Virus record (IMG/VR): IMGVR_UViG_3300048924_000191 | Coordinates: 1 to 64,000 of that record | Length of the DNA stretch: 64,000 bases | Strand: one strand, 5' to 3' | In this document: positions 1 through 64,000 of the stretch, piece by piece | Position numbering within the stretch: the first letter of the stretch is position 1 | How the letters are laid out: each line of letters begins with the position of its first letter | Translations under genes and position numbers: made by a program | The notes under the pieces: model-generated | What the model was told of the DNA's origin: nothing | The model's database searches: none | The model's input: the letters and a program-made list of their open reading frames with translations, nothing else

Positions 1-217
1 TAGAAGATCGTATCGATGTCCCGAGCGGCATACAGCTTTTGGAACTCAGCGTCATCGATGACGCCGTTGGTGAGCTCGTGAAAATTGTTGTCGACGTGTC
101 GATCCCGATAGGCATCAGAATTAACCAGCAGCTCAGCGGCTTCGCCGCTGAGCTGTCGGATTGTGCCGTAGACGGTATCGAGGAGCATGTCGACAAAGAC
201 AAGTCCTCGTTGTTTCA

Positions 218-739
218 TCAGTCATCTCCAGCAGGAGGTGGAAGCTTCGGAGGAGTCAGCGCCCGCACCTTGTTGACGACATCAGTCATCGACAACAGAT
301 ACAGGAACATTGCCCAGGGGTTTGCCCGCATCATCTTGGCGTACGCCTGAGGCTCTGCCACGAACTGCGAAACTTCCCGGTTGACTTCTTTCGACCCCTT
401 CATCCAAGCGATCGTCTGCGCAAGGTACTCGACGAACTTGTCCGGGTAGTTCTGCGCAGGCGGTGCCAGGTGAGGCCAGAGCCTGAACATCATTTCACCC
501 GTCATCGCAATGATGAGGTCGATCCCATCCTCCCCGTGGTCGATGCGCAGGCTGTCCCAAAGCGCCGACAATGCCGTATCCGAGTGCAGTACCAAACGCC
601 ACCTGACGTTGTACTTGACCTCGAGCATCAACTTGAGGATTTGGGTCTGTCTCTCGTCGTGGTTGACGAAACGCAGGACGATACCTTCGCAGATATCAAC
701 GACCTGCGCTGCGTCGGAGATTGTCAGGTTTTGCGTCAT
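218..739 (-). CDS. hypothetical protein
   Basis: 173-aa ORF co-oriented with and overlapping the 3' end of the vRNAP subunit gene; no recognisable motif. Confidence 0.7.
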   Translation of the reverse strand: MTQNLTISDAAQVVDICEGIVLRFVNHDERQTQILKLMLEVKYNVRWRLVLHSDTALSALWDSLRIDHGEDGIDLIIAMTGEMMFRLWPHLAPPAQNYPDKFVEYLAQTIAWMKGSKEVNREVSQFVAEPQAYAKMMRANPWAMFLYLLSMTDVVNKVRALTPPKLPPPAGDD

Positions 740-1451
740 CTGGCACCACCGTGTTCTTGTCCAGGTTGTTGCCGATCAGCATGCAGTTCAGGTACACCGC
801 CATGGACAGTGTCGACTTACGCATACCCAGACCTTCGAGGTCCTTGAGTGAGACGCTACCGTTTTCGATCAGCTGTCGCCGATACTCACGATAGGCTTCG
901 GCGTTACCACCGCGCACACCCACAAACTCCGTGACGGTGTTGTCCAAACGCCGTCCCAGCAGAGAAGACATCTCAACCGACGAGATACGACTACCTTTGG
1001 AAAGGCTGGTCGGCTGGTCAGTCAAGTCATCCACTCGCTGGTTGTGCGAAGGGATGGAACTCTTCTTCATCTGGGTCTGCGCCTGACGACGAACCGGCAG
1101 GTCATAGACCGGATAGAAGTGCGGCGTCACGTATTCCTCGCCAGTAGCACCGTCCGTCATGATGAGGCGGTGTTCCAACTGCCGGCCCAGCTTCTTCACC
1201 AGGCGATAGTTGTTGGCGATCGAGACGCGCTTGCCGCTCATGTTCGGCACGATGATCGGGATGAAGTGACGTCGGGTGATTTCTTCAGGCGTGATTGCAG
1301 GACCTAAGCCCCGCACCCATTCCTCGAACATCGTATCCGACATCCCTGCAAACTGATCCTTAAGCAACTTCACGTTACTGTCATCGCCAGGGACGACTTC
1401 GGCAACGTAGGAGAGGATGAACTCCTCCACCTTCTTGCGCTTGGCATTCAT
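696..1451 (-). CDS. virion RNA polymerase beta-subunit C-terminal fragment (phiKZ gp149-like)
   Basis: DDLTDQPTSLSKGSRISSVEMSSL resembles the RpoB C-terminal 'VTQQPLGG..GGQRFGEMEVWAL' block; size and position near UvsX fit the phiKZ split RNAP; start moved to ATG 1451 (MNAKRKK) behind a GGAG RBS. Confidence 0.8.
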   Translation of the reverse strand: MNAKRKKVEEFILSYVAEVVPGDDSNVKLLKDQFAGMSDTMFEEWVRGLGPAITPEEITRRHFIPIIVPNMSGKRVSIANNYRLVKKLGRQLEHRLIMTDGATGEEYVTPHFYPVYDLPVRRQAQTQMKKSSIPSHNQRVDDLTDQPTSLSKGSRISSVEMSSLLGRRLDNTVTEFVGVRGGNAEAYREYRRQLIENGSVSLKDLEGLGMRKSTLSMAVYLNCMLIGNNLDKNTVVPDDAKPDNLRRSAGR

Positions 1452-1456
1452 AGCGA

Positions 1457-1744
1457 TCACTCCGGAGGGAGATTGAACCGCACCAGGGTTGGTAGTACGT
1501 GAGACTTGAAGTACTTCAACCACATCCCTGGCGCAATGTCGTCGCGCAGGCAGCCACGTTCGTCCTGTGTCGGAAGCTTGGACTCAGCCAAGATCAACCG
1601 AAAGTGTTTATTGAGCGCTTTGATAGAGCCCTCATCGGACGTGCACTGCTTTCGGTCGAATTGTCTGGCAAAGCGATCTGCCAGTTCCGGTCGTTTGTCG
1701 CGCAGAGCGTCTTCGACGTCCTGCACCAGAGAGGTAGTTGCCAT
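1457..1744 (-). CDS. hypothetical protein
   Basis: 95-aa ORF tightly packed between uvsX and the vRNAP gene, AAGGA RBS. Confidence 0.7.
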   Translation of the reverse strand: MATTSLVQDVEDALRDKRPELADRFARQFDRKQCTSDEGSIKALNKHFRLILAESKLPTQDERGCLRDDIAPGMWLKYFKSHVLPTLVRFNLPPE

Positions 1745-1756
1745 GGTTGCGGTTCC

Positions 1757-3223
1757 TTATTTCTTCGGTTCACTCCCTTGAGGCTCGGCCTCAGGCAGTT
1801 CCATTTGCTTGCGGGTTTTCGGATACCAATACGGGTGATACTTACCAACACGCATCAGCAGCAAGTCCATTGTGGAGAGATATGGGATATCCTTACCCTC
1901 TTCGACTGACATGCCCCAGAACCGGGTACTCAACAACAAGTCCCAGTCGTAGCCCAGCTTCTTGATATCTTCATACAACTGGGTAGGTTCACACACCAGA
2001 TCGAAGTCGAAATCGGTCCAGTAAGTGAACATCCAGTACATGTCGACCAAGATGCGTGCTGCAAGCACCATAGAGTAATTATCGCGGAAGGTCTGACGAA
2101 TCGTGTTGCGATTGACCTTCAAGTGCGGGGTCAGGGCCAAGGCATAGTTGGTGTTGTCACCAACCAGACCAAAGCGCCCAGCGTTTTCTTTCAGGAAGTC
2201 GAAGTTCGACATTTCTGGAGACAGGCCGTTCTTCTGAGAAACGACCATCGGCAGAGGTACACCGGAGATACCGAACTTGCCGCGTTGGTTGATCAGAGTC
2301 AGACGGATGAGGTCGATACCCTGGTCATCACCGTCGCCACGGGCGTACGGATATTGCGGCTTCTTGTCGACCATCATGGGTTCCATGGAGGTCACGACAT
2401 AACAGTTACCGGTGTGGAACGAGAGGTTTTCAGGCACTCGCTTGAGCTTGACATCGCCCTTCAAATGCTTGAGAACCTTGACGGTCGGTTTATGCGGATC
2501 GAGCTGATACGCTTGACCTACGTGTGCCGTACCGCAGAAGTAGATGCCGTACTTGGCGGTCAGGTCAGGAAGTTGTTCAACGATCTGACTCTTACCGCTG
2601 TTGACGCGCATTGCCAACATGTTCAGCTCTTTGGTACCGACTTCACCTTCGTCGAGCATCTGAGTGGCGTTCTCAGCCTTGAGGCCGGACAGCGAGTCCC
2701 AGAACTCGATCATCGGTGTCCAGTACTTGTACGGCTTACCGGTGGAGGTGTCGATGATCTCAAGGTCGATCTTCTTCTCATCCTTCTCACGCCCTTTGGC
2801 GAATTCCTTGAGAAGGTTGGTGACCTTGGTACCGTCGTAGTCAACCGACGAGGTGAAGAACAGACGACCTTCCGACATGAGGTTCTCAGGCACCTTCATG
2901 TTGGCCAGCTTGATGTGCATGGCCAGACGGGTCAGACGTTCAACACGTTCGTGGACCATGGTGGTCTCGGTATCGTGAACGTGCATCTGAGATTTTGGGA
3001 AGGCCCGCAGGACAGCAGCAGCCGATGCGGCAGCCAGTGCGGACTTGAACATGTTCGGCAGTGCAGCAATTACCCAGAACAGCGCGTATCCGCCGTTGAG
3101 GACGTGTTGACCCTTGTGGCCGATAACCCAGCTACCGGCTGAGATGTCGAGAATGGTACCCGTGTTAGGCATCGGATAGAAGGGGGCGGCCTTCTTCTTG
3201 TAAATGTCAGCGAACGTTGCCAT
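1757..3223 (-). CDS. uvsX: RecA/UvsX-like recombinase (phiKZ gp152-like)
   Basis: PNTGTILD motif before a variant Walker A (ALPNMFKS), HDTETT catalytic Glu, Walker B-like EFWDSL; 488 aa. Confidence 0.8.
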   Translation of the reverse strand: MATFADIYKKKAAPFYPMPNTGTILDISAGSWVIGHKGQHVLNGGYALFWVIAALPNMFKSALAAASAAAVLRAFPKSQMHVHDTETTMVHERVERLTRLAMHIKLANMKVPENLMSEGRLFFTSSVDYDGTKVTNLLKEFAKGREKDEKKIDLEIIDTSTGKPYKYWTPMIEFWDSLSGLKAENATQMLDEGEVGTKELNMLAMRVNSGKSQIVEQLPDLTAKYGIYFCGTAHVGQAYQLDPHKPTVKVLKHLKGDVKLKRVPENLSFHTGNCYVVTSMEPMMVDKKPQYPYARGDGDDQGIDLIRLTLINQRGKFGISGVPLPMVVSQKNGLSPEMSNFDFLKENAGRFGLVGDNTNYALALTPHLKVNRNTIRQTFRDNYSMVLAARILVDMYWMFTYWTDFDFDLVCEPTQLYEDIKKLGYDWDLLLSTRFWGMSVEEGKDIPYLSTMDLLLMRVGKYHPYWYPKTRKQMELPEAEPQGSEPKK

Positions 3224-3294
3224 GTGTTTGAATTCCCCGGGGGTGCGGTTAAGTGATCCACAGAATAAGGACCGTCAGTAAAATAATAGTCTGG

Positions 3295-3298
3295 TATG
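3295..3298 (+). promoter_or_regulatory. candidate late promoter (TATG)
   Basis: TATG after AT-rich AAAATAATA, upstream of a structural-type gene; TATG is the phiKZ late promoter core but only a 4-mer. Confidence 0.35.
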
Positions 3299-3331
3299 AC
3301 TAAACACCATCTTCTTGGGATATCGTCCGTT

Positions 3332-4219
3332 ATGTCGAACTTCAATGAACTGTACAAACAGGTCTCGCAAGAGCACCTCTCTAAACTCGATGAGATCATC
3401 GCTCTGGGTTCTTCGGTATCGAACGAATCGAAGGCGTTGGCGTTCATCGACTCCACCAAATCCAAGTTCTTCGATTACGTCCAGCGCGTACATCACTTCC
3501 TCCAGTCGCTGAGCTTTGGCAACAAAGTGACTGCGCAGATCAACGCTACCGAGATGTTGCAGCGGTACGTGGCTGAGCCGTACAGCGAGAACCGCAAACT
3601 GACCTTCGAAGTCGCTCCAGGCTTTACCGGTAACCTGCCGAACTTCCTCAAGCTGATCGTTCACGACATCCTGCCGGCTGGCGTCGGTATCGAAACCACC
3701 CTCAAGGTGACCGTTACCCGTCTGGCTCAGATCCTGAACGAACCTGACCGCATGAAGGCTCAGTCCGGCATCCGTGATCTGGAGCAACACCTGACGCTGG
3801 TGAGCTCCGACAAGCTGGATGAAGTCAAGAGCTACTTCAAGGACGGTAGCAAGTCTCAGGCCAAGGTCAGCGACGTCATGGGTCGTAACGCCGACATGAC
3901 TGAAGTCTACCGACTGACCAACGTCTGGAACGAGACGCTTGGCAAGATCGACTTCAAGCGTGCTCAGGATCTGGTAACCCGTATCGGCGATCTGAGCGGT
4001 CACCTGAACAAGCTGCTGAACGAGGACGAAGGCGACAAGCCAGAAGTCTCGGGTCTCTCGGCTGGTCAGATGTCTGATCTGTTCTACCGTCTGGGCGTGA
4101 CCGTCACCGCGTGCAGTGTGCTGATCGAAATGGCTCGTCAACACTCCGAAGCCATGCAGCGCAACGTCGACAGCATCCTCGGTCAACTGCCGAAGAAGAA
4201 AGACGACGCAGCAGCATAA
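3332..4219 (+). CDS. putative virion structural protein (phiKZ gp153 position)
   Basis: helical ~295-aa ORF with strong codon bias, divergent from uvsX; start could also be 3296. Confidence 0.6.
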   Translation: MSNFNELYKQVSQEHLSKLDEIIALGSSVSNESKALAFIDSTKSKFFDYVQRVHHFLQSLSFGNKVTAQINATEMLQRYVAEPYSENRKLTFEVAPGFTGNLPNFLKLIVHDILPAGVGIETTLKVTVTRLAQILNEPDRMKAQSGIRDLEQHLTLVSSDKLDEVKSYFKDGSKSQAKVSDVMGRNADMTEVYRLTNVWNETLGKIDFKRAQDLVTRIGDLSGHLNKLLNEDEGDKPEVSGLSAGQMSDLFYRLGVTVTACSVLIEMARQHSEAMQRNVDSILGQLPKKKDDAAA

Positions 4220-4227
4220 AGCAAAAC

Positions 4228-4260
4228 CATAGTGGCGTGGGCATTGCCCACGCCACTATG
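4228..4260. terminator. perfect 15-bp hairpin between convergent genes
   Basis: CATAGTGGCGTGGGC-att-GCCCACGCCACTATG, followed by CCGT; member of the TATG-flanked hairpin family. Confidence 0.75.
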
Positions 4261-4271
4261 CCGTCCGCAGC

Positions 4272-4682
4272 TTAGTGCCGGCGCACGCTTTCGAACACAG
4301 CTTGCATGTCTTGACGTAACGCTCGGCCATCACCGTATTTCATCCAGCGAGGTACTTCGTTCAGCACTTCCATTGCCAGGGCAGACATCGACGCATTACC
4401 CGCCTTGTACCTGGCGAACATGCCCGGCAGATCCAGTTTTCCCCAGATCATGTTCGAGCAGGCTGCCGGGAACCGCAATGCGCGATTGTCCTGAACCAGA
4501 TGGAACCGTTGGTTCACCTCGTCCAGTTCAGCCCGAGTAGGGTCCTTAACGCCCCGGAGTCGGAAGTATAACGAAGCGACGAACATCATCCGCTTCAAAC
4601 GACCAGCTGCCGATTCCGGGACATCAACACTCTCGGGGTGTCCCGTCTGGGCAATGACGGACACTTGCTTACCAGTACTCAT
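4272..4682 (-). CDS. hypothetical protein
   Basis: 136 aa from ATG 4682 (MSTGKQV), which avoids overlap with the RNase H gene. Confidence 0.6.
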   Translation of the reverse strand: MSTGKQVSVIAQTGHPESVDVPESAAGRLKRMMFVASLYFRLRGVKDPTRAELDEVNQRFHLVQDNRALRFPAACSNMIWGKLDLPGMFARYKAGNASMSALAMEVLNEVPRWMKYGDGRALRQDMQAVFESVRRH

Positions 4683-4710
4683 AGAGAAATCCTCTACGGC
4701 TAGTGAGTGG

Positions 4711-6186
4711 CTACCCGATCTGACGATAGTACAGATTTGCTTCAGTCCTGGCCCATAACCCAATTTCGCCAGTCGTCAGCTCTACCAGTGTGGCGTATCT
4801 CCCCACTAACTCCGACTCTCTCCACGTCACGACCTTAACGGACTTGACTTCTTCAGAGATAGCCGCCAGCTGGTTCCTTGTGAGAATATCACCACCAAAG
4901 ATCAGGCGTACGTTTCCGATGAACGGTTTAGGTTCATCGCCCGAGACTTCCAGATTAAACTCGACGTCAATGTCGAGATACTTCACGATCTGTGTGTACT
5001 TCGGTTTGAGCTTAAGGGTTTGTTTCTTCCCTTGGGCCTCATACAGTAAGTCCGTCAGATCTGTAATCCGGTGGCTCGAGTCAGCCCCCAATACCTTGTC
5101 GAGATGCCTCGACAGACTTTCCCACATCGCCACTTGACGGAAGCCGAGACCTAAAGGCTTCTGCTCAGTCATGATGATGTTGTCCTTCGCATCCGTGATG
5201 TCCAGACGCTTCTTGTGAGACACCAAGAAGGTGGGTCCGTATTCCGTCAGGTCTTGATACGTCTTCGGCGAGAAGATGGCGTCGAGGTGACCCAAGACCA
5301 ACTTGCCGTGTTTCAATGGATCTCGATCGTAGGCTGCTACCCGCAGCTTCTCAAGTACAGGCTCCGGCTCCGGTACGTACACCACCCCCAGGAAGTTATC
5401 GGCATACGGCTTACCGGCCAGATCGTCTTCCTTGTCCTTACCGCCATGACAGCCGACGTAGTAGATGTGGGACCCATCCTCACGGACGTGGTTCTCGTCG
5501 CCTGTGTAGAAGTACCACCGAGGTGCCTGCAAGATGCGAGGACACTGACTGGCAGTCTTCCAATACCCTTGCGCTTCCTTGACGGTCGTGAAGATCCGAG
5601 CGTCTCGGTTACGACCCAACACCTTACCGCGAGTCGCCAACGCGTCTGCTTTGGAGTTACCCGGATCGCCCGAATGCCCCTTGACGTGGTTGATGGTCAA
5701 TGACTCCATCGATTCCATCAAGCCGTCGTACAGCTCTTTGGTTTCTTCCCACGTCTTGCGATACTTAACCGGCTCACCTCGAGGCGTCATCCAGTTACGC
5801 TTCAGCCATTTCTCGAGCCATTCGGTAGTACCCTGGATTGCAAACTTCGAATCCGACCGAATGAGTACATGAGTGATCTGAGGATTTTCCTTCAACCACT
5901 TGAGAGCATGGATCAGAGCGATCACTTCTACTTCGTTGTTACTGCCCCAATCACGACCGCCACCGAGGATATCGACGTACTGTGCGATCGTGACTTTGTT
6001 ACCGACGTTGTCTTCGAAGATATAACCCTTGTCCGACGGTATCGCTTTAGGATTGCCGGTACCACGTTTGGGCTCTTCGTCAAAATAGGTGTATCCGTGG
6101 ACTCCCCAACCGCCGATCCTCTTCTCGAGATCAAAACCACCATCGGCGTAGAGAATGGCTTTGGTAGCCACTGGTTGTTCGGACAT
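4711..6186 (-). CDS. rnhA: ribonuclease HI with long C-terminal extension (phiKZ gp155-like)
   Basis: YADGG, SNNEVE, RSDSKF, WLKRNW, HVKGHSGDPGNSKADALA: complete RNase HI catalytic set. Confidence 0.93.
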   Translation of the reverse strand: MSEQPVATKAILYADGGFDLEKRIGGWGVHGYTYFDEEPKRGTGNPKAIPSDKGYIFEDNVGNKVTIAQYVDILGGGRDWGSNNEVEVIALIHALKWLKENPQITHVLIRSDSKFAIQGTTEWLEKWLKRNWMTPRGEPVKYRKTWEETKELYDGLMESMESLTINHVKGHSGDPGNSKADALATRGKVLGRNRDARIFTTVKEAQGYWKTASQCPRILQAPRWYFYTGDENHVREDGSHIYYVGCHGGKDKEDDLAGKPYADNFLGVVYVPEPEPVLEKLRVAAYDRDPLKHGKLVLGHLDAIFSPKTYQDLTEYGPTFLVSHKKRLDITDAKDNIIMTEQKPLGLGFRQVAMWESLSRHLDKVLGADSSHRITDLTDLLYEAQGKKQTLKLKPKYTQIVKYLDIDVEFNLEVSGDEPKPFIGNVRLIFGGDILTRNQLAAISEEVKSVKVVTWRESELVGRYATLVELTTGEIGLWARTEANLYYRQIG

Positions 6187-6240
6187 TGCGAATTCCCTTC
6201 TAACTCGTTCTAGACCATTGCGAGGTTTTGTAGCTTTTGA

Positions 6241-6639
6241 CTATTCGCCTTGGGCTTGGGTACATTTGAAACGAGTCAGTAGGACGCCGAGCTCACCGCG
6301 TAGTTCGCCGACATGTTCGGCTAGGGCGTTGGCGATGGCTTCTTTGTCGTTCTCCCCGAACTTAGACAGATCGGGTAGGGCCGGATACTTGTAGCGCTCG
6401 ATCTCTTCTTTGGTCAACGGCTTGCATTTGTTACTGTCGACCTTGTTGATCGTCTTCTCAAACTCCTTGGCTGAAGCTAATCGTTTGCGCTGCTTGACCA
6501 TCTCTTCCTGAGACATCGACACGTTGATGTTGATGTTGGGTGTCAGTGGTGCACACGACCCCATCGCAAGGCTCACGATGAGTAACAGCGGGAGTTGGAG
6601 AAGTGGACGTCTTGCGACCGCTCTGTGGTTTATGATCAT
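6241..6639 (-). CDS. lipoprotein, candidate o-spanin
   Basis: basic N-terminus, hydrophobic stretch and lipobox-like LAMGS-C; directly downstream of a TM coiled-coil gene. Confidence 0.55.
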   Translation of the reverse strand: MIINHRAVARRPLLQLPLLLIVSLAMGSCAPLTPNININVSMSQEEMVKQRKRLASAKEFEKTINKVDSNKCKPLTKEEIERYKYPALPDLSKFGENDKEAIANALAEHVGELRGELGVLLTRFKCTQAQGE

Positions 6640-6654
6640 GGCTCGTGGGTCCGA

Positions 6655-7095
6655 CTATTCGAAGGTCTTGAACCGAAGTTCGATTTGTGAACGTAAGCTC
6701 TGTGGCTGCTTCTTTTTCTTCGGCGCAGTCTTTGGCTGCACTACAGGCTCTGGGGGTTGTGGAAGATGATGTTCACTAGGACCTTCGGGACTTGGAGGAC
6801 CCAATCGCAGTTCGCGCAGTTCCTCCTCCAGTTTTGCTACCCTATCCTTGAGGTCCTGGTTGCTCTCCAATAAATGACTGTTGGTCAACTTCAAGCCGTC
6901 GTTGGCTCTAGCAGACTCGGTGGCAATTTCGGAAACGTGTGCGACCAAAATGAATAGGAAGAACACGCAGCCGGCTAAGATGGTTGCGACTTTATTTTCG
7001 AGCAGAAGCTCGCGCAACAACCGGTCTTTTAAAAGAATCTCCTTAAGAAAAGGTAGGAGAGACTTCAATACGAGAAGTACAGTAGAAGATCCCAC
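6655..7095 (-). CDS. membrane-anchored coiled-coil protein, candidate i-spanin
   Basis: TM helix ILAGCVFFLFILVA, heptad coiled coil, Pro-rich linker; GTG start with GAGG RBS. Confidence 0.55.
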   Translation of the reverse strand: MGSSTVLLVLKSLLPFLKEILLKDRLLRELLLENKVATILAGCVFFLFILVAHVSEIATESARANDGLKLTNSHLLESNQDLKDRVAKLEEELRELRLGPPSPEGPSEHHLPQPPEPVVQPKTAPKKKKQPQSLRSQIELRFKTFE

Positions 7096-7120
7096 CTCGT
7101 CATCCTCTTTGACGTCTTGA

Positions 7121-7177
7121 AAAATACTATGATTTTAGCCTATCCATTGTAACTTATTACATAGGTCCGCAGTCATA
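7121..7177. promoter_or_regulatory. divergent AT-rich promoter region with TATG motifs on both strands
   Basis: AAAATACTATG (TATG 7128-7131, +); CATA at 7160 and 7174 (TATG on -). Confidence 0.35.
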
Positions 7178-7191
7178 TATTTCACGCCGAG

Positions 7192-8514
7192 GTGCGTAAC
7201 GTGAAAATCTTTAAGGGCTTTGCTCAGATCGGTCCACTGACCGACAACGCTCCAAAGGTCGTGGCATCGGTGGGCGAACTGTCCACTCGTAGCCGTACCT
7301 TCGCTCGTGATCTTACCGAACACACTCACGGGGACTTCCTCGGCGAGATGTTGGTCGGTTTCTCCCACCGTACCGACGATACGCCAGATCGGATCTCTGA
7401 CGCTGATGCGTACAAAGTCCTGAAGGCGATCAACTGGGTCTACAACCAGGCACGTCTGTCGAAGTTCACCGAGAACCAGGTTGACTTCCAACAGCAGTTC
7501 ATTGCTGCGATGGGCGCTGAGTACGACTTGATCGGCTCTGGCTCGATGATTGCTTTCGGCAATTACTGGGCGCCTGAGTTCATCGAGATTGCTCCGTTCG
7601 AGCAGTCGGGTGAATTCCGTTGGAAGGTGTGGTTCGCTAACGAGTCGTTTGAGAACCAGTACGACGAGTTCCTGATCCTGGTGATTCCACCGATCGAAGA
7701 ACTCGATCGTTTCTTCGACGACTACAACGACGTCAAAGAGATGATTGCTAACGTCGAGCAGAGCGACATGTTCGACCGCTTGCGAATTGCTGTGGGTGAT
7801 TATCCACAGACTACGCAGCGCAACGATGTGTTCACTTGGCAAGACCGTAACGACAAGACCCTGAAGGTGGATACCAACTGGGTGACTGCGCACTACGGCC
7901 TGGCTGGCGACAACCTCGACGCCGTCAAGGAAGCGATCCGCGATTACATCATGGATCACACCACCCACACTCGGGATGAGTGGGCGGAGATCTTCCCCGA
8001 TATTTTTACTTCGACCGAGTTTATCATCACCCCACTCTGGAACGATTATGCGATCCCTAACCAGGTCAGGGAGACTGGGGTCTACTCGGGGAATATACCT
8101 TTCCAGAAGGCAATGGCACTGTGTCATCGCACTTGTAAAGGGGTTAGGTATACCGACCTGCACATCGACACCGTCATCAGCGGCATCGTGACCACGCACA
8201 AATCTGCGTCTGCTGCAATCGTCGGTGGTCCTGAGAACCGTGATGGCATCGACATGTTCTACGAGCGCTATCCGGACTACATCGGCGTACCGCCGCTGCA
8301 CCCTGACTTCATGCGCATGTCGGAAGAAACCCGCAACTTCGTCTACATGCTGTCGAAGATGTTGCTTGAGGCTGAAGAGATGACACTGAACTCTGGTGTC
8401 CCTCAAGGCTTCAACCGCGTGGTGCGTGATGGTGTGGTCTACATCGCCAAGTCGTACAAGAAGTTCCTCTACCTTGTGGTGACGAAGTACAGCGTTGAAC
8501 AACTGGAGGCCTAA
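7192..8514 (+). CDS. putative virion structural protein (phiKZ gp157 position)
   Basis: 440-aa ORF with strong codon bias; synteny with the phiKZ gp155-158 block; start may be GTG 7201. Confidence 0.6.
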   Translation: MRNVKIFKGFAQIGPLTDNAPKVVASVGELSTRSRTFARDLTEHTHGDFLGEMLVGFSHRTDDTPDRISDADAYKVLKAINWVYNQARLSKFTENQVDFQQQFIAAMGAEYDLIGSGSMIAFGNYWAPEFIEIAPFEQSGEFRWKVWFANESFENQYDEFLILVIPPIEELDRFFDDYNDVKEMIANVEQSDMFDRLRIAVGDYPQTTQRNDVFTWQDRNDKTLKVDTNWVTAHYGLAGDNLDAVKEAIRDYIMDHTTHTRDEWAEIFPDIFTSTEFIITPLWNDYAIPNQVRETGVYSGNIPFQKAMALCHRTCKGVRYTDLHIDTVISGIVTTHKSASAAIVGGPENRDGIDMFYERYPDYIGVPPLHPDFMRMSEETRNFVYMLSKMLLEAEEMTLNSGVPQGFNRVVRDGVVYIAKSYKKFLYLVVTKYSVEQLEA

Positions 8515-8516
8515 AC

Positions 8517-9155
8517 ATGGCCAGAGTCACACCACCAATGAACTCAGTAGGACTCTTCATCCTACGAGCTCCTTACCGGGCTACGGCTACGGTTGCCTAC
8601 AAGGTAGATGCACACCGGAACTTCAAGGACATCATTGATCAGAAGATCGATCCGATGGATTTGGTGTACCGGCCTGTAGGGCTTGACGAAACGGCGTATG
8701 CATCTGACCAAGCAGCTGGGGCGGTTATCGTCACGCTGACGTCAGCTACTGAAGCGGCGATCCATGTACCGGACACGTACATCGAGTCGTATCCGGACAT
8801 GGGTGTGGTACCGCACAGTTGGGTGGTGGTATCGGCCAGCTGTGGAATGCTGCCTGACATGTACGACACCACTGCGTTGCAACAAGCGGTGAGTGACGCC
8901 ATCTCAGAGCACGTCGGTGTTCCTGCGCAGGTGTTCGTAGCCAGAGCACCGGTGACCTCAGCGATCACACAAGAACAGTACGTCCAAGACTTGAATGCAC
9001 GTAACGCTGCAATCAAGAACCGGACTTCAGTCTACGCAGAGAACCTGCGGTTGATCAACGATCTGGCAAACAGTCGTGCGAACGAAGCAGCCTTGATGGA
9101 ACTCGTCGAGCAGTTGCAAGCGCGCATCGAAGAGCTGGAAGGCACTCCTCCGTAA
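8517..9155 (+). CDS. hypothetical protein with C-terminal coiled coil
   Basis: 212 aa, GGAGG RBS, coupled to the upstream gene. Confidence 0.75.
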   Translation: MARVTPPMNSVGLFILRAPYRATATVAYKVDAHRNFKDIIDQKIDPMDLVYRPVGLDETAYASDQAAGAVIVTLTSATEAAIHVPDTYIESYPDMGVVPHSWVVVSASCGMLPDMYDTTALQQAVSDAISEHVGVPAQVFVARAPVTSAITQEQYVQDLNARNAAIKNRTSVYAENLRLINDLANSRANEAALMELVEQLQARIEELEGTPP

Positions 9156-9162
9156 AGTAAGG

Positions 9163-9196
9163 GCATACAGCCGGGGCGAGTGCCCCGGCTGTATGC
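9163..9196. terminator. perfect 15-bp hairpin between convergent genes
   Basis: GCATACAGCCGGGGC-gagt-GCCCCGGCTGTATGC. Confidence 0.75.
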
Positions 9197-9200
9197 TGTC

Positions 9201-9398
9201 TCAGTAGAGATACCACTTCATTTCGCGAACAAACGAATACCACCCAGCTCCTGCTAAGAGTCCTGTCATGACGGCGAGGGCTAAGTGCTCCCACCACGTC
9301 GGGATGATCAATAACGCAGACCACCGCAACAACAAGATCGACAGGTAAGAAGCGGCAATCCACATCGAGTAGTAGATGGCAGCGTGAGTCAGGTCCAT
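9201..9398 (-). CDS. small two-TM membrane protein
   Basis: 65 aa from ATG 9398 with GGAGGT RBS; two hydrophobic segments. Confidence 0.55.
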   Translation of the reverse strand: MDLTHAAIYYSMWIAASYLSILLLRWSALLIIPTWWEHLALAVMTGLLAGAGWYSFVREMKWYLY

Positions 9399-9411
9399 GC
9401 AACCTCCAAGA

Positions 9412-9594
9412 TCAAATACCAAGCCACGCGGTTAACCCATACTTGATGGCGATATCCTCGAAAGTCCACGCGCAACCAACCGCTACAAATGCCGACAGGT
9501 AGAACCGACACAACCAGTCGTTGGGTTTGCACATCGATGGGACTACGAAGAACCAACCAAAGGCCAAGAACATAGTGATCAATGCAAACTTCAT
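9412..9594 (-). CDS. small two-TM membrane protein
   Basis: 60 aa, ATGA overlap with the sbcC stop, hydrophobic. Confidence 0.55.
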   Translation of the reverse strand: MKFALITMFLAFGWFFVVPSMCKPNDWLCRFYLSAFVAVGCAWTFEDIAIKYGLTAWLGI

Positions 9595-12029
9595 GAGAAC
9601 TCCACATGTTGATTGTAGGTGTGCGGAAAGTTGATATTGCGGTCATCGAGGATGATGATCTCAGCACCCGGGAACGCAGTCTGCCCATCTAAGCTGTGAC
9701 TGATGATCAACACTTGCGAGAAGCGAGGATTGTCAATCAGGCTCTTCAGGAACGGAATCAGGTTCTGTCGGTGAGCGGCGTCGAACGTACCACCGAGCTC
9801 ATCGATCCACAGTGGGTAGTCAGTCAGGTCCATGCATTCATAGCCAGTCAGACGCATCGACTGATTGACGATGTCCTTTACGCTGGTACTACCTGCACTG
9901 ATATCTGGACGTGGCGTATCCCCAACGATCATCGGGAACTTGTAGTCAACTTCCGTCTCACCCGGTTCCCCAGCTTCGATGTGAAGTGAGTAACCCCAGA
10001 CCGATTCGATCACGTTGTTTGCACAACCCAGAATACGACCCAGTTGGTTCTGGATGTGTTCTGCGATCAGACCGTTTTTCGGAGACATGGCCGCAACCAG
10101 ACCGTCGTAACCTTCCTGCCGAACGAGCGCCTGCTTGAGTTTGTTCTCCAAGTCCTTAGCCAAGGTCTCGTAGGTTTCATTCTCATTGAGTGCAGCTTCA
10201 TGGATACCCAAGGTGACTTTCGTCTTCCTGATGAGTTCCATGATGGCGTGGTCACCTTGCAGGTTCATGTAGTCGATCAGTTTACCGCGCAGTGATTCGT
10301 ACGCACGTTCACAGTCTTCGACCTTACGTTCCCACTCAACCATCTTGAAGTAAGCTGTCTCGATACGAGCCTTGCGACGCTTCGCATCTCCAACTCGAGC
10401 GAACAACAAGTTGTACTCAGCCAATGCAGCATCGTAGTCAGCAAACGCACCTGCCAACTCACCAGCCTCAAGCTTCATGTTACGCAGCGCATTCTCGAGT
10501 GTGGTGATGTTACTTTCCAAACGTTGACGTTTAGCCGCTACGGTGACGTCGCCTTCGTAGATAGCAAACTTCGACAGAATCTCTTTGCCGAGGTCTTTCC
10601 ACCCGAACCGATCGAAGAACGAGAACAGACCACTGTACGTGCTGCTGTAACGATCCCTGAACTCATCCAGACGACGATACGCATTCAAGACAGCTACCAT
10701 GTCGCTCAGCTCTTCTTCGAGCTTACGCACTCGCATGGACTCGCTCTCTGCCAGCGCCTCGCCCTGATTGATCCGAGCTTGCAGTGCTTCCAACTCACCC
10801 GGCTTGATGCCTGGCTTGAAGCGACTGTGGCAATCAGGACATTCCACTTCTTCGCACTTGTGGATGTAGTCAGCATTCTGCTTGAGCGACTCAAGCAAAC
10901 CGACAATCTTGCCAAGACGGATCTCAGCCTGATGGATGGTTTCTTGCTTAGACGTAGCATCGGCTTCTGCTGGTTTCTCAGACGGAAGATCGGCGATAAT
11001 CCACCGAAGATCGTTTGCGATCTGAGAGGCAGGGATCAACAGCGACTCATGGATACCCGTACGCAATGTAGGTACCTCTGAGAGCTCCTCTCGCAGCCGT
11101 GCTAGCTCGTTCTCGATCGTCTCAGGGGAGACTTCGGTCAGAGCCGCTGCACGCCCTTTACGCTGCTCGCAGTCGGTCAGTCGTTGAGCACGTACATTGA
11201 GCTCGCCTTGCAGGGTATTGAGTTGAGCCTCAGCATCGGCCTTGAACTGAATCAGCTGATCCATACCCAAAGCCCCTTCAGTCTTCGGATACTCACAATC
11301 GAGGAACATGGCGATACTGTCGATGGTCCTTTCCAGATCCGACAACAGCTCGAACGGGTCACGCTCATCGGCATTGGACTTGGGTTCCATCATGAGCATG
11401 TCGAGGGTATCGTGCAGCTCTTTGGCTTTTGCTCGCATTGAAGCGATATCGTCAGGGTCCATCATCCGACGTTTAGCTTCAGCCAGCTCACTACGCAGAT
11501 ACTCGACAATCTTGTCGGTAGCGTTAGCCTGACGCTTGTAGTGGTTGTAGCGATCGAAAGCGTAGGTGAAGTCTTGCTCGCTGAACTTAGCGATCCAGTG
11601 CTGACGACGTTTGGCTTCCATCGCAGTGAACCGCGACTTCTCCTGACCGGTCAAGAACGCGTGCAGATCACGATCGTAACCACCAAGATACTGTTTGATC
11701 AGCTCCAACTGAACGGTGATGGTACCACCGCGGTTAAGGTTCTCCCCACCGTCGACGCTGAAGGTATAACGGTTCTTGTCACCGTACTCAGCAGTCTCGT
11801 GATAGTGACGGCCTTTGTGGTGGAACTTGACCGACCAGAAACCCGGCTTATCAAAGTTGTGAGGATCTGGTGGGATAGGAGAGAAACCCAACTCCAGCAG
11901 ACTGCTCTTACCGCTACTGTTAGTGCCCAGCACCATTTGAACCCGAGAGGTAGGACGAATAACAACTCGTTCCTTACCGTTAAGCGCTGTACGGTTACAA
12001 CGCTCAAGAATAATTTCTTCGTAAAACAC
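9591..12029 (-). CDS. sbcC: SbcC/Rad50-like SMC ATPase (phiKZ gp165-like)
   Basis: Walker A GTNSSGKSS, long coiled coils, CPDC zinc hook, signature ISAGS, Walker B/D-loop LWIDELGGTFD, H-loop IISH. Confidence 0.92.
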   Translation of the reverse strand: MFYEEIILERCNRTALNGKERVVIRPTSRVQMVLGTNSSGKSSLLELGFSPIPPDPHNFDKPGFWSVKFHHKGRHYHETAEYGDKNRYTFSVDGGENLNRGGTITVQLELIKQYLGGYDRDLHAFLTGQEKSRFTAMEAKRRQHWIAKFSEQDFTYAFDRYNHYKRQANATDKIVEYLRSELAEAKRRMMDPDDIASMRAKAKELHDTLDMLMMEPKSNADERDPFELLSDLERTIDSIAMFLDCEYPKTEGALGMDQLIQFKADAEAQLNTLQGELNVRAQRLTDCEQRKGRAAALTEVSPETIENELARLREELSEVPTLRTGIHESLLIPASQIANDLRWIIADLPSEKPAEADATSKQETIHQAEIRLGKIVGLLESLKQNADYIHKCEEVECPDCHSRFKPGIKPGELEALQARINQGEALAESESMRVRKLEEELSDMVAVLNAYRRLDEFRDRYSSTYSGLFSFFDRFGWKDLGKEILSKFAIYEGDVTVAAKRQRLESNITTLENALRNMKLEAGELAGAFADYDAALAEYNLLFARVGDAKRRKARIETAYFKMVEWERKVEDCERAYESLRGKLIDYMNLQGDHAIMELIRKTKVTLGIHEAALNENETYETLAKDLENKLKQALVRQEGYDGLVAAMSPKNGLIAEHIQNQLGRILGCANNVIESVWGYSLHIEAGEPGETEVDYKFPMIVGDTPRPDISAGSTSVKDIVNQSMRLTGYECMDLTDYPLWIDELGGTFDAAHRQNLIPFLKSLIDNPRFSQVLIISHSLDGQTAFPGAEIIILDDRNINFPHTYNQHVEFS

Positions 12030-12095
12030 GATGCTTCTCCGTGAGAGCCCTGTACTATATGAAGTTTCATTAACAAATAACCGAGGGAGATCCTG

Positions 12096-12968
12096 ATGGA
12101 CGCATCGGTGTTCAAGAAAGTGGCTATCGGGGTTGTTGCTGAAAACATCGAGGTGAAGTCGGGGACTGCCATCAACAACACCGTACGTGTGACACCCACA
12201 GAGTGGTTGTCGATGCGCGATGGTGAGTTGGCTAACAACCCTACCCCCATGACCTACAAGTCGCAGGACGCGCAGGGTGTGGAGACTCAGGGTGGGTTCA
12301 TCACCAACAACACGATCCCGTGCGAATGGTTACCTGCCGGCGCTAACCGGTTGACACCTCCAACGGTACGACGCGGTATGCGGGTGGAGCTATTCCAGAC
12401 TGCGGACGAGGCAAAGTACTACTGGCGTTACCTGGGTCTCGACGATCACTTGATGAAACTCGAAACCATCATCTTCGGTATCTCGGCTAACACCACCGAG
12501 CAGAAGCCTGGTGAGAAGATGCCGCTTGACCCCAAGAGCATGTATTGGTTCGAGATGTCCAGTCATTCGAAGAAGGTTGCGCTGCAGACATCTAAGGTCA
12601 GTGGTGAGTTCTGCTCGTACGAAATGTTCTTCGATCTGGCGGGCGGTGAGTTCAGTGTTAACGATGACCTCGGTAACTGGATGCTCCTGAACAGTAAGAA
12701 CCACCTGATTCATCTTCAGAACCAGGATGGTACCTTCGTCAAGTTAGACAAGAAGAATATCGAGATGTTCGCCCCACAGGACATCAATGCCAAGGCAACG
12801 CAGAACGTCAACGTTGAAGCGGGGAAAGATGTCAACATCAAGGCAGGTACCAACATCAATGCCAAGGCTGGCACTCAAGCCATGGTAGATGGTGGTGGTA
12901 GTGTGCTGACGCTACAAGGCGGCGGTACTACGCTCAAAACTCCACAGTTCGATATCACGACGGGGTAA
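12096..12968 (+). CDS. baseplate central spike, gp5/VgrG-like beta-helix (phiKZ gp164-like)
   Basis: OB-fold-like N-terminus (PPTVRRGMRVELF); C-terminal 8-residue beta-helix repeats INAKATQN/VNVEAGKD/VNIKAGTN/INAKAGTQ; followed by a PAAR gene. Confidence 0.8.
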   Translation: MDASVFKKVAIGVVAENIEVKSGTAINNTVRVTPTEWLSMRDGELANNPTPMTYKSQDAQGVETQGGFITNNTIPCEWLPAGANRLTPPTVRRGMRVELFQTADEAKYYWRYLGLDDHLMKLETIIFGISANTTEQKPGEKMPLDPKSMYWFEMSSHSKKVALQTSKVSGEFCSYEMFFDLAGGEFSVNDDLGNWMLLNSKNHLIHLQNQDGTFVKLDKKNIEMFAPQDINAKATQNVNVEAGKDVNIKAGTNINAKAGTQAMVDGGGSVLTLQGGGTTLKTPQFDITTG

Positions 12969-12973
12969 TCGAA

Positions 12974-13243
12974 ATGTCTCTTCCAGTCTCGCTTGTCGGT
13001 ATGTCTCAAGCCGGTGGTGTGATCATGGGTCCTGGTGCAGTGCAGGTGCGCGTCAATGGTCTCCCAATATCGTTAGTCGGTGATGACGTCGCCAGTCACG
13101 GGCCGGGCATTCACCAAGGTCCAAAGATGGTTCAAGGCTCAGCCATGTTCCGTATCAACGGGATAGCGGTTGTCAGAACCACCAGTCTGGCGTCCTGTGG
13201 GCACGACGCAAACGGTTTCCCTAACGTTACCGTAGCGATATAG
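12974..13243 (+). CDS. PAAR-like spike tip protein
   Basis: 89 aa; three PAAR-like repeats (PVSLVG, PISLVGD, AVVRTT) with His/Cys metal ligands H..H..CGH. Confidence 0.85.
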   Translation: MSLPVSLVGMSQAGGVIMGPGAVQVRVNGLPISLVGDDVASHGPGIHQGPKMVQGSAMFRINGIAVVRTTSLASCGHDANGFPNVTVAI

Positions 13244-13249
13244 CCGCGA

Positions 13250-13281
13250 CATACAGCCGGGGCCAGTGCCCCGGCTGTATG
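13250..13281. terminator. 14-bp hairpin between convergent genes
   Basis: CATACAGCCGGGGC-cagt-GCCCCGGCTGTATG, arms identical to those at 9164 and 62298. Confidence 0.75.
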
Positions 13282-13284
13282 CTG

Positions 13285-14559
13285 TCATTGCTCGATGTAC
13301 TCCGTCCCCATCTCCAACAGATACGCACTGGCGTAGAAGGTCGGGAAGCTCGACTCTCTCGCCGAGTTGACGTAGTTGTCTTCCTTTGCGTAAGGTCGAG
13401 TGTCGTGCGCCCAACGGTTAACCAGGTTCTTGTCGATCGAGATCACGAATTCACCATGGTCATCGTACGACACGTACTCTGGCAGAAAACCGTTCTCCAG
13501 CTGAAGCGGATACTTCGGTTGAGCGTGGTAGGTGTAGCGTCCAGCCAGACCGGTTTGCTCCAAGCCAATACGATCGCAGAAGAAGTTCTCGGCCTCAAGG
13601 AGGATGATGAACGACTGAGGGAGCTTGAGGATCGCACGTACCGCAGCATCGGAGTTGACGCGGTTCATGTCCATTGCGTCACCATGGATGCTCGGCGTAT
13701 CCAGGTGTTCTTCCACAGACGACATGTCGATGAACGGCTTGACGTTGTAGAACATGTCCATCAGTGGCAGCTTCCACCACTCGAGCATTATGTCGTGATC
13801 GCCCCGCACCGAATACTTCTCGTTGTTGAAGTGCAGGATACCCATCATCGAGATCAGCACGACTTTATCAGTCAGGTCGATGTCAGGCATGCTGAGCAGG
13901 ACACCACGACGCAACGGGTAATCGTTGTTCATGCTGTCTTTACCGATCGGACGAATCATCTCGTCAGTGATCGGATGGAAACTCATCTTGCCGACAGAAA
14001 GGAAGCTGTGCAGACCCAGCTGATTGCGGTTGGCGTAATGGATACTGCGTCCACCGCCTTTGATGACCACGCCTCTCGACGAATAGTCTGTGATATGGCA
14101 AAGGCCATTTACGGTGAACAGACCGTGTTCGTACAACTCTTTGTAGTCGCAACCTTCACGGGTAACGCGCAGGTCAGTGAGTTCTGCATCGAGCAGCAGG
14201 TTACCGTCACCGGACCATGGGTGGACTTTCTGTACATCGTACTTGGCAACCAGCAGGTCGCGATACTTCACCACACCGGCAGTGGCTTTGACGACGGTTT
14301 CGGAGATCGGTAGTGTCTTGTTGCCGTTGGCTTCCAACCATGCATCGACAGTCGTCGATGGATTGAGTTTGAAGATGATGTCGCTGACATCAGCCAGGTT
14401 CAGACTGACCTCGGTGGCGAACACGGGGTTCGACAGGATCAGGTGCACCACAGCGTAGTCGGTAAGCAATTCACGCAGTGGGGCGTGGTTGACTTGCGTC
14501 TCGATCAGCCGCTGATTCACGCCATAGCGGCGCACTAACGCTCGTTCGCACGTATACAT
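13285..14559 (-). CDS. putative virion structural protein
   Basis: 424-aa ORF, GAGGTG RBS, structural-module context. Confidence 0.6.
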   Translation of the reverse strand: MYTCERALVRRYGVNQRLIETQVNHAPLRELLTDYAVVHLILSNPVFATEVSLNLADVSDIIFKLNPSTTVDAWLEANGNKTLPISETVVKATAGVVKYRDLLVAKYDVQKVHPWSGDGNLLLDAELTDLRVTREGCDYKELYEHGLFTVNGLCHITDYSSRGVVIKGGGRSIHYANRNQLGLHSFLSVGKMSFHPITDEMIRPIGKDSMNNDYPLRRGVLLSMPDIDLTDKVVLISMMGILHFNNEKYSVRGDHDIMLEWWKLPLMDMFYNVKPFIDMSSVEEHLDTPSIHGDAMDMNRVNSDAAVRAILKLPQSFIILLEAENFFCDRIGLEQTGLAGRYTYHAQPKYPLQLENGFLPEYVSYDDHGEFVISIDKNLVNRWAHDTRPYAKEDNYVNSARESSFPTFYASAYLLEMGTEYIEQ

Positions 14560-14574
14560 CCCAGCACCTCGTTG

Positions 14575-14620
14575 GAAAATGATATGCTCGGCGTCCTAGA
14601 CGCCCAGTCTCATATTTTTA
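14575..14620. promoter_or_regulatory. crossing divergent late-type promoters
   Basis: AAAATGATATG (+, TATG 14583-14586) and AAAAATATG (-, 14611-14614) between divergent structural genes. Confidence 0.35.
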
Positions 14621-14633
14621 GTGGAGTCTTGTA

Positions 14634-16016
14634 ATGACTGACCCAATCCTCGAATACCTGTACCCGGAGGACATCACGGGTGCGGCCACAACCAACAAGG
14701 TAGGGCCGGAAAAACAAACGCTGAACCCGCCTGAAGAAGAGCTGGATTTCCACTGGATCATTCCGAAGGCAACCCCGTTCTTCCGCGACACCATGAAGCT
14801 GTTCGACGTTGCGACCGGTCGTGAGCTGATCCGCGGTACGGATTGGGCACCAGGTCACAAGTTCAACTCCGCTTCGTACGAACTCCAAGGCATCAAAGGT
14901 GGCGTGTACGGCTCCATCTTGTTCTACGACAAGACCCGTGGTGGTCAAGTCGAGTTGCGCGAATACCAGACCCTCGGCGGTAACTGGACGCTCAACGAAA
15001 CCAAGATCCTGGAGATGCTCGACGCCAAGGCTATCGACCCTCGTTTCGTTACCTACGAGGAAGTCAATGGCAAGCCGGAAGTCTTCCCGCCGATCGAACA
15101 CAACCACCCGGCAGATGACCTCACCGGGATGCGTGAGCAAGTGGAGGCCACCTACGACATCGCCGCTGCGATCCGTCAGCGCACTGAAGACTGGTTGGCT
15201 AACCCACCGATCCTGATGTCGCAATACTTCACCAAGGACGAAATCACTGTCCGTGAGATGGAGTCTCGAGAAACGGCGTACCAGTACACCGACATGCCGG
15301 CACTGGCTTTGCCTTTCCCAGAAACCAACACCAGCGGTGGCAGTCACGTAGCGACTTCCCTCGGTCTGGCTGAAACAGGTACTGGCGGTACGCTGCGCGT
15401 CGCTGCGGGGCTGAACATCAGTGTTGGTCAACAGATCAACGGTTTGGCTCGTTGCCGTACTCGTCAGTTCACCACGACGTTGTGGAACAGCCAGAGCCTC
15501 GAGACCAACTCGACGTACTATCTCCGGGCTACGGTCAGCGATATCGGCAGTCTGCTGCTCTACACTCAGAAGGGCGCAGACAACAACCCGATTCCGAGTA
15601 CCCTGAAAGGTACTCCGAACGCACAAACCGGTGGAGGCTTCGACAGTACGCAGCTCGACATGCTGTTGGCCAAGGTCGTTACTGGCGCCGTGGGTAGCGT
15701 TCCAGTTGTGACCAACCTCGCTAACGCCAAGGACCTGCTGACGGCCGTCACAGCGACTGGTGCGGCTACTGTCGATGGGGCCAACGCGGCTACCTATAGC
15801 GCAACCTTCGCACTGAACTGGGGTCGTAAGTACAACGATCACAGCATCTACGCGGTGGTCATTCAGAACAACTCAACGGTGCTGGTCGATGGTGGCGCTA
15901 ACTACGGTCGGACTGTTGTAGGCGATCGTTATTCCGTGACGGTGGGTGTCTCGACCAACTGGCAGCAGCCGCCATCGAGTCCAACTGGCACTATCACCGC
16001 TACCTTCCGCGGCTAA
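14634..16016 (+). CDS. tail/baseplate fibre-type virion protein
   Basis: N-terminal YPxD..G...NKV domain and H-x-H motif shared with the next gene; Thr/Gly-rich beta C-terminus. Confidence 0.6.
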   Translation: MTDPILEYLYPEDITGAATTNKVGPEKQTLNPPEEELDFHWIIPKATPFFRDTMKLFDVATGRELIRGTDWAPGHKFNSASYELQGIKGGVYGSILFYDKTRGGQVELREYQTLGGNWTLNETKILEMLDAKAIDPRFVTYEEVNGKPEVFPPIEHNHPADDLTGMREQVEATYDIAAAIRQRTEDWLANPPILMSQYFTKDEITVREMESRETAYQYTDMPALALPFPETNTSGGSHVATSLGLAETGTGGTLRVAAGLNISVGQQINGLARCRTRQFTTTLWNSQSLETNSTYYLRATVSDIGSLLLYTQKGADNNPIPSTLKGTPNAQTGGGFDSTQLDMLLAKVVTGAVGSVPVVTNLANAKDLLTAVTATGAATVDGANAATYSATFALNWGRKYNDHSIYAVVIQNNSTVLVDGGANYGRTVVGDRYSVTVGVSTNWQQPPSSPTGTITATFRG

Positions 16017-16031
16017 TAAAGGCGAGTCGAA

Positions 16032-16679
16032 ATGTCTGACATTATCTTCAAGTACCCGCTCGACCTGGCCTTGGATGGGATCTACAATCCCAATAACAAG
16101 GTCAAGGATGAAGAGCACACCATCGGCAACACTCGTGCGCGACTGTTCGCCGCTGACTACGGACCGTTCTACGGCACTACGGTGGCGATGCGCGATGCCG
16201 TCACGGGTTACGAGCTCAAAGACGGGGATTACCGTCTCCTGCATCCGTACCGTGAAGCGCGGGAACGTACTGGTCAGGCTGTCTACGCTGCCGTACAAAT
16301 CCTCAACGCTGACGTGGGGCCGAAGATCCTCTTCACTGCACAGATGGTCGGTGGTGAGTTCTCCTTCTCCACCTACGCCATCAAGCAGGCAATCACTGAA
16401 CTGCTGGCTGACGACCGCCCTATCTATTACGGCGATCTGGTCGGTATCCCATCGCAGTTCGTTCCTGCGCCGCACCTACACAGCGCCTATGACCTCTACG
16501 GCATGAAGGCGATTGTAGAAGCGACCTACGATGTGGCAGCGGCGGTCCGCGAAGGTGACCTGGCTTCTCGTCAACTACTCCTACAGCAGGTCGGCAGTAA
16601 GTTTGATGCGATCGATCAGTTCTGCATGGGTATCTCGGATCAGTTCCGAATCGCTGCGAATGAACTGGCTCTGCTGTAA
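16032..16679 (+). CDS. virion protein, paralogue of the 14634 N-terminal domain
   Basis: FVPAPHLHSAYDLYGMKAIVEATYDVAAAVR aligns with FPPIEHNHPADDLTGMREQVEATYDIAAAIR. Confidence 0.65.
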   Translation: MSDIIFKYPLDLALDGIYNPNNKVKDEEHTIGNTRARLFAADYGPFYGTTVAMRDAVTGYELKDGDYRLLHPYREARERTGQAVYAAVQILNADVGPKILFTAQMVGGEFSFSTYAIKQAITELLADDRPIYYGDLVGIPSQFVPAPHLHSAYDLYGMKAIVEATYDVAAAVREGDLASRQLLLQQVGSKFDAIDQFCMGISDQFRIAANELALL

Positions 16680-16701
16680 CCCTTAAAGGAAAATATCCGT
16701 C

Positions 16702-19635
16702 ATGTCGAAACCCTCCAGTACGATTATCGCAGAGGCTCTTGCGGAACTCGGCGGTGAGATGAGGCACTTCAAAGAAGAGCTGATCCTCGCCCTCGACAAA
16801 CCCACCGACTTTGCGGACTATGCTTTCTCGGCTGACACGCTGGAGGGCAAGACCCCTGCACAGATTCAGCAATTGCTGCTGGATGAAGTCACCAAACACA
16901 CCAGTAAGCTCGGTGTAAACGTCCACGGTATCAACGGCAATCAGGTCGGTAGTTACACCGGCCAAGAGTTCGAAGATCGACTGGACATGCTGATGGATAC
17001 TGAATCCGGCGTTCCGTTGGACTTCTACGGTGACCGTGAGTTCCTTCCGCCGTCAATTACCGGTTCCTTCGAGTCAGGCAGTAACACCACCCCTTGGGGT
17101 ATGGTGGCGATGATGTTGGAAGACAACGGTACGCTGATGGTATTGCGTACCGGTACGGACGGCGACACGGCGGGCTTGTTCTACTCGTATCTGCGCAATG
17201 CTCAGACCGAGACGGACATTGGCAACATCATCATGTCGAACGTACAGTACGAACCAGCCTTCATTCCCGCCGGCATGAAGTGCTTTGCGATCGTCCACGG
17301 TAGTCAGGACATTATCGTGGGTATTGTGGTCGACAAGGTGACCTTGGCCCGCACGGGTTACTTCGTCTCCGTCACGAACAACACGATGGACCACACCAAG
17401 CACACCGGAGTGTTCGTTCCTAACGGTTCGATCTTTGACGTCAAGTTTCACCAGACGTGGTCCTCGTCGATGGTCGGTGGTGTGACTGGCTACATCAAGA
17501 ACGGATGGTGCTATTTCCTCTGCAACCTCGATGTAGTCAATCAGTTCGGCTGGCGTGTGTGGAGAATCCCGGTAGCCAATCTGATCGCCGGTGTTTGGGG
17601 TGGTGTCGAGCAGGTTACTGGCTGGACGATCAACCGTGGGGGCGCCGGTGTGGTTTCGAGAAGCGACCTTGTCCTGTTCGACAACGTTCAGGACGCGTTT
17701 GCTCAGATTGGTAGTGCGCACATCAATCAGATCCCTGCGGCGGCATCGCCAGGTGTATTCCCGATGGTCCGTGAAGATGGTCGGGTCATCGTGATGCAAC
17801 AGAAATACTGGCAATACATCCCAACCGATCAGCGTGCTCAGCAGCAGGGGTTCGTGGGTTCGTGGACTATTGAGATCCCCGATAACAAAGTCATCGACTG
17901 TGCCAAGTACCACAACCAGAAAGTCGTCAGCACGTATGTCAGCGGTGTCGGTTTCTCCATCGGCGTCTGCCCTGCATGGGTTGGGGATTCCTACAATGCG
18001 TGGATGCGGTATGCCGGTGGTCAGGCTTGCGGTTCTTGGTACACGACCAAGTTCAATCAGATGTGGATGTGGGGGACGACAACTTACTACTCGAGTCGAG
18101 TCCTCTATCGTCTCCCCGGCCCTGATATCAATCAGGACCCGCTGGATTATTTCCAGATGCGGACAGGGGTTGGTCCTGGAGTACAGGGCGTCAACATCTC
18201 CGGGCGTCACGGATCGGCCTTGACCGTTGCCTTCCACTGCATCGGCAACATCGGTGATTTCCAGCTGACTGCGAAGAACTACATCAAACCGCTTGGGAAA
18301 CCATACGGCGACTACGCGGTTCGAGCGTTGATCACAGGTGAACCGACTTATCAGTACTCGTCGGTATCTGGCAAGTACGCGTACCGAGGTTTTGCTCCAA
18401 CTATCCAGCGTTATACCTTCGAAGAGCTCGGCGCTAGTGACATCACGGCAATCGTGATGTTGAACGAAGGACATTCTGGTGCGGAATGGCAAAGTCACGG
18501 GCGTTTCACGAAGAACACCGGTCAGTGGATCAAGGCAGGAAAGATCAATCCCGATCTGACTGTCTCTGGGGCGATCATCACCACTGGCGACTGCATGGAG
18601 TCGATCAACCAACAGATCTACAACGATCTGGTCTCCAAAGGCGTTACGTTCTACGGTGATCGCAACACATCGATGTGCTTTGAGCTGAACGTTCCTCAGA
18701 TGTACACCGATATGCCTCCGTTTGTCTTCGGTACGTATATCTCGGCAGACCAGTCAATCACCAACTTTGTCTACAGTTGTGCAATCACCGTAGGTAATCG
18801 TCAATCGATCAGTGCTGTGGCTATTCAGCCATCGACTCTGGCAAGGGCGATCGGATGGCAGGGCACAGGGCTTTCCGTAACGCCTATGGAAAACTGCGGG
18901 CAAAATGCGATCCGTCGTGTTAATGGTGGTTTTGTGGTTGGTGTGGTTCCGGCAAGTATTATCACCGTGGTCGGTGACGCTGAAACGTCTATCAACCTGT
19001 TGACGTATAACGGCACATGGGCGTTTCGAGGGACACCGGTCTGGAACCACTGGCAGGTTGCTCCGATGGGTTGGATTAACTTCCCTTCCCGTGGGCTGTA
19101 TTGGGGATTGTGCTCGGAGTTCATTCGTGGAGAAATCGACTGCGGGAGTAAACTACTCGGCGTGTTGATGGCAACTACCGACATGAACACCAGGACGATG
19201 GATAACGGTTACCCGTTGTTCCAGGACGGCAACAACTGTATCGTTCTCGTGTCTCAGAAAACGGTATCGGCCTGGACGATCTACTTCTCTGACCCGACAC
19301 CTGCCATGCTGGACGGCACTTATCAAGTCATCGCGAATACGACTTACGAGTTGAACCCCGCGGTCGATGCGAACAAGACGTTTTACATGTGGATCGTTAA
19401 AGTGAATGGCGTGCTGTCGTACCGCGTTATTCCTCAGAGTGCGGCTGCTCCAACCGGTGTGCAAGCTTCTTTGTATCTCGGTTACTTGACGACCACTGGG
19501 GCTGGTATCCAGAAGGTGGTGGCTGAGAAACGTGTAGCTGTCGGCGGTAACGTTCTGGCTCGTGCTTCTCAAGGGTCCGGTATTCCGCTCACCTCCGGTA
19601 CTCCGAACACTTACGGGCGCCTCAACTGGAAATAA
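16702..19635 (+). CDS. tail fibre / receptor-binding protein (phiKZ gp131-family-like)
   Basis: 977 aa, beta-rich; N-terminal LEG..H....NxH motif and C-terminal G-x-x-IP motif shared with the two following genes. Confidence 0.65.
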   Translation: MSKPSSTIIAEALAELGGEMRHFKEELILALDKPTDFADYAFSADTLEGKTPAQIQQLLLDEVTKHTSKLGVNVHGINGNQVGSYTGQEFEDRLDMLMDTESGVPLDFYGDREFLPPSITGSFESGSNTTPWGMVAMMLEDNGTLMVLRTGTDGDTAGLFYSYLRNAQTETDIGNIIMSNVQYEPAFIPAGMKCFAIVHGSQDIIVGIVVDKVTLARTGYFVSVTNNTMDHTKHTGVFVPNGSIFDVKFHQTWSSSMVGGVTGYIKNGWCYFLCNLDVVNQFGWRVWRIPVANLIAGVWGGVEQVTGWTINRGGAGVVSRSDLVLFDNVQDAFAQIGSAHINQIPAAASPGVFPMVREDGRVIVMQQKYWQYIPTDQRAQQQGFVGSWTIEIPDNKVIDCAKYHNQKVVSTYVSGVGFSIGVCPAWVGDSYNAWMRYAGGQACGSWYTTKFNQMWMWGTTTYYSSRVLYRLPGPDINQDPLDYFQMRTGVGPGVQGVNISGRHGSALTVAFHCIGNIGDFQLTAKNYIKPLGKPYGDYAVRALITGEPTYQYSSVSGKYAYRGFAPTIQRYTFEELGASDITAIVMLNEGHSGAEWQSHGRFTKNTGQWIKAGKINPDLTVSGAIITTGDCMESINQQIYNDLVSKGVTFYGDRNTSMCFELNVPQMYTDMPPFVFGTYISADQSITNFVYSCAITVGNRQSISAVAIQPSTLARAIGWQGTGLSVTPMENCGQNAIRRVNGGFVVGVVPASIITVVGDAETSINLLTYNGTWAFRGTPVWNHWQVAPMGWINFPSRGLYWGLCSEFIRGEIDCGSKLLGVLMATTDMNTRTMDNGYPLFQDGNNCIVLVSQKTVSAWTIYFSDPTPAMLDGTYQVIANTTYELNPAVDANKTFYMWIVKVNGVLSYRVIPQSAAAPTGVQASLYLGYLTTTGAGIQKVVAEKRVAVGGNVLARASQGSGIPLTSGTPNTYGRLNWK

Positions 19636-19637
19636 CC

Positions 19638-20324
19638 ATGACGATCGAAGACCTGCTCTTGTATTGCAAGGTGCGCTTTGGGGAATACAAAGCCCAGATC
19701 TTCCGACTCATCAAATCGAAAGCAGGTCGAGTCCTCCACGCGGGGGACTCCGACAAGCTCGAAGGGTTGAGTTTGGCAGACCTCATCGCCATCATGCGTG
19801 GCGAAGTCAATACGCACGAAAACAACCACAACCTCCCTCACGGGGAAACACTCGCTCAATTGGGCGGGATCACGAAAGCTACGTTCGACCAAAGGGCGGC
19901 TAACTACTTCCCTAAGGACGGAGTGCCGATCAGCAAGCTGCCTGCTCCAACGGCCTTGCCGATCAGTGGGTCATCCATCACGGTCAACGCCTCGAACATT
20001 GTGTATTGTGGTCGTAAGGTCGCAGTACCTGCTCAGGCGTTGGCATTGAGTGGAACGGTGCGACAGTACATCAAGATCACGATGTCCGGACAACCTCCAG
20101 CCTACGGGATTCAGTACACGCTGAGTACCAACCCAGGCGAGGATATCCGCAACATGATTGTTGGGTGGGTTGACTATTCCAACGGATCGTACGTCCCGAC
20201 GTTCTTCGGATCGACAAGGATCGGTTATGCAGTGATCAGCACCACGCCTCGCGGCTTGGGTATCCCGACCTCGGCTGGTTCGCAAGCTGCGCCTAGTTCG
20301 ACCAACCCTGGCTGGTATTCGTAA
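19638..20324 (+). CDS. tail fibre-associated paralogue
   Basis: SDKLEG..HENNHNLPHG and C-terminal RIG...GLGIPTSAG. Confidence 0.6.
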   Translation: MTIEDLLLYCKVRFGEYKAQIFRLIKSKAGRVLHAGDSDKLEGLSLADLIAIMRGEVNTHENNHNLPHGETLAQLGGITKATFDQRAANYFPKDGVPISKLPAPTALPISGSSITVNASNIVYCGRKVAVPAQALALSGTVRQYIKITMSGQPPAYGIQYTLSTNPGEDIRNMIVGWVDYSNGSYVPTFFGSTRIGYAVISTTPRGLGIPTSAGSQAAPSSTNPGWYS

Positions 20325-20334
20325 GGAGGGTCAC

Positions 20335-21078
20335 ATGGCTGGTCCAAAAACAGCGTTAGCGCTATTTCGGAAGGTTACGTTTGCAGCGTACCACTTCCAA
20401 ATCAAGCGTGTCTTGAAAGAACGCGTCAGGAAACTCGCTACGAGGTCTGGTGATACGACCCTCCTCTTACCCAACTGGAGTGTCTTTGAGTTGCTGAAGG
20501 TCGCTAGAGCGGCTCTGGCAGCACACATCGCCAGGCGAGACAACCCTCACCAGGAAACGATGCGCTCGATCGGCTCGTATACCGACGCTGACATCGTCGC
20601 TAAGTTGTCGAAGAAGGTCCCGAACTCCATTGTCCCGGTCTCCTCGTACGGGGTGTTGGATTTCATGACCGACGCTGAAGTCGCAGCGGCGTGGGTACCG
20701 TCAGGGTTCACGCTGACCTGCAACCGGTCGATGAGGGCTATCCTTTCAGGTACGCCTTACGTCCTGCCGGCTGCTACCATCAACCTCTACACGGTCGATG
20801 CAAACCCTGCGAACAAAACGTTCAACATTTACTTAAGAGCGCAGTTCGGGTTGATCCGGTACGAGTGCCGGGCAGATACACCACCCGAATCGGTGTCGAT
20901 TATGTTCTTGGGTTCGATCACGACTAACGGAGCGGGTATCGTCAGTAAGTCGTTCTCGACCGTCTACAGACTCGACACATTCCGCCTCAGCCTGCAACCG
21001 GTCGGTTCTGCCATCCCTGTGGCGAGCGGACCTATCGATGCTCCAGCCAAGTTCCCTGCTAGCTGGAATCCCCTTTAA
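20335..21078 (+). CDS. tail fibre-associated paralogue
   Basis: HIARRDNPHQ motif and C-terminal RLD...GSAIPVASG; AAGGAGG RBS. Confidence 0.6.
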   Translation: MAGPKTALALFRKVTFAAYHFQIKRVLKERVRKLATRSGDTTLLLPNWSVFELLKVARAALAAHIARRDNPHQETMRSIGSYTDADIVAKLSKKVPNSIVPVSSYGVLDFMTDAEVAAAWVPSGFTLTCNRSMRAILSGTPYVLPAATINLYTVDANPANKTFNIYLRAQFGLIRYECRADTPPESVSIMFLGSITTNGAGIVSKSFSTVYRLDTFRLSLQPVGSAIPVASGPIDAPAKFPASWNPL

Positions 21079-21090
21079 GGAAGCCTTACG

Positions 21091-21723
21091 ATGAAACAGC
21101 CTGTCCCAGAAGCACCCACTAACGTCCAGCACTCCAACCCGTACAACGACATCAGTCGCGGACTGTTCGTTATCCGCAACCCAGAGTCGTCGATCAAACT
21201 CGCTCGAGTGCATGCCGCTACCTGGGTGACCAAAGGACCGGCTGCTGGTATCGGTCATCTGCAGTTCCAGCTGATGGGTTATACCGCTCAGCCTACGACT
21301 GCAGAGGAATACGCAAACGGCGTTCTGCTGGATGCGCCAGACGGTACCAAGTGGTTCGACTGCCTTACCCGAGGACTGGTCACCAAACCGATCATGGCCG
21401 AGTATTGGGCCATCAACATCTTCTACGCTCACTACATCAACGTAGACGCGGAGAAGCTTTCTCAGGAAGAGATCGACAACGCCAACACACAGGCCGCTGT
21501 GTTTACCGCTACCATGGGTAAACCTTACGATCTGAAGGCCATCGATTTCCAAGTGTCGTTCCAAGCTGTCGGGGGTCAACCGATCTCCCGCATCAGCATG
21601 GCACTTGGGATCGACTATGAACTCAATGGCGCAGCCGAGCACATGGATATCGGCGATTTCCCAACAGTGGACTTCGACCCTGTGCGCTTTGCTGGTTTGA
21701 CAATCAGGAATCAACGGGAGTAA
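21091..21723 (+). CDS. hypothetical protein
   Basis: 210 aa, AAGGA RBS, in operon before the endolysin. Confidence 0.7.
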   Translation: MKQPVPEAPTNVQHSNPYNDISRGLFVIRNPESSIKLARVHAATWVTKGPAAGIGHLQFQLMGYTAQPTTAEEYANGVLLDAPDGTKWFDCLTRGLVTKPIMAEYWAINIFYAHYINVDAEKLSQEEIDNANTQAAVFTATMGKPYDLKAIDFQVSFQAVGGQPISRISMALGIDYELNGAAEHMDIGDFPTVDFDPVRFAGLTIRNQRE

Positions 21724-21726
21724 GTC

Positions 21727-22413
21727 ATGGCTACCAAGCCTGATGCAAGCGTTAAAAAGACCCAGGAGATGTTGAACAGTCTGGGCTTCAACTGCGGTAC
21801 GCCTGATGGGCTGTGGGGACCCAAGTCCCTCGGTGCGTACACGTCCCTCCTCAACGCCACAATCGATCCGTCCAAACCTCTTGGGGTACGGCGTGTCGGT
21901 TGGGGGCAGAAGTTCTCCGCACCTGCACTGACTCGTCTGGCGCAAATGGTCAAAGATCTGCGTTGCGAACCAGTGTCCATCAGTACCTTCATGGGCTGTA
22001 TGGCGTGGGAGACTGGTCGTAGTCTCAGCCCTGCGGAGAAGAACAAGATCTCCGGAGCTACGGGCCTGATCCAGTTCATGGAACCTACCGCCAAAGGCCT
22101 GGGTACCAGTCAAGCTGCGCTCGCGAAGATGAGCGTACTCGAACAACTGGAATACGTCTACCTGCACTTCAAGCCGTTCGCCGGTAAGCTGAAGAACGAT
22201 GGTGACGTTTACATGACCATCCTCCTGCCTCGTGCCGTCGGTAAAGCTGACGACTACGTGCTGTGGGACAAGTCTAACTATCCAACCGCGTTCTCGCAGA
22301 ACAAAGGTCTGGATCTGAACGACGATGGTCTGATCACCCGTACTGAGTGCATGCACAAGGTGCGTAACCTGATCGTCGAAGGCTTCCTGCCGAACAACGT
22401 TCTGGTCTGCTAA
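21727..22413 (+). CDS. modular endolysin: PG-binding domain plus lytic transglycosylase (phiKZ gp144-like architecture)
   Basis: VKKTQEMLNSLGF..DGLWGPKS peptidoglycan-binding motif; catalytic WETG and SGATGLIQFM SLT motif; C-terminal EF-hand-like DLNDDGLITRTE. Confidence 0.88.
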   Translation: MATKPDASVKKTQEMLNSLGFNCGTPDGLWGPKSLGAYTSLLNATIDPSKPLGVRRVGWGQKFSAPALTRLAQMVKDLRCEPVSISTFMGCMAWETGRSLSPAEKNKISGATGLIQFMEPTAKGLGTSQAALAKMSVLEQLEYVYLHFKPFAGKLKNDGDVYMTILLPRAVGKADDYVLWDKSNYPTAFSQNKGLDLNDDGLITRTECMHKVRNLIVEGFLPNNVLVC

Positions 22414-22429
22414 GCAAAAAAAAAGAAGA

Positions 22430-22462
22430 CATACAGCCCGGGCATTGTGCCCGGGCTGTATG
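22430..22462. terminator. 15-bp hairpin between convergent genes
   Basis: CATACAGCCCGGGCA-ttg-TGCCCGGGCTGTATG with an upstream A9 tract (U-tract on -). Confidence 0.78.
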
Positions 22463-22484
22463 CTGTTCGCCACCCGTTGAGATT

Positions 22485-23207
22485 TTAGACCGTGGTGTCA
22501 CACTTCCCTTCGCCGAGCACGGCAACCTTGCGCACCAACTCAGCCATGACTTCAGGGGTCTTGGCCAGATAGTCGAGTTCGACATGATCCAGGCGCAATG
22601 CACCGATCTGAATGTCGCGACGATAGGAAGTAATAACCACTTCGATCTCGACGATCTTGACGTTGACACTGCGGTTGATGTTCATCCATCCGCGTTCTTT
22701 GTCGACGTCCAGGTGAAGAGCGACCTCCTCGTTGTCGATACCCAGCTGTACCGAACAGCGCATTGCCCGCTGACACGCCGTCGATTCGACGAATTCCAGA
22801 GAGGAGTTGGTAGTCAGCATAACGCCACTGTTCGATGCTATCTTGACGTTCTTGAGTGTTGCGTTACGCACGTATTCGCCGAAAGCAATCTCGCCATCAG
22901 CGGGTGGGGAAAGGAGGGCAAACAGATTGACGCCAAACTTTCGTTCATCCTGAACCTCTCCAGAAATACACAGCGCATCGAGGTCCAGAGCGATGGTTTC
23001 GAACCGAGTGTTCATCGGTATCTCAGCCGGCTTCCAGTCGACCATTGCTTGTTTGAGATCGTTCAACCCTTTGACATAATCGTAGTGGTCGAAGTTATAA
23101 CCAGTAGTAGCGAGTGCGTGTTTGAGAATTTCCTCAACACGTTCCTTGGACACTTCTACTTGTTTATCCCCAAAAGAGAGGATGGCGTTAGGACGAGTTT
23201 CGTACAT
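22485..23207 (-). CDS. hypothetical protein
   Basis: start moved to ATG 23207 (MYETRP) behind an AGGTGA RBS. Confidence 0.65.
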   Translation of the reverse strand: MYETRPNAILSFGDKQVEVSKERVEEILKHALATTGYNFDHYDYVKGLNDLKQAMVDWKPAEIPMNTRFETIALDLDALCISGEVQDERKFGVNLFALLSPPADGEIAFGEYVRNATLKNVKIASNSGVMLTTNSSLEFVESTACQRAMRCSVQLGIDNEEVALHLDVDKERGWMNINRSVNVKIVEIEVVITSYRRDIQIGALRLDHVELDYLAKTPEVMAELVRKVAVLGEGKCDTTV

Positions 23208-23469
23208 GTGTAAATCACCTTGTAGAGAATGATTGTTTACTTGCATGAAAGAGGTATTTTAATTAAGTAATTACCTTTCATTGATTTGCAGCATAAAGAC
23301 CCTCCCCTACCCCTGGCGGAGTAAAGCACTGGAGAAGTTCGCATCGTTACACTCGCTCACGTTTCTGGACCGTCAACTTCGCTTCGCTACGTTTCCTAAA
23401 GAATAAGGAAGAAGGCGTGTTACAAAAGATTCGATTACTTATTAACTGTTTACGGCATAAAGAAACCAA

Positions 23470-23495
23470 GACTACCTGGCCGAAACCAGGTAGTC
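23470..23495 (-). terminator. terminator hairpin of the portal gene
   Basis: GACTACCTGG-n6-CCAGGTAGTC followed on - by TTGGTTTCTTTATGCCGT. Confidence 0.65.
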
Positions 23496-23507
23496 GAGGT
23501 AATCACG

Positions 23508-26438
23508 TCAAACTTTAGGAGGTGTGGTATCGATACCAAGATCGAGGTCAGGAACCCCGGTATCGTCATCTTCCTTCTGAGTACCTTCGTCAGCTTGCTC
23601 CTGCTGCTGATCTTGATCGGCGTTAGCCGTGCTGTCATCGTCTTCCTTCTGAGCTTGAGTATCCTCTTCCTGAGGACCATCTTGATCAGTGGTATCCAGA
23701 ATGACATCGTCGTCTTGCTGAACGTTGTCGTCTGGTTGGTCGTTATCTCCAGGCTGAGTATCTGCCGGAGCTTCCTGACCGAAGGTTTCGTCACTGTCCA
23801 GAGGCTGGGCTTCAGCAATCGCCCGAGCCTTCTCATCCATATTTGCAACCGACTCGTTGCGAGTCTTACGACGGATGGCGTCTTTAGCAGCCCGCTTACT
23901 GTATTCAGCGAATGCAGCGTTCAGACCCTCTACGTGAGCTGCCATCTCTTCGTTCAGTTCCATCAGCGGCTTACCATCTTCGCCACTACCGAACACGTCC
24001 ATCTCACGGAACAGACCACGAGTACGCAAGAACTCACGCAACTTGACGCCTTTCCAAGCAGCGATCATCGACGGCAATGCTTCCCGCTGGATCTGGGTAG
24101 CGTAACCATCGAGGTATTCGTCCTTGACAAAGGCCGCGATGATCTTGTCGAGGAACTGATCGTACTTGTCGTAAATCTCCATGTGCTTCTCGAGGTTGTC
24201 GATATCAGGCGCAGGGAGTGTTACGGTGAGGTTGTTGATGAACTCTTGCAGGTAGACCTCATGGTCACCTTCGAAGTCTTCTGGCAACCACTTCTTGTTC
24301 TCCTCAATGATAGCCAACAGGTCATCGATGAGGATACCGTCGTTCATGGTCGAGATCCGAACGTAGTCGGTGAGCATCGGGTTGGTCTGACGCTGAACCA
24401 TCATCACCCGCTTAAGCAGCAGCAGGTTGTTGTTCACGGCCGTGGTCGCAAACTCAGGCTGGTTCATGTTGTCCACCATCTCTGGCGTCACGCTGAACAC
24501 GCGACATACGTCATCGCGAGCCTGATTGAGGGTGTCGGTATCGATAGCCACTTGCTGCGATTCACGCGGCTGGATAGACGTCTTGATTTCCGGGAAGCGA
24601 GGGTTACCCGACACCGACACGGAGTAGGACGTCATTTGCAGCGCTTCAGCAATACCCTGAGGACTGTTGATCGCCATCGGCAATTGGTTGAACGCCAGTG
24701 CCATTGCCTCGTTGACCAGGTAACCCACGGTCTCGGTAGGGTTCTTGTCGCTAGGGTCCAGCTCGATCACGATATCCTTCCCAGGAATCGCGTTGTTGAT
24801 CGAACCCATGACGTGTGCCACCATCAGGTTTGCACGCATAGCGCACAGGCCTTTGGCGTCTTCGAGTATGGATTTACCCACGCCATACTCGTTGAAGTCG
24901 TACGCCATGTAAACCATCATCTCGGCCGGTACATACAGCAGAGTGGTTTGTTGGTTCTTGAGCGTACGGGCAAGCATCAGCTTGTCGATATGCTCAGTAC
25001 GACCCAACTCGAATTGCCCACCCATCGCACCCGACTTCAGACGCGACATGAGGTCACGCTCGATCACGTCACCGCACAGCTGAGCCATCCGGTCAATCGC
25101 GATGTCAGAGGCGTTGGCAATACCACCGTTGATCGCACCAGCTGCCATGTTCAGCAACTCACCAGCGATCTGGTTACCAGAACCTACCTGCTCGCCACCA
25201 CCCAACATCCCACGACGTACATCGTCGTAGTAGTCAAGGGTTTTGACCGACGCCACTGGGAAGCCGTTACCGTCTTGGATCACCCAGTAGCCGATGTGGT
25301 TCTTACGGTCACCTGGGATACAAACAGGGATAACCGCTTGAGTCGGCAAGTGATACTTCAGTGGGTGACCTACGGTGTGGCCGCCGGACTGTTTGAGCGT
25401 TGGGAGCACTTCCATGCGGGAGCGCTTCGGCTGCTGAGGTTTGCGGAAGAACCGACTGTAGATCTGGTTGTCGGTGAGACCTTTCTTCTGCTTCTTCGAG
25501 TAGCCAGGCGACGTTTCCAACTGAGGATTCTTATCGTCCTTGTTGTTCTTGTCGTCATCCTGCGAAGACTCCGCTTCACGACGCAACCGGTCACGACGGC
25601 GGGATTCGAGCGTCAGTTCGCCGTAAGCGGTCTGCATCATCCGCTCACGCTTGAGTTCCTGTACGGCAGGAGCGCGTAGGGAAGCCAAGTTATCTGTTAC
25701 GCGGAACGGCAATGGTACGGTCTTCTTGACCTTACCTTCAGTGCTGATTTCAGCCTTGATGGTATGGTAATCGGCCATGTCCTGGAAACTGATCCGGGTT
25801 TTGGCCGACTCGAAACTCGCGTAATCGGTACCACCCGCCGTGGCGACTCGCAGGCCGAGCACGCCCTTAGGCCGGAACCAGCCATTCCACCATTCCCCGT
25901 CGTAGTTTGCCACCGACTCCATACTGGCGTCGTTGTTCGAACCGTTAACCATACGGTCGAGTGCAGCCTCTGGGATGATGAGGATTGGGTGAGCGCCGTG
26001 CAGAATCAACGCTTCGTCGATCCACTCGTGTAGCTTGTTGGGGGTCTGCTCTTCGTCAATGAAGTGCTCTTTGAGACGATCGGTCATCAAACCCGTCAGT
26101 TGACTATCCGTGCCCGTTACCTTGCCATCGAAGATGAGCGTGGTGGTGACCAAGTCACCCGGTGCGCAGATTGCACTGACAAGGATGTCTCGCGGCAGGT
26201 TAAGGTCCGGCATCACCTTGAAGATGTTGGCGATGTCAGACACGTCCCGCAAGTTGCGACGGAAGACGTCGGCTAGAGCCTGAACGTCAATCGATCGACC
26301 GCTACCGTTGTTATTGTTCGTCCTGGCAGCCGGCCCGGTGCGGTCCATGACCAGACGCTGCACGAGACGATTGTCGGCCTCACTACCTTTCTTGAATGGC
26401 TCGGCCCGACTTGGGAGCCTCGAATCATTATCGGCCAT
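23508..26438 (-). CDS. portal protein (phiKZ gp129-like)
   Basis: 976 aa; portal-like blocks (YGVGKSILE, FSVTPEMVD, EFATTAV), S-x-E maturation-type motifs, acidic C-terminal tail; divergent from a gp128-like gene. Confidence 0.75.
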   Translation of the reverse strand: MADNDSRLPSRAEPFKKGSEADNRLVQRLVMDRTGPAARTNNNNGSGRSIDVQALADVFRRNLRDVSDIANIFKVMPDLNLPRDILVSAICAPGDLVTTTLIFDGKVTGTDSQLTGLMTDRLKEHFIDEEQTPNKLHEWIDEALILHGAHPILIIPEAALDRMVNGSNNDASMESVANYDGEWWNGWFRPKGVLGLRVATAGGTDYASFESAKTRISFQDMADYHTIKAEISTEGKVKKTVPLPFRVTDNLASLRAPAVQELKRERMMQTAYGELTLESRRRDRLRREAESSQDDDKNNKDDKNPQLETSPGYSKKQKKGLTDNQIYSRFFRKPQQPKRSRMEVLPTLKQSGGHTVGHPLKYHLPTQAVIPVCIPGDRKNHIGYWVIQDGNGFPVASVKTLDYYDDVRRGMLGGGEQVGSGNQIAGELLNMAAGAINGGIANASDIAIDRMAQLCGDVIERDLMSRLKSGAMGGQFELGRTEHIDKLMLARTLKNQQTTLLYVPAEMMVYMAYDFNEYGVGKSILEDAKGLCAMRANLMVAHVMGSINNAIPGKDIVIELDPSDKNPTETVGYLVNEAMALAFNQLPMAINSPQGIAEALQMTSYSVSVSGNPRFPEIKTSIQPRESQQVAIDTDTLNQARDDVCRVFSVTPEMVDNMNQPEFATTAVNNNLLLLKRVMMVQRQTNPMLTDYVRISTMNDGILIDDLLAIIEENKKWLPEDFEGDHEVYLQEFINNLTVTLPAPDIDNLEKHMEIYDKYDQFLDKIIAAFVKDEYLDGYATQIQREALPSMIAAWKGVKLREFLRTRGLFREMDVFGSGEDGKPLMELNEEMAAHVEGLNAAFAEYSKRAAKDAIRRKTRNESVANMDEKARAIAEAQPLDSDETFGQEAPADTQPGDNDQPDDNVQQDDDVILDTTDQDGPQEEDTQAQKEDDDSTANADQDQQQEQADEGTQKEDDDTGVPDLDLGIDTTPPKV

Positions 26439-26469
26439 CTACACCTCTCCTGTACAGATCGGGGTCGCT

Positions 26470-28698
26470 ATGAATGCGTACTATAAGCTTTATTTGGACA
26501 GCGTCTTCAGACTGGCAACATCGCTAGTTCTCAAGAGCTCGATTACAGCCGACCGAATGAACAGTCGGTTGAAAACTCTTGGGTTCGATGTGAACCCTGA
26601 CGATCCTGCCAGTTGGAAGTACTACCGTAACCTTGCCGGCCTGTACCACACGGCCGACACGATGATGACCGTAACCTCGCTGGACACTCGCGAGATCATC
26701 GACTTCACCATCGAGAATCTGAAGGTACACCGGGCTACTCGCCGGGAGTACAAGTTCGGGTCGGACTACTACAAGGCCTTGCTCAAACGCTACCCAGATC
26801 AGTCAATCCTGATCGGGGGCATCATCGGCCCAATCGACACCGCGACGGCTATTGCGTCGAAAGATCATAACATCTTGTCTTACGACATGGCGTTGGTCGA
26901 ATCGAACGAACAGCAGTTGATTCCCGGTATCCAGCGCTACATCGACCTGATGTTCGTACGCTGGCACAACGCCGACTACAACCTGTTCGAGCCGTTCTAC
27001 TACACAATGATGTTGGCGGGTCTTGCAGGTCAGCTGGTTCCTGAGATACTCAACCTGCGTAAGCTGGCTACCAAGACCGATCAGGCGCATAGCTATCACA
27101 TCAGGCAATACCTGATGAGCTTCAGTCCGGTGGGTCGTGAGTTCGACTTCCTGACTCAGAAGCAGAAGCTGTATCTGTATCGGAACATCCGTTACCTGAA
27201 TCTGAACATCGGACGTCAGGAGATTCTGGATGAACTGACGCAGAAGATCCTGACCGATCGCGGTTTCTCGCTGGCTAAGTACATGATCGAGCACAACTAC
27301 GGCAAGATGCCGATCGATGCTCTTGATCCTGAGATCCGGTTGAATCGCATTACCGTCAACGGTATCGAGCCTGCGTTCGGCAGTAACTCCAAGACCGTGG
27401 CTGAAATGCTCGACATGGAACTGCCGCTGGCTAGGGACAACCCACTGCACTGGGAAGAAGCACTGGCAGACACCACTTGGAAGATGACCAACTCCTTGTG
27501 GAACAAGTTGCCAACCAAGGTGCTTGAGTCGAACGTCGTTGACCTGACTGACGCAGAACCGTTTACGTTGACGGAGGTGCTCCTTAACCACTGGATCTAC
27601 CTATCGCATTTCAACTACTTCAAGTCCGTCATCACGTTCACCAACCCTGCGAACGGCGATAAGTACAACCTGTCGGTGAAGGATGCCTTCATCTTCTATC
27701 TGTACGCCTACAACGCTTCTAACGCTATCAAGCTGAAGAAGGTCCCGACCATCAGTGCTAACCGTGTTCGCCGGATTCCTCCTGCGACCTGGAACGAGCT
27801 GCGGGGCATGGCAGACAAGAAGAAGGTGCCGGACTACTACGTCGACAAGATCATCGACGATCAGGTACCGATCATTCCCTACATCTCCACGGAAGCCTTC
27901 CGTGAAGCGTGTGTGGACATCCACAAGATCATGTTGGCCCATCGTGAGATGCGCTTCTACAACGGCGACTACATCGCTGAAGGTCAGTTGCACACGATCA
28001 TAGATCGTTGCTACATGGACATCCGCATCGATCTGGGTGAGAACGCGTACTACCAAGACTGGTTGGATGAGAAGGGGATTGACACCTCGGCAATGGGACG
28101 GCTGGAATACAGCCTAATCGCCGCTGAGATCTTCAAGACAGCCACCGGTGGGGATCTGGGCAACCAGACCACTACCCGTCAAGTGCACGCTGCCATGATC
28201 CGCATCATGCGCACGCTGTCCCCTTACTCCGTGCAGTTTATTGCACAGATCAACGACAGTCCGATCAAGATCATCGACGGGAAGTTCCCGACGCTTACGA
28301 TCCCACACATGAAGAGCTACTCGCACATTGATGTCGAGTTGGTGATTCCGGTCATTCAGGACATGAATGCTCGTGAGCACACGTACCACCACGTACCGGT
28401 TCCGGTGCCTCTGATGGGTGTGCGAATCACCGAAGAGAAGGCTCGGATGTTCGTGCCGGTCGAAGCGTTGATCAAGGTCAAGGCTACCACCACCAAGTAC
28501 ATGCCTACCGAAATCGCAGCGCCTAAGGTGTTTCTGCGAGACCCTGAGGTTGTGGACATCTCCACACTTGAATGGGACGGTGTGGTTGGGTACGAAGCCA
28601 TTCCACCGAAAGATTTGTCGGAGATGTTTACCGACAATCAATTGAGTGGGTATGAACAACTGACGGAATCTCGCCGACAATCGTTGCTGAGGGCCTGA
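26470..28698 (+). CDS. virion structural protein (phiKZ gp128-like, probably baseplate-associated)
   Basis: WKYYxNLAG motif; true start ATG 26470 (MNAYYK); ends in the array-type motif LSEMFTDNQLSGY. Confidence 0.65.
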   Translation: MNAYYKLYLDSVFRLATSLVLKSSITADRMNSRLKTLGFDVNPDDPASWKYYRNLAGLYHTADTMMTVTSLDTREIIDFTIENLKVHRATRREYKFGSDYYKALLKRYPDQSILIGGIIGPIDTATAIASKDHNILSYDMALVESNEQQLIPGIQRYIDLMFVRWHNADYNLFEPFYYTMMLAGLAGQLVPEILNLRKLATKTDQAHSYHIRQYLMSFSPVGREFDFLTQKQKLYLYRNIRYLNLNIGRQEILDELTQKILTDRGFSLAKYMIEHNYGKMPIDALDPEIRLNRITVNGIEPAFGSNSKTVAEMLDMELPLARDNPLHWEEALADTTWKMTNSLWNKLPTKVLESNVVDLTDAEPFTLTEVLLNHWIYLSHFNYFKSVITFTNPANGDKYNLSVKDAFIFYLYAYNASNAIKLKKVPTISANRVRRIPPATWNELRGMADKKKVPDYYVDKIIDDQVPIIPYISTEAFREACVDIHKIMLAHREMRFYNGDYIAEGQLHTIIDRCYMDIRIDLGENAYYQDWLDEKGIDTSAMGRLEYSLIAAEIFKTATGGDLGNQTTTRQVHAAMIRIMRTLSPYSVQFIAQINDSPIKIIDGKFPTLTIPHMKSYSHIDVELVIPVIQDMNAREHTYHHVPVPVPLMGVRITEEKARMFVPVEALIKVKATTTKYMPTEIAAPKVFLRDPEVVDISTLEWDGVVGYEAIPPKDLSEMFTDNQLSGYEQLTESRRQSLLRA

Positions 28699-28709
28699 GG
28701 ACAAGAACG

Positions 28710-29666
28710 ATGATTGCACCAGAGATCTTATTCAGGATGCATCCTGAAGATGCCGTCAGAGCCATGATTGGTGAGAAGGTAAAGCGTCCCATGAAGGCCG
28801 ACTACCTGAGGCTTGGTAAACCCAAGTCCTTGGGTGGTCTTCGTACCTCGGTGGAAGTGACGTTGGACCGCAGTAGAGCACCGGTGGAGTTGTGGGATCG
28901 GGAAGGGTCATACTTCTTCGAATACGATCGTACCGACATCGGTCAGTTCCTTCAAAGCACTAACAGAACCCTCAAAACGGCACTGCCTGTGGATGTGGTG
29001 AATATCCTGACGGCTATCCTGTCGCCGTTTGCTATCCCAGTGGATGAGCAGGACGTTGTACCTGCCGTCTTCCTCACGCTGGGACAAGCTGACATCAATG
29101 CTAACGACGATTCGTATCGTTGGGTAGGCGACACCACAGCTACGTTGATTGCGCGTGTCATCGAGCTTTCTACGCTGCTTAAGGTTGCTCGTCTGATCGT
29201 ACCGTTCGACAGGAACTACAAGTCGTCCACCGTCAAGGACAGTATCGCTTTGCAGTTGAGTATGGCGAACGCTACGGCGCTGGATGTACCGATCACTGCG
29301 GCGATGTTTGCTCTGTCTACTCCAGTGGTAAATGGATCGACCACGTCCGAGGATAACACCAAGGTAGATCTGACCTTCAACGGTCTACCCTACTCAGGCA
29401 CGGTCAGCGTCACGTACCAACGTCGTTCGTTTGGTAATACGTTCCGCAAGCCGGTCCAGCTTTCTGGCACACAACTGTCTAATAAACAGCAGCTTGCCAC
29501 CAAGCTTTCCGTCCAAATGGGATGTGAGATCCTCGCTGCGGACATCCGCAATGAGGTATTCCCTGCCCAATCTGTGGGGTCCGTACAGGACATCCCCGTC
29601 ACGTTTGACGACAGTTCGCTGGCTTATGTTGGCACTGTTCTGGTCAAGTACCGAAGAACTTCTTGA
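28710..29666 (+). CDS. virion structural protein with two copies of the array 'A' domain
   Basis: two repeats of ..G..F.Y.R....F / D[VI]..../ S..[WY]VG pattern. Confidence 0.6.
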   Translation: MIAPEILFRMHPEDAVRAMIGEKVKRPMKADYLRLGKPKSLGGLRTSVEVTLDRSRAPVELWDREGSYFFEYDRTDIGQFLQSTNRTLKTALPVDVVNILTAILSPFAIPVDEQDVVPAVFLTLGQADINANDDSYRWVGDTTATLIARVIELSTLLKVARLIVPFDRNYKSSTVKDSIALQLSMANATALDVPITAAMFALSTPVVNGSTTSEDNTKVDLTFNGLPYSGTVSVTYQRRSFGNTFRKPVQLSGTQLSNKQQLATKLSVQMGCEILAADIRNEVFPAQSVGSVQDIPVTFDDSSLAYVGTVLVKYRRTS

Positions 29667-29687
29667 GTTCGTTACGGATAAACAACC

Positions 29688-30266
29688 ATGTCTGACACGC
29701 TACGGTTATTGAAGTTCGACCCTGCCGTGGCATTGCTGATCATGGCCAACAACCACCTCAACATCAGGTTGCGTTCAGAGTTTGCGACGGTGGGTTCGCC
29801 CATCGTCAAGGACGATAACGGCCTGACCGAAGTCACGATTGCCACACGGGAATCGATTGACGAGGGTATTCGACGAGACTACACAGGTTCGATCCAATAT
29901 GTCTTCAAGCGTATTCACGTCGCTGACATCTTCTCGAATCTGGTACTCGACCTCACACCGCCAATCACGGTCAATGGGGTCTTGAGAAACATGTCGCTTG
30001 CGACTGGTCTTGTGATATCCCCAGATGACTTCGAGAACGCGTTGGTTGAGGGCAGTAGCTTTGTCCTCAAGGCCAAATCCGAATCACTGCGGTGGTTTGG
30101 TGAAACGACAGTAATGCTGAACGAGCCAGGCGTATCGATACAACTGGCCGAGGCATTCCCCAACAACGTTCTGGATGGTCTCGTACCGCCCGTATTCGAA
30201 GGACCGTTGAGTTTGAAGAAGGCGTCTGTCTTTACCAAACTTGCCGGGTTCAGCGCAGAAGGGTAA
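29688..30266 (+). CDS. virion structural protein, array 'A' domain
   Basis: YTGSIQYVFKR, SLRWFG, C-terminal LAEAFPNNVLDGL. Confidence 0.6.
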   Translation: MSDTLRLLKFDPAVALLIMANNHLNIRLRSEFATVGSPIVKDDNGLTEVTIATRESIDEGIRRDYTGSIQYVFKRIHVADIFSNLVLDLTPPITVNGVLRNMSLATGLVISPDDFENALVEGSSFVLKAKSESLRWFGETTVMLNEPGVSIQLAEAFPNNVLDGLVPPVFEGPLSLKKASVFTKLAGFSAEG

Positions 30267-30288
30267 GTGCGAGGCAGAGGGATGCGCG

Positions 30289-31332
30289 ATGCACCAAAGC
30301 AATGTGGCGAAGCTTGATCGCTTCAACAAGAAATCGAAGGAGTTGCTGGTCGACTTCATCAACGCCAAAAACAACCGAGGGTTGACGTCGGACCAGTTGG
30401 TCTTCGGCAAACCAAAGTTGGTGTCAGGCGACGGACTCTCCGAAGTCGATGTAAGCTTCGACGAGTCCACGGGATGGCCACACGATCAAAAGCGGCCTCT
30501 CGGGTATTATCGGATCAACCTTGAAGTGCTCATCGGCAATCAACCGCTGACGGTGCACGTCTTGGAAGACGGTGACGATGTGCTCCTCAAAGCCATCCAC
30601 GAACAGTACGGTCTGCTCTTGGAGAAGGAGTTGGTTACCATCCAGCTCGTTACCAGGAGTTTGCCAGACAGCTCTCCTCAGGACCAACTGAGTGGTTTCG
30701 AAGGAGAGGACGCGGAAGAAGAACCCACGGAGCCTGAAGTTCCTCCTTACCTGGATAACCGCAACTACCGCTTGACCTTCAAGGACGATCACTTGATCTT
30801 CTTTGGTGGACTGAGCGTGCAGACTCGCCGGTCAATCCAAGGTCTGGGTGGTACGATCGATTCACTCCTGGACCTGCGTGAGTATTACTCAGACGGGAAG
30901 TTCGATCTGCCGAAAGTCGATCTGGTGTTCCCAAGAGGTGAACTCTACGTCGATGAGACTGCGTACCCTGATTACGAGGACCGCAAAGCGACCAACGCGT
31001 ACCTGTACGAACTCAAGGCCGACTCCTTCATCCTTGACCAGGATGTCCTTCATTTGATCTTACAACGTCTCACCGGCGATGTTTGGGTCTCGAAAGATGA
31101 GAAGGGTCTGGACTTCAACCTGTTCGGTAGCAAAGTACTCTACAACGGGTTCGTCAAAGTCGACTACGGTCTGGAGCGTGGTTCCTACAACTATGTACTT
31201 GCCGTCGAGCTGGGCGTCAAGTGTGCGAACCTCACCGGCGTCGTCAAGATCGGTTATCAGTTCTCGAGCAGCAAGGTTCCTGGGAACATCTACCAGAACC
31301 AGGCTTCCGTTCTCCCTCTCTTCCCAAGGTAA
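30289..31332 (+). CDS. virion structural protein, 'A' plus second domain
   Basis: LVDFINAKN..LVFGKP..YYRINL; C-terminal FNLFGSKVLYNG..YNYVL domain like array members. Confidence 0.6.
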   Translation: MHQSNVAKLDRFNKKSKELLVDFINAKNNRGLTSDQLVFGKPKLVSGDGLSEVDVSFDESTGWPHDQKRPLGYYRINLEVLIGNQPLTVHVLEDGDDVLLKAIHEQYGLLLEKELVTIQLVTRSLPDSSPQDQLSGFEGEDAEEEPTEPEVPPYLDNRNYRLTFKDDHLIFFGGLSVQTRRSIQGLGGTIDSLLDLREYYSDGKFDLPKVDLVFPRGELYVDETAYPDYEDRKATNAYLYELKADSFILDQDVLHLILQRLTGDVWVSKDEKGLDFNLFGSKVLYNGFVKVDYGLERGSYNYVLAVELGVKCANLTGVVKIGYQFSSSKVPGNIYQNQASVLPLFPR

Positions 31333-31344
31333 GGATTCAGCCCC

Positions 31345-32235
31345 ATGAACCCGATTCAGGTAACGGCCTACGGCCTCAAAGCCATCATCCGTCTGCTGCT
31401 CGGCCACACCCCCGATGCCGACCCAAAGTCCACCGTCAACGAACGTCTGGACATCCTCGGCACCGCACGGCCGACCAACAACGAGAAGGTACGCCTTGGC
31501 GTACTGATCGCAGGTAACAAAGGCCACCGCTACGTCCCAGGTGAGGAAGGTATTGCACTGACCTCCATCCAAGACCACACGGCAACCAACGCATCGCTCT
31601 ACGGGCCGATGCCTCTCTGCGTACGCTCTGTGGACGATGACTTGTCCAAAGAGATGCGCGACAAGTACTGCCTGCGTAAAGAAAACACGCTCAACGGTCT
31701 GCCGGTGTACGAGTATTACGGCATGTGGGTCGACATCGATCCTGAAGACGTCAACGTGATCATGCGCAAGATCACTCGCGAACCTAACCAGCCGCCAGTC
31801 ATCGAGATCTTCCATCCGGATACCGAAGACCTGTACCCGACGCCGATCGCTCTCCCGACCACTGGTGCGGTGACTACCACCGACGTTTCCATCAGTTGCA
31901 GTGCGGTACTCACGGTTACCATGCCGGAGAACATCCTCGAAGAGTTCATCAACTCTGCGAAGCTGAAGTACAACGGTGACGAACGTTACGCCGTACTGTC
32001 TGAGTTTGCACTCTGCCTGAGCGCACAACGCACCGTGTCGATCAACACCACCAGCGGCCAAGCCAACTTCCTGGAATCGATCGGCACCCAGATCTACAAC
32101 TTCGCGATGGACCACAAGGCCGTCTACTACAACACTCAGGAACTGACTATCGATTTCGACATCGGTAACCAGATCCCGCTGCTGGGTACTCAGTCCATCC
32201 CGACCATGCAAACGATCGGTGTGACTGTCCCCTAA
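31345..32235 (+). CDS. hypothetical protein (probably virion-associated)
   Basis: 296 aa, AAGGA RBS, strong codon bias. Confidence 0.7.
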   Translation: MNPIQVTAYGLKAIIRLLLGHTPDADPKSTVNERLDILGTARPTNNEKVRLGVLIAGNKGHRYVPGEEGIALTSIQDHTATNASLYGPMPLCVRSVDDDLSKEMRDKYCLRKENTLNGLPVYEYYGMWVDIDPEDVNVIMRKITREPNQPPVIEIFHPDTEDLYPTPIALPTTGAVTTTDVSISCSAVLTVTMPENILEEFINSAKLKYNGDERYAVLSEFALCLSAQRTVSINTTSGQANFLESIGTQIYNFAMDHKAVYYNTQELTIDFDIGNQIPLLGTQSIPTMQTIGVTVP

Positions 32236-32247
32236 TAGCCAAGGGGA

Positions 32248-32886
32248 ATGAAGATGCGAGAGTTAAGCGACGAAGACTGGACCATGCGGTACGTGGGTAT
32301 CGACAACGGTACCAACACCGTGGGATACGTGACGTTGGATGGAGATCTTCGTACTGGCGTAGGTACTGTTTCTCGAGCGGAGTGTTTGGTCGCAGAGAAG
32401 ACAGCGTACGATCGGTACGAGGGCCTTGCCAATAATCGTGGACAACCCGCTGCCAGGATGCGCGTTATCAAGGACTTCACTTACGAGTACATCGATGATG
32501 AAGACCCTGACGAAGTTGGCGCCGAATCTCCATTCTCGCATCTTCATGCACATTCGTTTGCGTCACTGACGACTTCGATGAATGTGTTGGATGATGCGGT
32601 GTGGCGGTACCGCCCAGCCCTGCCGTTTGAAAAGGTACCACCCGGTCGTGCCAAGAGAGCCGTCTGCCCGGAAGGACAGTACTCGAACAAAAAGGAAGAC
32701 ATTCGTAAGTTCATTCTAGCGAACCCAAACATCGTAGCCGGCGAAGGCATCGATCTGGAATCACTGTCTGAACACGAGATAGACGCCATAGCTGTAGCGT
32801 GGTATCTTTTCATGCGGACGCTTACCGTCATGCGTATGTCTGTTGCCGCAAATAACATGAGCGCCAAAAAGCGTTCACGTAAATGA
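32248..32886 (+). CDS. ruvC: RuvC-like Holliday junction resolvase
   Basis: YVGIDNGTNTVG, GAESPF (Glu), P..AKRAV, K.DI, HEIDAIAVA. Confidence 0.85.
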   Translation: MKMRELSDEDWTMRYVGIDNGTNTVGYVTLDGDLRTGVGTVSRAECLVAEKTAYDRYEGLANNRGQPAARMRVIKDFTYEYIDDEDPDEVGAESPFSHLHAHSFASLTTSMNVLDDAVWRYRPALPFEKVPPGRAKRAVCPEGQYSNKKEDIRKFILANPNIVAGEGIDLESLSEHEIDAIAVAWYLFMRTLTVMRMSVAANNMSAKKRSRK

Positions 32887-32907
32887 ATGGAAGAATCCGG
32901 GGGTTCT

Positions 32908-33318
32908 ATGAACGTGAAATCTGCTATCGGTCTGATGGCGAGGAACCCGGCGGTGGACTTTCCGTGGCAGCCGGCCCTGATCAATCTGATCAATGGTTTT
33001 GTTCCCGCGGATCGTCAGTTGGACCCACTCACCGCAGAGGCGAAGGAAGTTCAGGAAGCCATCGGCTCGATGGACGCCTCGCTGCAGGAGATGGTCTATA
33101 ATTCTAACTTGGATTCGGTCAATGTAATCGATCCTGTGCCAGCACCAGTCGCTGTGATTAAAAATAGCCGTTCTAACCTCCTGCTGTTGTTTGCCTTCAC
33201 GTTGTGCGCTTGCGCACTGATGATGGTGTGGAAGGTAGGTGACGGAGCGACCGGAGCCGATGTAGTTGAGATTCTGAAGCTGATTCTGAGTGTCGTTACT
33301 GACCAGCCTGCGACTTGA
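32908..33318 (+). CDS. membrane protein
   Basis: C-terminal TM LLLLFAFTLCACALMMVW plus an amphipathic helix; start 32887 or 32908. Confidence 0.6.
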   Translation: MNVKSAIGLMARNPAVDFPWQPALINLINGFVPADRQLDPLTAEAKEVQEAIGSMDASLQEMVYNSNLDSVNVIDPVPAPVAVIKNSRSNLLLLFAFTLCACALMMVWKVGDGATGADVVEILKLILSVVTDQPAT

Positions 33319-33326
33319 CCTGAAAG

Positions 33327-33362
33327 GCATACAGCCGGTGGCGCAAGCCACCGGCTGTATGC
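33327..33362. terminator. 16-bp hairpin with GNRA loop between convergent genes
   Basis: GCATACAGCCGGTGGC-gcaa-GCCACCGGCTGTATGC. Confidence 0.78.
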
Positions 33363-33369
33363 TGTCTCT

Positions 33370-33660
33370 TTATGTTGCAGGGTCTGCGTAGAAAGATCCG
33401 AAGAACTCTCGCTGAAGAACATCCTGAGCGTCTCGACATTTCATCGCATCGTAAAACCAAGAACTATCACCCCAGTCCATGTGTCCGATAGTCCCCACAT
33501 TGAAGTAAGGTTTACCGACGTAGAACAGGATCTTCTCTTCCTTGATCTTCGCTTGCTGCTCAGCCCACCACGTTTCCTTGTAGATGGGCTTGACCACCTC
33601 ATTTCGCGACATGTTGCCATGCAGCATCCGAAGAGCGGTGGTGAGACTTCCCCTAAACAT
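33370..33660 (-). CDS. small protein with EF-Tu G1-like peptide
   Basis: KPYFNVGTIGHMDWG versus EF-Tu KPHVNVGTIGHVDHG; 8-nt stop/start overlap with the upstream ORF. Confidence 0.6.
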   Translation of the reverse strand: MFRGSLTTALRMLHGNMSRNEVVKPIYKETWWAEQQAKIKEEKILFYVGKPYFNVGTIGHMDWGDSSWFYDAMKCRDAQDVLQREFFGSFYADPAT

Positions 33661-33835
33661 AGCGCAGAGGACGAATCGGGTCGTTGGCAGCGCGCTGTTT
33701 CACCAGCCAGTACTTGAGGATCTGGAGCGTAGATCGGGACTTCCCACAGTTACGACCACCGTGAACTATCGGGATTCGATTACCAGCCAGTTGGTGGATG
33801 GTCAGCTGCAGGATGGGCGCCTTGAGATTAAACAT
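33653..33835 (-). CDS. 60-aa protein with an isolated Walker A-like motif
   Basis: IVHGGRNCGKS; coupled to both neighbours by the same ATGTTTA(A/G) overlap. Confidence 0.55.
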   Translation of the reverse strand: MFNLKAPILQLTIHQLAGNRIPIVHGGRNCGKSRSTLQILKYWLVKQRAANDPIRPLRYV

Positions 33836-34472
33836 AGACGTTCTCCGTGCGGAAGTACTTCTCGTACAGCTCCGCGATCTTTTCCTTAGGACCGGTACCG
33901 TCCGCCTTCATTTCCGGCGAGATGATAATCACCTCATCGTGAGTGAACGGAACCGGGAAGTTCTTGACGTCAGGACGTGGATCGTCAGGATTCAGTTCGA
34001 TATCGACCTTAGCCCATGGAACGATCTTGCCTTCCTTGTTCAGGAACAGGTCGACTTCCCACTTGAACTCGATACCATTCTCGAACGAACCTGGAATGAT
34101 GAACCGAGTCTTGATCAGGCCTTGATCGGCCATCAACTTGAACTGCTCCAGCTGTTCCTCGCGAGAAGGGTCCGGTACCTCGACTTTGCCCTTATCACCG
34201 GCATTGGTCTTGGTACAGAACTCGTACTCGACGCGGTCATCTGGATGGATGGTCTTACGAACGCGCAGGGAGCCGTCTGAGGCGTTTTTAGGAGTCTTGG
34301 GTACGTAGATACCCCATTGCTCCTGACCCTCGTGGGAGACGGCCATGGACTTGATCTGCTCGACATCAAAACCCTTCAAGTAGACTTCGAGTTCGTACTC
34401 GAGATTCTTACTTTCGAATTCTGCAGTCGGTTCGTTGAACGCCAGCTGGTCAATCAGACACGGTTTGAACAT
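33828..34472 (-). CDS. CYTH / triphosphate tunnel metalloenzyme-like protein
   Basis: EYELE, LRVRK, KTRF, WEVDLF, KVDIEL motifs. Confidence 0.78.
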   Translation of the reverse strand: MFKPCLIDQLAFNEPTAEFESKNLEYELEVYLKGFDVEQIKSMAVSHEGQEQWGIYVPKTPKNASDGSLRVRKTIHPDDRVEYEFCTKTNAGDKGKVEVPDPSREEQLEQFKLMADQGLIKTRFIIPGSFENGIEFKWEVDLFLNKEGKIVPWAKVDIELNPDDPRPDVKNFPVPFTHDEVIIISPEMKADGTGPKEKIAELYEKYFRTENVYV

Positions 34473-34493
34473 GGGTAAAGTCCTCAGGACGAC

Positions 34494-34524
34494 AAAAAAA
34501 ATACGTCACCTTATTAGGGTGACG
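34494..34524 (-). terminator. intrinsic terminator
   Basis: CGTCACC-n7-GGTGACG followed on - by TATTTTTTTT. Confidence 0.75.
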
Positions 34525-34635
34525 CCGCAGACTCTCAGAAGAGAGCCCACGGGTCGTCCATCTATTCCAAGTTGGTTACTGGGATTACTCCCATCGATAT
34601 CGGTTTGGTAAGTGGGACTCCCTGACGAGACGCCC

Positions 34636-36600
34636 TTACTTGATCACACTGAGGACAAAGTTCTCAATGCGGTTCGAGAAAGGCGTAACCTCGATCAGGT
34701 AGTTGTCCGAAGTCGACAGGAGCACGCGCGCGTTCACCGAACCGGGGAGGCTGCGGCTGAGCGCTTCGAAGATCTTGCGGATGGATTGCGACAGGTTGCG
34801 CTGCTGCGCCATGGTCACGGAGAGACCCGTGTCTTGCACGTTGGCGGAGAGCACGTTGGAGAGACCCAGCTCGTCCAGAGAACCATCGACCGAGATCACT
34901 TCCAGGAAGTCCAGGAACACAACCGACGGCAGGTCGGCAGCGCCTTCGTGCAGATCACCCACGGTGTCAGCAACGTCTTCCTTGGAAGCATAGGCGCAGG
35001 CCATGCTGGTGATGTAGCGGCTGCGATCGCCGAGAAGAGAGGCGAATTCCGCACTACGGCGTTGGGCAATTACGCCCAGCAGCTGCTCGAAGTTCTTGGC
35101 GAAGTTCATCTGCTTGACGGACGCGAACTGGAACTGGTACTTCAGCGAGCGCAGAACCATTTCGGTGAAACGCTCGTTCAGCTTGTTCCAGATGGATTCG
35201 TTGAACTGAGGACGCAGGTCGTTCATGAGCTTTGCCGCTGCAACCAGAGAAGGCGCTGCAGCTACCTGATCAATCAGGTCCATCTGCGACCAGTCACTGG
35301 CGTTCATCGGCGTACGCATGTAACCCAGGAAGACGTCGACTTCTTTCTTGTCGGCCAGCATGCGAGCACGACCGGCGAAGGTTGCAGTGACGATACTGTC
35401 GACAGGACGACCTTCGGTCAGCTGTGGGATTACCGCGACGATTTCATCCAGCTTGTCAACCAGGTTGACGGACTTGGCAGGAGCAGCCGACGGTGCGTCG
35501 ACGTGGTCCAGCGTGTCGCCAGTGCTGCGGGCAGCTTTCAGGCTGACTGCGGCGGAGCGGCGTTCTGGGTTTTCTTCGCCACGAGCATCGCGGACTTCTT
35601 GGTTCAGATAGCTGTTTTCTTTGGTCACGTCTTCCAACTCCTCTCGTACATTTCCATCTGCGTCCTTCACGTAGTACTTCACATAAAGGTTAAGATCATG
35701 CCAGGACGGAATAAAGCCGGCATTATCGTCATCGTCCGATGCATGGGTACTGGTGATCTCCCACTTGCTGCGGTGAGCCACTACCCAGTGTTCGCCTGCC
35801 ACCCAGAACTCCCCGAATGGGTCGGCCTTGGTGAAGTCAGGTCCTTCTACCCGGTGCTTCTTCTGATGCACCAAGCTTTCGACCGAGTCCGGATGAGGGC
35901 GTTCATCAGAACTACGATCGCGGTCACGCTCACGTTCCCGCTCAACAGGACGCTCTTCGCGTTCTGGTTTGCGGTTATCGTCAGAGTCACCGTTGAAGCC
36001 ATCTTCCAGCTGAGTGATCAGCGACCACGGATCGGAATCATCCGCATCGGAAGTGCGACGTTTGGAATCACGGCTCTTGCGCTCGCCACGGCTACCGCTG
36101 CCGTAGTCATCACTGCTACGGTCACCACGGCGATCACCGCGGTCACGGCTACCACGACGGCTGCCACCACCGTAATCGTCACGACGATCGTCATCGCGGT
36201 CGTCTTCATCACGACGACGGCGATTCCCACGAGACGGACGGCAGACTTCGAGGAAACGCTCCTCGGCATCTTTCATCTGATCGTAGGTACGGTTGGACAG
36301 TTCATCAGCCAGTTTACGGTCGGCCAGAATGACCGACGCAAAGTGACCATCGACGATGTCTGCAATCGCATCTTCCAGGGCTTCGGCATCAGACTTGCGG
36401 TCGTCAGCGTACTTGCGGAAGATCTCACGCTCAGAGTCTGCGATCACATCGATGAGCTCATTGAAAGCAGCGCATCGCCAACCACGGTCGGACATCATCT
36501 TGTAGTACGCGTCTCGAAGATCCGAGTCTCGCGCTTTGTCCTTGATATACCTGGTAGCCTCGTCATACGCGGCATCCCAGAATTTGTTTTCTCGACTCAT
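34636..36600 (-). CDS. hypothetical protein with R/D/S/G low-complexity region (gene downstream of nvRNAP subunit)
   Basis: 654 aa, GGAG RBS, strong codon bias. Confidence 0.75.
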   Translation of the reverse strand: MSRENKFWDAAYDEATRYIKDKARDSDLRDAYYKMMSDRGWRCAAFNELIDVIADSEREIFRKYADDRKSDAEALEDAIADIVDGHFASVILADRKLADELSNRTYDQMKDAEERFLEVCRPSRGNRRRRDEDDRDDDRRDDYGGGSRRGSRDRGDRRGDRSSDDYGSGSRGERKSRDSKRRTSDADDSDPWSLITQLEDGFNGDSDDNRKPEREERPVERERERDRDRSSDERPHPDSVESLVHQKKHRVEGPDFTKADPFGEFWVAGEHWVVAHRSKWEITSTHASDDDDNAGFIPSWHDLNLYVKYYVKDADGNVREELEDVTKENSYLNQEVRDARGEENPERRSAAVSLKAARSTGDTLDHVDAPSAAPAKSVNLVDKLDEIVAVIPQLTEGRPVDSIVTATFAGRARMLADKKEVDVFLGYMRTPMNASDWSQMDLIDQVAAAPSLVAAAKLMNDLRPQFNESIWNKLNERFTEMVLRSLKYQFQFASVKQMNFAKNFEQLLGVIAQRRSAEFASLLGDRSRYITSMACAYASKEDVADTVGDLHEGAADLPSVVFLDFLEVISVDGSLDELGLSNVLSANVQDTGLSVTMAQQRNLSQSIRKIFEALSRSLPGSVNARVLLSTSDNYLIEVTPFSNRIENFVLSVIK

Positions 36601-36625
36601 TTATTGCTCCAACCACAAGGGATGT

Positions 36626-38314
36626 TTAGTGACGCCGTATCGCCTCATCGATGTGCTCAACCACCGCAGCCATCGATTCCTTCTTCCGGATTGTAAAATT
36701 CGCATCCAGATCCATCGTCATGTTTGCGGTATTCTTCGCCAGCGGGCCGTTCTTCGGCAGCAGCGTGTGGTTACCGGTTTCCATAGACGACGAGTGAAGG
36801 TGAGACTGGGGATCGTTCACGTTGATGTTTTGCGGCTTACGCTGACCGGAGGTCTGCGATTGCATCACCAACCGACTGACGATCTTCGGAATGAGGTTAT
36901 CGCCCGGCGTGGACACGCTGGACATGAACGGCTTGATAGACGTTTTCCTCAAATCGAATATCTTGGTCGGCATGAAGTATTTGCCGAGGATCTTGTTGAA
37001 GTCATCGACTCCGTGCTTACGCTTACGGTTGTTGATGATCTCGAACAGACACAAGAAGATCTGCTCAAAGATATCCCGCAGGACATAAGGGGCGGTCACG
37101 AGCCGTTTCCCATACATCGATCCGATGTCGCGACTCCCGTTCTCAAGCATCTCGCTCATGTGTTGCAGAACGTAGACGAAGAGTTCGTAGAGATCTTCAA
37201 TAACCAACGCTTCTTCCTCGAACAGCATGCGTTGTGCTTCCATGTCGATATAATCATCGAGGTTCGACAGGTGGGTTTCCATGTTCTCAACCAGCTTGGC
37301 AGGACCGAGCTGATCACCAGCCAGAACATAACCCAACCACAGCAGCCACAGCCAAGTACCACCGAGTTCTTCGATGTCGGTGCGCTCTGGGAAGTGGTCC
37401 ACGATGTAGAAGAACGACGCCACGAAGGTTTGCACCAGCGGCGTGAACTGCGCACGTGGGATCACCAAAGCAATTGGCGAGCGGATGGTGGAGTACGCGA
37501 CTTTCGTCTTGAGCGTAGACGGCTTGACGCCATCAGACTCAAAGACGCAATACTTCTTGAGGTCTGGAGGATTGGCCTTGAGTTCATCGACCGTTGTGAT
37601 AGTGACATCACAGCGACCGAAGCGCTTGAAGGTTTCCTTCATTCCGTACTTCGCGAACAGGTAGTGCGGCAGCGTCGTCACGACGCGACCCAGAGCGATG
37701 GTGTCGCTCTTACCGGTCCGGTTGTTGATACCCCCGCGGTTATGAACCCAGGTATAGGCGATGTCCGTAGACAGCTGCTCCCCGGTTTCAAAAGGCTTTT
37801 CAGCCCCATAGTCGCGGTCCATCGTGACGGTACCGATCTCGTACCGGAAAGTGATAGGAGCTCGGTTTGTCCTGATGAACACCGAGTCCGGTCCAATGGA
37901 GAAGCACGGGTCTGTAGCAACCGGGCTCATTGAGAACTCCTTCCCCAGAATCCTGAAGAGGTTTCCCCGCCGTGGAGCGGGGAGGTAGAAGTATCTCGGG
38001 TACAACATTTTCCCATTGAACGCGAACTGGTATTTCACCAGGTATACGTCACTGACGGCTAGATCACTGGTCGGGACGCTGCGGTCGCCCCTCGACATCA
38101 CTGTAGCCATTACCCGGACTGCCTCCAATGGATGGCAGCGATACGACCCAATAAACTCGAAGCCTTCCGGGTAACTCTTCTCGGCACAGCGAATGCGTTG
38201 GTCGACCAGCTCTTTTGCATTGAGCAAGCTTTTACAAGCCAGCCCATCGACGATGTCCATGTTGAACTTGGGCATGTCTTCCTGCATCTCGAGATCTAAC
38301 TCAATGTCTGGCAT
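36626..38314 (-). CDS. non-virion RNA polymerase beta-subunit N-terminal fragment (phiKZ gp123-like)
   Basis: RpoB-like YFYLP....NLFRILGKEFSMSPV, D.GSMYGKRL, HLHSS; 562 aa; position two genes downstream of the capsid gene. Confidence 0.8.
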   Translation of the reverse strand: MPDIELDLEMQEDMPKFNMDIVDGLACKSLLNAKELVDQRIRCAEKSYPEGFEFIGSYRCHPLEAVRVMATVMSRGDRSVPTSDLAVSDVYLVKYQFAFNGKMLYPRYFYLPAPRRGNLFRILGKEFSMSPVATDPCFSIGPDSVFIRTNRAPITFRYEIGTVTMDRDYGAEKPFETGEQLSTDIAYTWVHNRGGINNRTGKSDTIALGRVVTTLPHYLFAKYGMKETFKRFGRCDVTITTVDELKANPPDLKKYCVFESDGVKPSTLKTKVAYSTIRSPIALVIPRAQFTPLVQTFVASFFYIVDHFPERTDIEELGGTWLWLLWLGYVLAGDQLGPAKLVENMETHLSNLDDYIDMEAQRMLFEEEALVIEDLYELFVYVLQHMSEMLENGSRDIGSMYGKRLVTAPYVLRDIFEQIFLCLFEIINNRKRKHGVDDFNKILGKYFMPTKIFDLRKTSIKPFMSSVSTPGDNLIPKIVSRLVMQSQTSGQRKPQNINVNDPQSHLHSSSMETGNHTLLPKNGPLAKNTANMTMDLDANFTIRKKESMAAVVEHIDEAIRRH

Positions 38315-38321
38315 GACGAAC

Positions 38322-39428
38322 CTATGTTGGTTTCAGTTTGTTAATGAACCCGATGACCCCAACGACGGCAGCCATCATTCCGCCCACCAGTTTTATCCAG
38401 TCGGCCAAGTTTCGGGTATTCTCTTTGACCTGCTCCTCTTGGAACCGTCTTCGAGTCACCTCTTCTTTGTACTCGCGGAATTCTTTCTCCCGGACGTGCT
38501 CCTCCCGAGTTACAGTTTCCCGCATTTGCAACTCATCAATCTTCTGCCGATGAACTGTCTCCGCCAGCTCTCGTTTCAGCAGTGTCTCACGATCACCTTC
38601 GATCACAGCGTCCTCAGCTGTCTTACACAGACGGAAAAGAGTATCCGCTGTTTCGAAGTCGTAATGTTTGTGACACATGTCTTTGGTATCAGTCCGCGCA
38701 TTGATGGCGCTTACTGGGTTACGGCACACCAGGTGCACACCCGACGGCATAGTCGGGTCCCGTTCTATCGGAACGGGATAAACCTCGCCCCCGAGGAACA
38801 GATACCGGTCAGATCGATGTTGGACAGGACTGTTGTCTACAGCCTTGAGAGAAAACACAAGCGTTTTGTTGCTGATGTGCGGCACCGCTCCACGGAAAGA
38901 TCGCTTGACCGCTTCCGTTGGACCGAAGGGATGTTCTACGCGCTTGTCCCGATTGCCATCCGGAACTAACTGTAAGTCCAACTCCTCCAGATAAACGATA
39001 CCACCCAGTGCCTCCAGTGCTCCCCACTTCAGAGATACCAGCACAGTAACGGTGACGTGCCCGAGCTTACTGCCGTTCGAGAACATCTTCACCTGATCGT
39101 CGAAAGCCAACATGATCTCACGAACGACCTTACTGTTGCTCAGGATGTTATCCCGTATCTCATCTGTGATTGTGCGAAGATCCTTGATCGGAACCCGCCA
39201 TTCCAGTTCTACGTCGAATCGCTCGCTACTTCCGTGGCTTACCGGCTGGCCCGGCAAGTACGTATTGACACCTAGGCGAGTCTTATGCCAAATCCCCGTT
39301 GTCGTACGATTGAAACACCTCATACGGAAATCCGTAGAGGCGATTGTGTCGTCGATCACTCTGCTACATTTCAGCGTCTCAACACTGCATACGTCGAGCA
39401 CGGAAACTTGGCGACCTTTCGACTCCAT
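38322..39428 (-). CDS. hypothetical protein with C-terminal coiled coil and TM anchor
   Basis: 368 aa, GGGGAG RBS, C-terminal LVGGMMAAVVGVIGF. Confidence 0.75.
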   Translation of the reverse strand: MESKGRQVSVLDVCSVETLKCSRVIDDTIASTDFRMRCFNRTTTGIWHKTRLGVNTYLPGQPVSHGSSERFDVELEWRVPIKDLRTITDEIRDNILSNSKVVREIMLAFDDQVKMFSNGSKLGHVTVTVLVSLKWGALEALGGIVYLEELDLQLVPDGNRDKRVEHPFGPTEAVKRSFRGAVPHISNKTLVFSLKAVDNSPVQHRSDRYLFLGGEVYPVPIERDPTMPSGVHLVCRNPVSAINARTDTKDMCHKHYDFETADTLFRLCKTAEDAVIEGDRETLLKRELAETVHRQKIDELQMRETVTREEHVREKEFREYKEEVTRRRFQEEQVKENTRNLADWIKLVGGMMAAVVGVIGFINKLKPT

Positions 39429-39494
39429 AGTTTAGAACTCCCCTGTAGGAATTTACCGATCGAATCGCTCCATTTTTATTTCCCACTTACCGAT

Positions 39495-39515
39495 TTAGTA
39501 ATGTACTACTGTAAA
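39495..39515 (-). promoter_or_regulatory. candidate early (virion RNAP) promoter
   Basis: - strand TTTACAGTAGTACATTACTAA, one mismatch to the phiKZ early core TATATTAC; upstream of the nvRNAP-subunit operon. Confidence 0.55.
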
Positions 39516-39544
39516 TCGTTTGTTCTAAAAGAGCATAAAGGGCA

Positions 39545-39576
39545 TAGAGCAGGTGGGCGCAAGCCCACCTGCTCTA
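39545..39576 (-). terminator. 14-bp hairpin after the major capsid gene
   Basis: TAGAGCAGGTGGGC-gcaa-GCCCACCTGCTCTA, followed on - by TGCCCTTTATGCTCTTTT. Confidence 0.75.
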
Positions 39577-39616
39577 CTATCACCTAATTGCTAGATGACT
39601 CCTCAACCCTTGCGAG

Positions 39617-41884
39617 TTAAGGCTGACCGCCGGTACCAGTACCGTCGTCTACACCGTTACCACCGGTGCCACCAGTCCCGCCACCAGTGCCCCCAGTGCC
39701 ACCACCGGTGCCACTTCCGTCAGCTTCGGTGACGGTTGCCGCGACACGAAAAGGCATGGTTTCTTCCAGCAGTTCGTCCACGCCGAGCACGTTGAACTTC
39801 ACGATGATCGGCAGCAGGAAGTAGTGTTGGAAGCGCGGCTGTACGACCGCTTCAACACGCGGGGTGTTGTCACGGGTAACAGTCATGCTGGAAACCAGCG
39901 ACGGAGTCAGGAGCATCACGCCCGAAGACAGGATGTCGATACCGTCGACGTCACGGGACAGCGACATGTACAGCGTGTCGGCCAGACGCGCATCGACGTC
40001 GGCTTCCAGCTGGTACGGCAGGTCCGCACCCAGGGTACGGCTGTCGCCGGTGATGGTGAGGAAGCGTTTGATCTTCTGCGAGGTTGCGCAGATGAACTTC
40101 CACTTGTTGGTGATCTCACCACCGTCCAGGAACCGGCAGGCGTTTTCGTAGTTGGTACGCTGCAGGATGTCGAAGGCAACCGAACGCATGGCGTTGGTCA
40201 GAACCTCGATACCGTTTTCCACGTTGGCAACGGTTTCTTGCGACTGAGTATCGTCCTTCAGGTTGATATTCAGTTCCTGGCAGTAGGCGTTGACCAGGTG
40301 ACGGCCGATACCTTCGATTGCCAGAGCGTTGATTTCGAAGTCGCCCTTGGTCAGGTCGCCACGCAGGCCGCCGTTCGACAGACGCATCAGACGCTCGTGG
40401 TAGGCTTGCAGCACGCCGACCGCTTCGTTGTTGATGTAGTTGCCGACCGCGAAGACCAGGTGATCCATGATGGTCTGGTCACGCTCTTCGCCGACTGGGT
40501 ACGGTACGAAGAACGGTGCGCGGGTACGGGTCATCAGGCGCTCGCCGACCGGACGGACGTTGAGCATCAGACCCAGGTGACGGTGGTTGGTGTTGGTCAG
40601 ACGAGCGTCTGGCCACCAGCCGGCCACGGCGATATCTTCGAAACCGGTAACGATCGACTGACCAACGGTGCCGGCCAGAGGAATCACGTCGCCTGCTTCG
40701 TTGACGATCGACATCACTTCAACGATACCTGGGTTCACCGAGATACCGCCACGTTCAACGTCGACCTTACCGTTCAGGGTGGTCTTCAGACGAACGGTGT
40801 ACTTGCCTGCAGTGATGATGTCCCAGACACCGCCAGTCAGCGCGTTACCGTTGGCGTCCTTGGTGTCCTTGTCCACGAACAGGGAGGTCAGGTCGAAGTT
40901 CAGCTTCAGCGCACGGCCGCCTTGTTCAGCGGTTTTCAGCCAGCGGCTGTATGGCAGACCCAGGGTGTCGAAACGCAGCGCAGCGCCGCCCAGCGACAGG
41001 ATGATCCAGGCCACACCGATGTTGCGGTCCAGAGCTTCGGTGTAGTCGGCCTGACCGGCACGGCTCACGGTGTCCAGGTTGCCCAGGCCGAAGAGGTTGA
41101 TCTCTTTCTGCACCAGCAGCGCCGAAGTGGTAACGGTACGCTTGCCGACAGTGTGCGGGAACGGAGTCACCAGGCTGGTCGGAACGAACATCGCCTTGGT
41201 GGCGTCGTTGTAGGTCGGCAGGATCGCGGTGCTGTTGTCGTTCAGCACGGTGTAGTCGATCGAGGAGTCGATCACACGGCGGAAACCGAAGTCCGAAGGA
41301 GTACCGTCGGTAGCGTGACGCACCAGGTTCTCAACGAACAGGTTCGGAACCATGATGTCCACACCGCCCTGATCCGGAGACAGAGCCACGGTACGGAAGA
41401 ACATTTCCATGGCCGCGCCTTGACGGGCGATCTTGTAGTTCAGGCCGATCGAGACGTTCAGGAACTCGTTCAGGTTCTGGTTGTCGAAGGATTCGGTGGA
41501 GTAGACGGAGTCGTACTCGCGACCTTCCAGCGAAGCCATGCCGATGCCGTCGCCCAGCTTGCCGATACCTTCACCCTTTTGAGCGTGCAGGTAGGCTTTC
41601 GGATCGGCGGCAAATGCGGCGATCAGAGAAGCGGCGGTCATGCCGACAGGGTTCAGGTACCCTTCTTTGTTTTCCATCGAAGGCTCGAGGACCTTCTTCA
41701 GGTTGCCAGCGATCTGGTTGAGATCGATGTCGGCCCACTTGACCGAACCGCCACCAACGCCTTCGATAACCTGTTTGCTCTCGGTCGAATAACCGCTGCC
41801 GTTGAACAGGTGGTCTTTCAGCGTCGCAGCGCTGGCAATGCCGGCGGATTCGCGAAACGCGGACTTGAGTTTCAATACGCTCAT
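39617..41884 (-). CDS. major capsid protein (phiKZ gp120-like)
   Basis: 755 aa from ATG 41884 with GGAG RBS; very strong codon bias; several S-x-E propeptide motifs (STE, SME, SLE, STESF); QPRFQH..LPII C-terminal block; synteny with dnaB. Confidence 0.85.
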   Translation of the reverse strand: MSVLKLKSAFRESAGIASAATLKDHLFNGSGYSTESKQVIEGVGGGSVKWADIDLNQIAGNLKKVLEPSMENKEGYLNPVGMTAASLIAAFAADPKAYLHAQKGEGIGKLGDGIGMASLEGREYDSVYSTESFDNQNLNEFLNVSIGLNYKIARQGAAMEMFFRTVALSPDQGGVDIMVPNLFVENLVRHATDGTPSDFGFRRVIDSSIDYTVLNDNSTAILPTYNDATKAMFVPTSLVTPFPHTVGKRTVTTSALLVQKEINLFGLGNLDTVSRAGQADYTEALDRNIGVAWIILSLGGAALRFDTLGLPYSRWLKTAEQGGRALKLNFDLTSLFVDKDTKDANGNALTGGVWDIITAGKYTVRLKTTLNGKVDVERGGISVNPGIVEVMSIVNEAGDVIPLAGTVGQSIVTGFEDIAVAGWWPDARLTNTNHRHLGLMLNVRPVGERLMTRTRAPFFVPYPVGEERDQTIMDHLVFAVGNYINNEAVGVLQAYHERLMRLSNGGLRGDLTKGDFEINALAIEGIGRHLVNAYCQELNINLKDDTQSQETVANVENGIEVLTNAMRSVAFDILQRTNYENACRFLDGGEITNKWKFICATSQKIKRFLTITGDSRTLGADLPYQLEADVDARLADTLYMSLSRDVDGIDILSSGVMLLTPSLVSSMTVTRDNTPRVEAVVQPRFQHYFLLPIIVKFNVLGVDELLEETMPFRVAATVTEADGSGTGGGTGGTGGGTGGTGGNGVDDGTGTGGQP

Positions 41885-42048
41885 GTGTTGCTCCAAATAG
41901 CTATTTGGTAGAATTATCAAAGCTTTGATTTTGGGATTGACGCCCACCCGGTATTAGTCGACTAGCACCGGCAACCCCGCGTCCCTCTGAGCGTTAATTC
42001 GATCACCGTAAAAAATTACGGTATTCGCCATAACATCATATCGGCGAA

Positions 42049-42624
42049 TCACACATCCTTCGAATTATTGTTACCGTCCGAAGGTTCGCCACCACCATCT
42101 GGAGTAATGACCGGTGGCTGTACCAGACGATGCAGGTTTTCGTCAGCCGTGTTGATGTGGTCATTATTTACAGAAAGTAGATATCGTTTGAACGAGTCCG
42201 AATCGAACGCCTGAGCCCGACCCCGATAGGTATCGAGCGCTACCAAAAGTTCTTTGGTCAGATCCTTCGCTTCGGCATCCCCACCCTTCTCGAGGATGAA
42301 GATCCCACCACGACCATCGTCATGTACTTCGAAGTGCGCCAGGTGGAAGTGTGGTACAGCTTTGTTCTCAGGGTTTTGTCCGAAGAGTGCGAATACCGCA
42401 TCTTCCTCAGAATATTGTCCTTCGATGTCCGCAGCAGGGAAGGTAAAGTCCTTTACCCGCATCAATTCGAACTTGGTACGAAGGAGATTGTTGGCCAACT
42501 TGTAGAGCTTCACATCTTGTTTCGATACTATGCTCTCGAGATTGGCGAGACTCGAATTATAGTGGCTGATAACAGAACCCAGCCACTTTGGAACGAACCT
42601 GATTTCCAGCGGGTTGTTCATCAC
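42049..42624 (-). CDS. hypothetical/virion protein (phiKZ gp119 position)
   Basis: 191-aa ORF between the capsid and helicase genes. Confidence 0.6.
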   Translation of the reverse strand: MMNNPLEIRFVPKWLGSVISHYNSSLANLESIVSKQDVKLYKLANNLLRTKFELMRVKDFTFPAADIEGQYSEEDAVFALFGQNPENKAVPHFHLAHFEVHDDGRGGIFILEKGGDAEAKDLTKELLVALDTYRGRAQAFDSDSFKRYLLSVNNDHINTADENLHRLVQPPVITPDGGGEPSDGNNNSKDV

Positions 42625-42670
42625 AGATTCCCCACAAATTAATGATTGCCTGACGTGAGGCAGTGAAGAA

Positions 42671-44215
42671 ATGGAAGTAAAGCTTCGTTTAGCTAAAGCG
42701 ATTGGTCTTGCATACTACGCTAGCCATAGTCAGAACGGCCCGCATGATTCGACAGCCAATCTGATCGAAAAGATCCTGAACCACCTCAAGCTCCCCGAGG
42801 ATAAAGGGACAGAGCGAGAACGCTCGTCACTAATTAAAGCACGCAGCATTGTTGTCTGGATGAAGTCGCGCGGCTTCGAACAGCCGTTCGATCTGAACGA
42901 CCTGATGACCAGACTCCGGGCGGCCTCGGGTGAGGATGATCGCCTATATGATCTATTTAGCCGCAGCCTCCTGCTGGTCGATGACCCGGATGCGGCACGC
43001 GATAAAGTTCGTGACATCTCTTCGGAAATGCATGAGTTCATCGCAGTTGAAGAATTCGAAAACCTACTGCGTCGTGCTTCACGTCAGCTCGGGTTTGACC
43101 GTGAGAAGATCGAGGATGTTCGCTCCTTCCGTGAAGAGCTGATCCTCAAACTTCAAGCATTGCCGTTTGAGAACCGCGCTGGTGCTGGTAGTGCATTCCG
43201 TTGTCTGGACATTACCAACCTTGAGAGCGTGGCTGACGTCTTCCACAAGGCGCAGTTGGCTGTAGATCCACGGGCTATCCTCAAGCTGGCTTATAAAGCA
43301 CTGAACCGGATGACCGGCTCTCAGGGCGGTGCCCGTCGCGGTGAGTATTCCAACGTATCGGCATTACCTGGTCAGAACAAGACAGGTAACCTGCTCGACA
43401 CGTTTGTGGCGATGAACATCTTCAACGAACCCGTCCTGTTCGATGAAACGAAGAAGCCGCTCAACATCTACGTCACCATCGAAGACAAGCTCGAACTCGT
43501 CATGGAGAAGCTGTACGTTCTTCTGATGCAGCACGAGTTTGGTTTGCCGGTTGTAGTCAACGCAGTCTCTCCAGCAGAGATGGCCGAGTACGTCCACCGC
43601 CGTCTGTCCAAGAACGGTCACCATGTTCGAATCATGGAACTGCCGGGCGGTACTTCGTCTGACGCATTCCTTGACGAGATGCGTGCGTTCCAGGACCAAG
43701 GCTTTGAGATCATTTCGATTGGTCTTGACTACACCAACCTGATCGGTAAGCAGGGTATTCCTGCACAGGTAGCGGGTGACGAGACTCAGCTGTTGGTCCG
43801 TAAGGTCCGTAGCTGGACTTCGCCTAACGACATCTATACCTACTCAGCCCACCAGCTTTCGACCGATGCCAAGACGCTGGCTCGTCAGTTCCCTGACGAT
43901 TACCTCAAGCGTCTGCAAGGTAAAGGTTACTACGAAGGCTGTAAGAAGTTGGACACTGAGTTCGACTACGAGTACATGGTTGCCAAGACCAAACACGGTG
44001 GCGAGTGGTGGCAAGAGTTCAACTGGTGTAAACACCGTAAGGTAGGCACCACGCTCGAGCAGGACAAGTACTTCGCAATGAAGTTCCAAGAGTACCCAAT
44101 GCTCGGCTTGAAGTACGACCAAGACTTGGAAGTGGATCTGTCCTACTCCAAAGTCGGTGGTCGAAACAACGTGAGTCAGGGCGGGTATGACTTCGCAAAC
44201 TTTGATGACGATTGA
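42671..44215 (+). CDS. dnaB: DnaB-like replicative helicase (phiKZ gp118-like)
   Basis: variant Walker A ALPGQNKT, VTIED, GLDYTNL, AHQLS, CKHR SF4 motifs. Confidence 0.85.
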   Translation: MEVKLRLAKAIGLAYYASHSQNGPHDSTANLIEKILNHLKLPEDKGTERERSSLIKARSIVVWMKSRGFEQPFDLNDLMTRLRAASGEDDRLYDLFSRSLLLVDDPDAARDKVRDISSEMHEFIAVEEFENLLRRASRQLGFDREKIEDVRSFREELILKLQALPFENRAGAGSAFRCLDITNLESVADVFHKAQLAVDPRAILKLAYKALNRMTGSQGGARRGEYSNVSALPGQNKTGNLLDTFVAMNIFNEPVLFDETKKPLNIYVTIEDKLELVMEKLYVLLMQHEFGLPVVVNAVSPAEMAEYVHRRLSKNGHHVRIMELPGGTSSDAFLDEMRAFQDQGFEIISIGLDYTNLIGKQGIPAQVAGDETQLLVRKVRSWTSPNDIYTYSAHQLSTDAKTLARQFPDDYLKRLQGKGYYEGCKKLDTEFDYEYMVAKTKHGGEWWQEFNWCKHRKVGTTLEQDKYFAMKFQEYPMLGLKYDQDLEVDLSYSKVGGRNNVSQGGYDFANFDDD

Positions 44216-44230
44216 TCGGCAGAAGTAAAC

Positions 44231-44275
44231 AAAAAAAAAAGAAAGCGAGAGGAGTGGGCTTGCGCCCACTCCTCT
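44231..44275. terminator. bidirectional terminator
   Basis: AGAGGAGTGGGC-ttgc-GCCCACTCCTCT; A10 upstream (U-tract on -), TATGCCGT downstream on +. Confidence 0.8.
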
Positions 44276-44281
44276 ATGCCG

Positions 44282-45073
44282 TCACTCGTTCGAGTCAGAG
44301 CGAGACATAGCTTTCGATATCAATCCAGGTTCCAGGTTGTTCCCGGGATGCCCGGACTCATCACCGAGCGACTTACGTCGTTCTTCGAAGACTTGTTGGC
44401 AATACCGTTCTGCGGTAGCGGTAGCGGCCTGATGTCCGTTAGATCCCTCCACTATAACTGCCTTCAACCCGCTAGCCAGACGTGCGGCTTCTTCTGGTTC
44501 GATGAGTTTACCGGTAGTCATGTCGTATCCGTATCCCAACTCGAGCGCTACCTCGAGAGGAACCTCTTGGGTTTTCGGATAGGTATCGGCAACGTCGATA
44601 TCGCTGACGAGCTCGGTGAGACGAGTACCCAGATAAGGTTCCTTTATCGGCGTCGGATCTATGTCAAACGATTGACCGCGAAGTTGACACAGGCGAAGAT
44701 CTTCAGGAAGCGCCAGAATCGGATCGAGCTTATAACGCCCCATGCCGAGATATATCGCACCGTTGTGGAAACTGCGATCCAGCGTCATGTCGACGTAACC
44801 TTGTTCACAGTCCTGATTCAAGCCACGACTACGGGCGATGAAGAGCAGGATGTCCCGAACCATACTCACCGCAGTCGCGCGAGTCCGTTTGGCCTGGTCT
44901 CGCATGTCCTGCTTCAGATCACGCGCAATTAGAGTAATCTCCAGCGTTGCTTTCAGGAGATGTCTGGCGTGATCCTCTAGGAGGGCGAAGAACAGTTCTG
45001 GAGGACCTTCAACCAGCTGTTCTTTCTGGGCATGTAGAATCAAACTCATTGTGTCGTTTGCGTTACGAGTCAT
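44282..45073 (-). CDS. hypothetical protein
   Basis: 263 aa, AAGGA RBS. Confidence 0.7.
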   Translation of the reverse strand: MTRNANDTMSLILHAQKEQLVEGPPELFFALLEDHARHLLKATLEITLIARDLKQDMRDQAKRTRATAVSMVRDILLFIARSRGLNQDCEQGYVDMTLDRSFHNGAIYLGMGRYKLDPILALPEDLRLCQLRGQSFDIDPTPIKEPYLGTRLTELVSDIDVADTYPKTQEVPLEVALELGYGYDMTTGKLIEPEEAARLASGLKAVIVEGSNGHQAATATAERYCQQVFEERRKSLGDESGHPGNNLEPGLISKAMSRSDSNE

Positions 45074-45083
45074 GCTGATATCC

Positions 45084-45926
45084 TTACGCCGCTTTCGGCC
45101 AGAGAAGAGGGTTGATCACATCGATGTCGAGGATCTCGAACAAGCGACATGCGAACGGAGCGATCTGATACGAGAATTCGAATCCGGACCGACGGATGAA
45201 CTCGTGGAGATCCGTCAGCCTGCCGCAGGCTTGAATCACCTCAGGTGTCATCTGGCCGAAGTGACTCAGACGAAGATCGACGGCCTTGGTGAACAACTCT
45301 TGCGCCTCAACCACCAGAGCGTAGAAGAACGCTTCACGCTCTTCAGGTAACCCAGAAGCCGGGAGGTAATTTTCAGGAACATCGAACTTGGCGATGAACG
45401 TCTGGAAGTCCGAGATCTTTGCGTCTACCACCTTGACTGACTGACCGATCGCGCGGTATTCGTCAGGGTTGGTGTGGGCCATGGTTCCCAGCGTGCGGCG
45501 GATGCGCACCAACTCACCCAACTCTCGATAGATGAAGTTCCAGAACCGCAACGTCTCATCGACAGGTCTGGTAGTGTACTCCGACAGAGTCGCTACCTTG
45601 TCCCAGGGCAATTGACGTTCGAGCTTTCTGCCGGTTAGGCGTTCGAGGCTGTCTGGATCGCCCAACAGCTGACGGCGGATCAAACCGGTATGGAAACGAG
45701 GTCTCACTGGTTCGGCGCTGGCGATGGCGCTGGACATGACCTGCTCGATTTCGGCAGACGTTGCTTTGGCATACTCTAATCCGGAAACGATTCGTTCTGG
45801 ATCGAGACCGCGTTCCGCCGCTAGGTCGAGATAAAGACCTGCGCGCCGATGGATGAGCGTACTGTTGACCAATTTGGCCAGACGTTCGACTTGTTCCGGC
45901 ATTACGCGAATGGCGCGTTTCTTCAT
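45084..45926 (-). CDS. hypothetical protein
   Basis: start moved to ATG 45926 (MKKRAIR) behind AAGGA. Confidence 0.7.
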   Translation of the reverse strand: MKKRAIRVMPEQVERLAKLVNSTLIHRRAGLYLDLAAERGLDPERIVSGLEYAKATSAEIEQVMSSAIASAEPVRPRFHTGLIRRQLLGDPDSLERLTGRKLERQLPWDKVATLSEYTTRPVDETLRFWNFIYRELGELVRIRRTLGTMAHTNPDEYRAIGQSVKVVDAKISDFQTFIAKFDVPENYLPASGLPEEREAFFYALVVEAQELFTKAVDLRLSHFGQMTPEVIQACGRLTDLHEFIRRSGFEFSYQIAPFACRLFEILDIDVINPLLWPKAA

Positions 45927-45936
45927 GATTCGTTCC

Positions 45937-46131
45937 TTAGTCTTTACAGACTGTGTATGGGACTTCGACATTGATGACGATAGCCCCGCGTTTGAGTTCG
46001 GTCGCCTGAATACAACCAGGCGATTTGGCAGATTGATCTTGAGCGATGAGCGTGACTAACAACCCCACCGAGAACAGCGCGGACAGGGCCCAGATCGCGG
46101 CTTCCTGCCCGTCGATTTCCTTACGAAACAT
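45937..46131 (-). CDS. small membrane/secreted protein
   Basis: 64 aa, one TM helix, two Cys. Confidence 0.5.
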   Translation of the reverse strand: MFRKEIDGQEAAIWALSALFSVGLLVTLIAQDQSAKSPGCIQATELKRGAIVINVEVPYTVCKD

Positions 46132-46282
46132 ACCCACCCCTCGTAGCAATGTAGTAGAGCATGCCGACAACGGCCGATACGAGGATTATCGCAATGCTGA
46201 TATCCCGCACGGTCAGATAGAACTCTTGGCGCTTACGCTTCTGTTCTATCTCGTCAAGCTGTTTCTCAAGATCTGCACTCAT
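46121..46282 (-). CDS. 53-aa single-TM protein (not in ORF track)
   Basis: MSADLEKQLDEIEQKRKRQEFYLTVRDISIAIILVSAVVGMLYYIATRGGYVS; ATGA overlap with the upstream stop; fills the gap exactly. Confidence 0.55.
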   Translation of the reverse strand: MSADLEKQLDEIEQKRKRQEFYLTVRDISIAIILVSAVVGMLYYIATRGGYVS

Positions 46283-46788
46283 GCACGAGCTCCCAGAAGA
46301 GGTTCAAGTACCCCAGCTTTCACTTCGGCGAAATCGAGTTTGAGCTGGGTACGTATCTCGACCATGGTGTCACGGTCGTATTTGTACAGGTCCAGCCATT
46401 CTTTAACGCAGCCGTCGTTGAACGCCTTGGCGTGCTTCTCGTCAGTGAAGAACCGACGAGTATGCGAGACAGGGTCCCACACCACGTACAGGTCGTTGAC
46501 GACCCGAGGAGTGTAACCTTTACGCACCCGCGGCAGCAGACGACGGTGGAGCAGGAAGTTCAGCGACAGCTCACGAGCCAGGCTCGCTTGCTCCAGCGCG
46601 GTTTGTGCACCGACAGTCTTGATTGGAAAGTAAGCTTGTGCCCACTCCCCCTTGCTGTCAACCACAGTGGCAACCCAACGACGACGAGGGAAGTCGTAAT
46701 GCACGCCAGTAGGTGGGGTGAGTACACGAGTTACGCCACCTTCAACAGCGACGACTTTACCGGTTTGCAATTTCCAAATCTGAGCCAT
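46279..46788 (-). CDS. AP2-domain DNA-binding protein
   Basis: TGVHYDFPRRRWVATV...AYFPIKTVGAQTALEQASLAR fits the AP2 pattern GV.....RW.A....F....G...A...A..R. Confidence 0.65.
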   Translation of the reverse strand: MAQIWKLQTGKVVAVEGGVTRVLTPPTGVHYDFPRRRWVATVVDSKGEWAQAYFPIKTVGAQTALEQASLARELSLNFLLHRRLLPRVRKGYTPRVVNDLYVVWDPVSHTRRFFTDEKHAKAFNDGCVKEWLDLYKYDRDTMVEIRTQLKLDFAEVKAGVLEPLLGARA

Positions 46789-46837
46789 TTAGTTTGTCCT
46801 CCCGGACGATAAGTGAACCAAATACAACTAACGAGGA

Positions 46838-47146
46838 TTACCAGCCGCGGTGGCGTTGTGCCAGAGCTGGGTTGAAACGACGCGCTTGCGTGACCGCTAC
46901 GTGAGGGCCGAACAGTTGCGTGTAAATCTCTTCATCTTCGCACAGACGGCGAATGCACTGCTCGAACTCCTGACAGAAGCCAGGAGCCGGTTTGTACGGC
47001 AGGTAACCGAAGACACGGATCTTGGTCCGAGACCCATCTTCAAAGATGATGGGTACGGTACCAGCCCGGTGACTATTCTCCGGCAGCACCTCGTCGATCG
47101 CGCCGAGAGTCAGTGGAGCGCCGAGTACCCTTACGTTGACGACCAT
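46838..47146 (-). CDS. hypothetical protein
   Basis: 102 aa from ATG 47146 with a GAGGTGA RBS; overlaps the upstream ORF by 74 nt. Confidence 0.5.
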   Translation of the reverse strand: MVVNVRVLGAPLTLGAIDEVLPENSHRAGTVPIIFEDGSRTKIRVFGYLPYKPAPGFCQEFEQCIRRLCEDEEIYTQLFGPHVAVTQARRFNPALAQRHRGW

Positions 47147-47537
47147 GTTTATCACCTCTTTCCAAATTGGCTTGTATTTGCTCGAACTCATCCGGGTCGG
47201 TATGTGGTTCATCGAGCACATCACGAATACGTTGCAGTTCTTCTTCAAACTCAGCGACTTGATCGGTCATGTCGGTAGAGTTCTGTTCTACCTTCACACG
47301 CACCTCAGCAATACGCTCTTCAGCAGCAGCCATCCGAACGTCATGCGCTTCAGCCGCTGCAGACATTTCCTGAGCGGCGGTGACGATCAGATCGCTGTTC
47401 TCAGTTTGAAGTTCCTTGGTCTTAGCCTTTGCTTCACGCAGAGCTTTAAAGCTCTTAGCGGCGCGGAATGCGGTGTAGAGCCCAGCAACGGAAAGGCCTA
47501 CACAAGCCGTAATACGAATAGCAGCAGAAATGTTCAT
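47073..47537 (-). CDS. N-terminally anchored coiled-coil protein
   Basis: N-terminal hydrophobic helix, long coiled coil, GGAGG RBS. Confidence 0.65.
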   Translation of the reverse strand: MNISAAIRITACVGLSVAGLYTAFRAAKSFKALREAKAKTKELQTENSDLIVTAAQEMSAAAEAHDVRMAAAEERIAEVRVKVEQNSTDMTDQVAEFEEELQRIRDVLDEPHTDPDEFEQIQANLERGDKHGRQRKGTRRSTDSRRDRRGAAGE

Positions 47538-47574
47538 TGCGTTGTCCTCCCGGACGATGTTCGCAGAAATTAAA

Positions 47575-48081
47575 TCAATTAACGAGCAGCTTCCCGAATT
47601 TCGTCAGGGATTCTTCGAGCTCACTGCTATCGAGGTTGCGGTCAATTGTTTCGCACAACCCAACGATCGGTGCGCCAAGCGTAATGAGCTTGGTGAGGAT
47701 AACGCTGATGGTGTCAGCGATATCGGGTGGGACATGATAGTACCCACCACGCAGGTGTATCTCACCATTGTTGAAGATCACGATCGCCCCATGTCCGCCG
47801 ACGATAAATAGGCCTTGAAGACCTCGGTCGTCGATGAAAGCCATCTTCGCTCCGAGACGATCTTCCCGATCCTGCACAAAGACTTTAACGCCGTTGGTGA
47901 CGTACTGCACCATCGTCAAGTTATCGCCGAGGAAGAAGTACGACTTGGCGATAACGAACGCAGCCCGGAACGACGGTCCCCATTCTCCAGGACTCTTCAT
48001 GGCAGCGATCATCGCGCTGCGCACACCTACGTTGTTGAGCACTTCGTTCGCTTGCTGCAACTGCTGAGCAAATTTATCCAC
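47575..48081 (-). CDS. hypothetical protein
   Basis: GTG start with AGGAGGT RBS, 168 aa. Confidence 0.7.
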   Translation of the reverse strand: MDKFAQQLQQANEVLNNVGVRSAMIAAMKSPGEWGPSFRAAFVIAKSYFFLGDNLTMVQYVTNGVKVFVQDREDRLGAKMAFIDDRGLQGLFIVGGHGAIVIFNNGEIHLRGGYYHVPPDIADTISVILTKLITLGAPIVGLCETIDRNLDSSELEESLTKFGKLLVN

Positions 48082-48137
48082 GTTGACCTCCTAGGTCGGT
48101 GTGAGATCCGTAAGGATCGGTTTAATGGTTCGGTCTG

Positions 48138-48156
48138 AGTATGTACGATTATAAAT
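48138..48156 (-). promoter_or_regulatory. candidate early promoter
   Basis: - strand ATTTATAATCGTACATACT; same TTTA-n6-TACAT spacing as the 39495-39515 element; heads the leftward accessory operon. Confidence 0.45.
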
Positions 48157-48229
48157 AAGTTAAATGAACTAATCTGAAGAGGTCGTATTCGACCCATTAG
48201 AATCCATTAACCCGGACAAGAGGTCAGAT

Positions 48230-48742
48230 ATGACCGAGAAGCAGATTCTGCTCGACCACTTGGTTTTGAAGAACAAAGCTGTACTCGACCAATATAAAGT
48301 CACGCTGCGTACTTCCGACCTTGACTTCAGTGACCCAGAAGCAGGTAACTGGGAGAGCGGTGACAATACTCGAATCATCGCCACCATGCGTCCCTCGAGG
48401 AAGGTGACAGGTAGCAATATCTATTACTACTCCAGGAACGACATGCAAGCCGCTTTTGCGGCGATTGGTTATGAAGAGGTACCGTGCGCCATCGAAGGTA
48501 CTCCAGACGTCGGTAAGGTCCTCTCAGAGCTTGCCAGGCACTACAACTTCCAGTTCGACCCGAACCACGTCCTCGATGTTCAACAAGTCGATGACCAGTT
48601 CTCGTTTGGTGTAAGTTCTAAGTGTTTGCTCTGGATCGGCACGCTCACCGTGAAGATCGTAGAAGGGTACGGAATCCCTCTCGATGTGGCGTTTCCCAAC
48701 AACGTTCTGGATGGATTCATACCGCCAGAGTTCGTGGGGTAA
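48230..48742 (+). CDS. virion array protein, domain A
   Basis: FSDP..NT..G...YYSR; LLWIG; LDVAFPNNVLDGF. Confidence 0.7.
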   Translation: MTEKQILLDHLVLKNKAVLDQYKVTLRTSDLDFSDPEAGNWESGDNTRIIATMRPSRKVTGSNIYYYSRNDMQAAFAAIGYEEVPCAIEGTPDVGKVLSELARHYNFQFDPNHVLDVQQVDDQFSFGVSSKCLLWIGTLTVKIVEGYGIPLDVAFPNNVLDGFIPPEFVG

Positions 48743-48751
48743 ATTCTATGT
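48741..48751 (+). promoter_or_regulatory. candidate late promoter AAATTCTATGT
   Basis: identical 11-mer at 49315-49325 and similar AATCCTATGT upstream of the 62870 gene; contains TATG. Confidence 0.45.
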
Positions 48752-48778
48752 CCCTTTTATCAAGCAGAGAACCAGGTT

Positions 48779-49315
48779 ATGGCCACTGATTACACCCTTG
48801 ACGAAGACAGTGTCGTCATCGATTTGATCCGCACGCAGAACCCTGGCCAGGTCCTCACGTCCAGCCTGGTGACGTTCGGCTTCCCCAACGTAAACGTCCC
48901 AAGTCAGCAGTTCCCTCACGATACGCTGATTGTTGCGACGGCAATACCTGGACGCCGATATTCAGGGAGTCAGTCTTTCAACTACAACCGGGTGCCGATT
49001 GCTGAGTTCGTTGACCCCCGACTCCCCAACCAGACCACGTTCGTTATCGCTAATGAACGTACGCTGGCGGACCTGTTGCCTGTGATCAATGAGCGGTACG
49101 ACATCCGTCTGACTGCTGACAAGATCATCAACCATTCGATCCCCAATTTCCAGGATCAGGGAATTGCAGAGTTTGAGGTGGAGCTCGAAATCGCCCCGAA
49201 CTCGAAAGTGTACAAGGACGCAATGGTGATCAAGCTTGTTCCTGAGCTGATCCCGCTGTCGGCTGTTATCAAGAATCGCCAACTCGATGGCCTTACTTAC
49301 CAGCCTCCCGCCTGA
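48779..49315 (+). CDS. virion array protein, domain A
   Basis: FGFP..YSGSQSFNYNR; LADLLPVIN; LDGLTYQPPA. Confidence 0.7.
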   Translation: MATDYTLDEDSVVIDLIRTQNPGQVLTSSLVTFGFPNVNVPSQQFPHDTLIVATAIPGRRYSGSQSFNYNRVPIAEFVDPRLPNQTTFVIANERTLADLLPVINERYDIRLTADKIINHSIPNFQDQGIAEFEVELEIAPNSKVYKDAMVIKLVPELIPLSAVIKNRQLDGLTYQPPA

Positions 49316-49325
49316 AATTCTATGT
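49315..49325 (+). promoter_or_regulatory. candidate late promoter AAATTCTATGT
   Basis: repeat of the 48741 motif, upstream of a strongly codon-biased gene that has its own terminator. Confidence 0.45.
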
Positions 49326-49372
49326 GACGTCTGTGACTCACTTACCCCACCTTCAACAAGAGAACGGTCCCC

Positions 49373-49918
49373 ATGGCTGACAATCTTACCTTAGAATCGA
49401 AGAAGGTTCTTTGCGACATGATCAACCGCAACAACGTGGAGTCCGGCTCCTCGTTGACGCCTGAGTTGGTGGATTTCGGTATCCCCTCTCAGTCGAACGA
49501 TGCGAAGAATACCGACATCACCGTTATTGCAAAATCCGGCTCTGGTTACACCGGTCAGGAAGTCATCAACTACAACCGCCTGCACCTGACCACCGAAATC
49601 GGTAACCCGTACGTGGCCTCGGCGGTTGGTCGTAACCTGATCTTCCCGATCGGTGAAGCGCTCAAGATCGCAGACATCGTTCCGGCCATCAACGCTCGTC
49701 TGGCCATCAACCTGCAAGCGGCTGACTTCACCGACGGCGATCTGCCTGAGTTCACCGGCACGCCGAACGAGATCCTGGACGTCCAGCTGTTGGTAAAGGC
49801 TGACTCGCTCTGCTACCGCGGCAGCTTGACCTTCCAACTCAAGGCCGAAGACATCCTGCTGTCGACCGTCATCGTGAACAAAGTGATGGATGGCCTGACC
49901 TACCAGCCTCCTGCTTGA
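49373..49918 (+). CDS. virion array protein, domain A (probably abundant subunit)
   Basis: FGIP..YTGQEVINYNR; SLCYRG; MDGLTYQPPA. Confidence 0.72.
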   Translation: MADNLTLESKKVLCDMINRNNVESGSSLTPELVDFGIPSQSNDAKNTDITVIAKSGSGYTGQEVINYNRLHLTTEIGNPYVASAVGRNLIFPIGEALKIADIVPAINARLAINLQAADFTDGDLPEFTGTPNEILDVQLLVKADSLCYRGSLTFQLKAEDILLSTVIVNKVMDGLTYQPPA

Positions 49919-49946
49919 TTTCACCCCGATCAGACATAAAGCACAC

Positions 49947-49979
49947 AGACGAGGGGTGGGTTAACCCCACCCCTCGTCT
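49947..49979 (+). terminator. 14-bp hairpin (terminator or processing site)
   Basis: AGACGAGGGGTGGG-ttaac-CCCACCCCTCGTCT. Confidence 0.6.
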
Positions 49980-50005
49980 ATTCTGCCCGATCTAGGAGAC
50001 GCAAC

Positions 50006-50803
50006 ATGTTTCTACTACCTGGCGGAGCGGAGAAAGCTCTGACTGATGCCATTCACGCAGCCAACCCGCTCGCCGGTGACGTGCATGTCGATGACCTGTA
50101 CTTCGGCCTGATCACCAAATCGGCTGACCAGTCGGGTGCTGTAGAAGTACCTGTAGTGGCGATGTACAACAGCGACTTCGAAGGCTACATCCGCTTCAAA
50201 TACGACCGTCTCGATCTGGGGCGTGCGTACCAGGGGATCAAACCTCAAGTCAAGCGTGTGGGTTATCCTACACTCTATCGACTGTTACCCATCATCAACG
50301 AAACGCTGGGTCTGTCACTGACTGAGCGTGACGTGGTCGACGTGGCCATTACCTGGTTGGGTGAGAACGAGCAGGTGAACATCCCTATCGTCTCCAAACC
50401 TGACTCGCTGGGTTACGAGGGACAGTTCCTTGTTGAATACACTCGGGTACGTCCGGAGTTGGCTTCGATTGCCAACCGAATCCTCGATGTGTTGAAACAT
50501 CCGTTGGACCCGAAGTTGGGACAACGTTCGATGTCGATGAACACTTGGGGGATCGACTTCACTGACGATCAAGCGTCCCTGTTGACTAACGCAGGTGCTT
50601 GGCGTTATCCCGATCAAGTACGCAAGGTGATGGAAGGTCATGGGTTCTTCAACTGGCCTCAAGCACCTTGGTACTCCCTGATCGTTTCGGCTACGTCGGA
50701 TATCCCCACTGCCAACAAGGAATACACGCACGTTATCATTCAACCGAACGTGTCGTACCCGAATCACATTGGCGACGCTTACTTCCACTATAACCGGTCA
50801 TAA
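50006..50803 (+). CDS. virion array protein, domain A plus HYN domain
   Basis: FKYDRLDL; SLGYEG; ends YFHYN. Confidence 0.7.
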   Translation: MFLLPGGAEKALTDAIHAANPLAGDVHVDDLYFGLITKSADQSGAVEVPVVAMYNSDFEGYIRFKYDRLDLGRAYQGIKPQVKRVGYPTLYRLLPIINETLGLSLTERDVVDVAITWLGENEQVNIPIVSKPDSLGYEGQFLVEYTRVRPELASIANRILDVLKHPLDPKLGQRSMSMNTWGIDFTDDQASLLTNAGAWRYPDQVRKVMEGHGFFNWPQAPWYSLIVSATSDIPTANKEYTHVIIQPNVSYPNHIGDAYFHYNRS

Positions 50804-50815
50804 AGAGGGCTCGAT

Positions 50816-51649
50816 ATGAGCTTGTACCCTGATCCGCTAGAAGCCGTGGTAGAGTCCATCGAGACTCTCAACCCTGGCGTACAGCTGGCCGTAAACGAAT
50901 ACAACTTCGATCCTTCGATGGCGATTCCGGAAGAGGCTTCGGGTGTCAACACCCAGATCCATATCTCGGCCAAAGGTGCATCCACTCCATACGCCGGCGC
51001 TGTGGACATCAAACACATCCGCCTCAAGCTGTCTGACCTGACTACGCTGATCCCGTCAGAGATTGCCGTGAGTGGTATCACTACTACTCTTGATCTGGCG
51101 TTGGCGATCAACAAGTTCTACGGCACCAACTTCACCACTGCGGATATCGTGACCAGCGATGCTGAGTTGGTAGATGGCGCTGGCGATGTCACCCTGGTAG
51201 CTAAGGCCACTTCGCGTGGCTGGATCGGCCAGGTAACGTTCCATGTGACGAAGGGACGGATTCCTCTCACCGACGTCATTACTGTGACGCGTTTGCCCGG
51301 ACTCAACTACCCAGACCCGTACGAAGCCAAGCCTTTCGGTATTGCGTATACCTACTGGCGCGATTACTCCCTACAGCACGCTATCCTGGACGTTCTCCAG
51401 ACAGGTGCACAAGGAGACCTCGAAGCGGTCAAAGACGCCATGGTCAACACCACAGGCGATGCCTGGGTCACTACCGGCTCTAGCCGTTACTCTCTCGAGG
51501 GTGCGGAGATCCTTTACGTCGGCGATACCGCGGGCTATCCAGAGTTCAATCAGAACTACGAGAAAGGCGTCGTGGTTAAATTGAGTGCAGCCTGTCTGGG
51601 TTATTCCGGTCGTCTTTTCCTGCACTACAATCTGCCAGAAGTCCTCTAA
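50816..51649 (+). CDS. virion array protein, domain A plus HYN domain
   Basis: SRGWIG; LTDVITVTRLPGL; LFLHYN. Confidence 0.7.
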   Translation: MSLYPDPLEAVVESIETLNPGVQLAVNEYNFDPSMAIPEEASGVNTQIHISAKGASTPYAGAVDIKHIRLKLSDLTTLIPSEIAVSGITTTLDLALAINKFYGTNFTTADIVTSDAELVDGAGDVTLVAKATSRGWIGQVTFHVTKGRIPLTDVITVTRLPGLNYPDPYEAKPFGIAYTYWRDYSLQHAILDVLQTGAQGDLEAVKDAMVNTTGDAWVTTGSSRYSLEGAEILYVGDTAGYPEFNQNYEKGVVVKLSAACLGYSGRLFLHYNLPEVL

Positions 51650-51657
51650 GGAGATAG

Positions 51658-52440
51658 GTGATGGATAGCGGTGACAAGATCCGCGAGCTTATCAACCTCG
51701 CCAATGACCCTCCGAAGTTATTCACAACGCGTAACCTTCGTCTCGATGTTCCAGTCCCCGATGCGGGTGATGGTTGGAACACCAAGATGGAAGTGGAAGG
51801 TATCCCAGGCCGTGGTTATTACGGCACTGAGGAGATCTACTACAAGCGCATCCCGCTCGAACTGGTAGAACGTTCCACTCCGCTGCGTTCGATCGCTCCA
51901 CTGACGCCACAGCTCGTCCTGGACCTGTTCAACGGTGCTACCGGCCTGTACATCACACTGGAAGATGTCGAACCCTTCACGCCTCCTCAATTGGAGGACG
52001 GTGATTCGGGACAAGTCGACATCGTAGCAGTTCCATTGTCGATGGGCTTTACTGGTACTGCGACGATCCTGCTGGAGTACGGTAAGGCTTGGTTGGATAC
52101 GGTCGTTTCCGTTCGCGTGCTGCCGGTGCTGAAACATCCGATCGTCGTATTGAATCGGATGTCTACAAGGATGTTGACGTGGGGTATGGACTTCACTTCA
52201 CTGCGCGACGCCATCCGGCCTGACAGTAAAGGTGATTACTCCAACTGGGACGCTCTCCAAGCCGCTTGCGTGGAGCTGAACATCCCGACCTGGATGAAGA
52301 ACAAGATCACCGACCAACCGACGTCAGCGGTGCCTGACAGCAACCAACTGTTTGACCGTGTAGTGATTCAGGCAAGCGTATCCAGTGAAGGAATGGATGG
52401 CAAGGTCTACCTGCACTACAACAACCTGGAAGAGGTTTAA
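51658..52440 (+). CDS. virion array protein, domain A plus HYN domain
   Basis: YYGTEEIYYKR; SMGFTG; VYLHYN. Confidence 0.7.
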   Translation: MMDSGDKIRELINLANDPPKLFTTRNLRLDVPVPDAGDGWNTKMEVEGIPGRGYYGTEEIYYKRIPLELVERSTPLRSIAPLTPQLVLDLFNGATGLYITLEDVEPFTPPQLEDGDSGQVDIVAVPLSMGFTGTATILLEYGKAWLDTVVSVRVLPVLKHPIVVLNRMSTRMLTWGMDFTSLRDAIRPDSKGDYSNWDALQAACVELNIPTWMKNKITDQPTSAVPDSNQLFDRVVIQASVSSEGMDGKVYLHYNNLEEV

Positions 52441-52442
52441 CC

Positions 52443-53390
52443 ATGCCACTATTCACCAAGCCGTCTCAAGCCTTGGTTTATGACCTCATCAATGAGGCGA
52501 ACCCGGACCTTCCGATCGTGCTCTCGCCAGCTAACTTTAAGTTGGGTGCCCCAGCCGCTGGTACGGTGCCTGGCCGTCCTGAGCTGAACACGGTAGTAAC
52601 CGGCTCGGCTATCGGTACCGACTACATTGGTCGTAAACCGCTCAACTACCAACGCCTCTCGCTCAACAGCCTGTTCCGTGGGATGGTGGTGCAGATCAAC
52701 AAGTATTCGGCTAACCAGAACTCTGGCTCGTCGGGTGCTATCGTATTCACCCTGTATCAGCTCCTGCCGATCATCAACACGCTGTACGGCATGAACCTCA
52801 CTGAAGACGACGTGACCAACGTCAACATCACGCGGGGTACGGCGCAAGAGAACGGTTTCTACACCTCGACCGTGACCGTGAATGCCAAGGCGACCTCGCT
52901 GGGCTACATCGGTTCGTTCGCACTGAAATGGCGCGGCGCTCCACAAGACCTCGAGTCGATGATCACCGTGACCGATCTCGCTGCTCGTCTGTTCCCAGGC
53001 GGTAACACCTTCGATGGCACTCACCCAGTCGTTGTCAACAACATGGCGTACAACATCGATTGGACGTCGTTCATCGCTACTGCACCGTGGGGTAACTTCC
53101 CAGGTAACCCAGTGGCTGGTAACGATACCCCAGCGTTCGGTAACCGGTTCATCGCAGAACTCAACCGTCTGTACGGTAAGGGTCTGGTGGGTTCGGTCAA
53201 CAACGCGCCTGCATACGCTTACATGGATTGGGGCGGTGTCGTATACGACCTCAGCACTCAAGCCGGTCGAGACGCCTGCCCTCTGGCTAACTCCAAGTAC
53301 TACAACCGTGTGCTGGTCTGGACTATCCCAGATTACGACACCGCGCGTGGTTCGGGTATCGGCCAACACTTCATCCACTTCAACGTCTGA
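52443..53390 (+). CDS. virion array protein, domain A plus HFN domain
   Basis: LVYDLINEAN; YQRLSL; SLGYIG; ANSKYYNRV; FIHFN. Confidence 0.7.
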   Translation: MPLFTKPSQALVYDLINEANPDLPIVLSPANFKLGAPAAGTVPGRPELNTVVTGSAIGTDYIGRKPLNYQRLSLNSLFRGMVVQINKYSANQNSGSSGAIVFTLYQLLPIINTLYGMNLTEDDVTNVNITRGTAQENGFYTSTVTVNAKATSLGYIGSFALKWRGAPQDLESMITVTDLAARLFPGGNTFDGTHPVVVNNMAYNIDWTSFIATAPWGNFPGNPVAGNDTPAFGNRFIAELNRLYGKGLVGSVNNAPAYAYMDWGGVVYDLSTQAGRDACPLANSKYYNRVLVWTIPDYDTARGSGIGQHFIHFNV

Positions 53391-53401
53391 GGATAGACTC
53401 C

Positions 53402-54274
53402 ATGGCGTACATGACTCAGTCACTCCCCGACGTCCTGGCGGCTATCAACGCCGCCAACTCGACGACGTACAAGGTCACCGAAATCGACTTCGGCGCACCT
53501 CAAGCGTTGTCGGGTACGTGGAAGGGGCAAGCAACATCCCGCAACACCGGTATCCGCATCACCGCCAAGGCCGGCAGTCCGTATCAGGGCAAACGCGATC
53601 TGACCTACGATCGACTGAACTTGGGTTCGCTGAATGCAACTAACCTCCCGGGGTTCAAGTGCTCGGCGTACAATGTCACCACCGTCTACACATTGCTGCC
53701 GATGTTGCAGTACTGGACCGGTATCCAGTTCACCACCGACGATCTGGAAGACGCGCCGCTGGTAGACAATGGTGACGATACCCATTCCGTCACTCTGACG
53801 GCCAAGACCACCAGCCTGGGCTGGATCGGTACCGCGCCACTGACCATCACCAAGGGCGCTGCCCCGCTGGATGCGTTGATCACAGTGACCTCGCTGAACG
53901 GTTTGAACTACCCAACCGCCAGTGATCAGGACACTTACGGTGCGATGTACCTGTACCCGTACGATTACACCAACTACTTCAGCACGCTGTCCCCAATCGC
54001 ACCAGGTACCCTCACCAGCACGCAAGCAGATGCCCTCGTGGCCATGCTCCTGGCTACCGACATCGGCGCCGGCAAGGCGCTGTGGGCGAACAACCCTGGT
54101 GCGACGGCGTGGAACCTGGCGAACGCAACGGTGGTCAGCAACGGTCTCAACAACCCGACCCTGCCAACCAACCCATCGTACAAATACGTGATGGGTCTGC
54201 GCCTCGATCCGGCTGTGTTGACTCCTGCGGGTCTGATGTACCTCCACTACAACGATCCATTCGACGCGTCGTAA
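53402..54274 (+). CDS. virion array protein, domain A plus HYN domain
   Basis: YDRLNL; SLGWIG; LDALITVTSLNGL; MYLHYN. Confidence 0.7.
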   Translation: MAYMTQSLPDVLAAINAANSTTYKVTEIDFGAPQALSGTWKGQATSRNTGIRITAKAGSPYQGKRDLTYDRLNLGSLNATNLPGFKCSAYNVTTVYTLLPMLQYWTGIQFTTDDLEDAPLVDNGDDTHSVTLTAKTTSLGWIGTAPLTITKGAAPLDALITVTSLNGLNYPTASDQDTYGAMYLYPYDYTNYFSTLSPIAPGTLTSTQADALVAMLLATDIGAGKALWANNPGATAWNLANATVVSNGLNNPTLPTNPSYKYVMGLRLDPAVLTPAGLMYLHYNDPFDAS

Positions 54275-54281
54275 GGGGTCA

Positions 54282-54309
54282 TAGACGAGCGCCGGTGGGC
54301 GCTCGTCTA
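54282..54309 (+). terminator. 12-bp hairpin at the boundary of two array sub-blocks
   Basis: TAGACGAGCGCC-ggtg-GGCGCTCGTCTA. Confidence 0.55.
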
Positions 54310-54331
54310 CTAACCAATTGGGAGATTATCC

Positions 54332-55357
54332 ATGCTTCGCGCCATCTTCGGTTTCGACCACATCGCAAAGAACGTGAGCGACACGTGGCTGCCAAACTGC
54401 GGTTATGTTTTTAGCAAGACCGCCTCAGGCACCAACCGTGGGGTCATCATTACACCTGACGGATCGTTGGCTGCGACACCCTCTACCGGCAACACGCCGT
54501 ACGTTCAGGTGTTCCACGATCTGTCCAAACACCTGGTTGCGCCTGTTAGCACATTCACCATCGGTATCCGCGCTAAACAGTTGGCGTTAGGCAATAGTGG
54601 TGGTTTCCTATACCTAGCCGCTGAGGCAGTCCCTACCTCGTTCATGTTGCTGTTGAACTTTCAGCAATTGACGAATATCGGCGTTGTGGGTGGCGAGAAC
54701 TATATTGAGATCACATTCGATCTGATAGCAGCTACCGCCACCTACTACATCGACGACGTGTTCTTTACCAGCATCTCCATCAACACGATCTCGTTGGCTA
54801 ACCTAAGAGCCGGCATCGTCCAGGTGGTCTACACGCTGAGCTACCCGGCCAACGTGGCGGGTATCACGGCAGTGCGTGACATCTACCTGACCGACAACTA
54901 TCCAGGTGATGGTTACGTGGGTCGTCTGGGTCCTCGCAAGATATTCCCTGTTACGCTTGACAGCGCCTCAGGAACTGATTGGACCACCAGCGATGGGTCT
55001 GGGCTTCTGACTGCTCTAAACGTCCCTATCGAGACGGCTGGAGCTGCTACCATGACCTCCGGCGTCAGCAAGGCACCACTGGTGGTGGGATTGAACCCAG
55101 GGTCTCTACCAGCGAACGCCAACGTCGATGGCGTATTCGTCATGATGGCCGGTAAGGTAGATCAGGCCGGCGCACTGACAGGTCTCTCGGCAACCAACGG
55201 CGGGAAGACCATTCTCGCTCAGTCGAAGGCGATCGGCACGGCGTTCAAGTACGGCAACCCATTCGGTGTGTTCACCCGCGCCCCTAATGGCAGTCGCTGG
55301 ACTGCTGCTTCCATCGACGCGACCACGCTCTCATTGACTCCAGACGTAGCGAGTTAA
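54332..55357 (+). CDS. virion array protein, family B (lectin/LamG-like beta-sandwich head)
   Basis: MLRAIFGFDH; YIEITFD; RDIY..D..G.LGP; APNG..WT..IDAT. Confidence 0.65.
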   Translation: MLRAIFGFDHIAKNVSDTWLPNCGYVFSKTASGTNRGVIITPDGSLAATPSTGNTPYVQVFHDLSKHLVAPVSTFTIGIRAKQLALGNSGGFLYLAAEAVPTSFMLLLNFQQLTNIGVVGGENYIEITFDLIAATATYYIDDVFFTSISINTISLANLRAGIVQVVYTLSYPANVAGITAVRDIYLTDNYPGDGYVGRLGPRKIFPVTLDSASGTDWTTSDGSGLLTALNVPIETAGAATMTSGVSKAPLVVGLNPGSLPANANVDGVFVMMAGKVDQAGALTGLSATNGGKTILAQSKAIGTAFKYGNPFGVFTRAPNGSRWTAASIDATTLSLTPDVAS

Positions 55358-55360
55358 GCC

Positions 55361-56377
55361 ATGTCATTAACCGTACGGGCAGTGCAAGCTTACGCGCTCG
55401 GTAAACCACTGGCAGCTTCCACGGTTCGGTCGATCACCGCTTATGCGCTGGTTGATACGAACCCGGTGGTTCCTGGTCCACCGGCGCCTACTGATTACAA
55501 GGCCGATCAGATCGACATCTTGTACGATCTGATCGAGAAGAGTAACCCGGGTTTCAAAGCGCAATATCCGAAAGGTACCGTGCAGTTCAGTGCGGTGACG
55601 GCGGTTCCCACGGTACCTGGGGATGGGTACAAGACCGATACGTCGATCTTGGTGTCTCCGGCACCTGGTAGTTCGGCACTGGGTCGTCAGACGGTTCGTT
55701 ATCGCCGTATCGATTTCGGTACCATCTTCAAGCACATGACGCTGACCCTGAACGATTACGTCGCTTCAGGTACGTTGTCAGCGGCGACGTGGAAAGCTTC
55801 GTTTGCCTCGAAGTTTGGGATCAAGATTCCTGCTGCAGACATTGCCAACACGACAGCGCTGACTAGCGGTGTGTTGACCAACATCAACGTGATCGCCACC
55901 AGCTGGTGCTATAAAGGTACTGTGCAGTTGACGTGGACGGTAGGACCTCGTCCTTTCACCTCCATCGTCACGGATGCAAACCGTGCGCTGGTTGGGCGGT
56001 TTTACCCAGGCAATAACAACGACTTCACCACCCCCGGCCGTAAACCGCAGGGTGAGATGTTGGTCTACTGTCAGGACGCCAGTGTTATCTCGTCGTTCCT
56101 GGAAGCGTTCACTAGCGCTTCTGTTCTCGCCTCGTCCCACAGCACAGTTATCAACTTGGTTAACTGGCTGCTGGCTAACACGAAGCGCACGGATTGGAAC
56201 GTCGGTGATTCCTCCTCTGGATCAGGTGGTGTAACCGGACTGACCTGGTATCGGTACACGCTGCCCAATGCCGCTATCCCAGATGCCAACTCCGCCAAGT
56301 ACAACCGTTGTGTCGTCTTGCAAAGCGTGGCCGGTAGTTGGTTCGCTGGCAAGATCATCATCCACTACAACGTGTAG
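55361..56377 (+). CDS. virion array adaptor: two N-terminal strand repeats, domain A, HYN domain
   Basis: TVRAVQAYAL/TVRSITAYAL at 17-aa spacing, Pro linker, YRRIDF, IIHYN. Confidence 0.7.
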   Translation: MSLTVRAVQAYALGKPLAASTVRSITAYALVDTNPVVPGPPAPTDYKADQIDILYDLIEKSNPGFKAQYPKGTVQFSAVTAVPTVPGDGYKTDTSILVSPAPGSSALGRQTVRYRRIDFGTIFKHMTLTLNDYVASGTLSAATWKASFASKFGIKIPAADIANTTALTSGVLTNINVIATSWCYKGTVQLTWTVGPRPFTSIVTDANRALVGRFYPGNNNDFTTPGRKPQGEMLVYCQDASVISSFLEAFTSASVLASSHSTVINLVNWLLANTKRTDWNVGDSSSGSGGVTGLTWYRYTLPNAAIPDANSAKYNRCVVLQSVAGSWFAGKIIIHYNV

Positions 56378-56385
56378 GGTCCGTC

Positions 56386-56880
56386 ATGGGTATTTTCGTA
56401 TCAAGCCAGGCGGACTTGATTGCGATGATCAACGTTGCGAGCGGTGTCAACTTCACCGCTTCCGACTTGGTCTTCGGCAAACCAAGAGCCGCTACCTCCG
56501 CTGAGATCACTCAGTTCGGAAAGAACAGCGCTGTCGCTGTGCGGGCCTCCGATACCACGACGTTGGTGGCCGGATTCACGACCTTCTTCTACGACCGACT
56601 GGATCTGAAGACGCTAGAGCTCTTTGACTTGACCACATGCTTCTGTGCAGACGGACTGGCCAAAGACGCGTGGTTGGGTACCGTCATCGGTTACCTCAAC
56701 GTCCCGTTCACGCCGACACATCTGGTCGAACACAGCTCGACTACGGTGAACGGTAAAGTGAATGTCCAACTGGAAGCCACGACCGATAGCCTGGGTTGGT
56801 TCGGCACAGGGACGTTGGTGTTCGGTGGTTATCCAGATATCTCGACAGCCTTCACTGACAACAAATTGACAGGCTTCTAA
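56386..56880 (+). CDS. virion array protein, domain A only
   Basis: LIAMIN..LVFGKP; FYDRLDL; SLGWFG; ISTAFTDNKLTGF. Confidence 0.7.
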   Translation: MGIFVSSQADLIAMINVASGVNFTASDLVFGKPRAATSAEITQFGKNSAVAVRASDTTTLVAGFTTFFYDRLDLKTLELFDLTTCFCADGLAKDAWLGTVIGYLNVPFTPTHLVEHSSTTVNGKVNVQLEATTDSLGWFGTGTLVFGGYPDISTAFTDNKLTGF

Positions 56881-56895
56881 GCCGAGGAATCGATC

Positions 56896-57273
56896 ATGAA
56901 TGATTGGCCGAACTACCTGATCCGTCAGGACTTCACCGAACCAGGTGAGGTGCTGAGTGTGATCCCGCTGGGCCTACTCAACGAGGCGGATCAGCGACTG
57001 ATGGCCCAAGTGCTGTCTGAGTACGCACCGCAAGTCGATAAAGACAAGTGGAACATGGACGAGCACGGCACGGAATATAGCCTGAATGGCGCTGAGGTCA
57101 TCTACAACGGTCTCAACCATCGCGACCTGCCAACCTTCAGCACGTACAAGTACGCCCTCGGGTTGCGCTTCCCAGAACGTTCTACGGCACCCGTAGGTAC
57201 TATCTTCCTGTGCTGGCATGAGCCGGTGGAGGAAGAGCCAGTTGCTGAAACACCACCTGTGAGTGAGGAGTGA
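56896..57273 (+). CDS. stand-alone HYN-type domain
   Basis: aligns with the C-terminal half of 53402 (NGLN..LPT..YKY..GLR); GAGGA RBS. Confidence 0.65.
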   Translation: MNDWPNYLIRQDFTEPGEVLSVIPLGLLNEADQRLMAQVLSEYAPQVDKDKWNMDEHGTEYSLNGAEVIYNGLNHRDLPTFSTYKYALGLRFPERSTAPVGTIFLCWHEPVEEEPVAETPPVSEE

Positions 57274-57277
57274 TCTC

Positions 57278-58312
57278 ATGCTTCGTGCAATGTACGGTTT
57301 TGATCACTGTGTCAGAACTCCAGCACCTGCCGTTGGTGCTGTGAACAACCCTTCGGTAGGTTTCGGTTACGCCAATGCCACACTGCTGAACCCTACCCTC
57401 ATGGCGGTGGACAGTAACGGTTTTCTTGGCGGTTACTCCTCAGCTCAGAACGTCAACCTGGCGTTCGACATGACGGGTCTGATTCCACCTAACCCGACCA
57501 AGGTCACGTTCGGTTGGCGTGTAAAGACCCTCCAAGTCTACGGCGCTGCTCACGCGATGATCTCGTTCTCGGTCCCAGGTACGCCTAACGATACGACTGC
57601 GTACATCATCCAGATGGCAGCAGCCAACGCCCCGTGGCTGCCAACGGTAGGTAACGAGGTCTACGTCGAGCTGACTTACGACTTCGTGACGTTCACGCCT
57701 ACCCTCACAGTCAACGGCGTCCCTGTGACTGCTACGATCGGTAGCGCTCCTAACACCGCTCAGAAGGCTGCGTTCGTGTCGGGTGCCTGGACGATCAACT
57801 TCACGCTCGCCAACACCGTGAACGCCCGTTATGCCTACCGCGACATCTACATCGTCGATGCGGTGGCGGGTGACGGCATGGTGGGTCCGCTCGGTCCTCA
57901 GAAGCTGTTTCCAATCACCTTGGACGCCGCAGCAGGGGCTGGCTGGACACCTTCGTCTGGTACGCTGTTGGATGTGTTGAACGCTGCCTTGCCAGCTAAC
58001 CCAACTGCCACTTCGCCAAGCGACAAGACTCCATTGGTCACCAGCCTTAAGACCAGTGCTCCTGAAGGTAGTCGTGTCACTGCGGTGAGTCTGTCGTTGT
58101 CGGGGACCAGTAGTGGTGACGGGGCATCGACCAGTAAGGTTGAGATCACCCAAAACAGTCAGAGCTTCTCACCGAAGTTTCCCGTCGTGGCGAAGACTAC
58201 CACCTACGGTGCGCCAATCGGGATCTTCCCGAAAGCGCCTGATGGCACCTCGTGGGATCTGGCAAAAATCGATGCGACCACCCTCAAGCTGACCCCTGAC
58301 ACCGCCGCCTGA
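57278..58312 (+). CDS. virion array protein, family B
   Basis: MLRAMYGFDH from ATG 57278 behind GAGGAG; YVELTYD; RDIYIVD; GPLGP; APDG..W..IDAT. Confidence 0.65.
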   Translation: MLRAMYGFDHCVRTPAPAVGAVNNPSVGFGYANATLLNPTLMAVDSNGFLGGYSSAQNVNLAFDMTGLIPPNPTKVTFGWRVKTLQVYGAAHAMISFSVPGTPNDTTAYIIQMAAANAPWLPTVGNEVYVELTYDFVTFTPTLTVNGVPVTATIGSAPNTAQKAAFVSGAWTINFTLANTVNARYAYRDIYIVDAVAGDGMVGPLGPQKLFPITLDAAAGAGWTPSSGTLLDVLNAALPANPTATSPSDKTPLVTSLKTSAPEGSRVTAVSLSLSGTSSGDGASTSKVEITQNSQSFSPKFPVVAKTTTYGAPIGIFPKAPDGTSWDLAKIDATTLKLTPDTAA

Positions 58313-58329
58313 TTCGAGGATTTATCATC

Positions 58330-59298
58330 ATGGCAGTTAGAGCAATTATCGGGTTCGACCACCTGCCGCAGAACGACACGAGCTGGATTAACTACGCCAG
58401 CCACGACATGACGCGCGCCGCAGACTTGTCGGCCCAAAACACCATCGTCAACGGATGGCTGGTCAGTAACGCTACTGCATCGGGCGCTGAGCGCGTAACC
58501 ATTCCTCTCGACAAATACCTGGTCGCTCCGGTAGCCAAGATCTGGTTCGGTATCCGCTGCCGTTCTACTCTCAACGCGCGTGGCGGTGCAGGCATCATCT
58601 ACCTGAACGGCACCTACGTGTTGTTGGATACGTTGATCGGCGTCACGGGTACTACCACGTACCTTGAGTTCTCCTACGACGTTGCCAGTGGTGCTGTAGA
58701 ACGTTGGATCAATGGCGTCAAACAGGCTAACGGTACCAGTCCTGGTGCAGGTCTGCGTAACCTCACGTTCGGCTTGGAAGCCAAGGGTAGTCTCAACGGT
58801 CGATACGACTGGCGTGATATCTACGTCGTCGATGATCAGGGAGCTGCACAAGGTTTGCCGGTAGGTCCTCTTGGCGCTCAGGTGACTTACCCCATCACTT
58901 TGGATGCGGCTTCGGCTTCGGACTGGACCACCACTCCGAGTGGTGCCACCCTGCTCGAAGCGTTGAACGAGCCTGGTGCGGTCCCTACGGCTAAAATCGC
59001 AACGTCGGCTTCCAACGCTCCTCTGACGGTGAGTCTCAAGTCCTCAATGCCTGCGGGTGTCGTGGTCAATGCCATCGAACTCATGGGCGGTGGTCGTTCG
59101 ACCACGACCAGTACGGCGAAAGTCGCGGCGAAGATCTCGACGGGCGGTACGGATGTTGCAGGTCTGACGCCCGTTGCGCCGATCACCAACTATGCGTACA
59201 GTCTTGGGTTCGGTGTGTTCCACAAGGCTCCGAATGGCACCCCGTGGACCAATACCAACATCGACGCTACGGATCTTGTCCTGACGCCTGATGTTTAA
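58330..59298 (+). CDS. virion array protein, family B
   Basis: MAVRAIIGFDH; YLEFSYD; RDIYVVD; GPLG; APNG..WT..IDAT. Confidence 0.65.
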   Translation: MAVRAIIGFDHLPQNDTSWINYASHDMTRAADLSAQNTIVNGWLVSNATASGAERVTIPLDKYLVAPVAKIWFGIRCRSTLNARGGAGIIYLNGTYVLLDTLIGVTGTTTYLEFSYDVASGAVERWINGVKQANGTSPGAGLRNLTFGLEAKGSLNGRYDWRDIYVVDDQGAAQGLPVGPLGAQVTYPITLDAASASDWTTTPSGATLLEALNEPGAVPTAKIATSASNAPLTVSLKSSMPAGVVVNAIELMGGGRSTTTSTAKVAAKISTGGTDVAGLTPVAPITNYAYSLGFGVFHKAPNGTPWTNTNIDATDLVLTPDV

Positions 59299-59309
59299 GG
59301 GGATTCTCC

Positions 59310-59981
59310 ATGCCAGTCAATATTGCAAACATCCAAGGCTACGCATTGACGCGCCTAGCCTCGCCGGTGAACATCGCCAACATTCAGGGTTACGTGCTGG
59401 CTAACCCACCTGCGCCCGTCCAACTGCGAGACATCCGTGGTTACGTGATGGTGACTGCGCCAGCGCCCGTTCAGTTGCGGACCATCAATGGCTACGCCAT
59501 GGTCCCGTTCCAGGACTTGCCGAAAGGTAAGACGGCAGCAGTGGCATTGATGGACATGATCCTCGTTCGGTTGAAGAGTGCCCGTCCAGCCTCGCACTTC
59601 AATTTGGGTGCTGTGGAGCTCGGTACCGAGACCGACTACAACGCCAAGGTGAAGTTGACACCGAATGCGGTAGCCTTATTGTCAGGGGAGATGTACTTCC
59701 ACTACAACCGGATTTATCTGTCACGGATGCCGAGTCTGAGTTCGATCGTGATCGGGAGCGCGGCTAACACCCACGCCCTGATTCCAGCGATCAACACTCT
59801 CACCGGCATGCAACTCACCACGAACGACATCGTGAATGAGGACATTCCAGCAGGGTACGTGGAAGTCACTCTGACTGCAGCGGCTACCAGTTATCTGTTC
59901 ATTCCAGGGACTCAGTGCCAAGTGGGTAACACACCGTCGCTGGCAGCTCAGTTCAAAACTGACACGATCCTCTGGTCGTAA
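59310..59981 (+). CDS. virion array adaptor: four N-terminal strand repeats plus domain A
   Basis: four 17-aa repeats PV[NQ][IL]..I.GY; FHYNRIYL; THALIPAIN. Confidence 0.7.
   Translation: MPVNIANIQGYALTRLASPVNIANIQGYVLANPPAPVQLRDIRGYVMVTAPAPVQLRTINGYAMVPFQDLPKGKTAAVALMDMILVRLKSARPASHFNLGAVELGTETDYNAKVKLTPNAVALLSGEMYFHYNRIYLSRMPSLSSIVIGSAANTHALIPAINTLTGMQLTTNDIVNEDIPAGYVEVTLTAAATSYLFIPGTQCQVGNTPSLAAQFKTDTILWS
59313..59510 (+). repeat. 4 x 51-nt coding tandem repeat in two sub-types
   Basis: PVNIANIQGY x2, then PVQLR[DT]I[RN]GY x2. Confidence 0.85.
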
Positions 59982-59994
59982 GGAAAAACAAACC

Positions 59995-61086
59995 ATGAAG
60001 ATTCATGCGATGTACGGTTTGGACCTGCCGACCACGAACGCGACAGGCAACGGCAGTAACGTACTTATCACTCGGCTGCCAAACGGGCCGTGGCAGTCGA
60101 TGTCGACAAACAGCGAAACCAATTTCAGTATCCAGGTTTGGACGGATGGATGGCTGAGAATGGGGATCGGTGCCGGAGCTCCGAACTTTGGCAACTATCG
60201 ATTCCGCGCCGTAGCTGACATCAAGGAAATGATCCCAGTCGTTACACCAACCTCGAACTTGTACTTTGGCGTTCGGGTAAAGGCCGGTACCGGATACACC
60301 GGCAGTACTGTGGTGACGTTGTCTTCCGCGGTAGACATCAATAACCTGGTCAACCTGTTCCAGATCACGGATCTGCCCGGTTACGTGATCGATAAGTCGT
60401 ACTACGTAGAGTTTAACTTGAACTTTGCGAACAACACTATCGATCGCCGTGTCGATGGTAAACCACTGGCGCAGATGGCCATGCCTGCTTGGATGGCCAC
60501 CGCAGTATCTGCGTCGCCTGGCGGTACCAGCGTTTATGTGGGTATCGGTGCCAGCTTCTCGTACAGTATCAGTCAGGGCCAAACCCACTACTTCTGGTGG
60601 CGTGATTTCTACTGCGTCGAGTGGGAGGCTGGGGAACTCGCTCAGTTTCTGGGTCCTCAGGTGGTGGAAAAGGTACCTGTCGATACAGTGGCGGCTACTG
60701 CCTGGACTGCTAGTACTGGCACTGCGACTTCGGTCTTGAAGACGGGGTACAGTAACCCATCCACTGCCATCGGCGCTCCAACCCTCACCACCGACGATGC
60801 GATGACGCCGGGTAGTATCACCTACAACCCCACCAACATTCCAGTGAATGCCGTTCTCAACGGTATCCTCGTGAAGGGACGCTCAGCAGTGAGTGTAAAT
60901 GCCACGGGCAACTTGGGCGTCTCCGCTACGGTCGGTGGGGTGGAGTCTTCGGATGCCAACGTAGCGATGGTAGCTGCGCAGACGTTCTACGACCGGATGT
61001 TGTTCCTCACTAAAACCCCAGGCGGGCTACCATGGACTCAGCCAGCGTTGGCGGGCCTTACCGTCAAAGCCAAACCGAAGGTGTAA
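59995..61086 (+). CDS. virion array protein, family B (divergent)
   Basis: MKIHAMYGLD; YYVEFNL; WRDFY; FLGPQ; TPGG.PWT. Confidence 0.62.
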   Translation: MKIHAMYGLDLPTTNATGNGSNVLITRLPNGPWQSMSTNSETNFSIQVWTDGWLRMGIGAGAPNFGNYRFRAVADIKEMIPVVTPTSNLYFGVRVKAGTGYTGSTVVTLSSAVDINNLVNLFQITDLPGYVIDKSYYVEFNLNFANNTIDRRVDGKPLAQMAMPAWMATAVSASPGGTSVYVGIGASFSYSISQGQTHYFWWRDFYCVEWEAGELAQFLGPQVVEKVPVDTVAATAWTASTGTATSVLKTGYSNPSTAIGAPTLTTDDAMTPGSITYNPTNIPVNAVLNGILVKGRSAVSVNATGNLGVSATVGGVESSDANVAMVAAQTFYDRMLFLTKTPGGLPWTQPALAGLTVKAKPKV

Positions 61087-61089
61087 TCC

Positions 61090-62292
61090 ATGGCTAACCC
61101 TAAATTCGTACTTCGATCGCTTGACGTGTTTGCGATGTACGGCGTGAATAATCTTCCGCCGTTTGGTACCCCTGGTCCTGCTGCGATTCTTACAGCGATC
61201 AACAAGGAGCAGGGCATCACACTCACCTCAGCACAGGTCACGGTTGGTGCGCCTGTAGCAACGACAGGCGACACGTTGTTCAATACCTCGGTGACACTGA
61301 CATCAATCCCTAACAAGGGGTTTAAAGGGACGTTCACGGCTCGATACAACCGAGTCAGTGGCAGTCTGTCAGCGGTGTTGAACAACCTCACCATTCCCGG
61401 TGATGGAGCTTTCACGGTAGGTACCACTCACGACCTTATCCCTCTGATCAACACAGCCACGGGCTTGACGTTGGTTACTGGAGACATCGTGAATGAGGCC
61501 ATTCCGGTTGGGACAAACTCGGTCGATCTGAAAGCTGCTTCCACGAGTTACTTCTTCCTGCCTGGGTCGACCTTCAAGGTTTACGCAGGTGAGATCGCAG
61601 GTGAGCCGTGGATGTTGTTCGACGTGAACTCGTTGACTGACGTCAAGACCACAGGTTCGACGGGTACGCTGGCAAGTGCAGCGCAGGACAACACGTACTT
61701 GATTGATGGGGAACCTACCCTGAAGATCACCGGTACGGGTTCCCTGACGATCAACCTCGGTCAGTTGTTTGATTCGAGTATTCCTGAATGGACGCTGGAA
61801 TGGTCGAGTCGTTTGAACACGACCACCACAGGCTACGCTAACCTGCTCCGTCTTGGCAGTGCGACGGCGTACCAGCTGGTGCAACGGACTTCCGATTCTG
61901 GTTTCGGTCTGAGGATACAGCAAGGTATCGACTTCTCGACACAAGCCGGTGCATGGAACTTCCCGTTCGGCAGCGTTGCGAAGAACGGCGTGCTGACTCG
62001 TTACGCCGCTCAGAAGAAGAATGGTCTCATCACCATGTTTGTGGACGGTAAAGCTACCAACATGGCCAATGGTACCGGTTCGACCTACAACAGTAAATCG
62101 TTTTCCGCAGGCGCCGGTGTTGCAGCGTGTGACCGGATTACCCTGGGACTTCTGGCGCAAAACATCAGTCATGTTCGTCTCAGTAAGTTCGCTCGGTATC
62201 CGATCGACTACACGCCGAAACCGTTCAAGTCTGCTCCAACGCTTGCGCAAGCTGCACCGAACACCGATCTCTCTGGATTCGATCCAGCATAA
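61090..62292 (+). CDS. virion array adaptor with inserted LamG/ConA-like domain
   Basis: one N-terminal strand (VLRSLDVFAM), domain A, then WTLEW..ITMFVDG..ISHVRLSKFARY LamG-like block, terminal LAQAAPNTDLSGF. Confidence 0.7.
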   Translation: MANPKFVLRSLDVFAMYGVNNLPPFGTPGPAAILTAINKEQGITLTSAQVTVGAPVATTGDTLFNTSVTLTSIPNKGFKGTFTARYNRVSGSLSAVLNNLTIPGDGAFTVGTTHDLIPLINTATGLTLVTGDIVNEAIPVGTNSVDLKAASTSYFFLPGSTFKVYAGEIAGEPWMLFDVNSLTDVKTTGSTGTLASAAQDNTYLIDGEPTLKITGTGSLTINLGQLFDSSIPEWTLEWSSRLNTTTTGYANLLRLGSATAYQLVQRTSDSGFGLRIQQGIDFSTQAGAWNFPFGSVAKNGVLTRYAAQKKNGLITMFVDGKATNMANGTGSTYNSKSFSAGAGVAACDRITLGLLAQNISHVRLSKFARYPIDYTPKPFKSAPTLAQAAPNTDLSGFDPA

Positions 62293-62297
62293 AGCAG

Positions 62298-62330
62298 CAT
62301 ACAGCCGGGGCGCAATGCCCCGGCTGTATG
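62298..62330. terminator. 14-bp hairpin between convergent genes
   Basis: CATACAGCCGGGGC-gcaat-GCCCCGGCTGTATG. Confidence 0.78.
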
Positions 62331-62345
62331 TCGTTGCCGTAAGGA

Positions 62346-62870
62346 TTAAGCCTCGGCGTCGAAACCACTCAGGTCAGTGGTAGTCGCCGCTTCATCCAAA
62401 GGGACGTCAGCGTCCGGGATGTCCAGGACGGCGGCGTAGGTGCCGGTGTACAGCAAGCTGGACACGTTGGCGACCACGTCGGCCGAACCCGGGGTATCTT
62501 CGTTCACTGGGCGAACGATGTTCGACAGAGTGAATTCGGATTCCAGCAGACCCAGAGCGGTAGCGATCTTGGTCTTGACCTGTGGGTCGGTGTCGGAAGC
62601 TGCGATCACCACCGGAATATCTTTGGCGGCAGCGATTGCCTGGCCGGAAGCCAGAGCCAGACGGGTGTAGGAGAAAGTCTGCGAACCAGAGAAACCCTGG
62701 TTGGCGATTGCGGTGAAGGTCACCGAGGTGTTACGACCGCCAGTACCGGCAGCGGCCGAAGGCGCACCGACGGTAACTTTGGCCAGAGTGGCGTTCAGAC
62801 CGGCGTTCGCACTGTTGACCAGTGCCAGGACGTTCTCCTGAGCCGTGATGGACGGGTTGATCTTTGCCAT
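62346..62870 (-). CDS. virion array protein, domain A (inverted, own promoter)
   Basis: 174 aa from ATG 62870 (MAKINP); FSGSQTFSYTR; SLLYTG; LDEAATTTDLSGF. Confidence 0.72.
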   Translation of the reverse strand: MAKINPSITAQENVLALVNSANAGLNATLAKVTVGAPSAAAGTGGRNTSVTFTAIANQGFSGSQTFSYTRLALASGQAIAAAKDIPVVIAASDTDPQVKTKIATALGLLESEFTLSNIVRPVNEDTPGSADVVANVSSLLYTGTYAAVLDIPDADVPLDEAATTTDLSGFDAEA

Positions 62871-62930
62871 GGTATCGATCTCTCGAAAAGTAGCGAGGGA
62901 TTTCGCTACATAGGATTCACGGCATAGAGC

Positions 62931-62958
62931 CCACCTGAGGGCGCAAACCCTCAGGTGG
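62931..62958 (-). terminator. 11-bp hairpin after the Tad1-fusion gene
   Basis: CCACCTGAGGG-n6-CCCTCAGGTGG followed on - by GCTCTATGCCGT. Confidence 0.65.
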
Positions 62959-62964
62959 TGAAGA

Positions 62965-63978
62965 TTACTCTTCTTGCTTAACGCCCAGCAGACCAGCCTG
63001 CTGGCGACGCAGAGCGCGAGACTTGAGCGCTTCCATGGCCTGATACATACCGGCCAGAGCAACGTCATTCTCTTCGCAGTGCATCTCGCCTTGGTTGAAG
63101 TGCTCCAGGCGATGGATCTGTACAGCCAGCAGACTTTCGAAGGTCACGCCGGTGTGGCCGATCTGGTCAACTGGACCGGACTGGAATTGAATCAGGTTGC
63201 CGGTCTGAGGACGGATACCGCCAACGCCTTCAGTGGCGAAACCGTTGATCAGGTAGAAGTCGTACGAGTCAGGGAAGTCGGTAGGAACCATCCGACGGAC
63301 CTGGATGCTGGTATCGATACCCTCGACCTTGTGGGTCGTGATCGGCGCATCTTCCGAGAACTTCGGTGCAGGCTTACCTTCAGCCGGGAAGTCGAACAGA
63401 GTCGACAGCTCATGCTGGAAGCCGTTGGTGTGGTCAGCGATATAAACCGGCACACCGCCCTTACCTGCGTGTTCGACCATCCAGACGTTATCGATCAGGA
63501 TTTCGAACTTGTCGCCGTAGGTGTCGGTGGCGAACTTCACCAGACCGGCCTTGAGCGTTTCCAGCAGCGCAGGACGATCGAAGTCGGCCTTCAGGTCAGC
63601 TTCGGTAACCAGACGAGTCACTTCGGTTTGAAACGCAGCGAAGAATTCTTTCTCTTGCGCTTTCTCACGCTCTACGAACTCAGGGTCCAGGCGTGGATCG
63701 GCCGGTGCCGGGATGTGGTCGTAGCGCTCGGTGTCTTCGATCTCCGCTTGACTGCGGAACCAGATCGGACTATCAACGCTTACGGCAGTGCCAGCAGCAG
63801 CGTAACCGTAGGCCAGTTCACCGGTAGCTTCCAGTCTGACGAATTCATCCGGGGTGATCTGGATGAAGTACTCGACGCCAGTCTTGCGATGACGAACCTT
63901 GTCGCCGCGCGAGTACTTGCTGAGCTTCACAGGAGCTTGTGGTTCCTGGGTTTGTTCTTGCGGTTGGGCTTGTTCCAT
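62965..63978 (-). CDS. tad1: multidomain anti-defence protein with C-terminal Tad1-like sponge domain
   Basis: IQFQSGPVDQIGHTGVTFESLLAVQIHRLEHFNQGEMHCEENDVAL...AMEALKSRALRRQQAGLLG matches the Tad1 pattern FQxGP..G.NGV..E.L....RL..F....C.EN..A....A...L..R...R...G..G; N-terminal DUF1653/SH3-like domain. Confidence 0.8.
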   Translation of the reverse strand: MEQAQPQEQTQEPQAPVKLSKYSRGDKVRHRKTGVEYFIQITPDEFVRLEATGELAYGYAAAGTAVSVDSPIWFRSQAEIEDTERYDHIPAPADPRLDPEFVEREKAQEKEFFAAFQTEVTRLVTEADLKADFDRPALLETLKAGLVKFATDTYGDKFEILIDNVWMVEHAGKGGVPVYIADHTNGFQHELSTLFDFPAEGKPAPKFSEDAPITTHKVEGIDTSIQVRRMVPTDFPDSYDFYLINGFATEGVGGIRPQTGNLIQFQSGPVDQIGHTGVTFESLLAVQIHRLEHFNQGEMHCEENDVALAGMYQAMEALKSRALRRQQAGLLGVKQEE

Positions 63979-64000
63979 GGGAACGATTTCCTTTGGTGGA

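What the first reader, a model, noticed from the sequence alone, without database searches (positions are those of the whole stretch)
33653..33835. 60-aa ORF that is essentially an isolated terminase-like Walker A loop
Seen: IPIVHGGRNCGKSRSTLQIL (motif 33737-33763) gives strand-P-loop-helix in a protein too short to be an ATPase. Established: GGRxxGKS is typical of large terminase ATPases, and Avs/NLR-like STAND sensors recognise terminase, in some cases through its ATP-binding site. Inference: a possible decoy for terminase-sensing receptors, or a minimal phosphate binder. A chance GxxxxGKS is possible, but its position next to another P-loop-fragment ORF is suggestive.
Basis: partly seen in the sequence, partly recalled or inferred. 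Interest (0 to 1): 0.62.

Follow-up and report, generated by a model that had tools for sequence, protein, structure and literature searches.

The report
Conserved Walker-A micro-gene in jumbo phage
The 60-codon ORF is a real, selected gene for a very basic micro-protein with a conserved Walker-A-like loop, found only in a few uncultured root-associated jumbo phages; nothing ties it to terminase or to immune decoying, and its function is unknown.

Summary
The ORF (33653-33835, minus strand) and its motif HGGRNCGKS are exactly as described. It is a real gene. Two diverged orthologues (58-65% identity) sit at the same place in related metagenomic phages. Both are exactly 60 codons long. dN/dS is 0.14-0.23 and GGxxCGKS is invariant.

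It is a precise 175-nt presence/absence cassette flanked by the same stop/start overlap (CTATGTTTAR). It lies between a CYTH/TTM-like gene and a conserved small gene whose product carries an EF-Tu-like NVGTIGHVD motif. Close relatives lack the cassette and join the two neighbours directly.

An exhaustive profile search found no other relatives. The terminase resemblance is sub-threshold (phrog_2 E=0.064, language-model neighbours). The phage's own terminase has a different Walker A (RQTGKS). The strand before the loop is not conserved, and folds and a co-fold were uninformative.

The protein is strongly basic (pI about 11) and ends in an invariant 12-residue tail. My best guess, at low confidence, is a small anion/nucleic-acid-binding or partner-docking accessory subunit of its three-gene operon. 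It cannot be an ATPase on its own. The Avs-decoy idea has no support. This is a curious orphan micro-protein of moderate interest.

The parts
33653..33835 (-). 60-codon gene for a basic micro-protein (pI 11.4)
   Evidence: ORF. Orthologues of exactly 60 aa at L021:3826-4005 and L015:3826-4005. dN/dS 0.14-0.23, differences by codon position about 15/15/35, and this is the only frame open in all three. A 98.9%-identical strain variant keeps it, with I23M and V24I.
33737..33760 (-). Walker-A-like loop GGRNCGKS (residues 26-33)
   Evidence: G26 G27 C30 G31 K32 S33 are invariant in the alignment A1, with synonymous codon differences between orthologues. AlphaFold2 places it in a coil between helices 7-16 and 34-51, at pLDDT 53.
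33656..33691 (-). Invariant C-terminal tail AANDPIRPLRYV (residues 49-60)
   Evidence: 12 of 12 residues are identical in all orthologues, although most codons differ synonymously.
33828..33837 (-). Junction 1, CTATGTTTAA: stop of the TTM-like gene overlaps the start of the 60-codon gene
   Evidence: A GGAG lies 7 nt upstream of the ATG (sequence).
33653..33662 (-). Junction 2, CTATGTTTAG: stop of the 60-codon gene overlaps the start of the 96-codon gene, 175 nt after junction 1
   Evidence: Relatives L017 and L020 have a single junction (TATGTTTAG / TATGTATAG) that joins the two neighbour genes directly.
33828..34472 (-). Upstream gene, 214 aa, acidic (pI 4.8), CYTH/TTM-like by annotation transfer
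   Evidence: phrog_14791, E=1.9e-24. hhalign probability 99.5% to pPa_SNUABM_DT01 PA10_00027, which its depositors annotate as CthTTM-like cd07761. No Pfam, NCBIfam or PDB sequence hit.
33370..33660 (-). Downstream gene, 96 aa, of the 'MFRGS' small-protein family
   Evidence: Homologues P0003-P0006 at 56-62% identity over the aligned part, plus shorter ones in L006-L014, always directly after the TTM-like gene.
33469..33513 (-). EF-Tu G1-like segment KPYFNVGTIGHMDWG (residues 50-64 of the 96-aa protein)
   Evidence: V55 G56 T57 I58 G59 H60 D62 are invariant in the family. 59 of the 60 PDB matches shown are EF-Tu, aligned at NVGTIGHVDHGK. The only NCBIfam matches are four EF-Tu models, E 0.019-0.068.
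33326..33363 (.). 17-bp-stem hairpin between the convergent gene sets; likely bidirectional terminator closing the operon
   Evidence: Similar hairpins occur elsewhere in the genome.
34503..34525 (-). Terminator-like hairpin plus T-run upstream of the TTM-like gene. Together with the downstream hairpin it would bound a three-gene unit: TTM-like, 60 aa, 96 aa.
   Evidence: consensus scan only.

Best explanation
It is a genuine, translationally coupled micro-gene.

Shown:
- It encodes a 60-aa, strongly basic protein under purifying selection.
- It exists only in a small subclade of uncultured, root/rhizosphere-associated phiKZ-like jumbo phages.
- It is an exact 175-nt cassette flanked by a duplicated stop/start overlap, between a CYTH/TTM-like gene and the conserved EF-Tu-motif 'MFRGS' gene.

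Inferred:
- It has a Walker-A-like loop but no Walker B, no catalytic residues and no room for an alpha/beta core, so it cannot be an NTPase on its own.
- It most likely acts as a small binding module. A glycine-rich anion-binding loop sits at the N-terminus of an amphipathic helix, with net charge of about +5 to +9, and would hold a phosphate-bearing ligand (nucleotide, polyphosphate or nucleic acid).
- The invariant tail AANDPIRPLRYV would dock onto a partner. The partner is possibly one of the two co-translated operon products or a host protein.
- It is an optional accessory to the conserved TTM/MFRGS pair, not a piece of the packaging machinery.
For: Gene reality: orthologues of identical length at the same position, dN/dS 0.14-0.23, third-position bias, and only this frame open in all. 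A strain variant has 3 silent and 2 conservative changes. An independent contig from run X4, and contig L025, carry it unchanged.

Cassette: 175 nt between two CTATGTTTAR junctions. L017, L020 and L006-L014 lack it and use one junction. The carriers (window, L015, L021) are nearest to each other by path length, in a tree that does not resolve them as a clade.

Operon: overlapping stops and starts, with terminator-like hairpins at 34503-34525 and 33326-33363.

Motif under selection: GGxxCGKS is invariant, with synonymous codon changes.

Basic character is conserved: pI 10.9-11.6, next to an acidic upstream protein of pI 4.8.

Plausibility of function in so short a peptide: engineered 40-residue beta-(P-loop)-alpha polypeptides bind NTPs, polyphosphate and ssDNA as oligomers (bioRxiv 10.1101/2020.07.30.228619).
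Against: There is no direct evidence of any ligand or partner.
- AlphaFold2 gives a low-confidence model (pLDDT 53) with the loop in a coil and no beta strand before it.
- The residues in the strand position include prolines in the orthologues.
- The co-fold with both neighbours gave no verdict, which is no evidence either way.
- The motif (6 of 8 residues invariant) is not clearly more conserved than the rest of the protein (31 of 60). The tail is the most conserved part, so the loop may not be the functional centre.
- No expression data cover the ORF. The one RNA contig maps inside the upstream gene only.
Confidence: 0.35

Rival explanations
1. It is a small protein-protein effector for host takeover or counter-defence. 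Its activity would rest on the two amphipathic helices and the invariant C-terminal tail, and the Walker-A-like loop would be a structural turn with no phosphate ligand.
For: Presence/absence among close relatives is typical of accessory genes. The tail is 12/12 invariant, more than the loop. There is no strand before the loop. Most small orphan phage proteins with known roles act by binding host or phage proteins (general knowledge).
Against: It sits inside a conserved core block and is translationally coupled to conserved genes, not in a variable early-gene island. The invariance of G26 G27 C30 G31 K32 S33 through synonymous change needs some explanation. No PADLOC hit is shared by the orthologues.
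Confidence: 0.3
2. The protein is a fragment-like mimic of the terminase ATP-binding site that serves as a decoy for terminase-sensing Avs/STAND receptors.
For: The best, sub-threshold, family hit is terminase large subunit phrog_2, E=0.064, hit by 3 of 4 members. Language-model neighbours with a Pfam label are short pieces, a minority of whose cluster members carry Podovirus_Gp16/Terminase_3. Avs systems do sense terminase and also small phage proteins (PMC11564622). Avs5 acts on jumbo phages (bioRxiv 10.1101/2025.07.08.663546).
Against: The phage's own terminase Walker A is RQTGKS, and the family profile finds nothing in the terminase or any other ORF of its own genome. hhalign aligns only 17 columns, at probability 5%. 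There are no Pfam or NCBIfam terminase hits. The R of GGRxxGKS is not conserved. The protein is predicted to lack a stable fold. The known small terminase-like protein Ksap2 triggers Avs2 rather than blocking it. Apparent tblastn hits in N4-like terminase genes are off-frame noise.
Confidence: 0.04
3. It is a helix-turn-helix-like DNA binder. CGKSRSTLQILKYWL would be a turn plus recognition helix, as in transposase/resolvase-type HTH domains.
For: Apart from the family itself, the exhaustive profile search's next matches include a repeat protein built of units GRQCGISRSTVQKHL, which I read as HTH-like. The protein is very basic.
Against: SRST is not conserved (SVNT and SWSS in the orthologues). 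The segment before the 'turn' holds the invariant P22 and G26 G27, and prolines in the orthologues, and is predicted as coil rather than a helix. The match scores come from summing repeats. No Pfam HTH family hits.
Confidence: 0.08
4. It is a non-functional remnant: a frameshifted or decaying piece of a larger P-loop gene (60 aa + 96 aa once one protein), or a chance ORF.
For: Two adjacent short ORFs each carry a P-loop-like fragment and overlap by 8 nt, which at first sight looks like a frameshift split.
Against: Orthologues keep the same stop, the same 60-aa length and purifying selection. In relatives without the cassette, the downstream gene starts at the same ATG directly after the TTM-like gene, so it is an independent gene. 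No locus examined holds a full-length P-loop gene here. The junction between the TTM-like gene and the 60-aa ORF is the same overlap, so it is a coupling device and not a lesion.
Confidence: 0.04

Closest known systems
N-terminal Walker-A segment of phage large terminases (PHROG phrog_2; Pfam Terminase_3 / Podovirus_Gp16 type GGRGSGKS)
   Same: A GGxxxGKS loop followed by a helix. It gives the best sub-threshold profile hit (E=0.064) and the nearest labelled language-model neighbours.
   Different: The protein is 60 aa, with no Walker B, no catalytic glutamate, no nuclease domain and no significant model match. It is unlike the phage's own terminase loop RQTGKS, and the preceding strand is not conserved.
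Engineered 'P-loop prototypes': 40-55-residue beta-(P-loop)-alpha polypeptides (Vyas et al., bioRxiv 10.1101/2020.07.30.228619)
   Same: Similar size, a Walker A loop N-capping a helix, no possibility of a full NTPase fold, and positive charge. Those peptides bind NTPs, polyphosphate and ssDNA as oligomers.
   Different: Those are laboratory constructs with a designed beta strand. This is a natural phage gene whose strand position is proline-rich in orthologues, with an extra N-terminal helix and a conserved tail. No binding has been measured.
Ksap2 of phage Bas60, a small protein that activates KpAvs2 (PMC11564622)
   Same: [quoted passage not shown]
Small accessory genes ('morons') inserted at gene junctions of conserved phage operons
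   Same: Presence/absence between close relatives, an exact insertion at a gene boundary, and no effect on neighbouring reading frames.
   Different: It has no promoter or terminator of its own. It is threaded into a stop/start overlap that it duplicates, so it is expressed by translational coupling with core genes.

Membership tests
Large terminase subunit (TerL) | Significant match to a TerL profile (PHROG/Pfam/NCBIfam) | tested here: not met
   phrog_2 E=0.064 only; no Pfam or NCBIfam terminase model at E<=1-10.
Large terminase subunit (TerL) | Complete ATPase domain (Walker A, Walker B, catalytic Glu, coupling motif) plus a C-terminal nuclease domain | tested here: not met
   The protein has 60 residues, only a Walker-A-like loop and a single acidic residue (D52).
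Large terminase subunit (TerL) | Similarity to the genome's own TerL (as expected for a mimic or a duplicated fragment) | tested here: not met
   Own TerL (199150-201366, minus strand) has RQTGKS. The family HMM finds nothing in it. hhalign aligns 17 columns at probability 5%.
P-loop NTPase fold | Walker A motif GxxxxGK[ST] | tested here: met
   GGRNCGKS / GGNRCGKS / GGRSCGKS; six positions invariant.
P-loop NTPase fold | Hydrophobic beta strand immediately before the loop | tested here: inconclusive
   IPIVH in the window, but MPPAY and MPTMT in the orthologues. The AlphaFold2 model has coil at 17-33, at pLDDT below 50 there.
P-loop NTPase fold | Walker B (hhhhD/E) and an alpha/beta core able to bind Mg-NTP and hydrolyse it | tested here: not met
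   No such motif exists and there is no room for one in 60 residues.
Helix-turn-helix DNA-binding domain | Helix, tight turn and recognition helix with a conserved hydrophobic pattern; a match to an HTH family model | tested here: not met
   No Pfam HTH hit. The segment before the turn is Gly/Pro-rich coil, and SRST is not conserved.
Avs (antiviral STAND) trigger or decoy | Binding to an Avs sensor domain, with activation or inhibition of its effector | not testable with these tools
   No host or Avs sequence is known for this uncultured phage. Only literature context is available.
Minimal phosphate-binding P-loop polypeptide (works-like comparison) | Binding of NTP, polyphosphate or nucleic acid that depends on the loop lysine | not testable with these tools
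   Only the sequence features (loop, helix, pI about 11) are compatible.
Accessory gene cassette | Presence/absence among close relatives with exact boundaries and intact neighbours | tested here: met
   Window, L015/L016 and L021 carry it. L017, L020 and L006-L014 lack it. There is a 175-nt difference between the two CTATGTTTAR junctions.

The most novel reading that the evidence does not exclude
A natural counterpart of the engineered 'P-loop prototypes'. A free-standing 60-residue Walker-A-plus-helix peptide would self-assemble and bind phosphate ligands or nucleic acid. It might work together with the neighbouring EF-Tu-G1-like micro-protein and the triphosphate-tunnel-like enzyme as a three-part phosphate-handling module of a nucleus-forming phage.
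Probability: 0.1. Interest if true: 0.7.

Novelty: new variant of a known kind. Interest (0 to 1): 0.35.

Why it matters
If the loop really binds phosphate ligands, this would be a natural example of a Walker A motif working outside an NTPase domain. So far that has been shown only for laboratory-designed peptides. It would also give a handle on an unstudied three-gene unit conserved next to the non-virion RNA polymerase genes of phiKZ-like phages. If it does not, the result is still useful in three ways:
- It shows that a 60-codon gene that one assembly's gene caller missed is under selection.
- It shows how a micro-gene can be threaded into a stop/start overlap without disturbing its neighbours.
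- It shows that a terminase-looking motif alone is not evidence for an immune decoy.

Tried and rejected
- Co-fold of the TTM-like, 96-aa and 60-aa proteins, with the 60-aa protein as partner: 'no answer', ipSAE 0.01. This is not evidence for or against binding.
- AlphaFold2 monomers of the 60-aa and 96-aa proteins: pLDDT 53 and 47, too poor for fold searches, which I therefore did not run.
- Paralogue or source of the cassette in its own genome: none by tblastn, blastn or HMM.
- Origin by tandem duplication of the 5' part of the downstream gene: a collinear comparison shows nothing. hhalign's best local match (residues 42-59 against 30-47) has P=0.04 and probability 1.3%, so the idea is not supported.
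- Frameshift-split single gene: rejected (see rivals).
- A +1 frameshift fusion at GTT-TAA/TAG: considered from the sequence and thought unlikely. tRNA-Val would re-pair poorly on UUU and there is no closely spaced SD-like stimulator. This is inference only.
- Word-index protein search: found only the protein itself. The exhaustive profile search found one true cluster.
- Viral-contig hits L023/L024: off-frame, inside a minus-strand ORF.
- tblastn hits of the L015 orthologue in N4-like terminase genes: wrong reading frame.
- Pseudomonas phage HRDY3 hit of the 96-aa protein: not syntenic, treated as noise.
- PDB profile search: only weak matches, to zinc fingers and to the RecD2 Walker A (E about 1).
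- PADLOC: one weak hit (E 0.034) for the window protein only, not shared by the orthologues.
- RNA evidence: the only RNA-library contig maps inside the TTM-like gene, not on the ORF.

Full report
**Setting**

The window is the first 64 kb of a 243,378-bp IMG/VR virus record with direct terminal repeats. The ORF 36626-38314 (minus strand) is 36% identical to the non-virion RNA polymerase beta/beta' subunit of Pseudomonas phage pPa_SNUABM_DT01. It has 246 matches among jumbo phages of Pseudomonas, Erwinia, Serratia and others. Gene order around it matches DT01. This is therefore an uncultured phiKZ-like (chimallivirus-like) jumbo phage. Phages that encode chimallin share 72 conserved genes in seven blocks (PMC10299810, abstract seen). 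By its synteny with DT01 I take the region to belong to such conserved sequence. The same DNA is held by root and rhizosphere metagenomes of several studies.

**The observation**

The minus-strand ORF 33653-33835 gives a 60-aa protein that contains IPIVHGGRNCGKSRSTLQIL. HGGRNCGKS lies at 33737-33763, as stated. It is the second of three tightly packed minus-strand genes:
- a 214-aa gene (33828-34472);
- the 60-aa ORF;
- a 96-aa ORF (33370-33660).

The unit is followed by a 17-bp-stem hairpin (33326-33363) that separates it from convergent plus-strand genes (RuvC-like 32248-32886, and a 143-aa ORF). It is preceded by a terminator-like hairpin at 34503-34525. Both gene boundaries are the same 8-nt stop/start overlap inside a 10-nt repeat: CTATGTTTAA at 33837-33828 and CTATGTTTAG at 33662-33653. 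The two are 175 nt apart.

**Is it a gene?**

Yes. The word-index search found only the protein itself. The 96-aa neighbour, however, has homologues. Fetching their contigs showed two orthologues of the 60-aa ORF at the same position. One is L021:3826-4005, called as a 60-aa gene. The other is L015:3826-4005 (the same as L016), which was not called as a gene.

- They are 65% and 58% identical to the window protein and exactly 60 aa long.
- Pairwise pN is 0.24-0.29 against pS of 0.66-0.71, giving dN/dS of 0.14-0.23. dS is near saturation.
- Differences by codon position are about 15/15/35.
- No other frame, on either strand, is open in all three.
- A 98.9%-identical strain variant on a 12.9-kb contig of another run has five substitutions in the ORF. 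Three are silent and two are conservative (I23M, V24I).
- An exhaustive profile search of 1.84 billion representatives found only one further cluster, the L021 type.

The family is tiny and lineage-restricted.

**The cassette**

Relatives L017 and L020 share the flanking genes but lack the ORF. In them the 214-aa gene overlaps the homologue of the 96-aa gene through one copy of the same junction (TATGTTTAG or TATGTATAG). They differ from the window by exactly the 175 nt between the two junction copies. More distant relatives (L006-L014, about 50% identity in the 214-aa protein) also go straight from that gene into a 53-70-aa homologue of the 96-aa ORF. DT01 has neither small gene.

In trees of the two upstream proteins, L015+L021 and L017+L020 each pair, with moderate support. 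The window sequence branches separately but is nearest to L021 and L015 by path length. This fits one gain on the carriers' line, or one loss in L017+L020. Either event can be explained by recombination at the 9-10-nt repeat.

I found no source for the insert:
- There is no paralogue or DNA match in the phage's own genome.
- Descent from the 5' part of the downstream gene is not supported (hhalign P=0.04).

**What the protein looks like**

The invariant residues are M1 F2 L4 A6 P7, H14, L16 A17 G18 N19, P22, G26 G27, C30 G31 K32 S33, W43, Q47, and the whole tail A49-V60 (AANDPIRPLRYV). The loop and the tail are kept through many synonymous codon changes, so selection acts on the protein. All orthologues are strongly basic: pI 10.9-11.6, with 7-10 K+R against 1-2 D+E. 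The upstream protein is acidic, at pI 4.8.

AlphaFold2, from only four sequences, gives a low-confidence model (pLDDT 53). It has helices at 7-16 and 34-51 and places the GGxxCGKS loop in a coil. The residues where a P-loop NTPase has its first strand are IPIVH in the window but MPPAY and MPTMT in the orthologues. There is no Walker B and only one invariant acidic residue. It cannot be an NTPase by itself.

**Terminase or not**

The best family hit is terminase large subunit phrog_2 at E=0.064. Three of four members hit it, with primase/helicase phrog_239 next. Pfam gives only AAA_14 at E=0.17, NCBIfam gives nothing, and the PDB profile search gives the RecD2 Walker A at E about 1. Language-model neighbours that carry a Pfam label are clusters of 52-63-aa proteins, a minority of whose members carry Podovirus_Gp16 or Terminase_3, at scores of 0.95-0.96. 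This is a lead, not a test.

Against a terminase link:
- The phage's own terminase (199150-201366, minus strand) has the T4-type loop RQTGKS.
- The family HMM finds nothing in it or in any other ORF of the genome.
- hhalign aligns only 17 columns around GKS, at probability 5%.
- The R of 'GGRxxGKS' is not conserved.
- Apparent tblastn matches of one orthologue in N4-like terminase genes lie in the wrong reading frame.

I conclude that the loop is a generic Walker-A-like motif whose terminase flavour is unproven.

**The decoy idea**

Nothing found here bears on Avs. From the literature:
- Avs1-4 recognise the large terminase and portal, and KpAvs2 also recognises small proteins.
- One of these, Ksap2, has weak structural homology to a terminase ATPase domain, and it activates the receptor (PMC11564622).
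- Avs5 senses an early jumbo-phage protein, JADA, and senses terminase only weakly (bioRxiv 10.1101/2025.07.08.663546).

A terminase-like fragment would thus be as likely a liability as a decoy. I give the idea about 4%.

**The neighbours**

The 214-aa protein matches phrog_14791. It is homologous (hhalign probability 99.5%) to the DT01 protein that its depositors annotate as CthTTM-like, a triphosphate tunnel metalloenzyme of the CYTH superfamily. It keeps an EYExE pattern near its N-terminus. No Pfam, NCBIfam or PDB sequence match confirms the annotation.

The 96-aa protein belongs to a small family of the form MFRGS..KPIYKETWWAEQ..KILFY.GRS..NVGTIGHVD, with a variable C-terminus.
- Its segment 45-67 is the only part that matches anything known.
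- 59 of the 60 PDB matches shown are EF-Tu, aligned at NVGTIGHVDHGK (best E 0.006).
- The only NCBIfam matches are four EF-Tu models, against EF-Tu positions 5-27.
- The GKT of the G1 motif is lost in most members. One member keeps GHVDYGK.

The three carriers of the cassette also share a longer C-terminal extension of this protein, but that is one phylogenetic event. A co-fold of all three proteins gave no verdict.

**Mechanism**

Shown:
- It is a real gene under selection.
- It is an optional, exact cassette.
- It is translationally coupled in a three-gene unit.
- It has a conserved Walker-A-like loop, a conserved tail and a conserved high positive charge.

Inferred: it acts as a small binding module. 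The most economical reading has three parts. A glycine-rich anion-binding loop N-caps an amphipathic helix and holds a phosphate-bearing ligand or nucleic acid. The tail docks a partner. The peptide modulates, or adds a function to, the TTM/MFRGS pair. Engineered 40-residue beta-(P-loop)-alpha peptides show that such short sequences can bind NTPs, polyphosphate and ssDNA as oligomers.

I hold this at about 0.35 overall. Gene reality and cassette status are above 0.9. The binding mechanism itself is about 0.25-0.3. The main rival, at about 0.3, is a protein-protein effector in which the loop is only a turn.

**Verdict**

The terminase link and the decoy idea are unsupported. This is an orphan micro-protein family and an unusual variant of a Walker-A-bearing polypeptide, of moderate interest.

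Noticed in passing
window 33370-33660 (-), motif at 33469-33513; homologues P0003-P0006, L006-L014: The 96-aa neighbour belongs to a small-protein family that always sits directly after the TTM-like gene. Its invariant NVGTIGH.D (KPYFNVGTIGHMDWG here) copies the EF-Tu N-terminal strand and G1 motif (KPHVNVGTIGHVDHGKT, recalled from memory). Nearly all PDB matches and all NCBIfam matches are EF-Tu at that spot. Why a phage conserves this segment is unexplained.
   Followed up: partly
window 33326-33363; similar copies near G000 positions 199111-199151, 75055-75092, 62297-62330 and 9163-9202: The hairpin that closes the operon belongs to a family of similar GC-rich hairpins (core CAGCCGGTGGC...GCCACCGGCTG) repeated at several places in the genome. 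They are probably a shared terminator type.
   Followed up: no
window 33828-34472 (-): A 214-aa acidic protein is conserved in all relatives and homologous to a DT01 protein annotated as CthTTM-like. No Pfam, NCBIfam or PDB sequence model recognises it. It would make a divergent CYTH/TTM candidate next to the non-virion RNA polymerase genes.
   Followed up: partly
L015:3826-4005 and window 33370-33660: Gene callers are inconsistent on these micro-genes. The 60-aa orthologue in the 190-kb contig L015 was not called at all. The 96-aa gene is on record as an 85-aa product starting at Met12, although the conserved MFRGS N-terminus and the stop/start overlap support the upstream ATG.
   Followed up: yes
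window 34636-36600 (-): The 654-aa protein between the RNA polymerase subunit and the TTM-like gene has a long, highly charged low-complexity stretch rich in Arg, Asp, Glu, Ser and Gly (for example ...RRRRDEDDRDDDRRDDYGGGSRRGSRDRGDRRGDRSSDD...). It matches only PHROGs of unknown function, weakly.
   Followed up: no
window 33000-35000, run X6: A run filed under a named organism (coded 'organism A'), not as a metagenome, holds a 12.9-kb contig 98.9% identical to this stretch. Substitutions are denser in the two small genes (5 in 183 nt and 8 in 291 nt) than in the TTM-like gene (4 in 645 nt). It might point to the host or to a co-sequenced sample.
   Followed up: partly

Follow-up and report, generated by a model that had tools for sequence, protein, structure and literature searches.

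A DUF7941 gene array in a phiKZ-like jumbo phage genome as probable source of a modular, lectin-bearing virion fibre

Gene content of the array

The analysed window comprises the first 64 kb of a 243-kb jumbo phage genome of the phiKZ-like (chimallivirus) type, which is known from a metagenomic record. The genome encodes a phiKZ-type major capsid protein, non-virion RNA polymerase subunits and baseplate proteins, with homologues of phiKZ gp55, gp68, gp120, gp123, gp128, gp129, gp130, gp131, gp139 and gp157 in all, and preserves the phiKZ order gp129 / gp128-gp127-gp126. Searching the genome with phiKZ gp54 (chimallin), a strongly divergent protein used here as a single-sequence query and not as a profile, gave no match. 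In the ORF map, which agrees with the coordinates of the original prediction, 17 plus-strand genes occupy positions 48230-62292 and one minus-strand gene positions 62346-62870 (Table 1). Proteins were assigned to Pfam family PF25613 (DUF7941) if the profile score exceeded the curated gathering score of 27 bits. Matches were located at 13 places in 48233-62846 and at four more in 28896-31257, the latter belonging to further DUF7941 modules at 28710-31332. All 17 matches (32-198 bits) lie inside the window; the profile search found none elsewhere in the 243-kb genome, and none of 14 control genomes contained a match.

Table 1. Features of the DUF7941 loci in the 64-kb window (full-length: N-terminal module, arm and C-terminal domain).
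Position	Strand	Feature	Evidence
26470..28698	+	phiKZ gp128 baseplate wedge homologue	PDB 9xqs_C (PHIKZ128) E 1e-114; phrog_3222
28710..29666	+	Two tandem DUF7941 N-terminal modules, without arm	Two PF25613 matches in one ORF; alignment
29688..30266	+	DUF7941 N-terminal module, then two tandem arms	PF25613; motif search; alignment
30289..31332	+	Full-length DUF7941: short N-terminal module, arm LPDSSPQDQLSGF, C-terminal domain	PF25613 positions 5-274
31345..32235	+	phiKZ gp139 homologue (baseplate spoke protein)	phmmer E 2e-38 vs phiKZ gp139
48230..48742	+	Short DUF7941 form: N-terminal module and arm	PF25613; alignment
48779..49315	+	Short DUF7941 form: N-terminal module and arm	PF25613; alignment
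49373..49918	+	Short DUF7941 form, arm at residues 160-180	PF25613; orthologue alignment; homodimer prediction
49935..49981	+	Downstream of gene 49373: CATAAAGCA box, then perfect 16-bp hairpin	
50006..54274	+	Five full-length DUF7941 genes: 50006-50803, 50816-51649, 51658-52440, 52443-53390, 53402-54274	PF25613, almost whole profile
54332..55357	+	Family B lectin-like two-domain protein, without DUF7941 module	phrog_2448; aligned with modelled paralogue
55361..56377	+	Two N-terminal short strand repeats, then full-length DUF7941	PF25613; repeat inspection
56386..56880	+	N-terminal module, arm ISTAFTDNKLTGF, directly followed by stop (gene 56338)	
56896..57273	+	DUF7941 C-terminal domain alone, own GAGGA ribosome-binding site	PF25613
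57263..58312	+	Family B lectin-like protein	ORF map; alignment with modelled paralogue
58330..59298	+	Family B: concanavalin A-type jelly roll and second beta-sandwich	AlphaFold2 pLDDT 92.7; fold matches
59310..59981	+	Four N-terminal strand repeats and DUF7941 N-terminal module; arm degenerate	
59995..61086	+	Family B lectin-like, most divergent of the four	phrog search; alignment
61090..62292	+	Concanavalin A-type jelly roll between a DUF7941 N-terminal module and a C-terminal arm	
62288..62330	+	CATAAAGCA box, then 14-bp hairpin, where two genes converge	
62346..62870	-	Short DUF7941 form, corresponding to abundant SPN3US gp160	

The DUF7941 N-terminal module, described earlier as domain A, is carried by the genes 48230, 48779, 49373, 50006, 50816, 51658, 52443, 53402, 55361, 56338, 59310, 61090 and 62870c. 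The PF25613 profile is covered from about position 1 to 275 in seven genes and from about 1 to 175 in the short forms, and one gene pair spans it across a stop codon. Each of the five consecutive genes from 50006 onwards consists of an N-terminal module, an arm or linker and a C-terminal domain termed 'HYN'. A reading of 56338 and 56896 as one broken gene was rejected, because 56896 has a ribosome-binding site of its own and the relative L004 and phage FLC9 show the same split. The array exists as proposed, but its roughly 18 members are not paralogues of a single family: two unrelated families are present, together with one gene that encodes the C-terminal domain only. The gene order is identical in a 246-kb relative. 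At the nucleotide level the array matched none of the phage records searched, relatives being found at the protein level only. The array is a further instance of a kind of fibre genes described between 2016 and 2026.

Individual promoters had been suggested for the genes 49373 and 62870. A sigma-70 scan gave three sites against 7.9 expected, none of them upstream of either gene, which does not bear out the suggestion. Such a scan says little here, because chimallivirus-type phages transcribe with their own polymerases.

Conservation of domain A and of the arm peptide

A MAFFT alignment reproduced the conserved positions that had been listed for domain A. With respect to 49373 these are I17 and N21, F35-G36-x-P38, N46-T47, G61...Y67-x-R69..L72, D118 and S145-L146...G150. 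The eight arm peptides quoted in the original prediction were all recovered by motif search. Seven of the 13 genes have the arm immediately behind the final strand of domain A. In 61090, the eighth, it is positioned at the far C-terminus behind an extra domain of 200 residues, and the remaining five genes harbor degenerate versions. Outside the array the peptide occurs, as had been stated, in the gp128-like protein and in the genes 29688 and 30289, of which the former contains two copies and the latter one. Taken by itself the regular expression is uninformative, being common enough to match 79 times in the six frames of the genome; it was therefore replaced by position-dependent tests. At a background of 2.7e-4 per residue, an arm inside a 25-residue window in at least 7 of 13 genes corresponds to P ~1e-12, a value best read as conservation and not as the outcome of independent events, because the genes are paralogues. 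The median identity of the N-terminal modules is only 20%.

The arm residues L163, G174, Y177 and P180 of 49373 do not vary among 19 orthologues. Orthologues of 61090 likewise conserve its arm, three of them containing it in duplicate, and the same arm is found in the SPN3US and FLC9 paralogues. Its consensus is roughly [LI]-x-x-[AV]-[FI]-x(3-4)-L-x-G-[FLY], and four flavours can be distinguished: F-x-[DN]-N-x-L-x-G (gp128, 29688, 48230 and 56338), VI-x-N-[KR]-x-x-DGLTYQPPA (48779 and 49373), ITVT-x-L-x-GLNYP (50816 and 53402) and TTDLSGFD (61090 and 62870c). The linking peptide is a portable short motif that can follow an N-terminal module or a lectin domain and that also ends the wedge protein. 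A second short strand motif, V-R-x-I-x-G-Y/F, is present at N-termini in one to four copies; kinship with the N-terminal domains of phiKZ gp131-135 was considered and rejected on inspection.

Lectin-like proteins

Four genes of the array lack a DUF7941 module and form family B. In Foldseek searches, family B and the middle domain of 61090 matched legume lectins, AbnA domain 4, the lectin-like subdomain of neurotoxin binding domains and the receptor-binding domain of TM4 gp23 (probability 1.0, target-normalised TM-score up to 0.62). Viral two-domain models matched family B with TM-scores of 0.65-0.77. Sequence identity of these jelly rolls to solved lectins is 7-17%, and Pfam yielded no match for family B. 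Based on the likeness in fold, the lectin-like domains probably bind glycans of the host surface. A relationship to toxins via the botulinum neurotoxin binding domains was rejected, the match being to the generic jelly-roll fold at 6-11% identity. Family B is naturally fused to a DUF7941 module in P0031 and P0067, and in the relative P0031 it is the counterpart of 59310 that is joined to the upstream family B gene.

Head-to-tail docking of the arm

The original prediction had proposed head-to-tail polymerisation through the arm and, as a check, complex modelling to look for arm-in-groove contacts. In three runs the predicted 49373 homodimer reached ipSAE values of 0.61, 0.37 and 0.45, compared to at most 0.01 in three controls. 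The predicted interface is asymmetric: residues 92-94 and the arm (160-180) lie on the N-terminal module of the partner. With 0.45 against 0.01 for the best control, complex prediction thus supports docking in trans. The ipSAE is the model's own confidence; in the calibration of the tool, 20 of 30 true homodimers attained the mark, as did 1 of 23 monomers, counts that hold only roughly here because a custom alignment was used and not the calibrated kind. Positions conserved among the paralogues are not enriched at the interface (7/25 vs 39/134, p 0.63), which neither favours nor contradicts it. In a monomer model of 61090 the arm is modelled with low confidence (pLDDT 52-58) and undocked from its own module, so that the folding back on the same chain named earlier as an argument against polymerisation was not seen in this model. 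Compared with PDB sequences, a full-length DUF7941 protein produced chance matches only (E above 0.2).

Polymerisation through the arm agrees with this prediction, with the conservation of the arm and with passages of a preprint on phage Goslar from April 2026 (bioRxiv 10.64898/2026.04.21.720040). These describe AlphaFold 3 head-to-tail dimers in which the DUF7941 linker lies on the next protomer, filaments of purified gp22 in negative stain, and about 2,140 copies of gp23 and 580 of gp22 per virion. Goslar gp22 and gp23 and eight further DUF7941 proteins belong to the same Pfam family and occur in the same two forms, with or without the C-terminal domain. As here, the linker was proposed to dock on the N-terminal module of the following protomer, and some members bear carbohydrate-binding domains. 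The phage studied here harbors 17 modules, compared to 10 in these passages on Goslar; most of its lectin domains, unlike those described there, are encoded by separate genes without a DUF7941 module, and one member is split in two. The suggestion that proteins with a 'HYN' domain act as caps or branch points is unsupported, as Goslar gp22 is reported there to contain this domain and to form filaments by itself. Of the two genes proposed to encode major subunits, 62870 fits, its sole match in SPN3US being the abundant gp160, whereas 49373 is backed only by analogy to Goslar gp23.

The 'paralog family B' of SPN3US (gp83, gp138-154, gp160/161 and gp237) is homologous to the DUF7941 proteins, with about 36% identity for 53402, and equally large (17 PF25613 matches). 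Arms are present in its members gp83, gp138, gp141, gp143 and gp160. All members were found in virions by mass spectrometry, gp160 being among the most abundant virion proteins and gp141 also abundant. Unlike the present array, that of SPN3US contains a repeating three-gene unit (gp145-153), with partner proteins other than our family B. With phiKZ (gp126, gp127, gp143 and gp128) the order gp129 / gp128 / DUF7941 genes is shared; phiKZ possesses only three modules and a divergent linker motif.

A comparable principle is found in chaperone-usher pili, in which a peptide of one subunit completes or docks on the next (donor-strand exchange) and the chain has an anchored start and may bear an adhesin. 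This is an analogy only: the present proteins would belong to a phage virion, neither usher nor chaperone is involved, and no relationship in sequence or fold is claimed.

Arm of the gp128-like wedge protein

The gp128-like protein matches 9xqs_C over residues 3-608 and its gene neighbourhood is conserved. An arm-like peptide, LSEMFTDNQLSGY, is encoded at 28615-28653, 14 residues before the C-terminus, and the orthologue P0071 (73% identity) has retained this tail. Of 150 diverse gp128-family representatives, 26 have an arm-like peptide within their final 70 residues, whereas the rate is 2.1% for body windows taken from these proteins and 2.5/150 for shuffled tails (binomial p 3e-16); the other 124 show no strict match. 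One homologue is fused to a DUF7941 module, and in SPN3US and at locus L010 the tail of gp128 is similar to the arm encoded by the following gene. According to PMC13250141, gp128 is a baseplate wedge protein and gp139 a baseplate spoke protein in phiKZ. The N-terminal domain of phiKZ gp127 is placed in the outer baseplate there and in the Goslar preprint passages, and PMC13250141 locates gp127 where the gp139 band ends, away from gp128. An arm on gp128 is mentioned neither in the searched text of PMC13250141 nor in that of the Goslar preprint, where 'gp128' occurs 0 times and no arm-bearing wedge protein is described. For an anchoring of the fibre on the gp128-like protein speak the arm at its end and the 26 homologues; against it, phiKZ gp128 itself has no clear arm. 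With this new comparative support from sequence, such an anchor appears plausible.

A modular virion fibre and alternative explanations

We consider it probable (about 0.7) that the array encodes parts of a modular, self-assembling virion fibre whose chains form by docking of arms, bear lectin domains and are probably primed at the baseplate. Each DUF7941 protein would consist of a globular N-terminal module and a short conserved arm, which would dock on the N-terminal module of the next protomer to give flexible head-to-tail chains. The short forms 48230, 48779, 49373 and 62870c would probably provide the bulk of the subunits. Lectin domains, either fused (61090) or separate (54332, 57263, 58330 and 59995), probably bind glycans and would thereby widen the capture radius of the virion. 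The arm of the gp128-type wedge protein would probably prime the chain, giving six starting points per virion. By motif logic alone, the two-armed 29688 could branch a chain, and the arm-less 28710 and 59310 could end or bridge one. More tentatively, and with less than even odds, the gp128-type arm might be a conserved primer with six starts per baseplate from which flavours pair arms with modules, yielding an ordered, branched, lectin-bearing heteropolymer of 17 modules to which the strand motif attaches the lectin proteins without DUF7941.

The attachment at the baseplate has to be weighed against the proteomics of SPN3US, in which the 17-member family was found in tailless particles and classed by the authors as head proteins (gp138-154 labelled 'head' or 'head ejection?'), with gp141 and gp160 as abundant as the tail sheath. 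This conflicts with attachment to the baseplate only and makes a baseplate location probable at most. The family could accordingly be associated with the head, as capsid decoration, in the neck or as internal or ejected proteins, with the arm linking subunits there or to the capsid instead of the baseplate. We regard this as unlikely, since the arm is found on the gp128 wedge protein of many phages, one of which has that protein fused to DUF7941, the array genes are embedded among baseplate and fibre genes, and fused lectin domains suit an external role; free filaments, moreover, could co-purify with heads.

A polymer would not be needed if the arm were an interdomain linker packed on its own protein and the array encoded a diversified set of monomers for receptor binding or decoration, every one of them attached on its own. 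The motif of full-length members indeed sits between two globular domains, expansion of paralogues with lectin domains is typical of host-range cassettes, and the predicted interface lacks enrichment of conserved positions. However, in the short forms the arm comes last, with no further domain for it to connect, one gene stops exactly after it in a split conserved in L004 and FLC9, and the arm terminates unrelated architectures, namely the gp128 tail and 61090 behind its lectin domain. Docking is predicted in trans for 49373 and is not seen in cis in the model of 61090, and filaments are described for Goslar gp22 in the preprint passages. A monomeric role is thus improbable, and the self-assembling fibre remains the preferred reading.

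The wedge arm is a new lead. As the idea of a polymerising fibre is itself already published, the array confirms and extends it and opens no new field, adding a richly diversified example of DUF7941 genes from an uncultivated clade. The arm of the wedge protein is a candidate answer to the question where the fibre originates and bears on the disagreement between a 'head' location in SPN3US and a 'baseplate' location in Goslar and phiKZ. DUF7941 fibres may be a means by which chimallivirus-type jumbo phages find their hosts, and a virion surrounded by a cloud of filaments, microns in length and tipped with lectins, would have a greatly enlarged capture radius.

Gene content and layout of the DUF7941 array

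The window forms the first 64 kb of a virus record of 243,378 bp with direct terminal repeats. Its first 48 kb are largely a baseplate and fibre module. In the region from 48230 to 62870, 17 genes are tightly packed on the plus strand, and a single convergent gene is encoded on the minus strand (62346-62870, designated 62870c; most other genes are named by their start coordinates). Scores of the Pfam profile PF25613 (DUF7941) exceeded the curated cut-off at 13 sites of this array and at four further sites in 28896-31257, and neither the rest of the 243-kb genome nor any of 14 control genomes (0/14) gave a match. Positions 1 to approximately 173 of the 276-position profile correspond to an N-terminal module, called domain A in the original prediction, and the remainder corresponds to the C-terminal domain there named 'HYN'. 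The array was confirmed as 18 genes, 13 of which carry domain A. The "about 18 paralogues" are thus made up of these 13, one gene consisting of the C-terminal domain only and four members of a second, lectin-like family (family B). PF25613 matches number 17 in SPN3US, 15 in Burkholderia phage FLC9 and three in phiKZ, so that the array size observed here is not exceptional.

The adjacent genes 56338 (N-terminal module) and 56896 (C-terminal domain) might be taken for a single broken gene at 56386-57273. This reading was rejected, as the same split (window 56878-56898) is present in FLC9 and in a relative whose 49373 orthologue shows 67% identity, which indicates an old two-gene arrangement. Directly after the wedge gene, the protein encoded at 28710-29666 comprises a tandem pair of DUF7941 N-terminal modules and lacks the arm, the short peptide described below. 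It could take two arms and therefore could act as a bridge.

Coordinates of genes and sequence elements in the window
Feature	Position	Strand	Remark
phiKZ gp157 (brace ring) homologue	7192-8514
phiKZ gp130 homologue	13285-14559	-
Homologue of phiKZ gp131/gp133 fibre N-terminal domains	14634-16679
phiKZ gp129 homologue	23508-26438	-
phiKZ RNA polymerase subunit gp123 homologue	36626-38314	-
phiKZ major capsid protein gp120 homologue	39617-41947	-
Full-length DUF7941 genes (n=7)	50006, 50816, 51658, 52443, 53402, 55361, 30289		PF25613 profile
Short DUF7941 forms (n=4)	48230, 48779, 49373, 62870c		end just past arm
N-terminal-module gene (56338)	56386-56880		stop codon exactly behind arm
C-terminal-domain-only DUF7941 gene	56896-57273		own GAGGA ribosome-binding site
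Family B genes (n=4)	54332, 57263, 58330, 59995		without DUF7941 module
Second strand motif	54335, 55373, 55424, 57281, 58336, 59322-59475, 60001		four copies in 59322-59475; also 61090 N-terminus
CATAAAGCA box, then 14-16-bp perfect hairpin within 2-5 bases	4215, 49935, 62288	+

The arm peptide and its predicted head-to-tail docking

In a MAFFT alignment of the 17 N-terminal modules, the arm motif [LI]-x-x-[AV]-[FI]-x(3-4)-L-x-G-[FLY] is located directly behind the last strand of the module. It occupies this position in 48230, 48779, 49373, 50816, 53402, 56338 and 62870c, and in 29688 it does so in two copies. Degenerate versions occur in 50006, 51658, 52443, 55361 and 59310, and in 61090 the arm is found at the far C-terminus behind an extra domain. 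Since the bare expression is common (79 six-frame matches in the whole genome), only the position of the arm carries weight. With a background rate of 2.7e-4 per residue, the probability of at least 7 of 13 arms in a 25-residue window is approximately 1e-12. The median identity among the modules is only 20%. Across 19 orthologues of the 49373 protein, the arm residues L163, G174, Y177 and P180 do not vary, and the terminal arm is kept in 61090 orthologues and duplicated in three of them. The same arm is present in gp138, gp141, gp143, gp83 and gp160 of SPN3US and in FLC9 paralogues.

The central proposal, polymerization from head to tail through this arm, is supported by complex prediction and agrees with a mechanism published in 2026. 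A homodimer of 49373, predicted in three runs from 19 aligned sequences, reached ipSAE values of 0.61, 0.37 and 0.45, versus at most 0.01 in three controls with unrelated partners. The prediction lies above the mark of the tool, which is reached by 20 of 30 true homodimers and 1 of 23 monomers, a calibration that is only approximate for our own alignment. The best run shows an asymmetric interface, in which residues 92-94 and 160-180 of one copy, including the arm, contact residues 1-28, 43-70, 75-87, 109-112 and 147 of the other; the interface as modelled is a head-to-tail arrangement. Family-conserved residues were not enriched in the predicted 49373 interface (p 0.63). Folding of the arm back onto its own protein, named in the original prediction as evidence against polymerization, was not seen in the single monomer model made (61090). 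There, confidence is high for the N-terminal module and the middle domain but low for the first 21 residues and the C-terminal arm, and neither of these two segments is docked on the module of the same protein. According to a preprint on phage Goslar of April 2026, DUF7941 is a chimallivirus-specific family, virions contain approximately 2,140 copies of gp23 and 580 of gp22, AlphaFold 3 predicts docking of one protomer's linker on the following protomer's N-terminal domain, and purified gp22 forms filaments (bioRxiv 10.64898/2026.04.21.720040).

The gp128-like wedge protein as candidate anchor

The gene at 26470-28698 encodes a protein matching the phiKZ gp128 chain of known structure (9xqs_C, E 1e-114). 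The phiKZ gene order gp129 / gp128-gp127-gp126 is kept here, followed by a gp139 homologue at 31345-32235. In phiKZ, each of the six baseplate wedges consists of one gp128 and two gp87 (PMC13250141). The C-terminus of the gp128-like protein reads LSEMFTDNQLSGY plus 14 residues, and this peptide is nearest to the 56338 arm, ISTAFTDNKLTGF. The protein was searched against 1.8 billion cluster representatives, and among the best 150 matches the strict arm pattern was found within the last 70 residues of 26, several with two or three tandem copies. In the bodies of the same proteins it occurs in 2.1% of 70-residue windows, and shuffled tails gave a mean of 2.5/150 and a maximum of 8 (binomial p 3e-16). 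One of the homologues, 1,310 residues long, also contains a fused DUF7941 N-terminal module (E 9e-14). The arm in homologue tails and this fusion lend comparative support to the suggestion that the fibre may be anchored on the gp128-like protein. The tail of the SPN3US gp128 homologue is LAERVADRDMDGF and the arm of the next gene, gp83, is LAQLVTKRALDGF; at one metagenomic locus the gp128 tail likewise resembles the arm of the next gene within the same genome. A clear arm is absent from phiKZ gp128 itself, and the passages on gp128 in the phiKZ paper describe none (PMC13250141). The name gp128 does not appear in the searched text of the Goslar preprint (bioRxiv 10.64898/2026.04.21.720040).

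In another relative, at the locus of P0125, the gp128 homologue has two arm-like peptides; a gp139-like gene (DUF7208) and RuvC come immediately after it, without an intervening DUF7941 gene.

Family B and a second strand motif

The model of the family B protein 58330 is confident (pLDDT 92.7) and combines a jelly roll of the concanavalin A type with a second beta-sandwich. Similar structures are lectins, carbohydrate-binding modules and the receptor-binding domain of mycobacteriophage TM4 gp23, as well as numerous two-domain phage proteins that are uncharacterised. The middle domain of 61090 likewise adopts a jelly-roll fold of this type. Matches to clostridial neurotoxin binding domains reflect the generic fold at 6-11% identity, and no toxin is among these proteins. 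In the metagenomic relatives P0031 and P0067 of 58330 and 59310, the family B gene is fused with the DUF7941 gene behind it into a single open reading frame, which links family B with the fibre.

A second short motif, roughly [VIL]-R-x-[IVM]-x-[GA]-[YF]-x-[LMH], was also observed. All four family B proteins have it at their N-terminus, where it corresponds to the first jelly-roll strand in the 58330 model, and in 55361 and 59310, 2-4 repeats of it precede the DUF7941 module. The array sites account for 10 of 22 genome-wide six-frame matches. Distant 61090 orthologues harbor four copies, whereas 61090 has one. The motif is possibly a further docking strand.

Expression signals

The original prediction assigned a candidate promoter and a downstream hairpin to both 49373 and 62870c. 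No sigma-70-type promoter was found upstream of either gene. Long perfect hairpins are present, with 16 bp behind 49373 and 14 bp between 61090 and 62870c. Both are preceded by CATAAAGCA, and the genome contains just three copies of this combination of box and hairpin, all on the plus strand just past gene ends. In two of the three copies, the TAA within the box serves as the stop codon. This element may be a terminator or may function in RNA processing. The 10-mer AAATTCTATG has only two copies in the 243-kb genome (48741 and 49315), just upstream of the short-form genes 48779 and 49373. Late promoters of phiKZ contain TATG. In SPN3US, 62870c matches the abundant gp160 alone, which fits the suggestion from sequence that 62870c may encode a major subunit.

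Virion location and relation to the published mechanism

The main conflict concerns the location in the virion. The SPN3US 'paralog family B' (gp83, gp138-154 and others) has 17 to 20 members, including the very abundant gp141 and gp160, and was assigned to the head because it was detected in tailless particles (PMC5105663, PMC5694885). In contrast, the phiKZ virion atlas places the gp127 N-terminal domain at the end of the gp139 band in the outer baseplate (PMC13250141), and the Goslar authors propose a 'fibre cloud' anchored on the peripheral baseplate (bioRxiv 10.64898/2026.04.21.720040).

The arm-docking fibre mechanism is already known from the work published in 2026, and our evidence supports that the present array coincides with it. 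Beyond this, we infer an arm on the wedge protein, arm flavours, i.e. four sequence classes that may pair with particular modules, a portable arm motif, and a second strand motif at the N-terminus.

Follow-up and report, generated by a model that had tools for sequence, protein, structure and literature searches.

We analyzed a 64,000-nucleotide stretch (hereafter, the window) of the uncultured jumbo phage record IMGVR_UViG_3300048924_000191, part of a 243-kb IMG/VR contig. The region of interest contains three modules, each consisting of a block of one or two lectin-like "head" genes (B1 to B4) followed within 3–11 nt by a fiber-adaptor gene. The window contains at least 17 DUF7941 (PF25613) ORFs in a paralogue array, and phiKZ-type head and virion PHROGs are present. 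Relatives include FLC9, SPN3US, and Erwinia jumbo phages.

Table. Features of the head and adaptor gene array (coordinates in the window)
Feature	Position	Strand	Description	Support
B1	54332..55357	+	341 aa, predicted two-domain all-beta protein (ConA-like jelly roll plus C-terminal sandwich)	ORF; family alignment; AlphaFold2 (AF2) pLDDT 91.7; Foldseek
Adaptor 1	55361..56377	+	Two strand units (residues 3-13 and 20-30; nt 55367-55399 and 55418-55450), Pro-rich linker, full-length DUF7941	PF25613, 99.4 bits over residues 45-337; orthologues without B1 start directly at the linker
Split gene, first half	56389..56880	+	DUF7941 N-domain plus linker only, no units	Pfam; conserved as 164 aa in all loci
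Split gene, second half	56896..57273	+	DUF7941 C-domain only	phrog_1037 positions 183-286; conserved as about 125 aa in relatives
B2	57278..58312	+	344 aa; inferred partners, the two L-R units of adaptor 2	Alignment; locus L004 keeps B2 alone with only L-R units
B3	58330..59298	+	322 aa; inferred partners, the two N-I units of adaptor 2	Alignment; natural fusions P0083 and P0193 join B3 directly to an N-I unit; AF2 model
Adaptor 2	59310..59981	+	Four units (residues 3-13, 20-30, 37-47, and 54-64; nt 59316-59348, 59367-59399, 59418-59450, and 59469-59501; two N-I then two L-R), DUF7941 N-domain, C-terminal linker	PF25613, 50.8 bits; orthologues carry 4, 3, or 2 units
B4	59995..61086	+	363 aa, most divergent window paralogue	Alignment; separate orthogroup in the B tree
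Adaptor 3	61090..62292	+	One unit (residues 6-16; nt 61105-61137), DUF7941 N-domain, C-terminal domain matching phrog_3545 (LamG-like tail motif)	PF25613, 66.6 bits; one unit in every orthologue
Hairpin	62298..62330		14-bp stem between convergent genes, likely end of the + strand fiber-gene array	Terminator scan
DUF7941 gene	62346..62870	-	N-domain only, no units; orthologue of FLC9 gp309	Pfam, 65.8 bits

Head genes and strand units

The four B genes align over their full length and share G78, R80, E126, the RD-Y motif, LG, and the P-x-G-x-x-W...P C-terminus; E126 and D183 are invariant. They form one family with about 2,600 clusters at 50% identity in public data. The three adaptors all exceed the gathering score of the DUF7941 model (27 bits) and keep the C-terminal T/N-x-L-x-G-F type linker. 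The junctions between each block and its adaptor are 3, 11, and 3 nt, and the 11-residue strand units recur at a period of exactly 17 residues. The sequence-only reading had described these genes, motifs, junctions, and N-terminal repeats, and its observation was confirmed and holds well beyond the window.

To determine whether the units exceed chance, we built a scoring matrix from them. True units score 17-27 bits, whereas no other window in 63,353 sequence windows of adaptor-family and B proteins reaches 8. In 14 non-redundant loci, 30 of 30 DUF7941 genes preceded by a B gene carry units. In contrast, 0 of 138 other DUF7941 genes carry N-terminal units, although 2 have weak internal hits of 7.1-7.3 bits (Fisher p = 3.6e-31, not corrected for phylogeny). 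Moreover, the two N-I units of adaptor 2 share 11 identical residues but differ at 9 synonymous codon positions, with a nucleotide identity of 0.63, and TRF finds no tandem repeat in the DNA. The peptides are therefore old copies held by selection rather than a recent slippage.

Sequence searches were largely negative. Megablast of the region against 50,697 phage records found nothing, and tblastn of B finds only FLC9. The B and DUF7941 alignments hold no conserved stretch, and two single-protein scans found nothing. B has no Pfam hit, and a profile search against PDB sequences found no match; the C-terminal domain of adaptor 3 has no Pfam or PDB match either. Because MAFFT repeatedly aligned the last 22 residues of B to the end of the adaptor N-domain, we tested whether the B C-domain is homologous to the DUF7941 N-domain; hhalign gives a probability of 0.15, and the idea was rejected. 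Additionally, we tested whether the units copy the conserved N-terminal strand of B or the DUF7941 linker. The scoring matrix gives B N-termini at most 0.8 bits and linkers below 5, so this is not supported.

Covariation, natural fusions, and predicted structures

The sequence-only reading had named covariation in related genomes, and the fold of B alone, as tests of its model. In slot 1 (the position of B1 and adaptor 1), the window and loci L004, L011, L024, and L029 have B1 and two units, whereas L002, L006, L012, L013, L014, L015, and L016 lack both. The same hairpin, RBS, and ATG precede either B1 or the unit-less gene. A tree of three conserved neighboring genes requires at least 3 changes, including one within the sister pair L014/L024. 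In slot 2, genomes with B2 and B3 always keep at least one N-I and one L-R unit (4, 3, or 2 in total), while L004 has B2 only and only L-R units, and L028 has B3 only and only an N-I unit. No orphan B and no orphan unit occurs in the 14 loci. However, B and its units are physically adjacent, so each joint loss can be a single deletion.

The same design, with unrelated unit sequences but the same 17-residue period, occurs in three other lineages, namely, FLC9 (6 B genes, gp311-316, then gp310 with 8 units), L017 (3 blocks), and L030. FLC9 is the only cultured phage with the system. Across lineages, unit type follows B orthogroup. In contrast, SPN3US has DUF7941 arrays but no B and no units.

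Three natural fusions, the proteins P0083, P0087, and P0193, have the order B–unit–DUF7941, with only 3-4 residues between the last strand of B and the unit. P0193 is sister to the B3 of the window, so this fusion is derived and tolerated. In an AF2 model of P0193, the B part has pLDDT above 90, and the cognate N-I unit forms a 13-residue strand (323-335, pLDDT 82-88) after a 4-residue turn from the last strand of B (313-318), with two C-domain strands being longer. The two non-cognate L-R units in the same chain (341-372) are below 40 and disordered. In this model, the unit columns are covered by only two sequences, and B–unit contacts are inferred from secondary structure and confidence only. 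Adaptor sequences caused misalignment and were left out of the alignment, and the DUF7941 part is therefore poor.

B1 alone is modeled as a confident, complete two-domain protein, so nothing requires a missing strand. Foldseek against PDB gives 219 hits at E <= 0.001, including legume lectins, CBM22, and LamG-type domains, and the predicted B N-domain matches the concanavalin-A-like jelly roll (probability 1.0; legume lectins TM 0.40-0.48 on the target). A structural relative of B is annotated as a virion structural protein, and the structural relatives of B include siphophage proteins (AchV4, JS26).

A docking model and its alternatives

Collectively, the covariation, the natural fusions, and the AF2 model of a fusion support a cognate, type-specific coupling between each B protein and the strand units of the next adaptor. 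We propose, with moderate confidence, that B is a secreted-virion type head and that each unit type most likely recruits its cognate B protein noncovalently, adding a beta-strand to the C-terminal domain of B beside its last strand. The DUF7941 N-domain and C-terminal linker would then place the loaded adaptor into the head-to-tail DUF7941 filaments that hang from the peripheral baseplate of chimalliviruses, and the heads would thus help decide what the phage can bind. Our analysis establishes the association, its type specificity, its modular gain and loss, the fusions, and the folds, the latter as predictions; binding in trans, strand topology (groove filling or edge addition), stoichiometry, presence of B in virions, incorporation into filaments, and the ligand are inferred.

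The interpretation of the sequence-only reading is therefore only partly supported. The coupling and the lectin-like fold of B were supported. Its claims that B is an incomplete sandwich completed by a donated strand, that unit number sets valency, and that B binds glycans were not shown. Units per B vary from 1 to 2 in the window clade, with 3 units for 2 B genes in slot 4 and 8 for 6 in FLC9. Its statement that no such system was known for jumbo phage virions needs qualifying, as a 2026 paper (PMC13742148) showed that DUF7941 proteins form baseplate-anchored filaments, with AlphaFold predicting that each protomer donates a strand to the next. That paper does not mention the B family or the N-terminal unit arrays.

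Three alternatives appear unlikely. First, B proteins might be assembly factors that bind the adaptor strands transiently, for example, to keep adaptors from joining filaments too early, and would be absent from the virion. This reading predicts the same genetic coupling and fits the complete fold of B alone, and a gene just upstream of its client is typical of phage fiber chaperones. However, B is large, fast-evolving, and paralogue-rich, is fused to LamG-type carbohydrate-binding domains in FLC9 and in many metagenomic relatives, forms stable fusions with adaptors, and has the structural relative annotated as a virion protein. Second, B plus the 5′ unit-coding stretch might be a recombination cassette without physical interaction, since the indel is exact and contiguous and one event removes both. 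In contrast, units change in number independently of B but never fall to zero for a B that is present; the absence of orphans, the purifying selection on the peptides, the conservation of the design in four deep lineages, the fusion geometry, and the AF2 model also argue against it. Finally, the units might dock onto DUF7941 N-domains, giving fiber branching, or onto each other, with B merely co-inherited; although these N-domains are predicted to accept a strand from another protomer and the units and the linker share a loose h-x-h-x-x-h-x-G-h pattern by eye, the scoring matrix finds no linker at 8 bits or above, and this model explains neither why units vanish when B is absent while the DUF7941 genes remain nor why only the cognate unit orders next to B in the fusion model.

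Related systems and implications

The closest systems are the DUF7941 fiber proteins of Chimalliviridae (Goslar gp22/gp23, phiKZ gp126/gp127; PMC13742148, PMC13250141), which likewise form long paralogue arrays and, as is proposed here for the heads, are predicted to assemble by a short strand from one chain joining a beta-sheet of another and carry host-recognition domains on the fibers. In Goslar, however, the binding domains are fused in cis and the donated strand is the linker after the N-domain, whereas here separate B proteins would be recruited by N-terminal tandem units with a fixed period and several specificities. In chaperone-usher pili, as is proposed here, an N-terminal peptide of patterned hydrophobic residues from one subunit supplies a strand to another. 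In contrast, no chaperone or usher family was found in Pfam and PHROG scans of this region, whose context is a phage virion module, the proposed acceptor is not an Ig-like pilin, no incomplete fold is demonstrated, and one donor chain would carry several different donor strands in tandem. Branched receptor-binding-protein systems (CBA120 TSP1-4, G7C gp63.1/gp66, phiKp24; PMC9700779) display several different receptor-binding modules on one virion through dedicated adaptor segments, with modular exchange, as is proposed here. They use trimeric tailspikes and T4 gp10-like docking domains, however, and no gp10-like or XD docking domain was found by Pfam or PHROG in any of the ten proteins scanned here, where docking would be by 11-residue linear motifs. 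By analogy only, cellulosome scaffoldins carry tandem, type-specific docking sites (cohesin-dockerin) that determine which partners are displayed, and possibly how many, but those sites are folded 140-residue modules and the system is not viral. For concanavalin-A-like lectin/glucanase and LamG jelly rolls, the predicted fold of the B N-domain matches, without a sequence-level match to any Pfam or PDB family.

A further reading is possible but tentative. The adaptor N-terminus might be a peptide "rail" on which each 17-residue unit is an address that captures one copy of one cognate lectin-like head by strand insertion. The kind and number of receptor-binding heads on a jumbo-phage fiber would then be written in a short linear code, exchanged between phages as a cassette made of a head gene plus its address.

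If the docking model is true, it explains how some jumbo phages load several different binding heads onto the recently described DUF7941 fiber cloud without fusing them to the fiber, and it gives a function to a large uncharacterized protein family. It also defines very small docking motifs whose specificity can be tested directly with peptides. Moreover, it offers a rare natural case in which gene fission and fusion, indels, and paralogue divergence all report on one protein-peptide interface.

The DUF7941 gene array and its strand units

To assess the array described in the sequence-only reading, we first annotated the genes and their families. The + strand from about 48.2 kb to 62.3 kb of the window is one long array of paralogous genes. 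The domain termed A in that reading is Pfam DUF7941 (PF25613), which also corresponds to PHROG 1037, "virion structural protein." The four genes of family B align end to end at 26-35% identity to B1, and they share G78, R80, E126, R-D-[IF]-Y, L-G-P, and the C-terminal P-x-G-x-x-W...L-x-P. In addition, one DUF7941 gene is split into an N-domain-plus-linker gene (about 164 aa) and a C-domain-only gene (about 125 aa), and because this split is conserved in all related loci, it is not a pseudogene. The window, identical to the 243-kb contig IMGVR_UViG_3300048924_000191, carries phiKZ-type head and virion PHROGs. No cultured phage is close at the DNA level, and the only isolate with B homologues is the Burkholderia jumbo phage FLC9.

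Positions of the B genes and of associated features in the window and in the phages FLC9 and SPN3US
Sequence	Position	Feature
Window	54332-55357	B1 gene
Window	57278-58312	B gene (B2)
Window	58330-59298	B gene (B3)
Window	59995-61086	B gene (B4)
Window	54332-55354	Stretch modelled as B1 and used for the whole-fold comparison
Window	54332-54364, 57278-57310, 58330-58365, 59995-60027	Conserved N-termini of the B proteins
Window	55290-55354, 58240-58309, 59230-59295	B C-termini resembling the end of the DUF7941 N-domain
Window	59850-59930	End of the adaptor N-domain, compared with the B C-termini
Window	54276-54331 (and the equivalent sites in L002, L014, L024)	GC-rich hairpin and GGGAGA RBS upstream of slot 1
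Window	56389-56880	DUF7941 N-domain-plus-linker gene of the split pair
Window	56896-57273	DUF7941 C-domain-only gene of the split pair
Window	28710-29666	318-aa protein with two tandem DUF7941 N-domains, well outside the flagged region
Window	29688-31332, 48230-49918	Further DUF7941-like ORFs, well outside the flagged region
FLC9 (L001)	17105, 18245, 19295	Annotated starts of gp313, gp312, and gp311
SPN3US (L031)	12191-14122, 15645-17536	Two long DUF7941 proteins, each followed by a pair of non-DUF7941 virion proteins

The observation that the DUF7941 gene following each B block carries extra N-terminal strand repeats is confirmed. The protein encoded from 55361 begins with two strand units, the 59310 protein has four (two of N-I type, then two of L-R type), and the 61090 protein has one. 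The units sit at residues 3, 20, 37, and 54, an exact 17-residue period that comprises an 11-residue strand plus a 6-residue, mostly Pro-rich linker. The junctions between the B genes and these adaptors are 3, 11, and 3 nt. A scoring matrix built from the units gives true units 17-27 bits, whereas nothing else in the A or B proteins reaches 8. The very N-terminus of B (M-x-[LIV]-[RKH]-A-[IM]-x-G-[FL]-D-H-[LIV]-P), which is conserved from residue 1 across hundreds of clusters, resembles a strand unit by eye but scores poorly with this matrix. Moreover, the two N-I units share 11 identical residues but show 9 synonymous codon differences, and TRF detects no DNA repeat. These are old copies kept by selection on the peptide.

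Covariation of B genes and units across relatives

To examine the covariation proposed in the sequence-only reading, we retrieved orthologous loci (designated L) from metagenomes and IMG/VR and annotated them with family HMMs. In 14 non-redundant loci, every DUF7941 gene that follows a B gene has units (30/30), while none of the 138 others has N-terminal units (Fisher p = 3.6e-31, uncorrected for relatedness). At slot 1, the position of B1 and its adaptor, five genomes have B1 plus a two-unit adaptor. In contrast, seven lack B1, and there the orthologous DUF7941 gene starts directly at the post-unit linker. The same upstream hairpin, RBS, and ATG precede either B1 or the unit-less gene, and the conserved hairpin and RBS thus mark a precise cassette boundary; the indel is therefore exactly "B1 plus junction plus units." On a tree of three neighbouring conserved genes, this state changes at least three times, including between the close sisters L014 and L024. 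At slot 2, genomes with B2 and B3 have 4, 3, or 2 units but always at least one of each type, whereas locus L004 has B2 only and only L-R units, and locus L028 has B3 only and only an N-I unit. Unit number thus drifts on its own, but never to zero for a B that is present. Some genomes lack slot 3, and others have a further slot with two more B genes (B5 and B6) and a three-unit adaptor.

The design is old. FLC9 has six B genes, three of them carrying LamG domains, followed by gp310, whose N-terminus has eight units at an exact 17-residue period before a DUF7941 domain. The annotated starts of FLC9 gp313, gp312, and gp311 appear to lie too far downstream, as upstream in-frame starts restore the conserved B N-terminal strand. 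Similarly, the distant contig L017 has three B blocks, each followed by an adaptor with its own unrelated units, again with a 17-residue period, and locus L030 shows two B genes and four units in two subtypes. The B orthogroups are well supported, and unit type follows orthogroup across lineages. In contrast, SPN3US has a DUF7941 array but no B and no units. The paired virion proteins that follow its two long DUF7941 proteins have FN3-like N-termini and may be a different partner family in the same genomic position as B. Finally, a profile search of 1.84 billion representatives finds 2,587 B-family clusters, nearly all of 320-370 aa and matching from residue 1 to the end.

Natural fusions and predicted structures

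Three natural proteins join B to its adaptor in one chain. P0083 consists of B3, one N-I unit, and a DUF7941 N-domain; P0087 of a B1-like protein, one unit, and a full DUF7941; and P0193 of B3, then N-I, L-R, and L-R units and a DUF7941, with B2 encoded separately upstream. Only 3-4 residues separate the last strand of B from the unit. The B part of P0193 is sister to the B3 of the window, so that fusion is derived. A tolerated fusion with so short a tether implies that the C-terminus of B and the start of its cognate unit are neighbours in the complex. Furthermore, the 1332-aa metagenomic protein P0162 fuses B, several LamG domains, and pieces of the DUF7941 N-domain in a single chain without strand units, and it represents an all-covalent version of the same parts.

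To obtain structural information, we predicted B1 alone from a 56-sequence alignment, which gives pLDDT 91.7 and pTM 0.89. The model has an N-terminal jelly roll and a C-terminal sandwich, and its conserved N-terminal strand is integral to the fold. Foldseek places the N-domain among concanavalin-A-like lectin, CBM, and LamG jelly rolls. Foldseek also finds the whole two-domain fold (TM 0.7-0.8, 12-18% identity) in uncharacterised virion proteins of non-jumbo phages, often as several paralogues per genome, for example in Achromobacter AchV4, Serratia JS26, Providencia Kokobel1, and Sphingomonas Kharn. In contrast, a search of the PDB finds no sequence relative. The last 22 residues of B (P-x-G-x-x-W...A-T-x-L-x-L-T-P-D) resemble the end of the DUF7941 N-domain (P-A-G-x-x-E-V-T-L-T-A-A-x-T-S-Y-L-F-x-P-G), and every MAFFT mode misaligns them; however, hhalign sees no homology between the profiles of the two families.

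In the AF2 model of P0193, the B part keeps pLDDT above 90. After a four-residue turn from the last B strand (313-318), the N-I unit forms a 13-residue strand (323-335) at pLDDT 82-88. In contrast, the two L-R units that follow (341-372) are below 40 and unstructured, which provides an internal control for type specificity. Moreover, two C-domain strands are 13 residues long in this model, against 6-7 in B1 alone. This difference is consistent with the unit pairing along them, whether by filling a groove or by extending a sheet edge, but it is confounded by the paralogue difference.

Relation to published DUF7941 fibres

As reported (PMC13742148; Sci Adv 2026), DUF7941 proteins are chimallivirus-specific and abundant in Goslar virions. 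They form filaments in vitro, and AlphaFold predicts head-to-tail assembly in which the linker of one protomer joins the N-domain sheet of the next. Some are fused to carbohydrate-binding, glycoside-hydrolase, or LRR domains, and phiKZ gp127 sits at the outer baseplate. That paper does not mention B-type proteins or N-terminal unit arrays, and a text search for donor-strand mechanisms in phage receptor-binding proteins found nothing relevant.

Collectively, the interpretation offered by the sequence-only reading is supported in part. Its core inference, that cognate strand units on the adaptor recruit specific lectin-like heads, is well supported by comparative genomics, the fusions, and one structural model. 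While the occurrence of the units is established by our analysis, binding between separate B and adaptor chains is inferred, and the stronger proposals of that reading, namely, that B is an incomplete fold, that unit number sets valency, and that the heads bind glycans, remain hypotheses. The DUF7941 fibre and its strand-donation assembly are already published; to this known fibre, the present system adds a large new head family and a compact, testable docking code.
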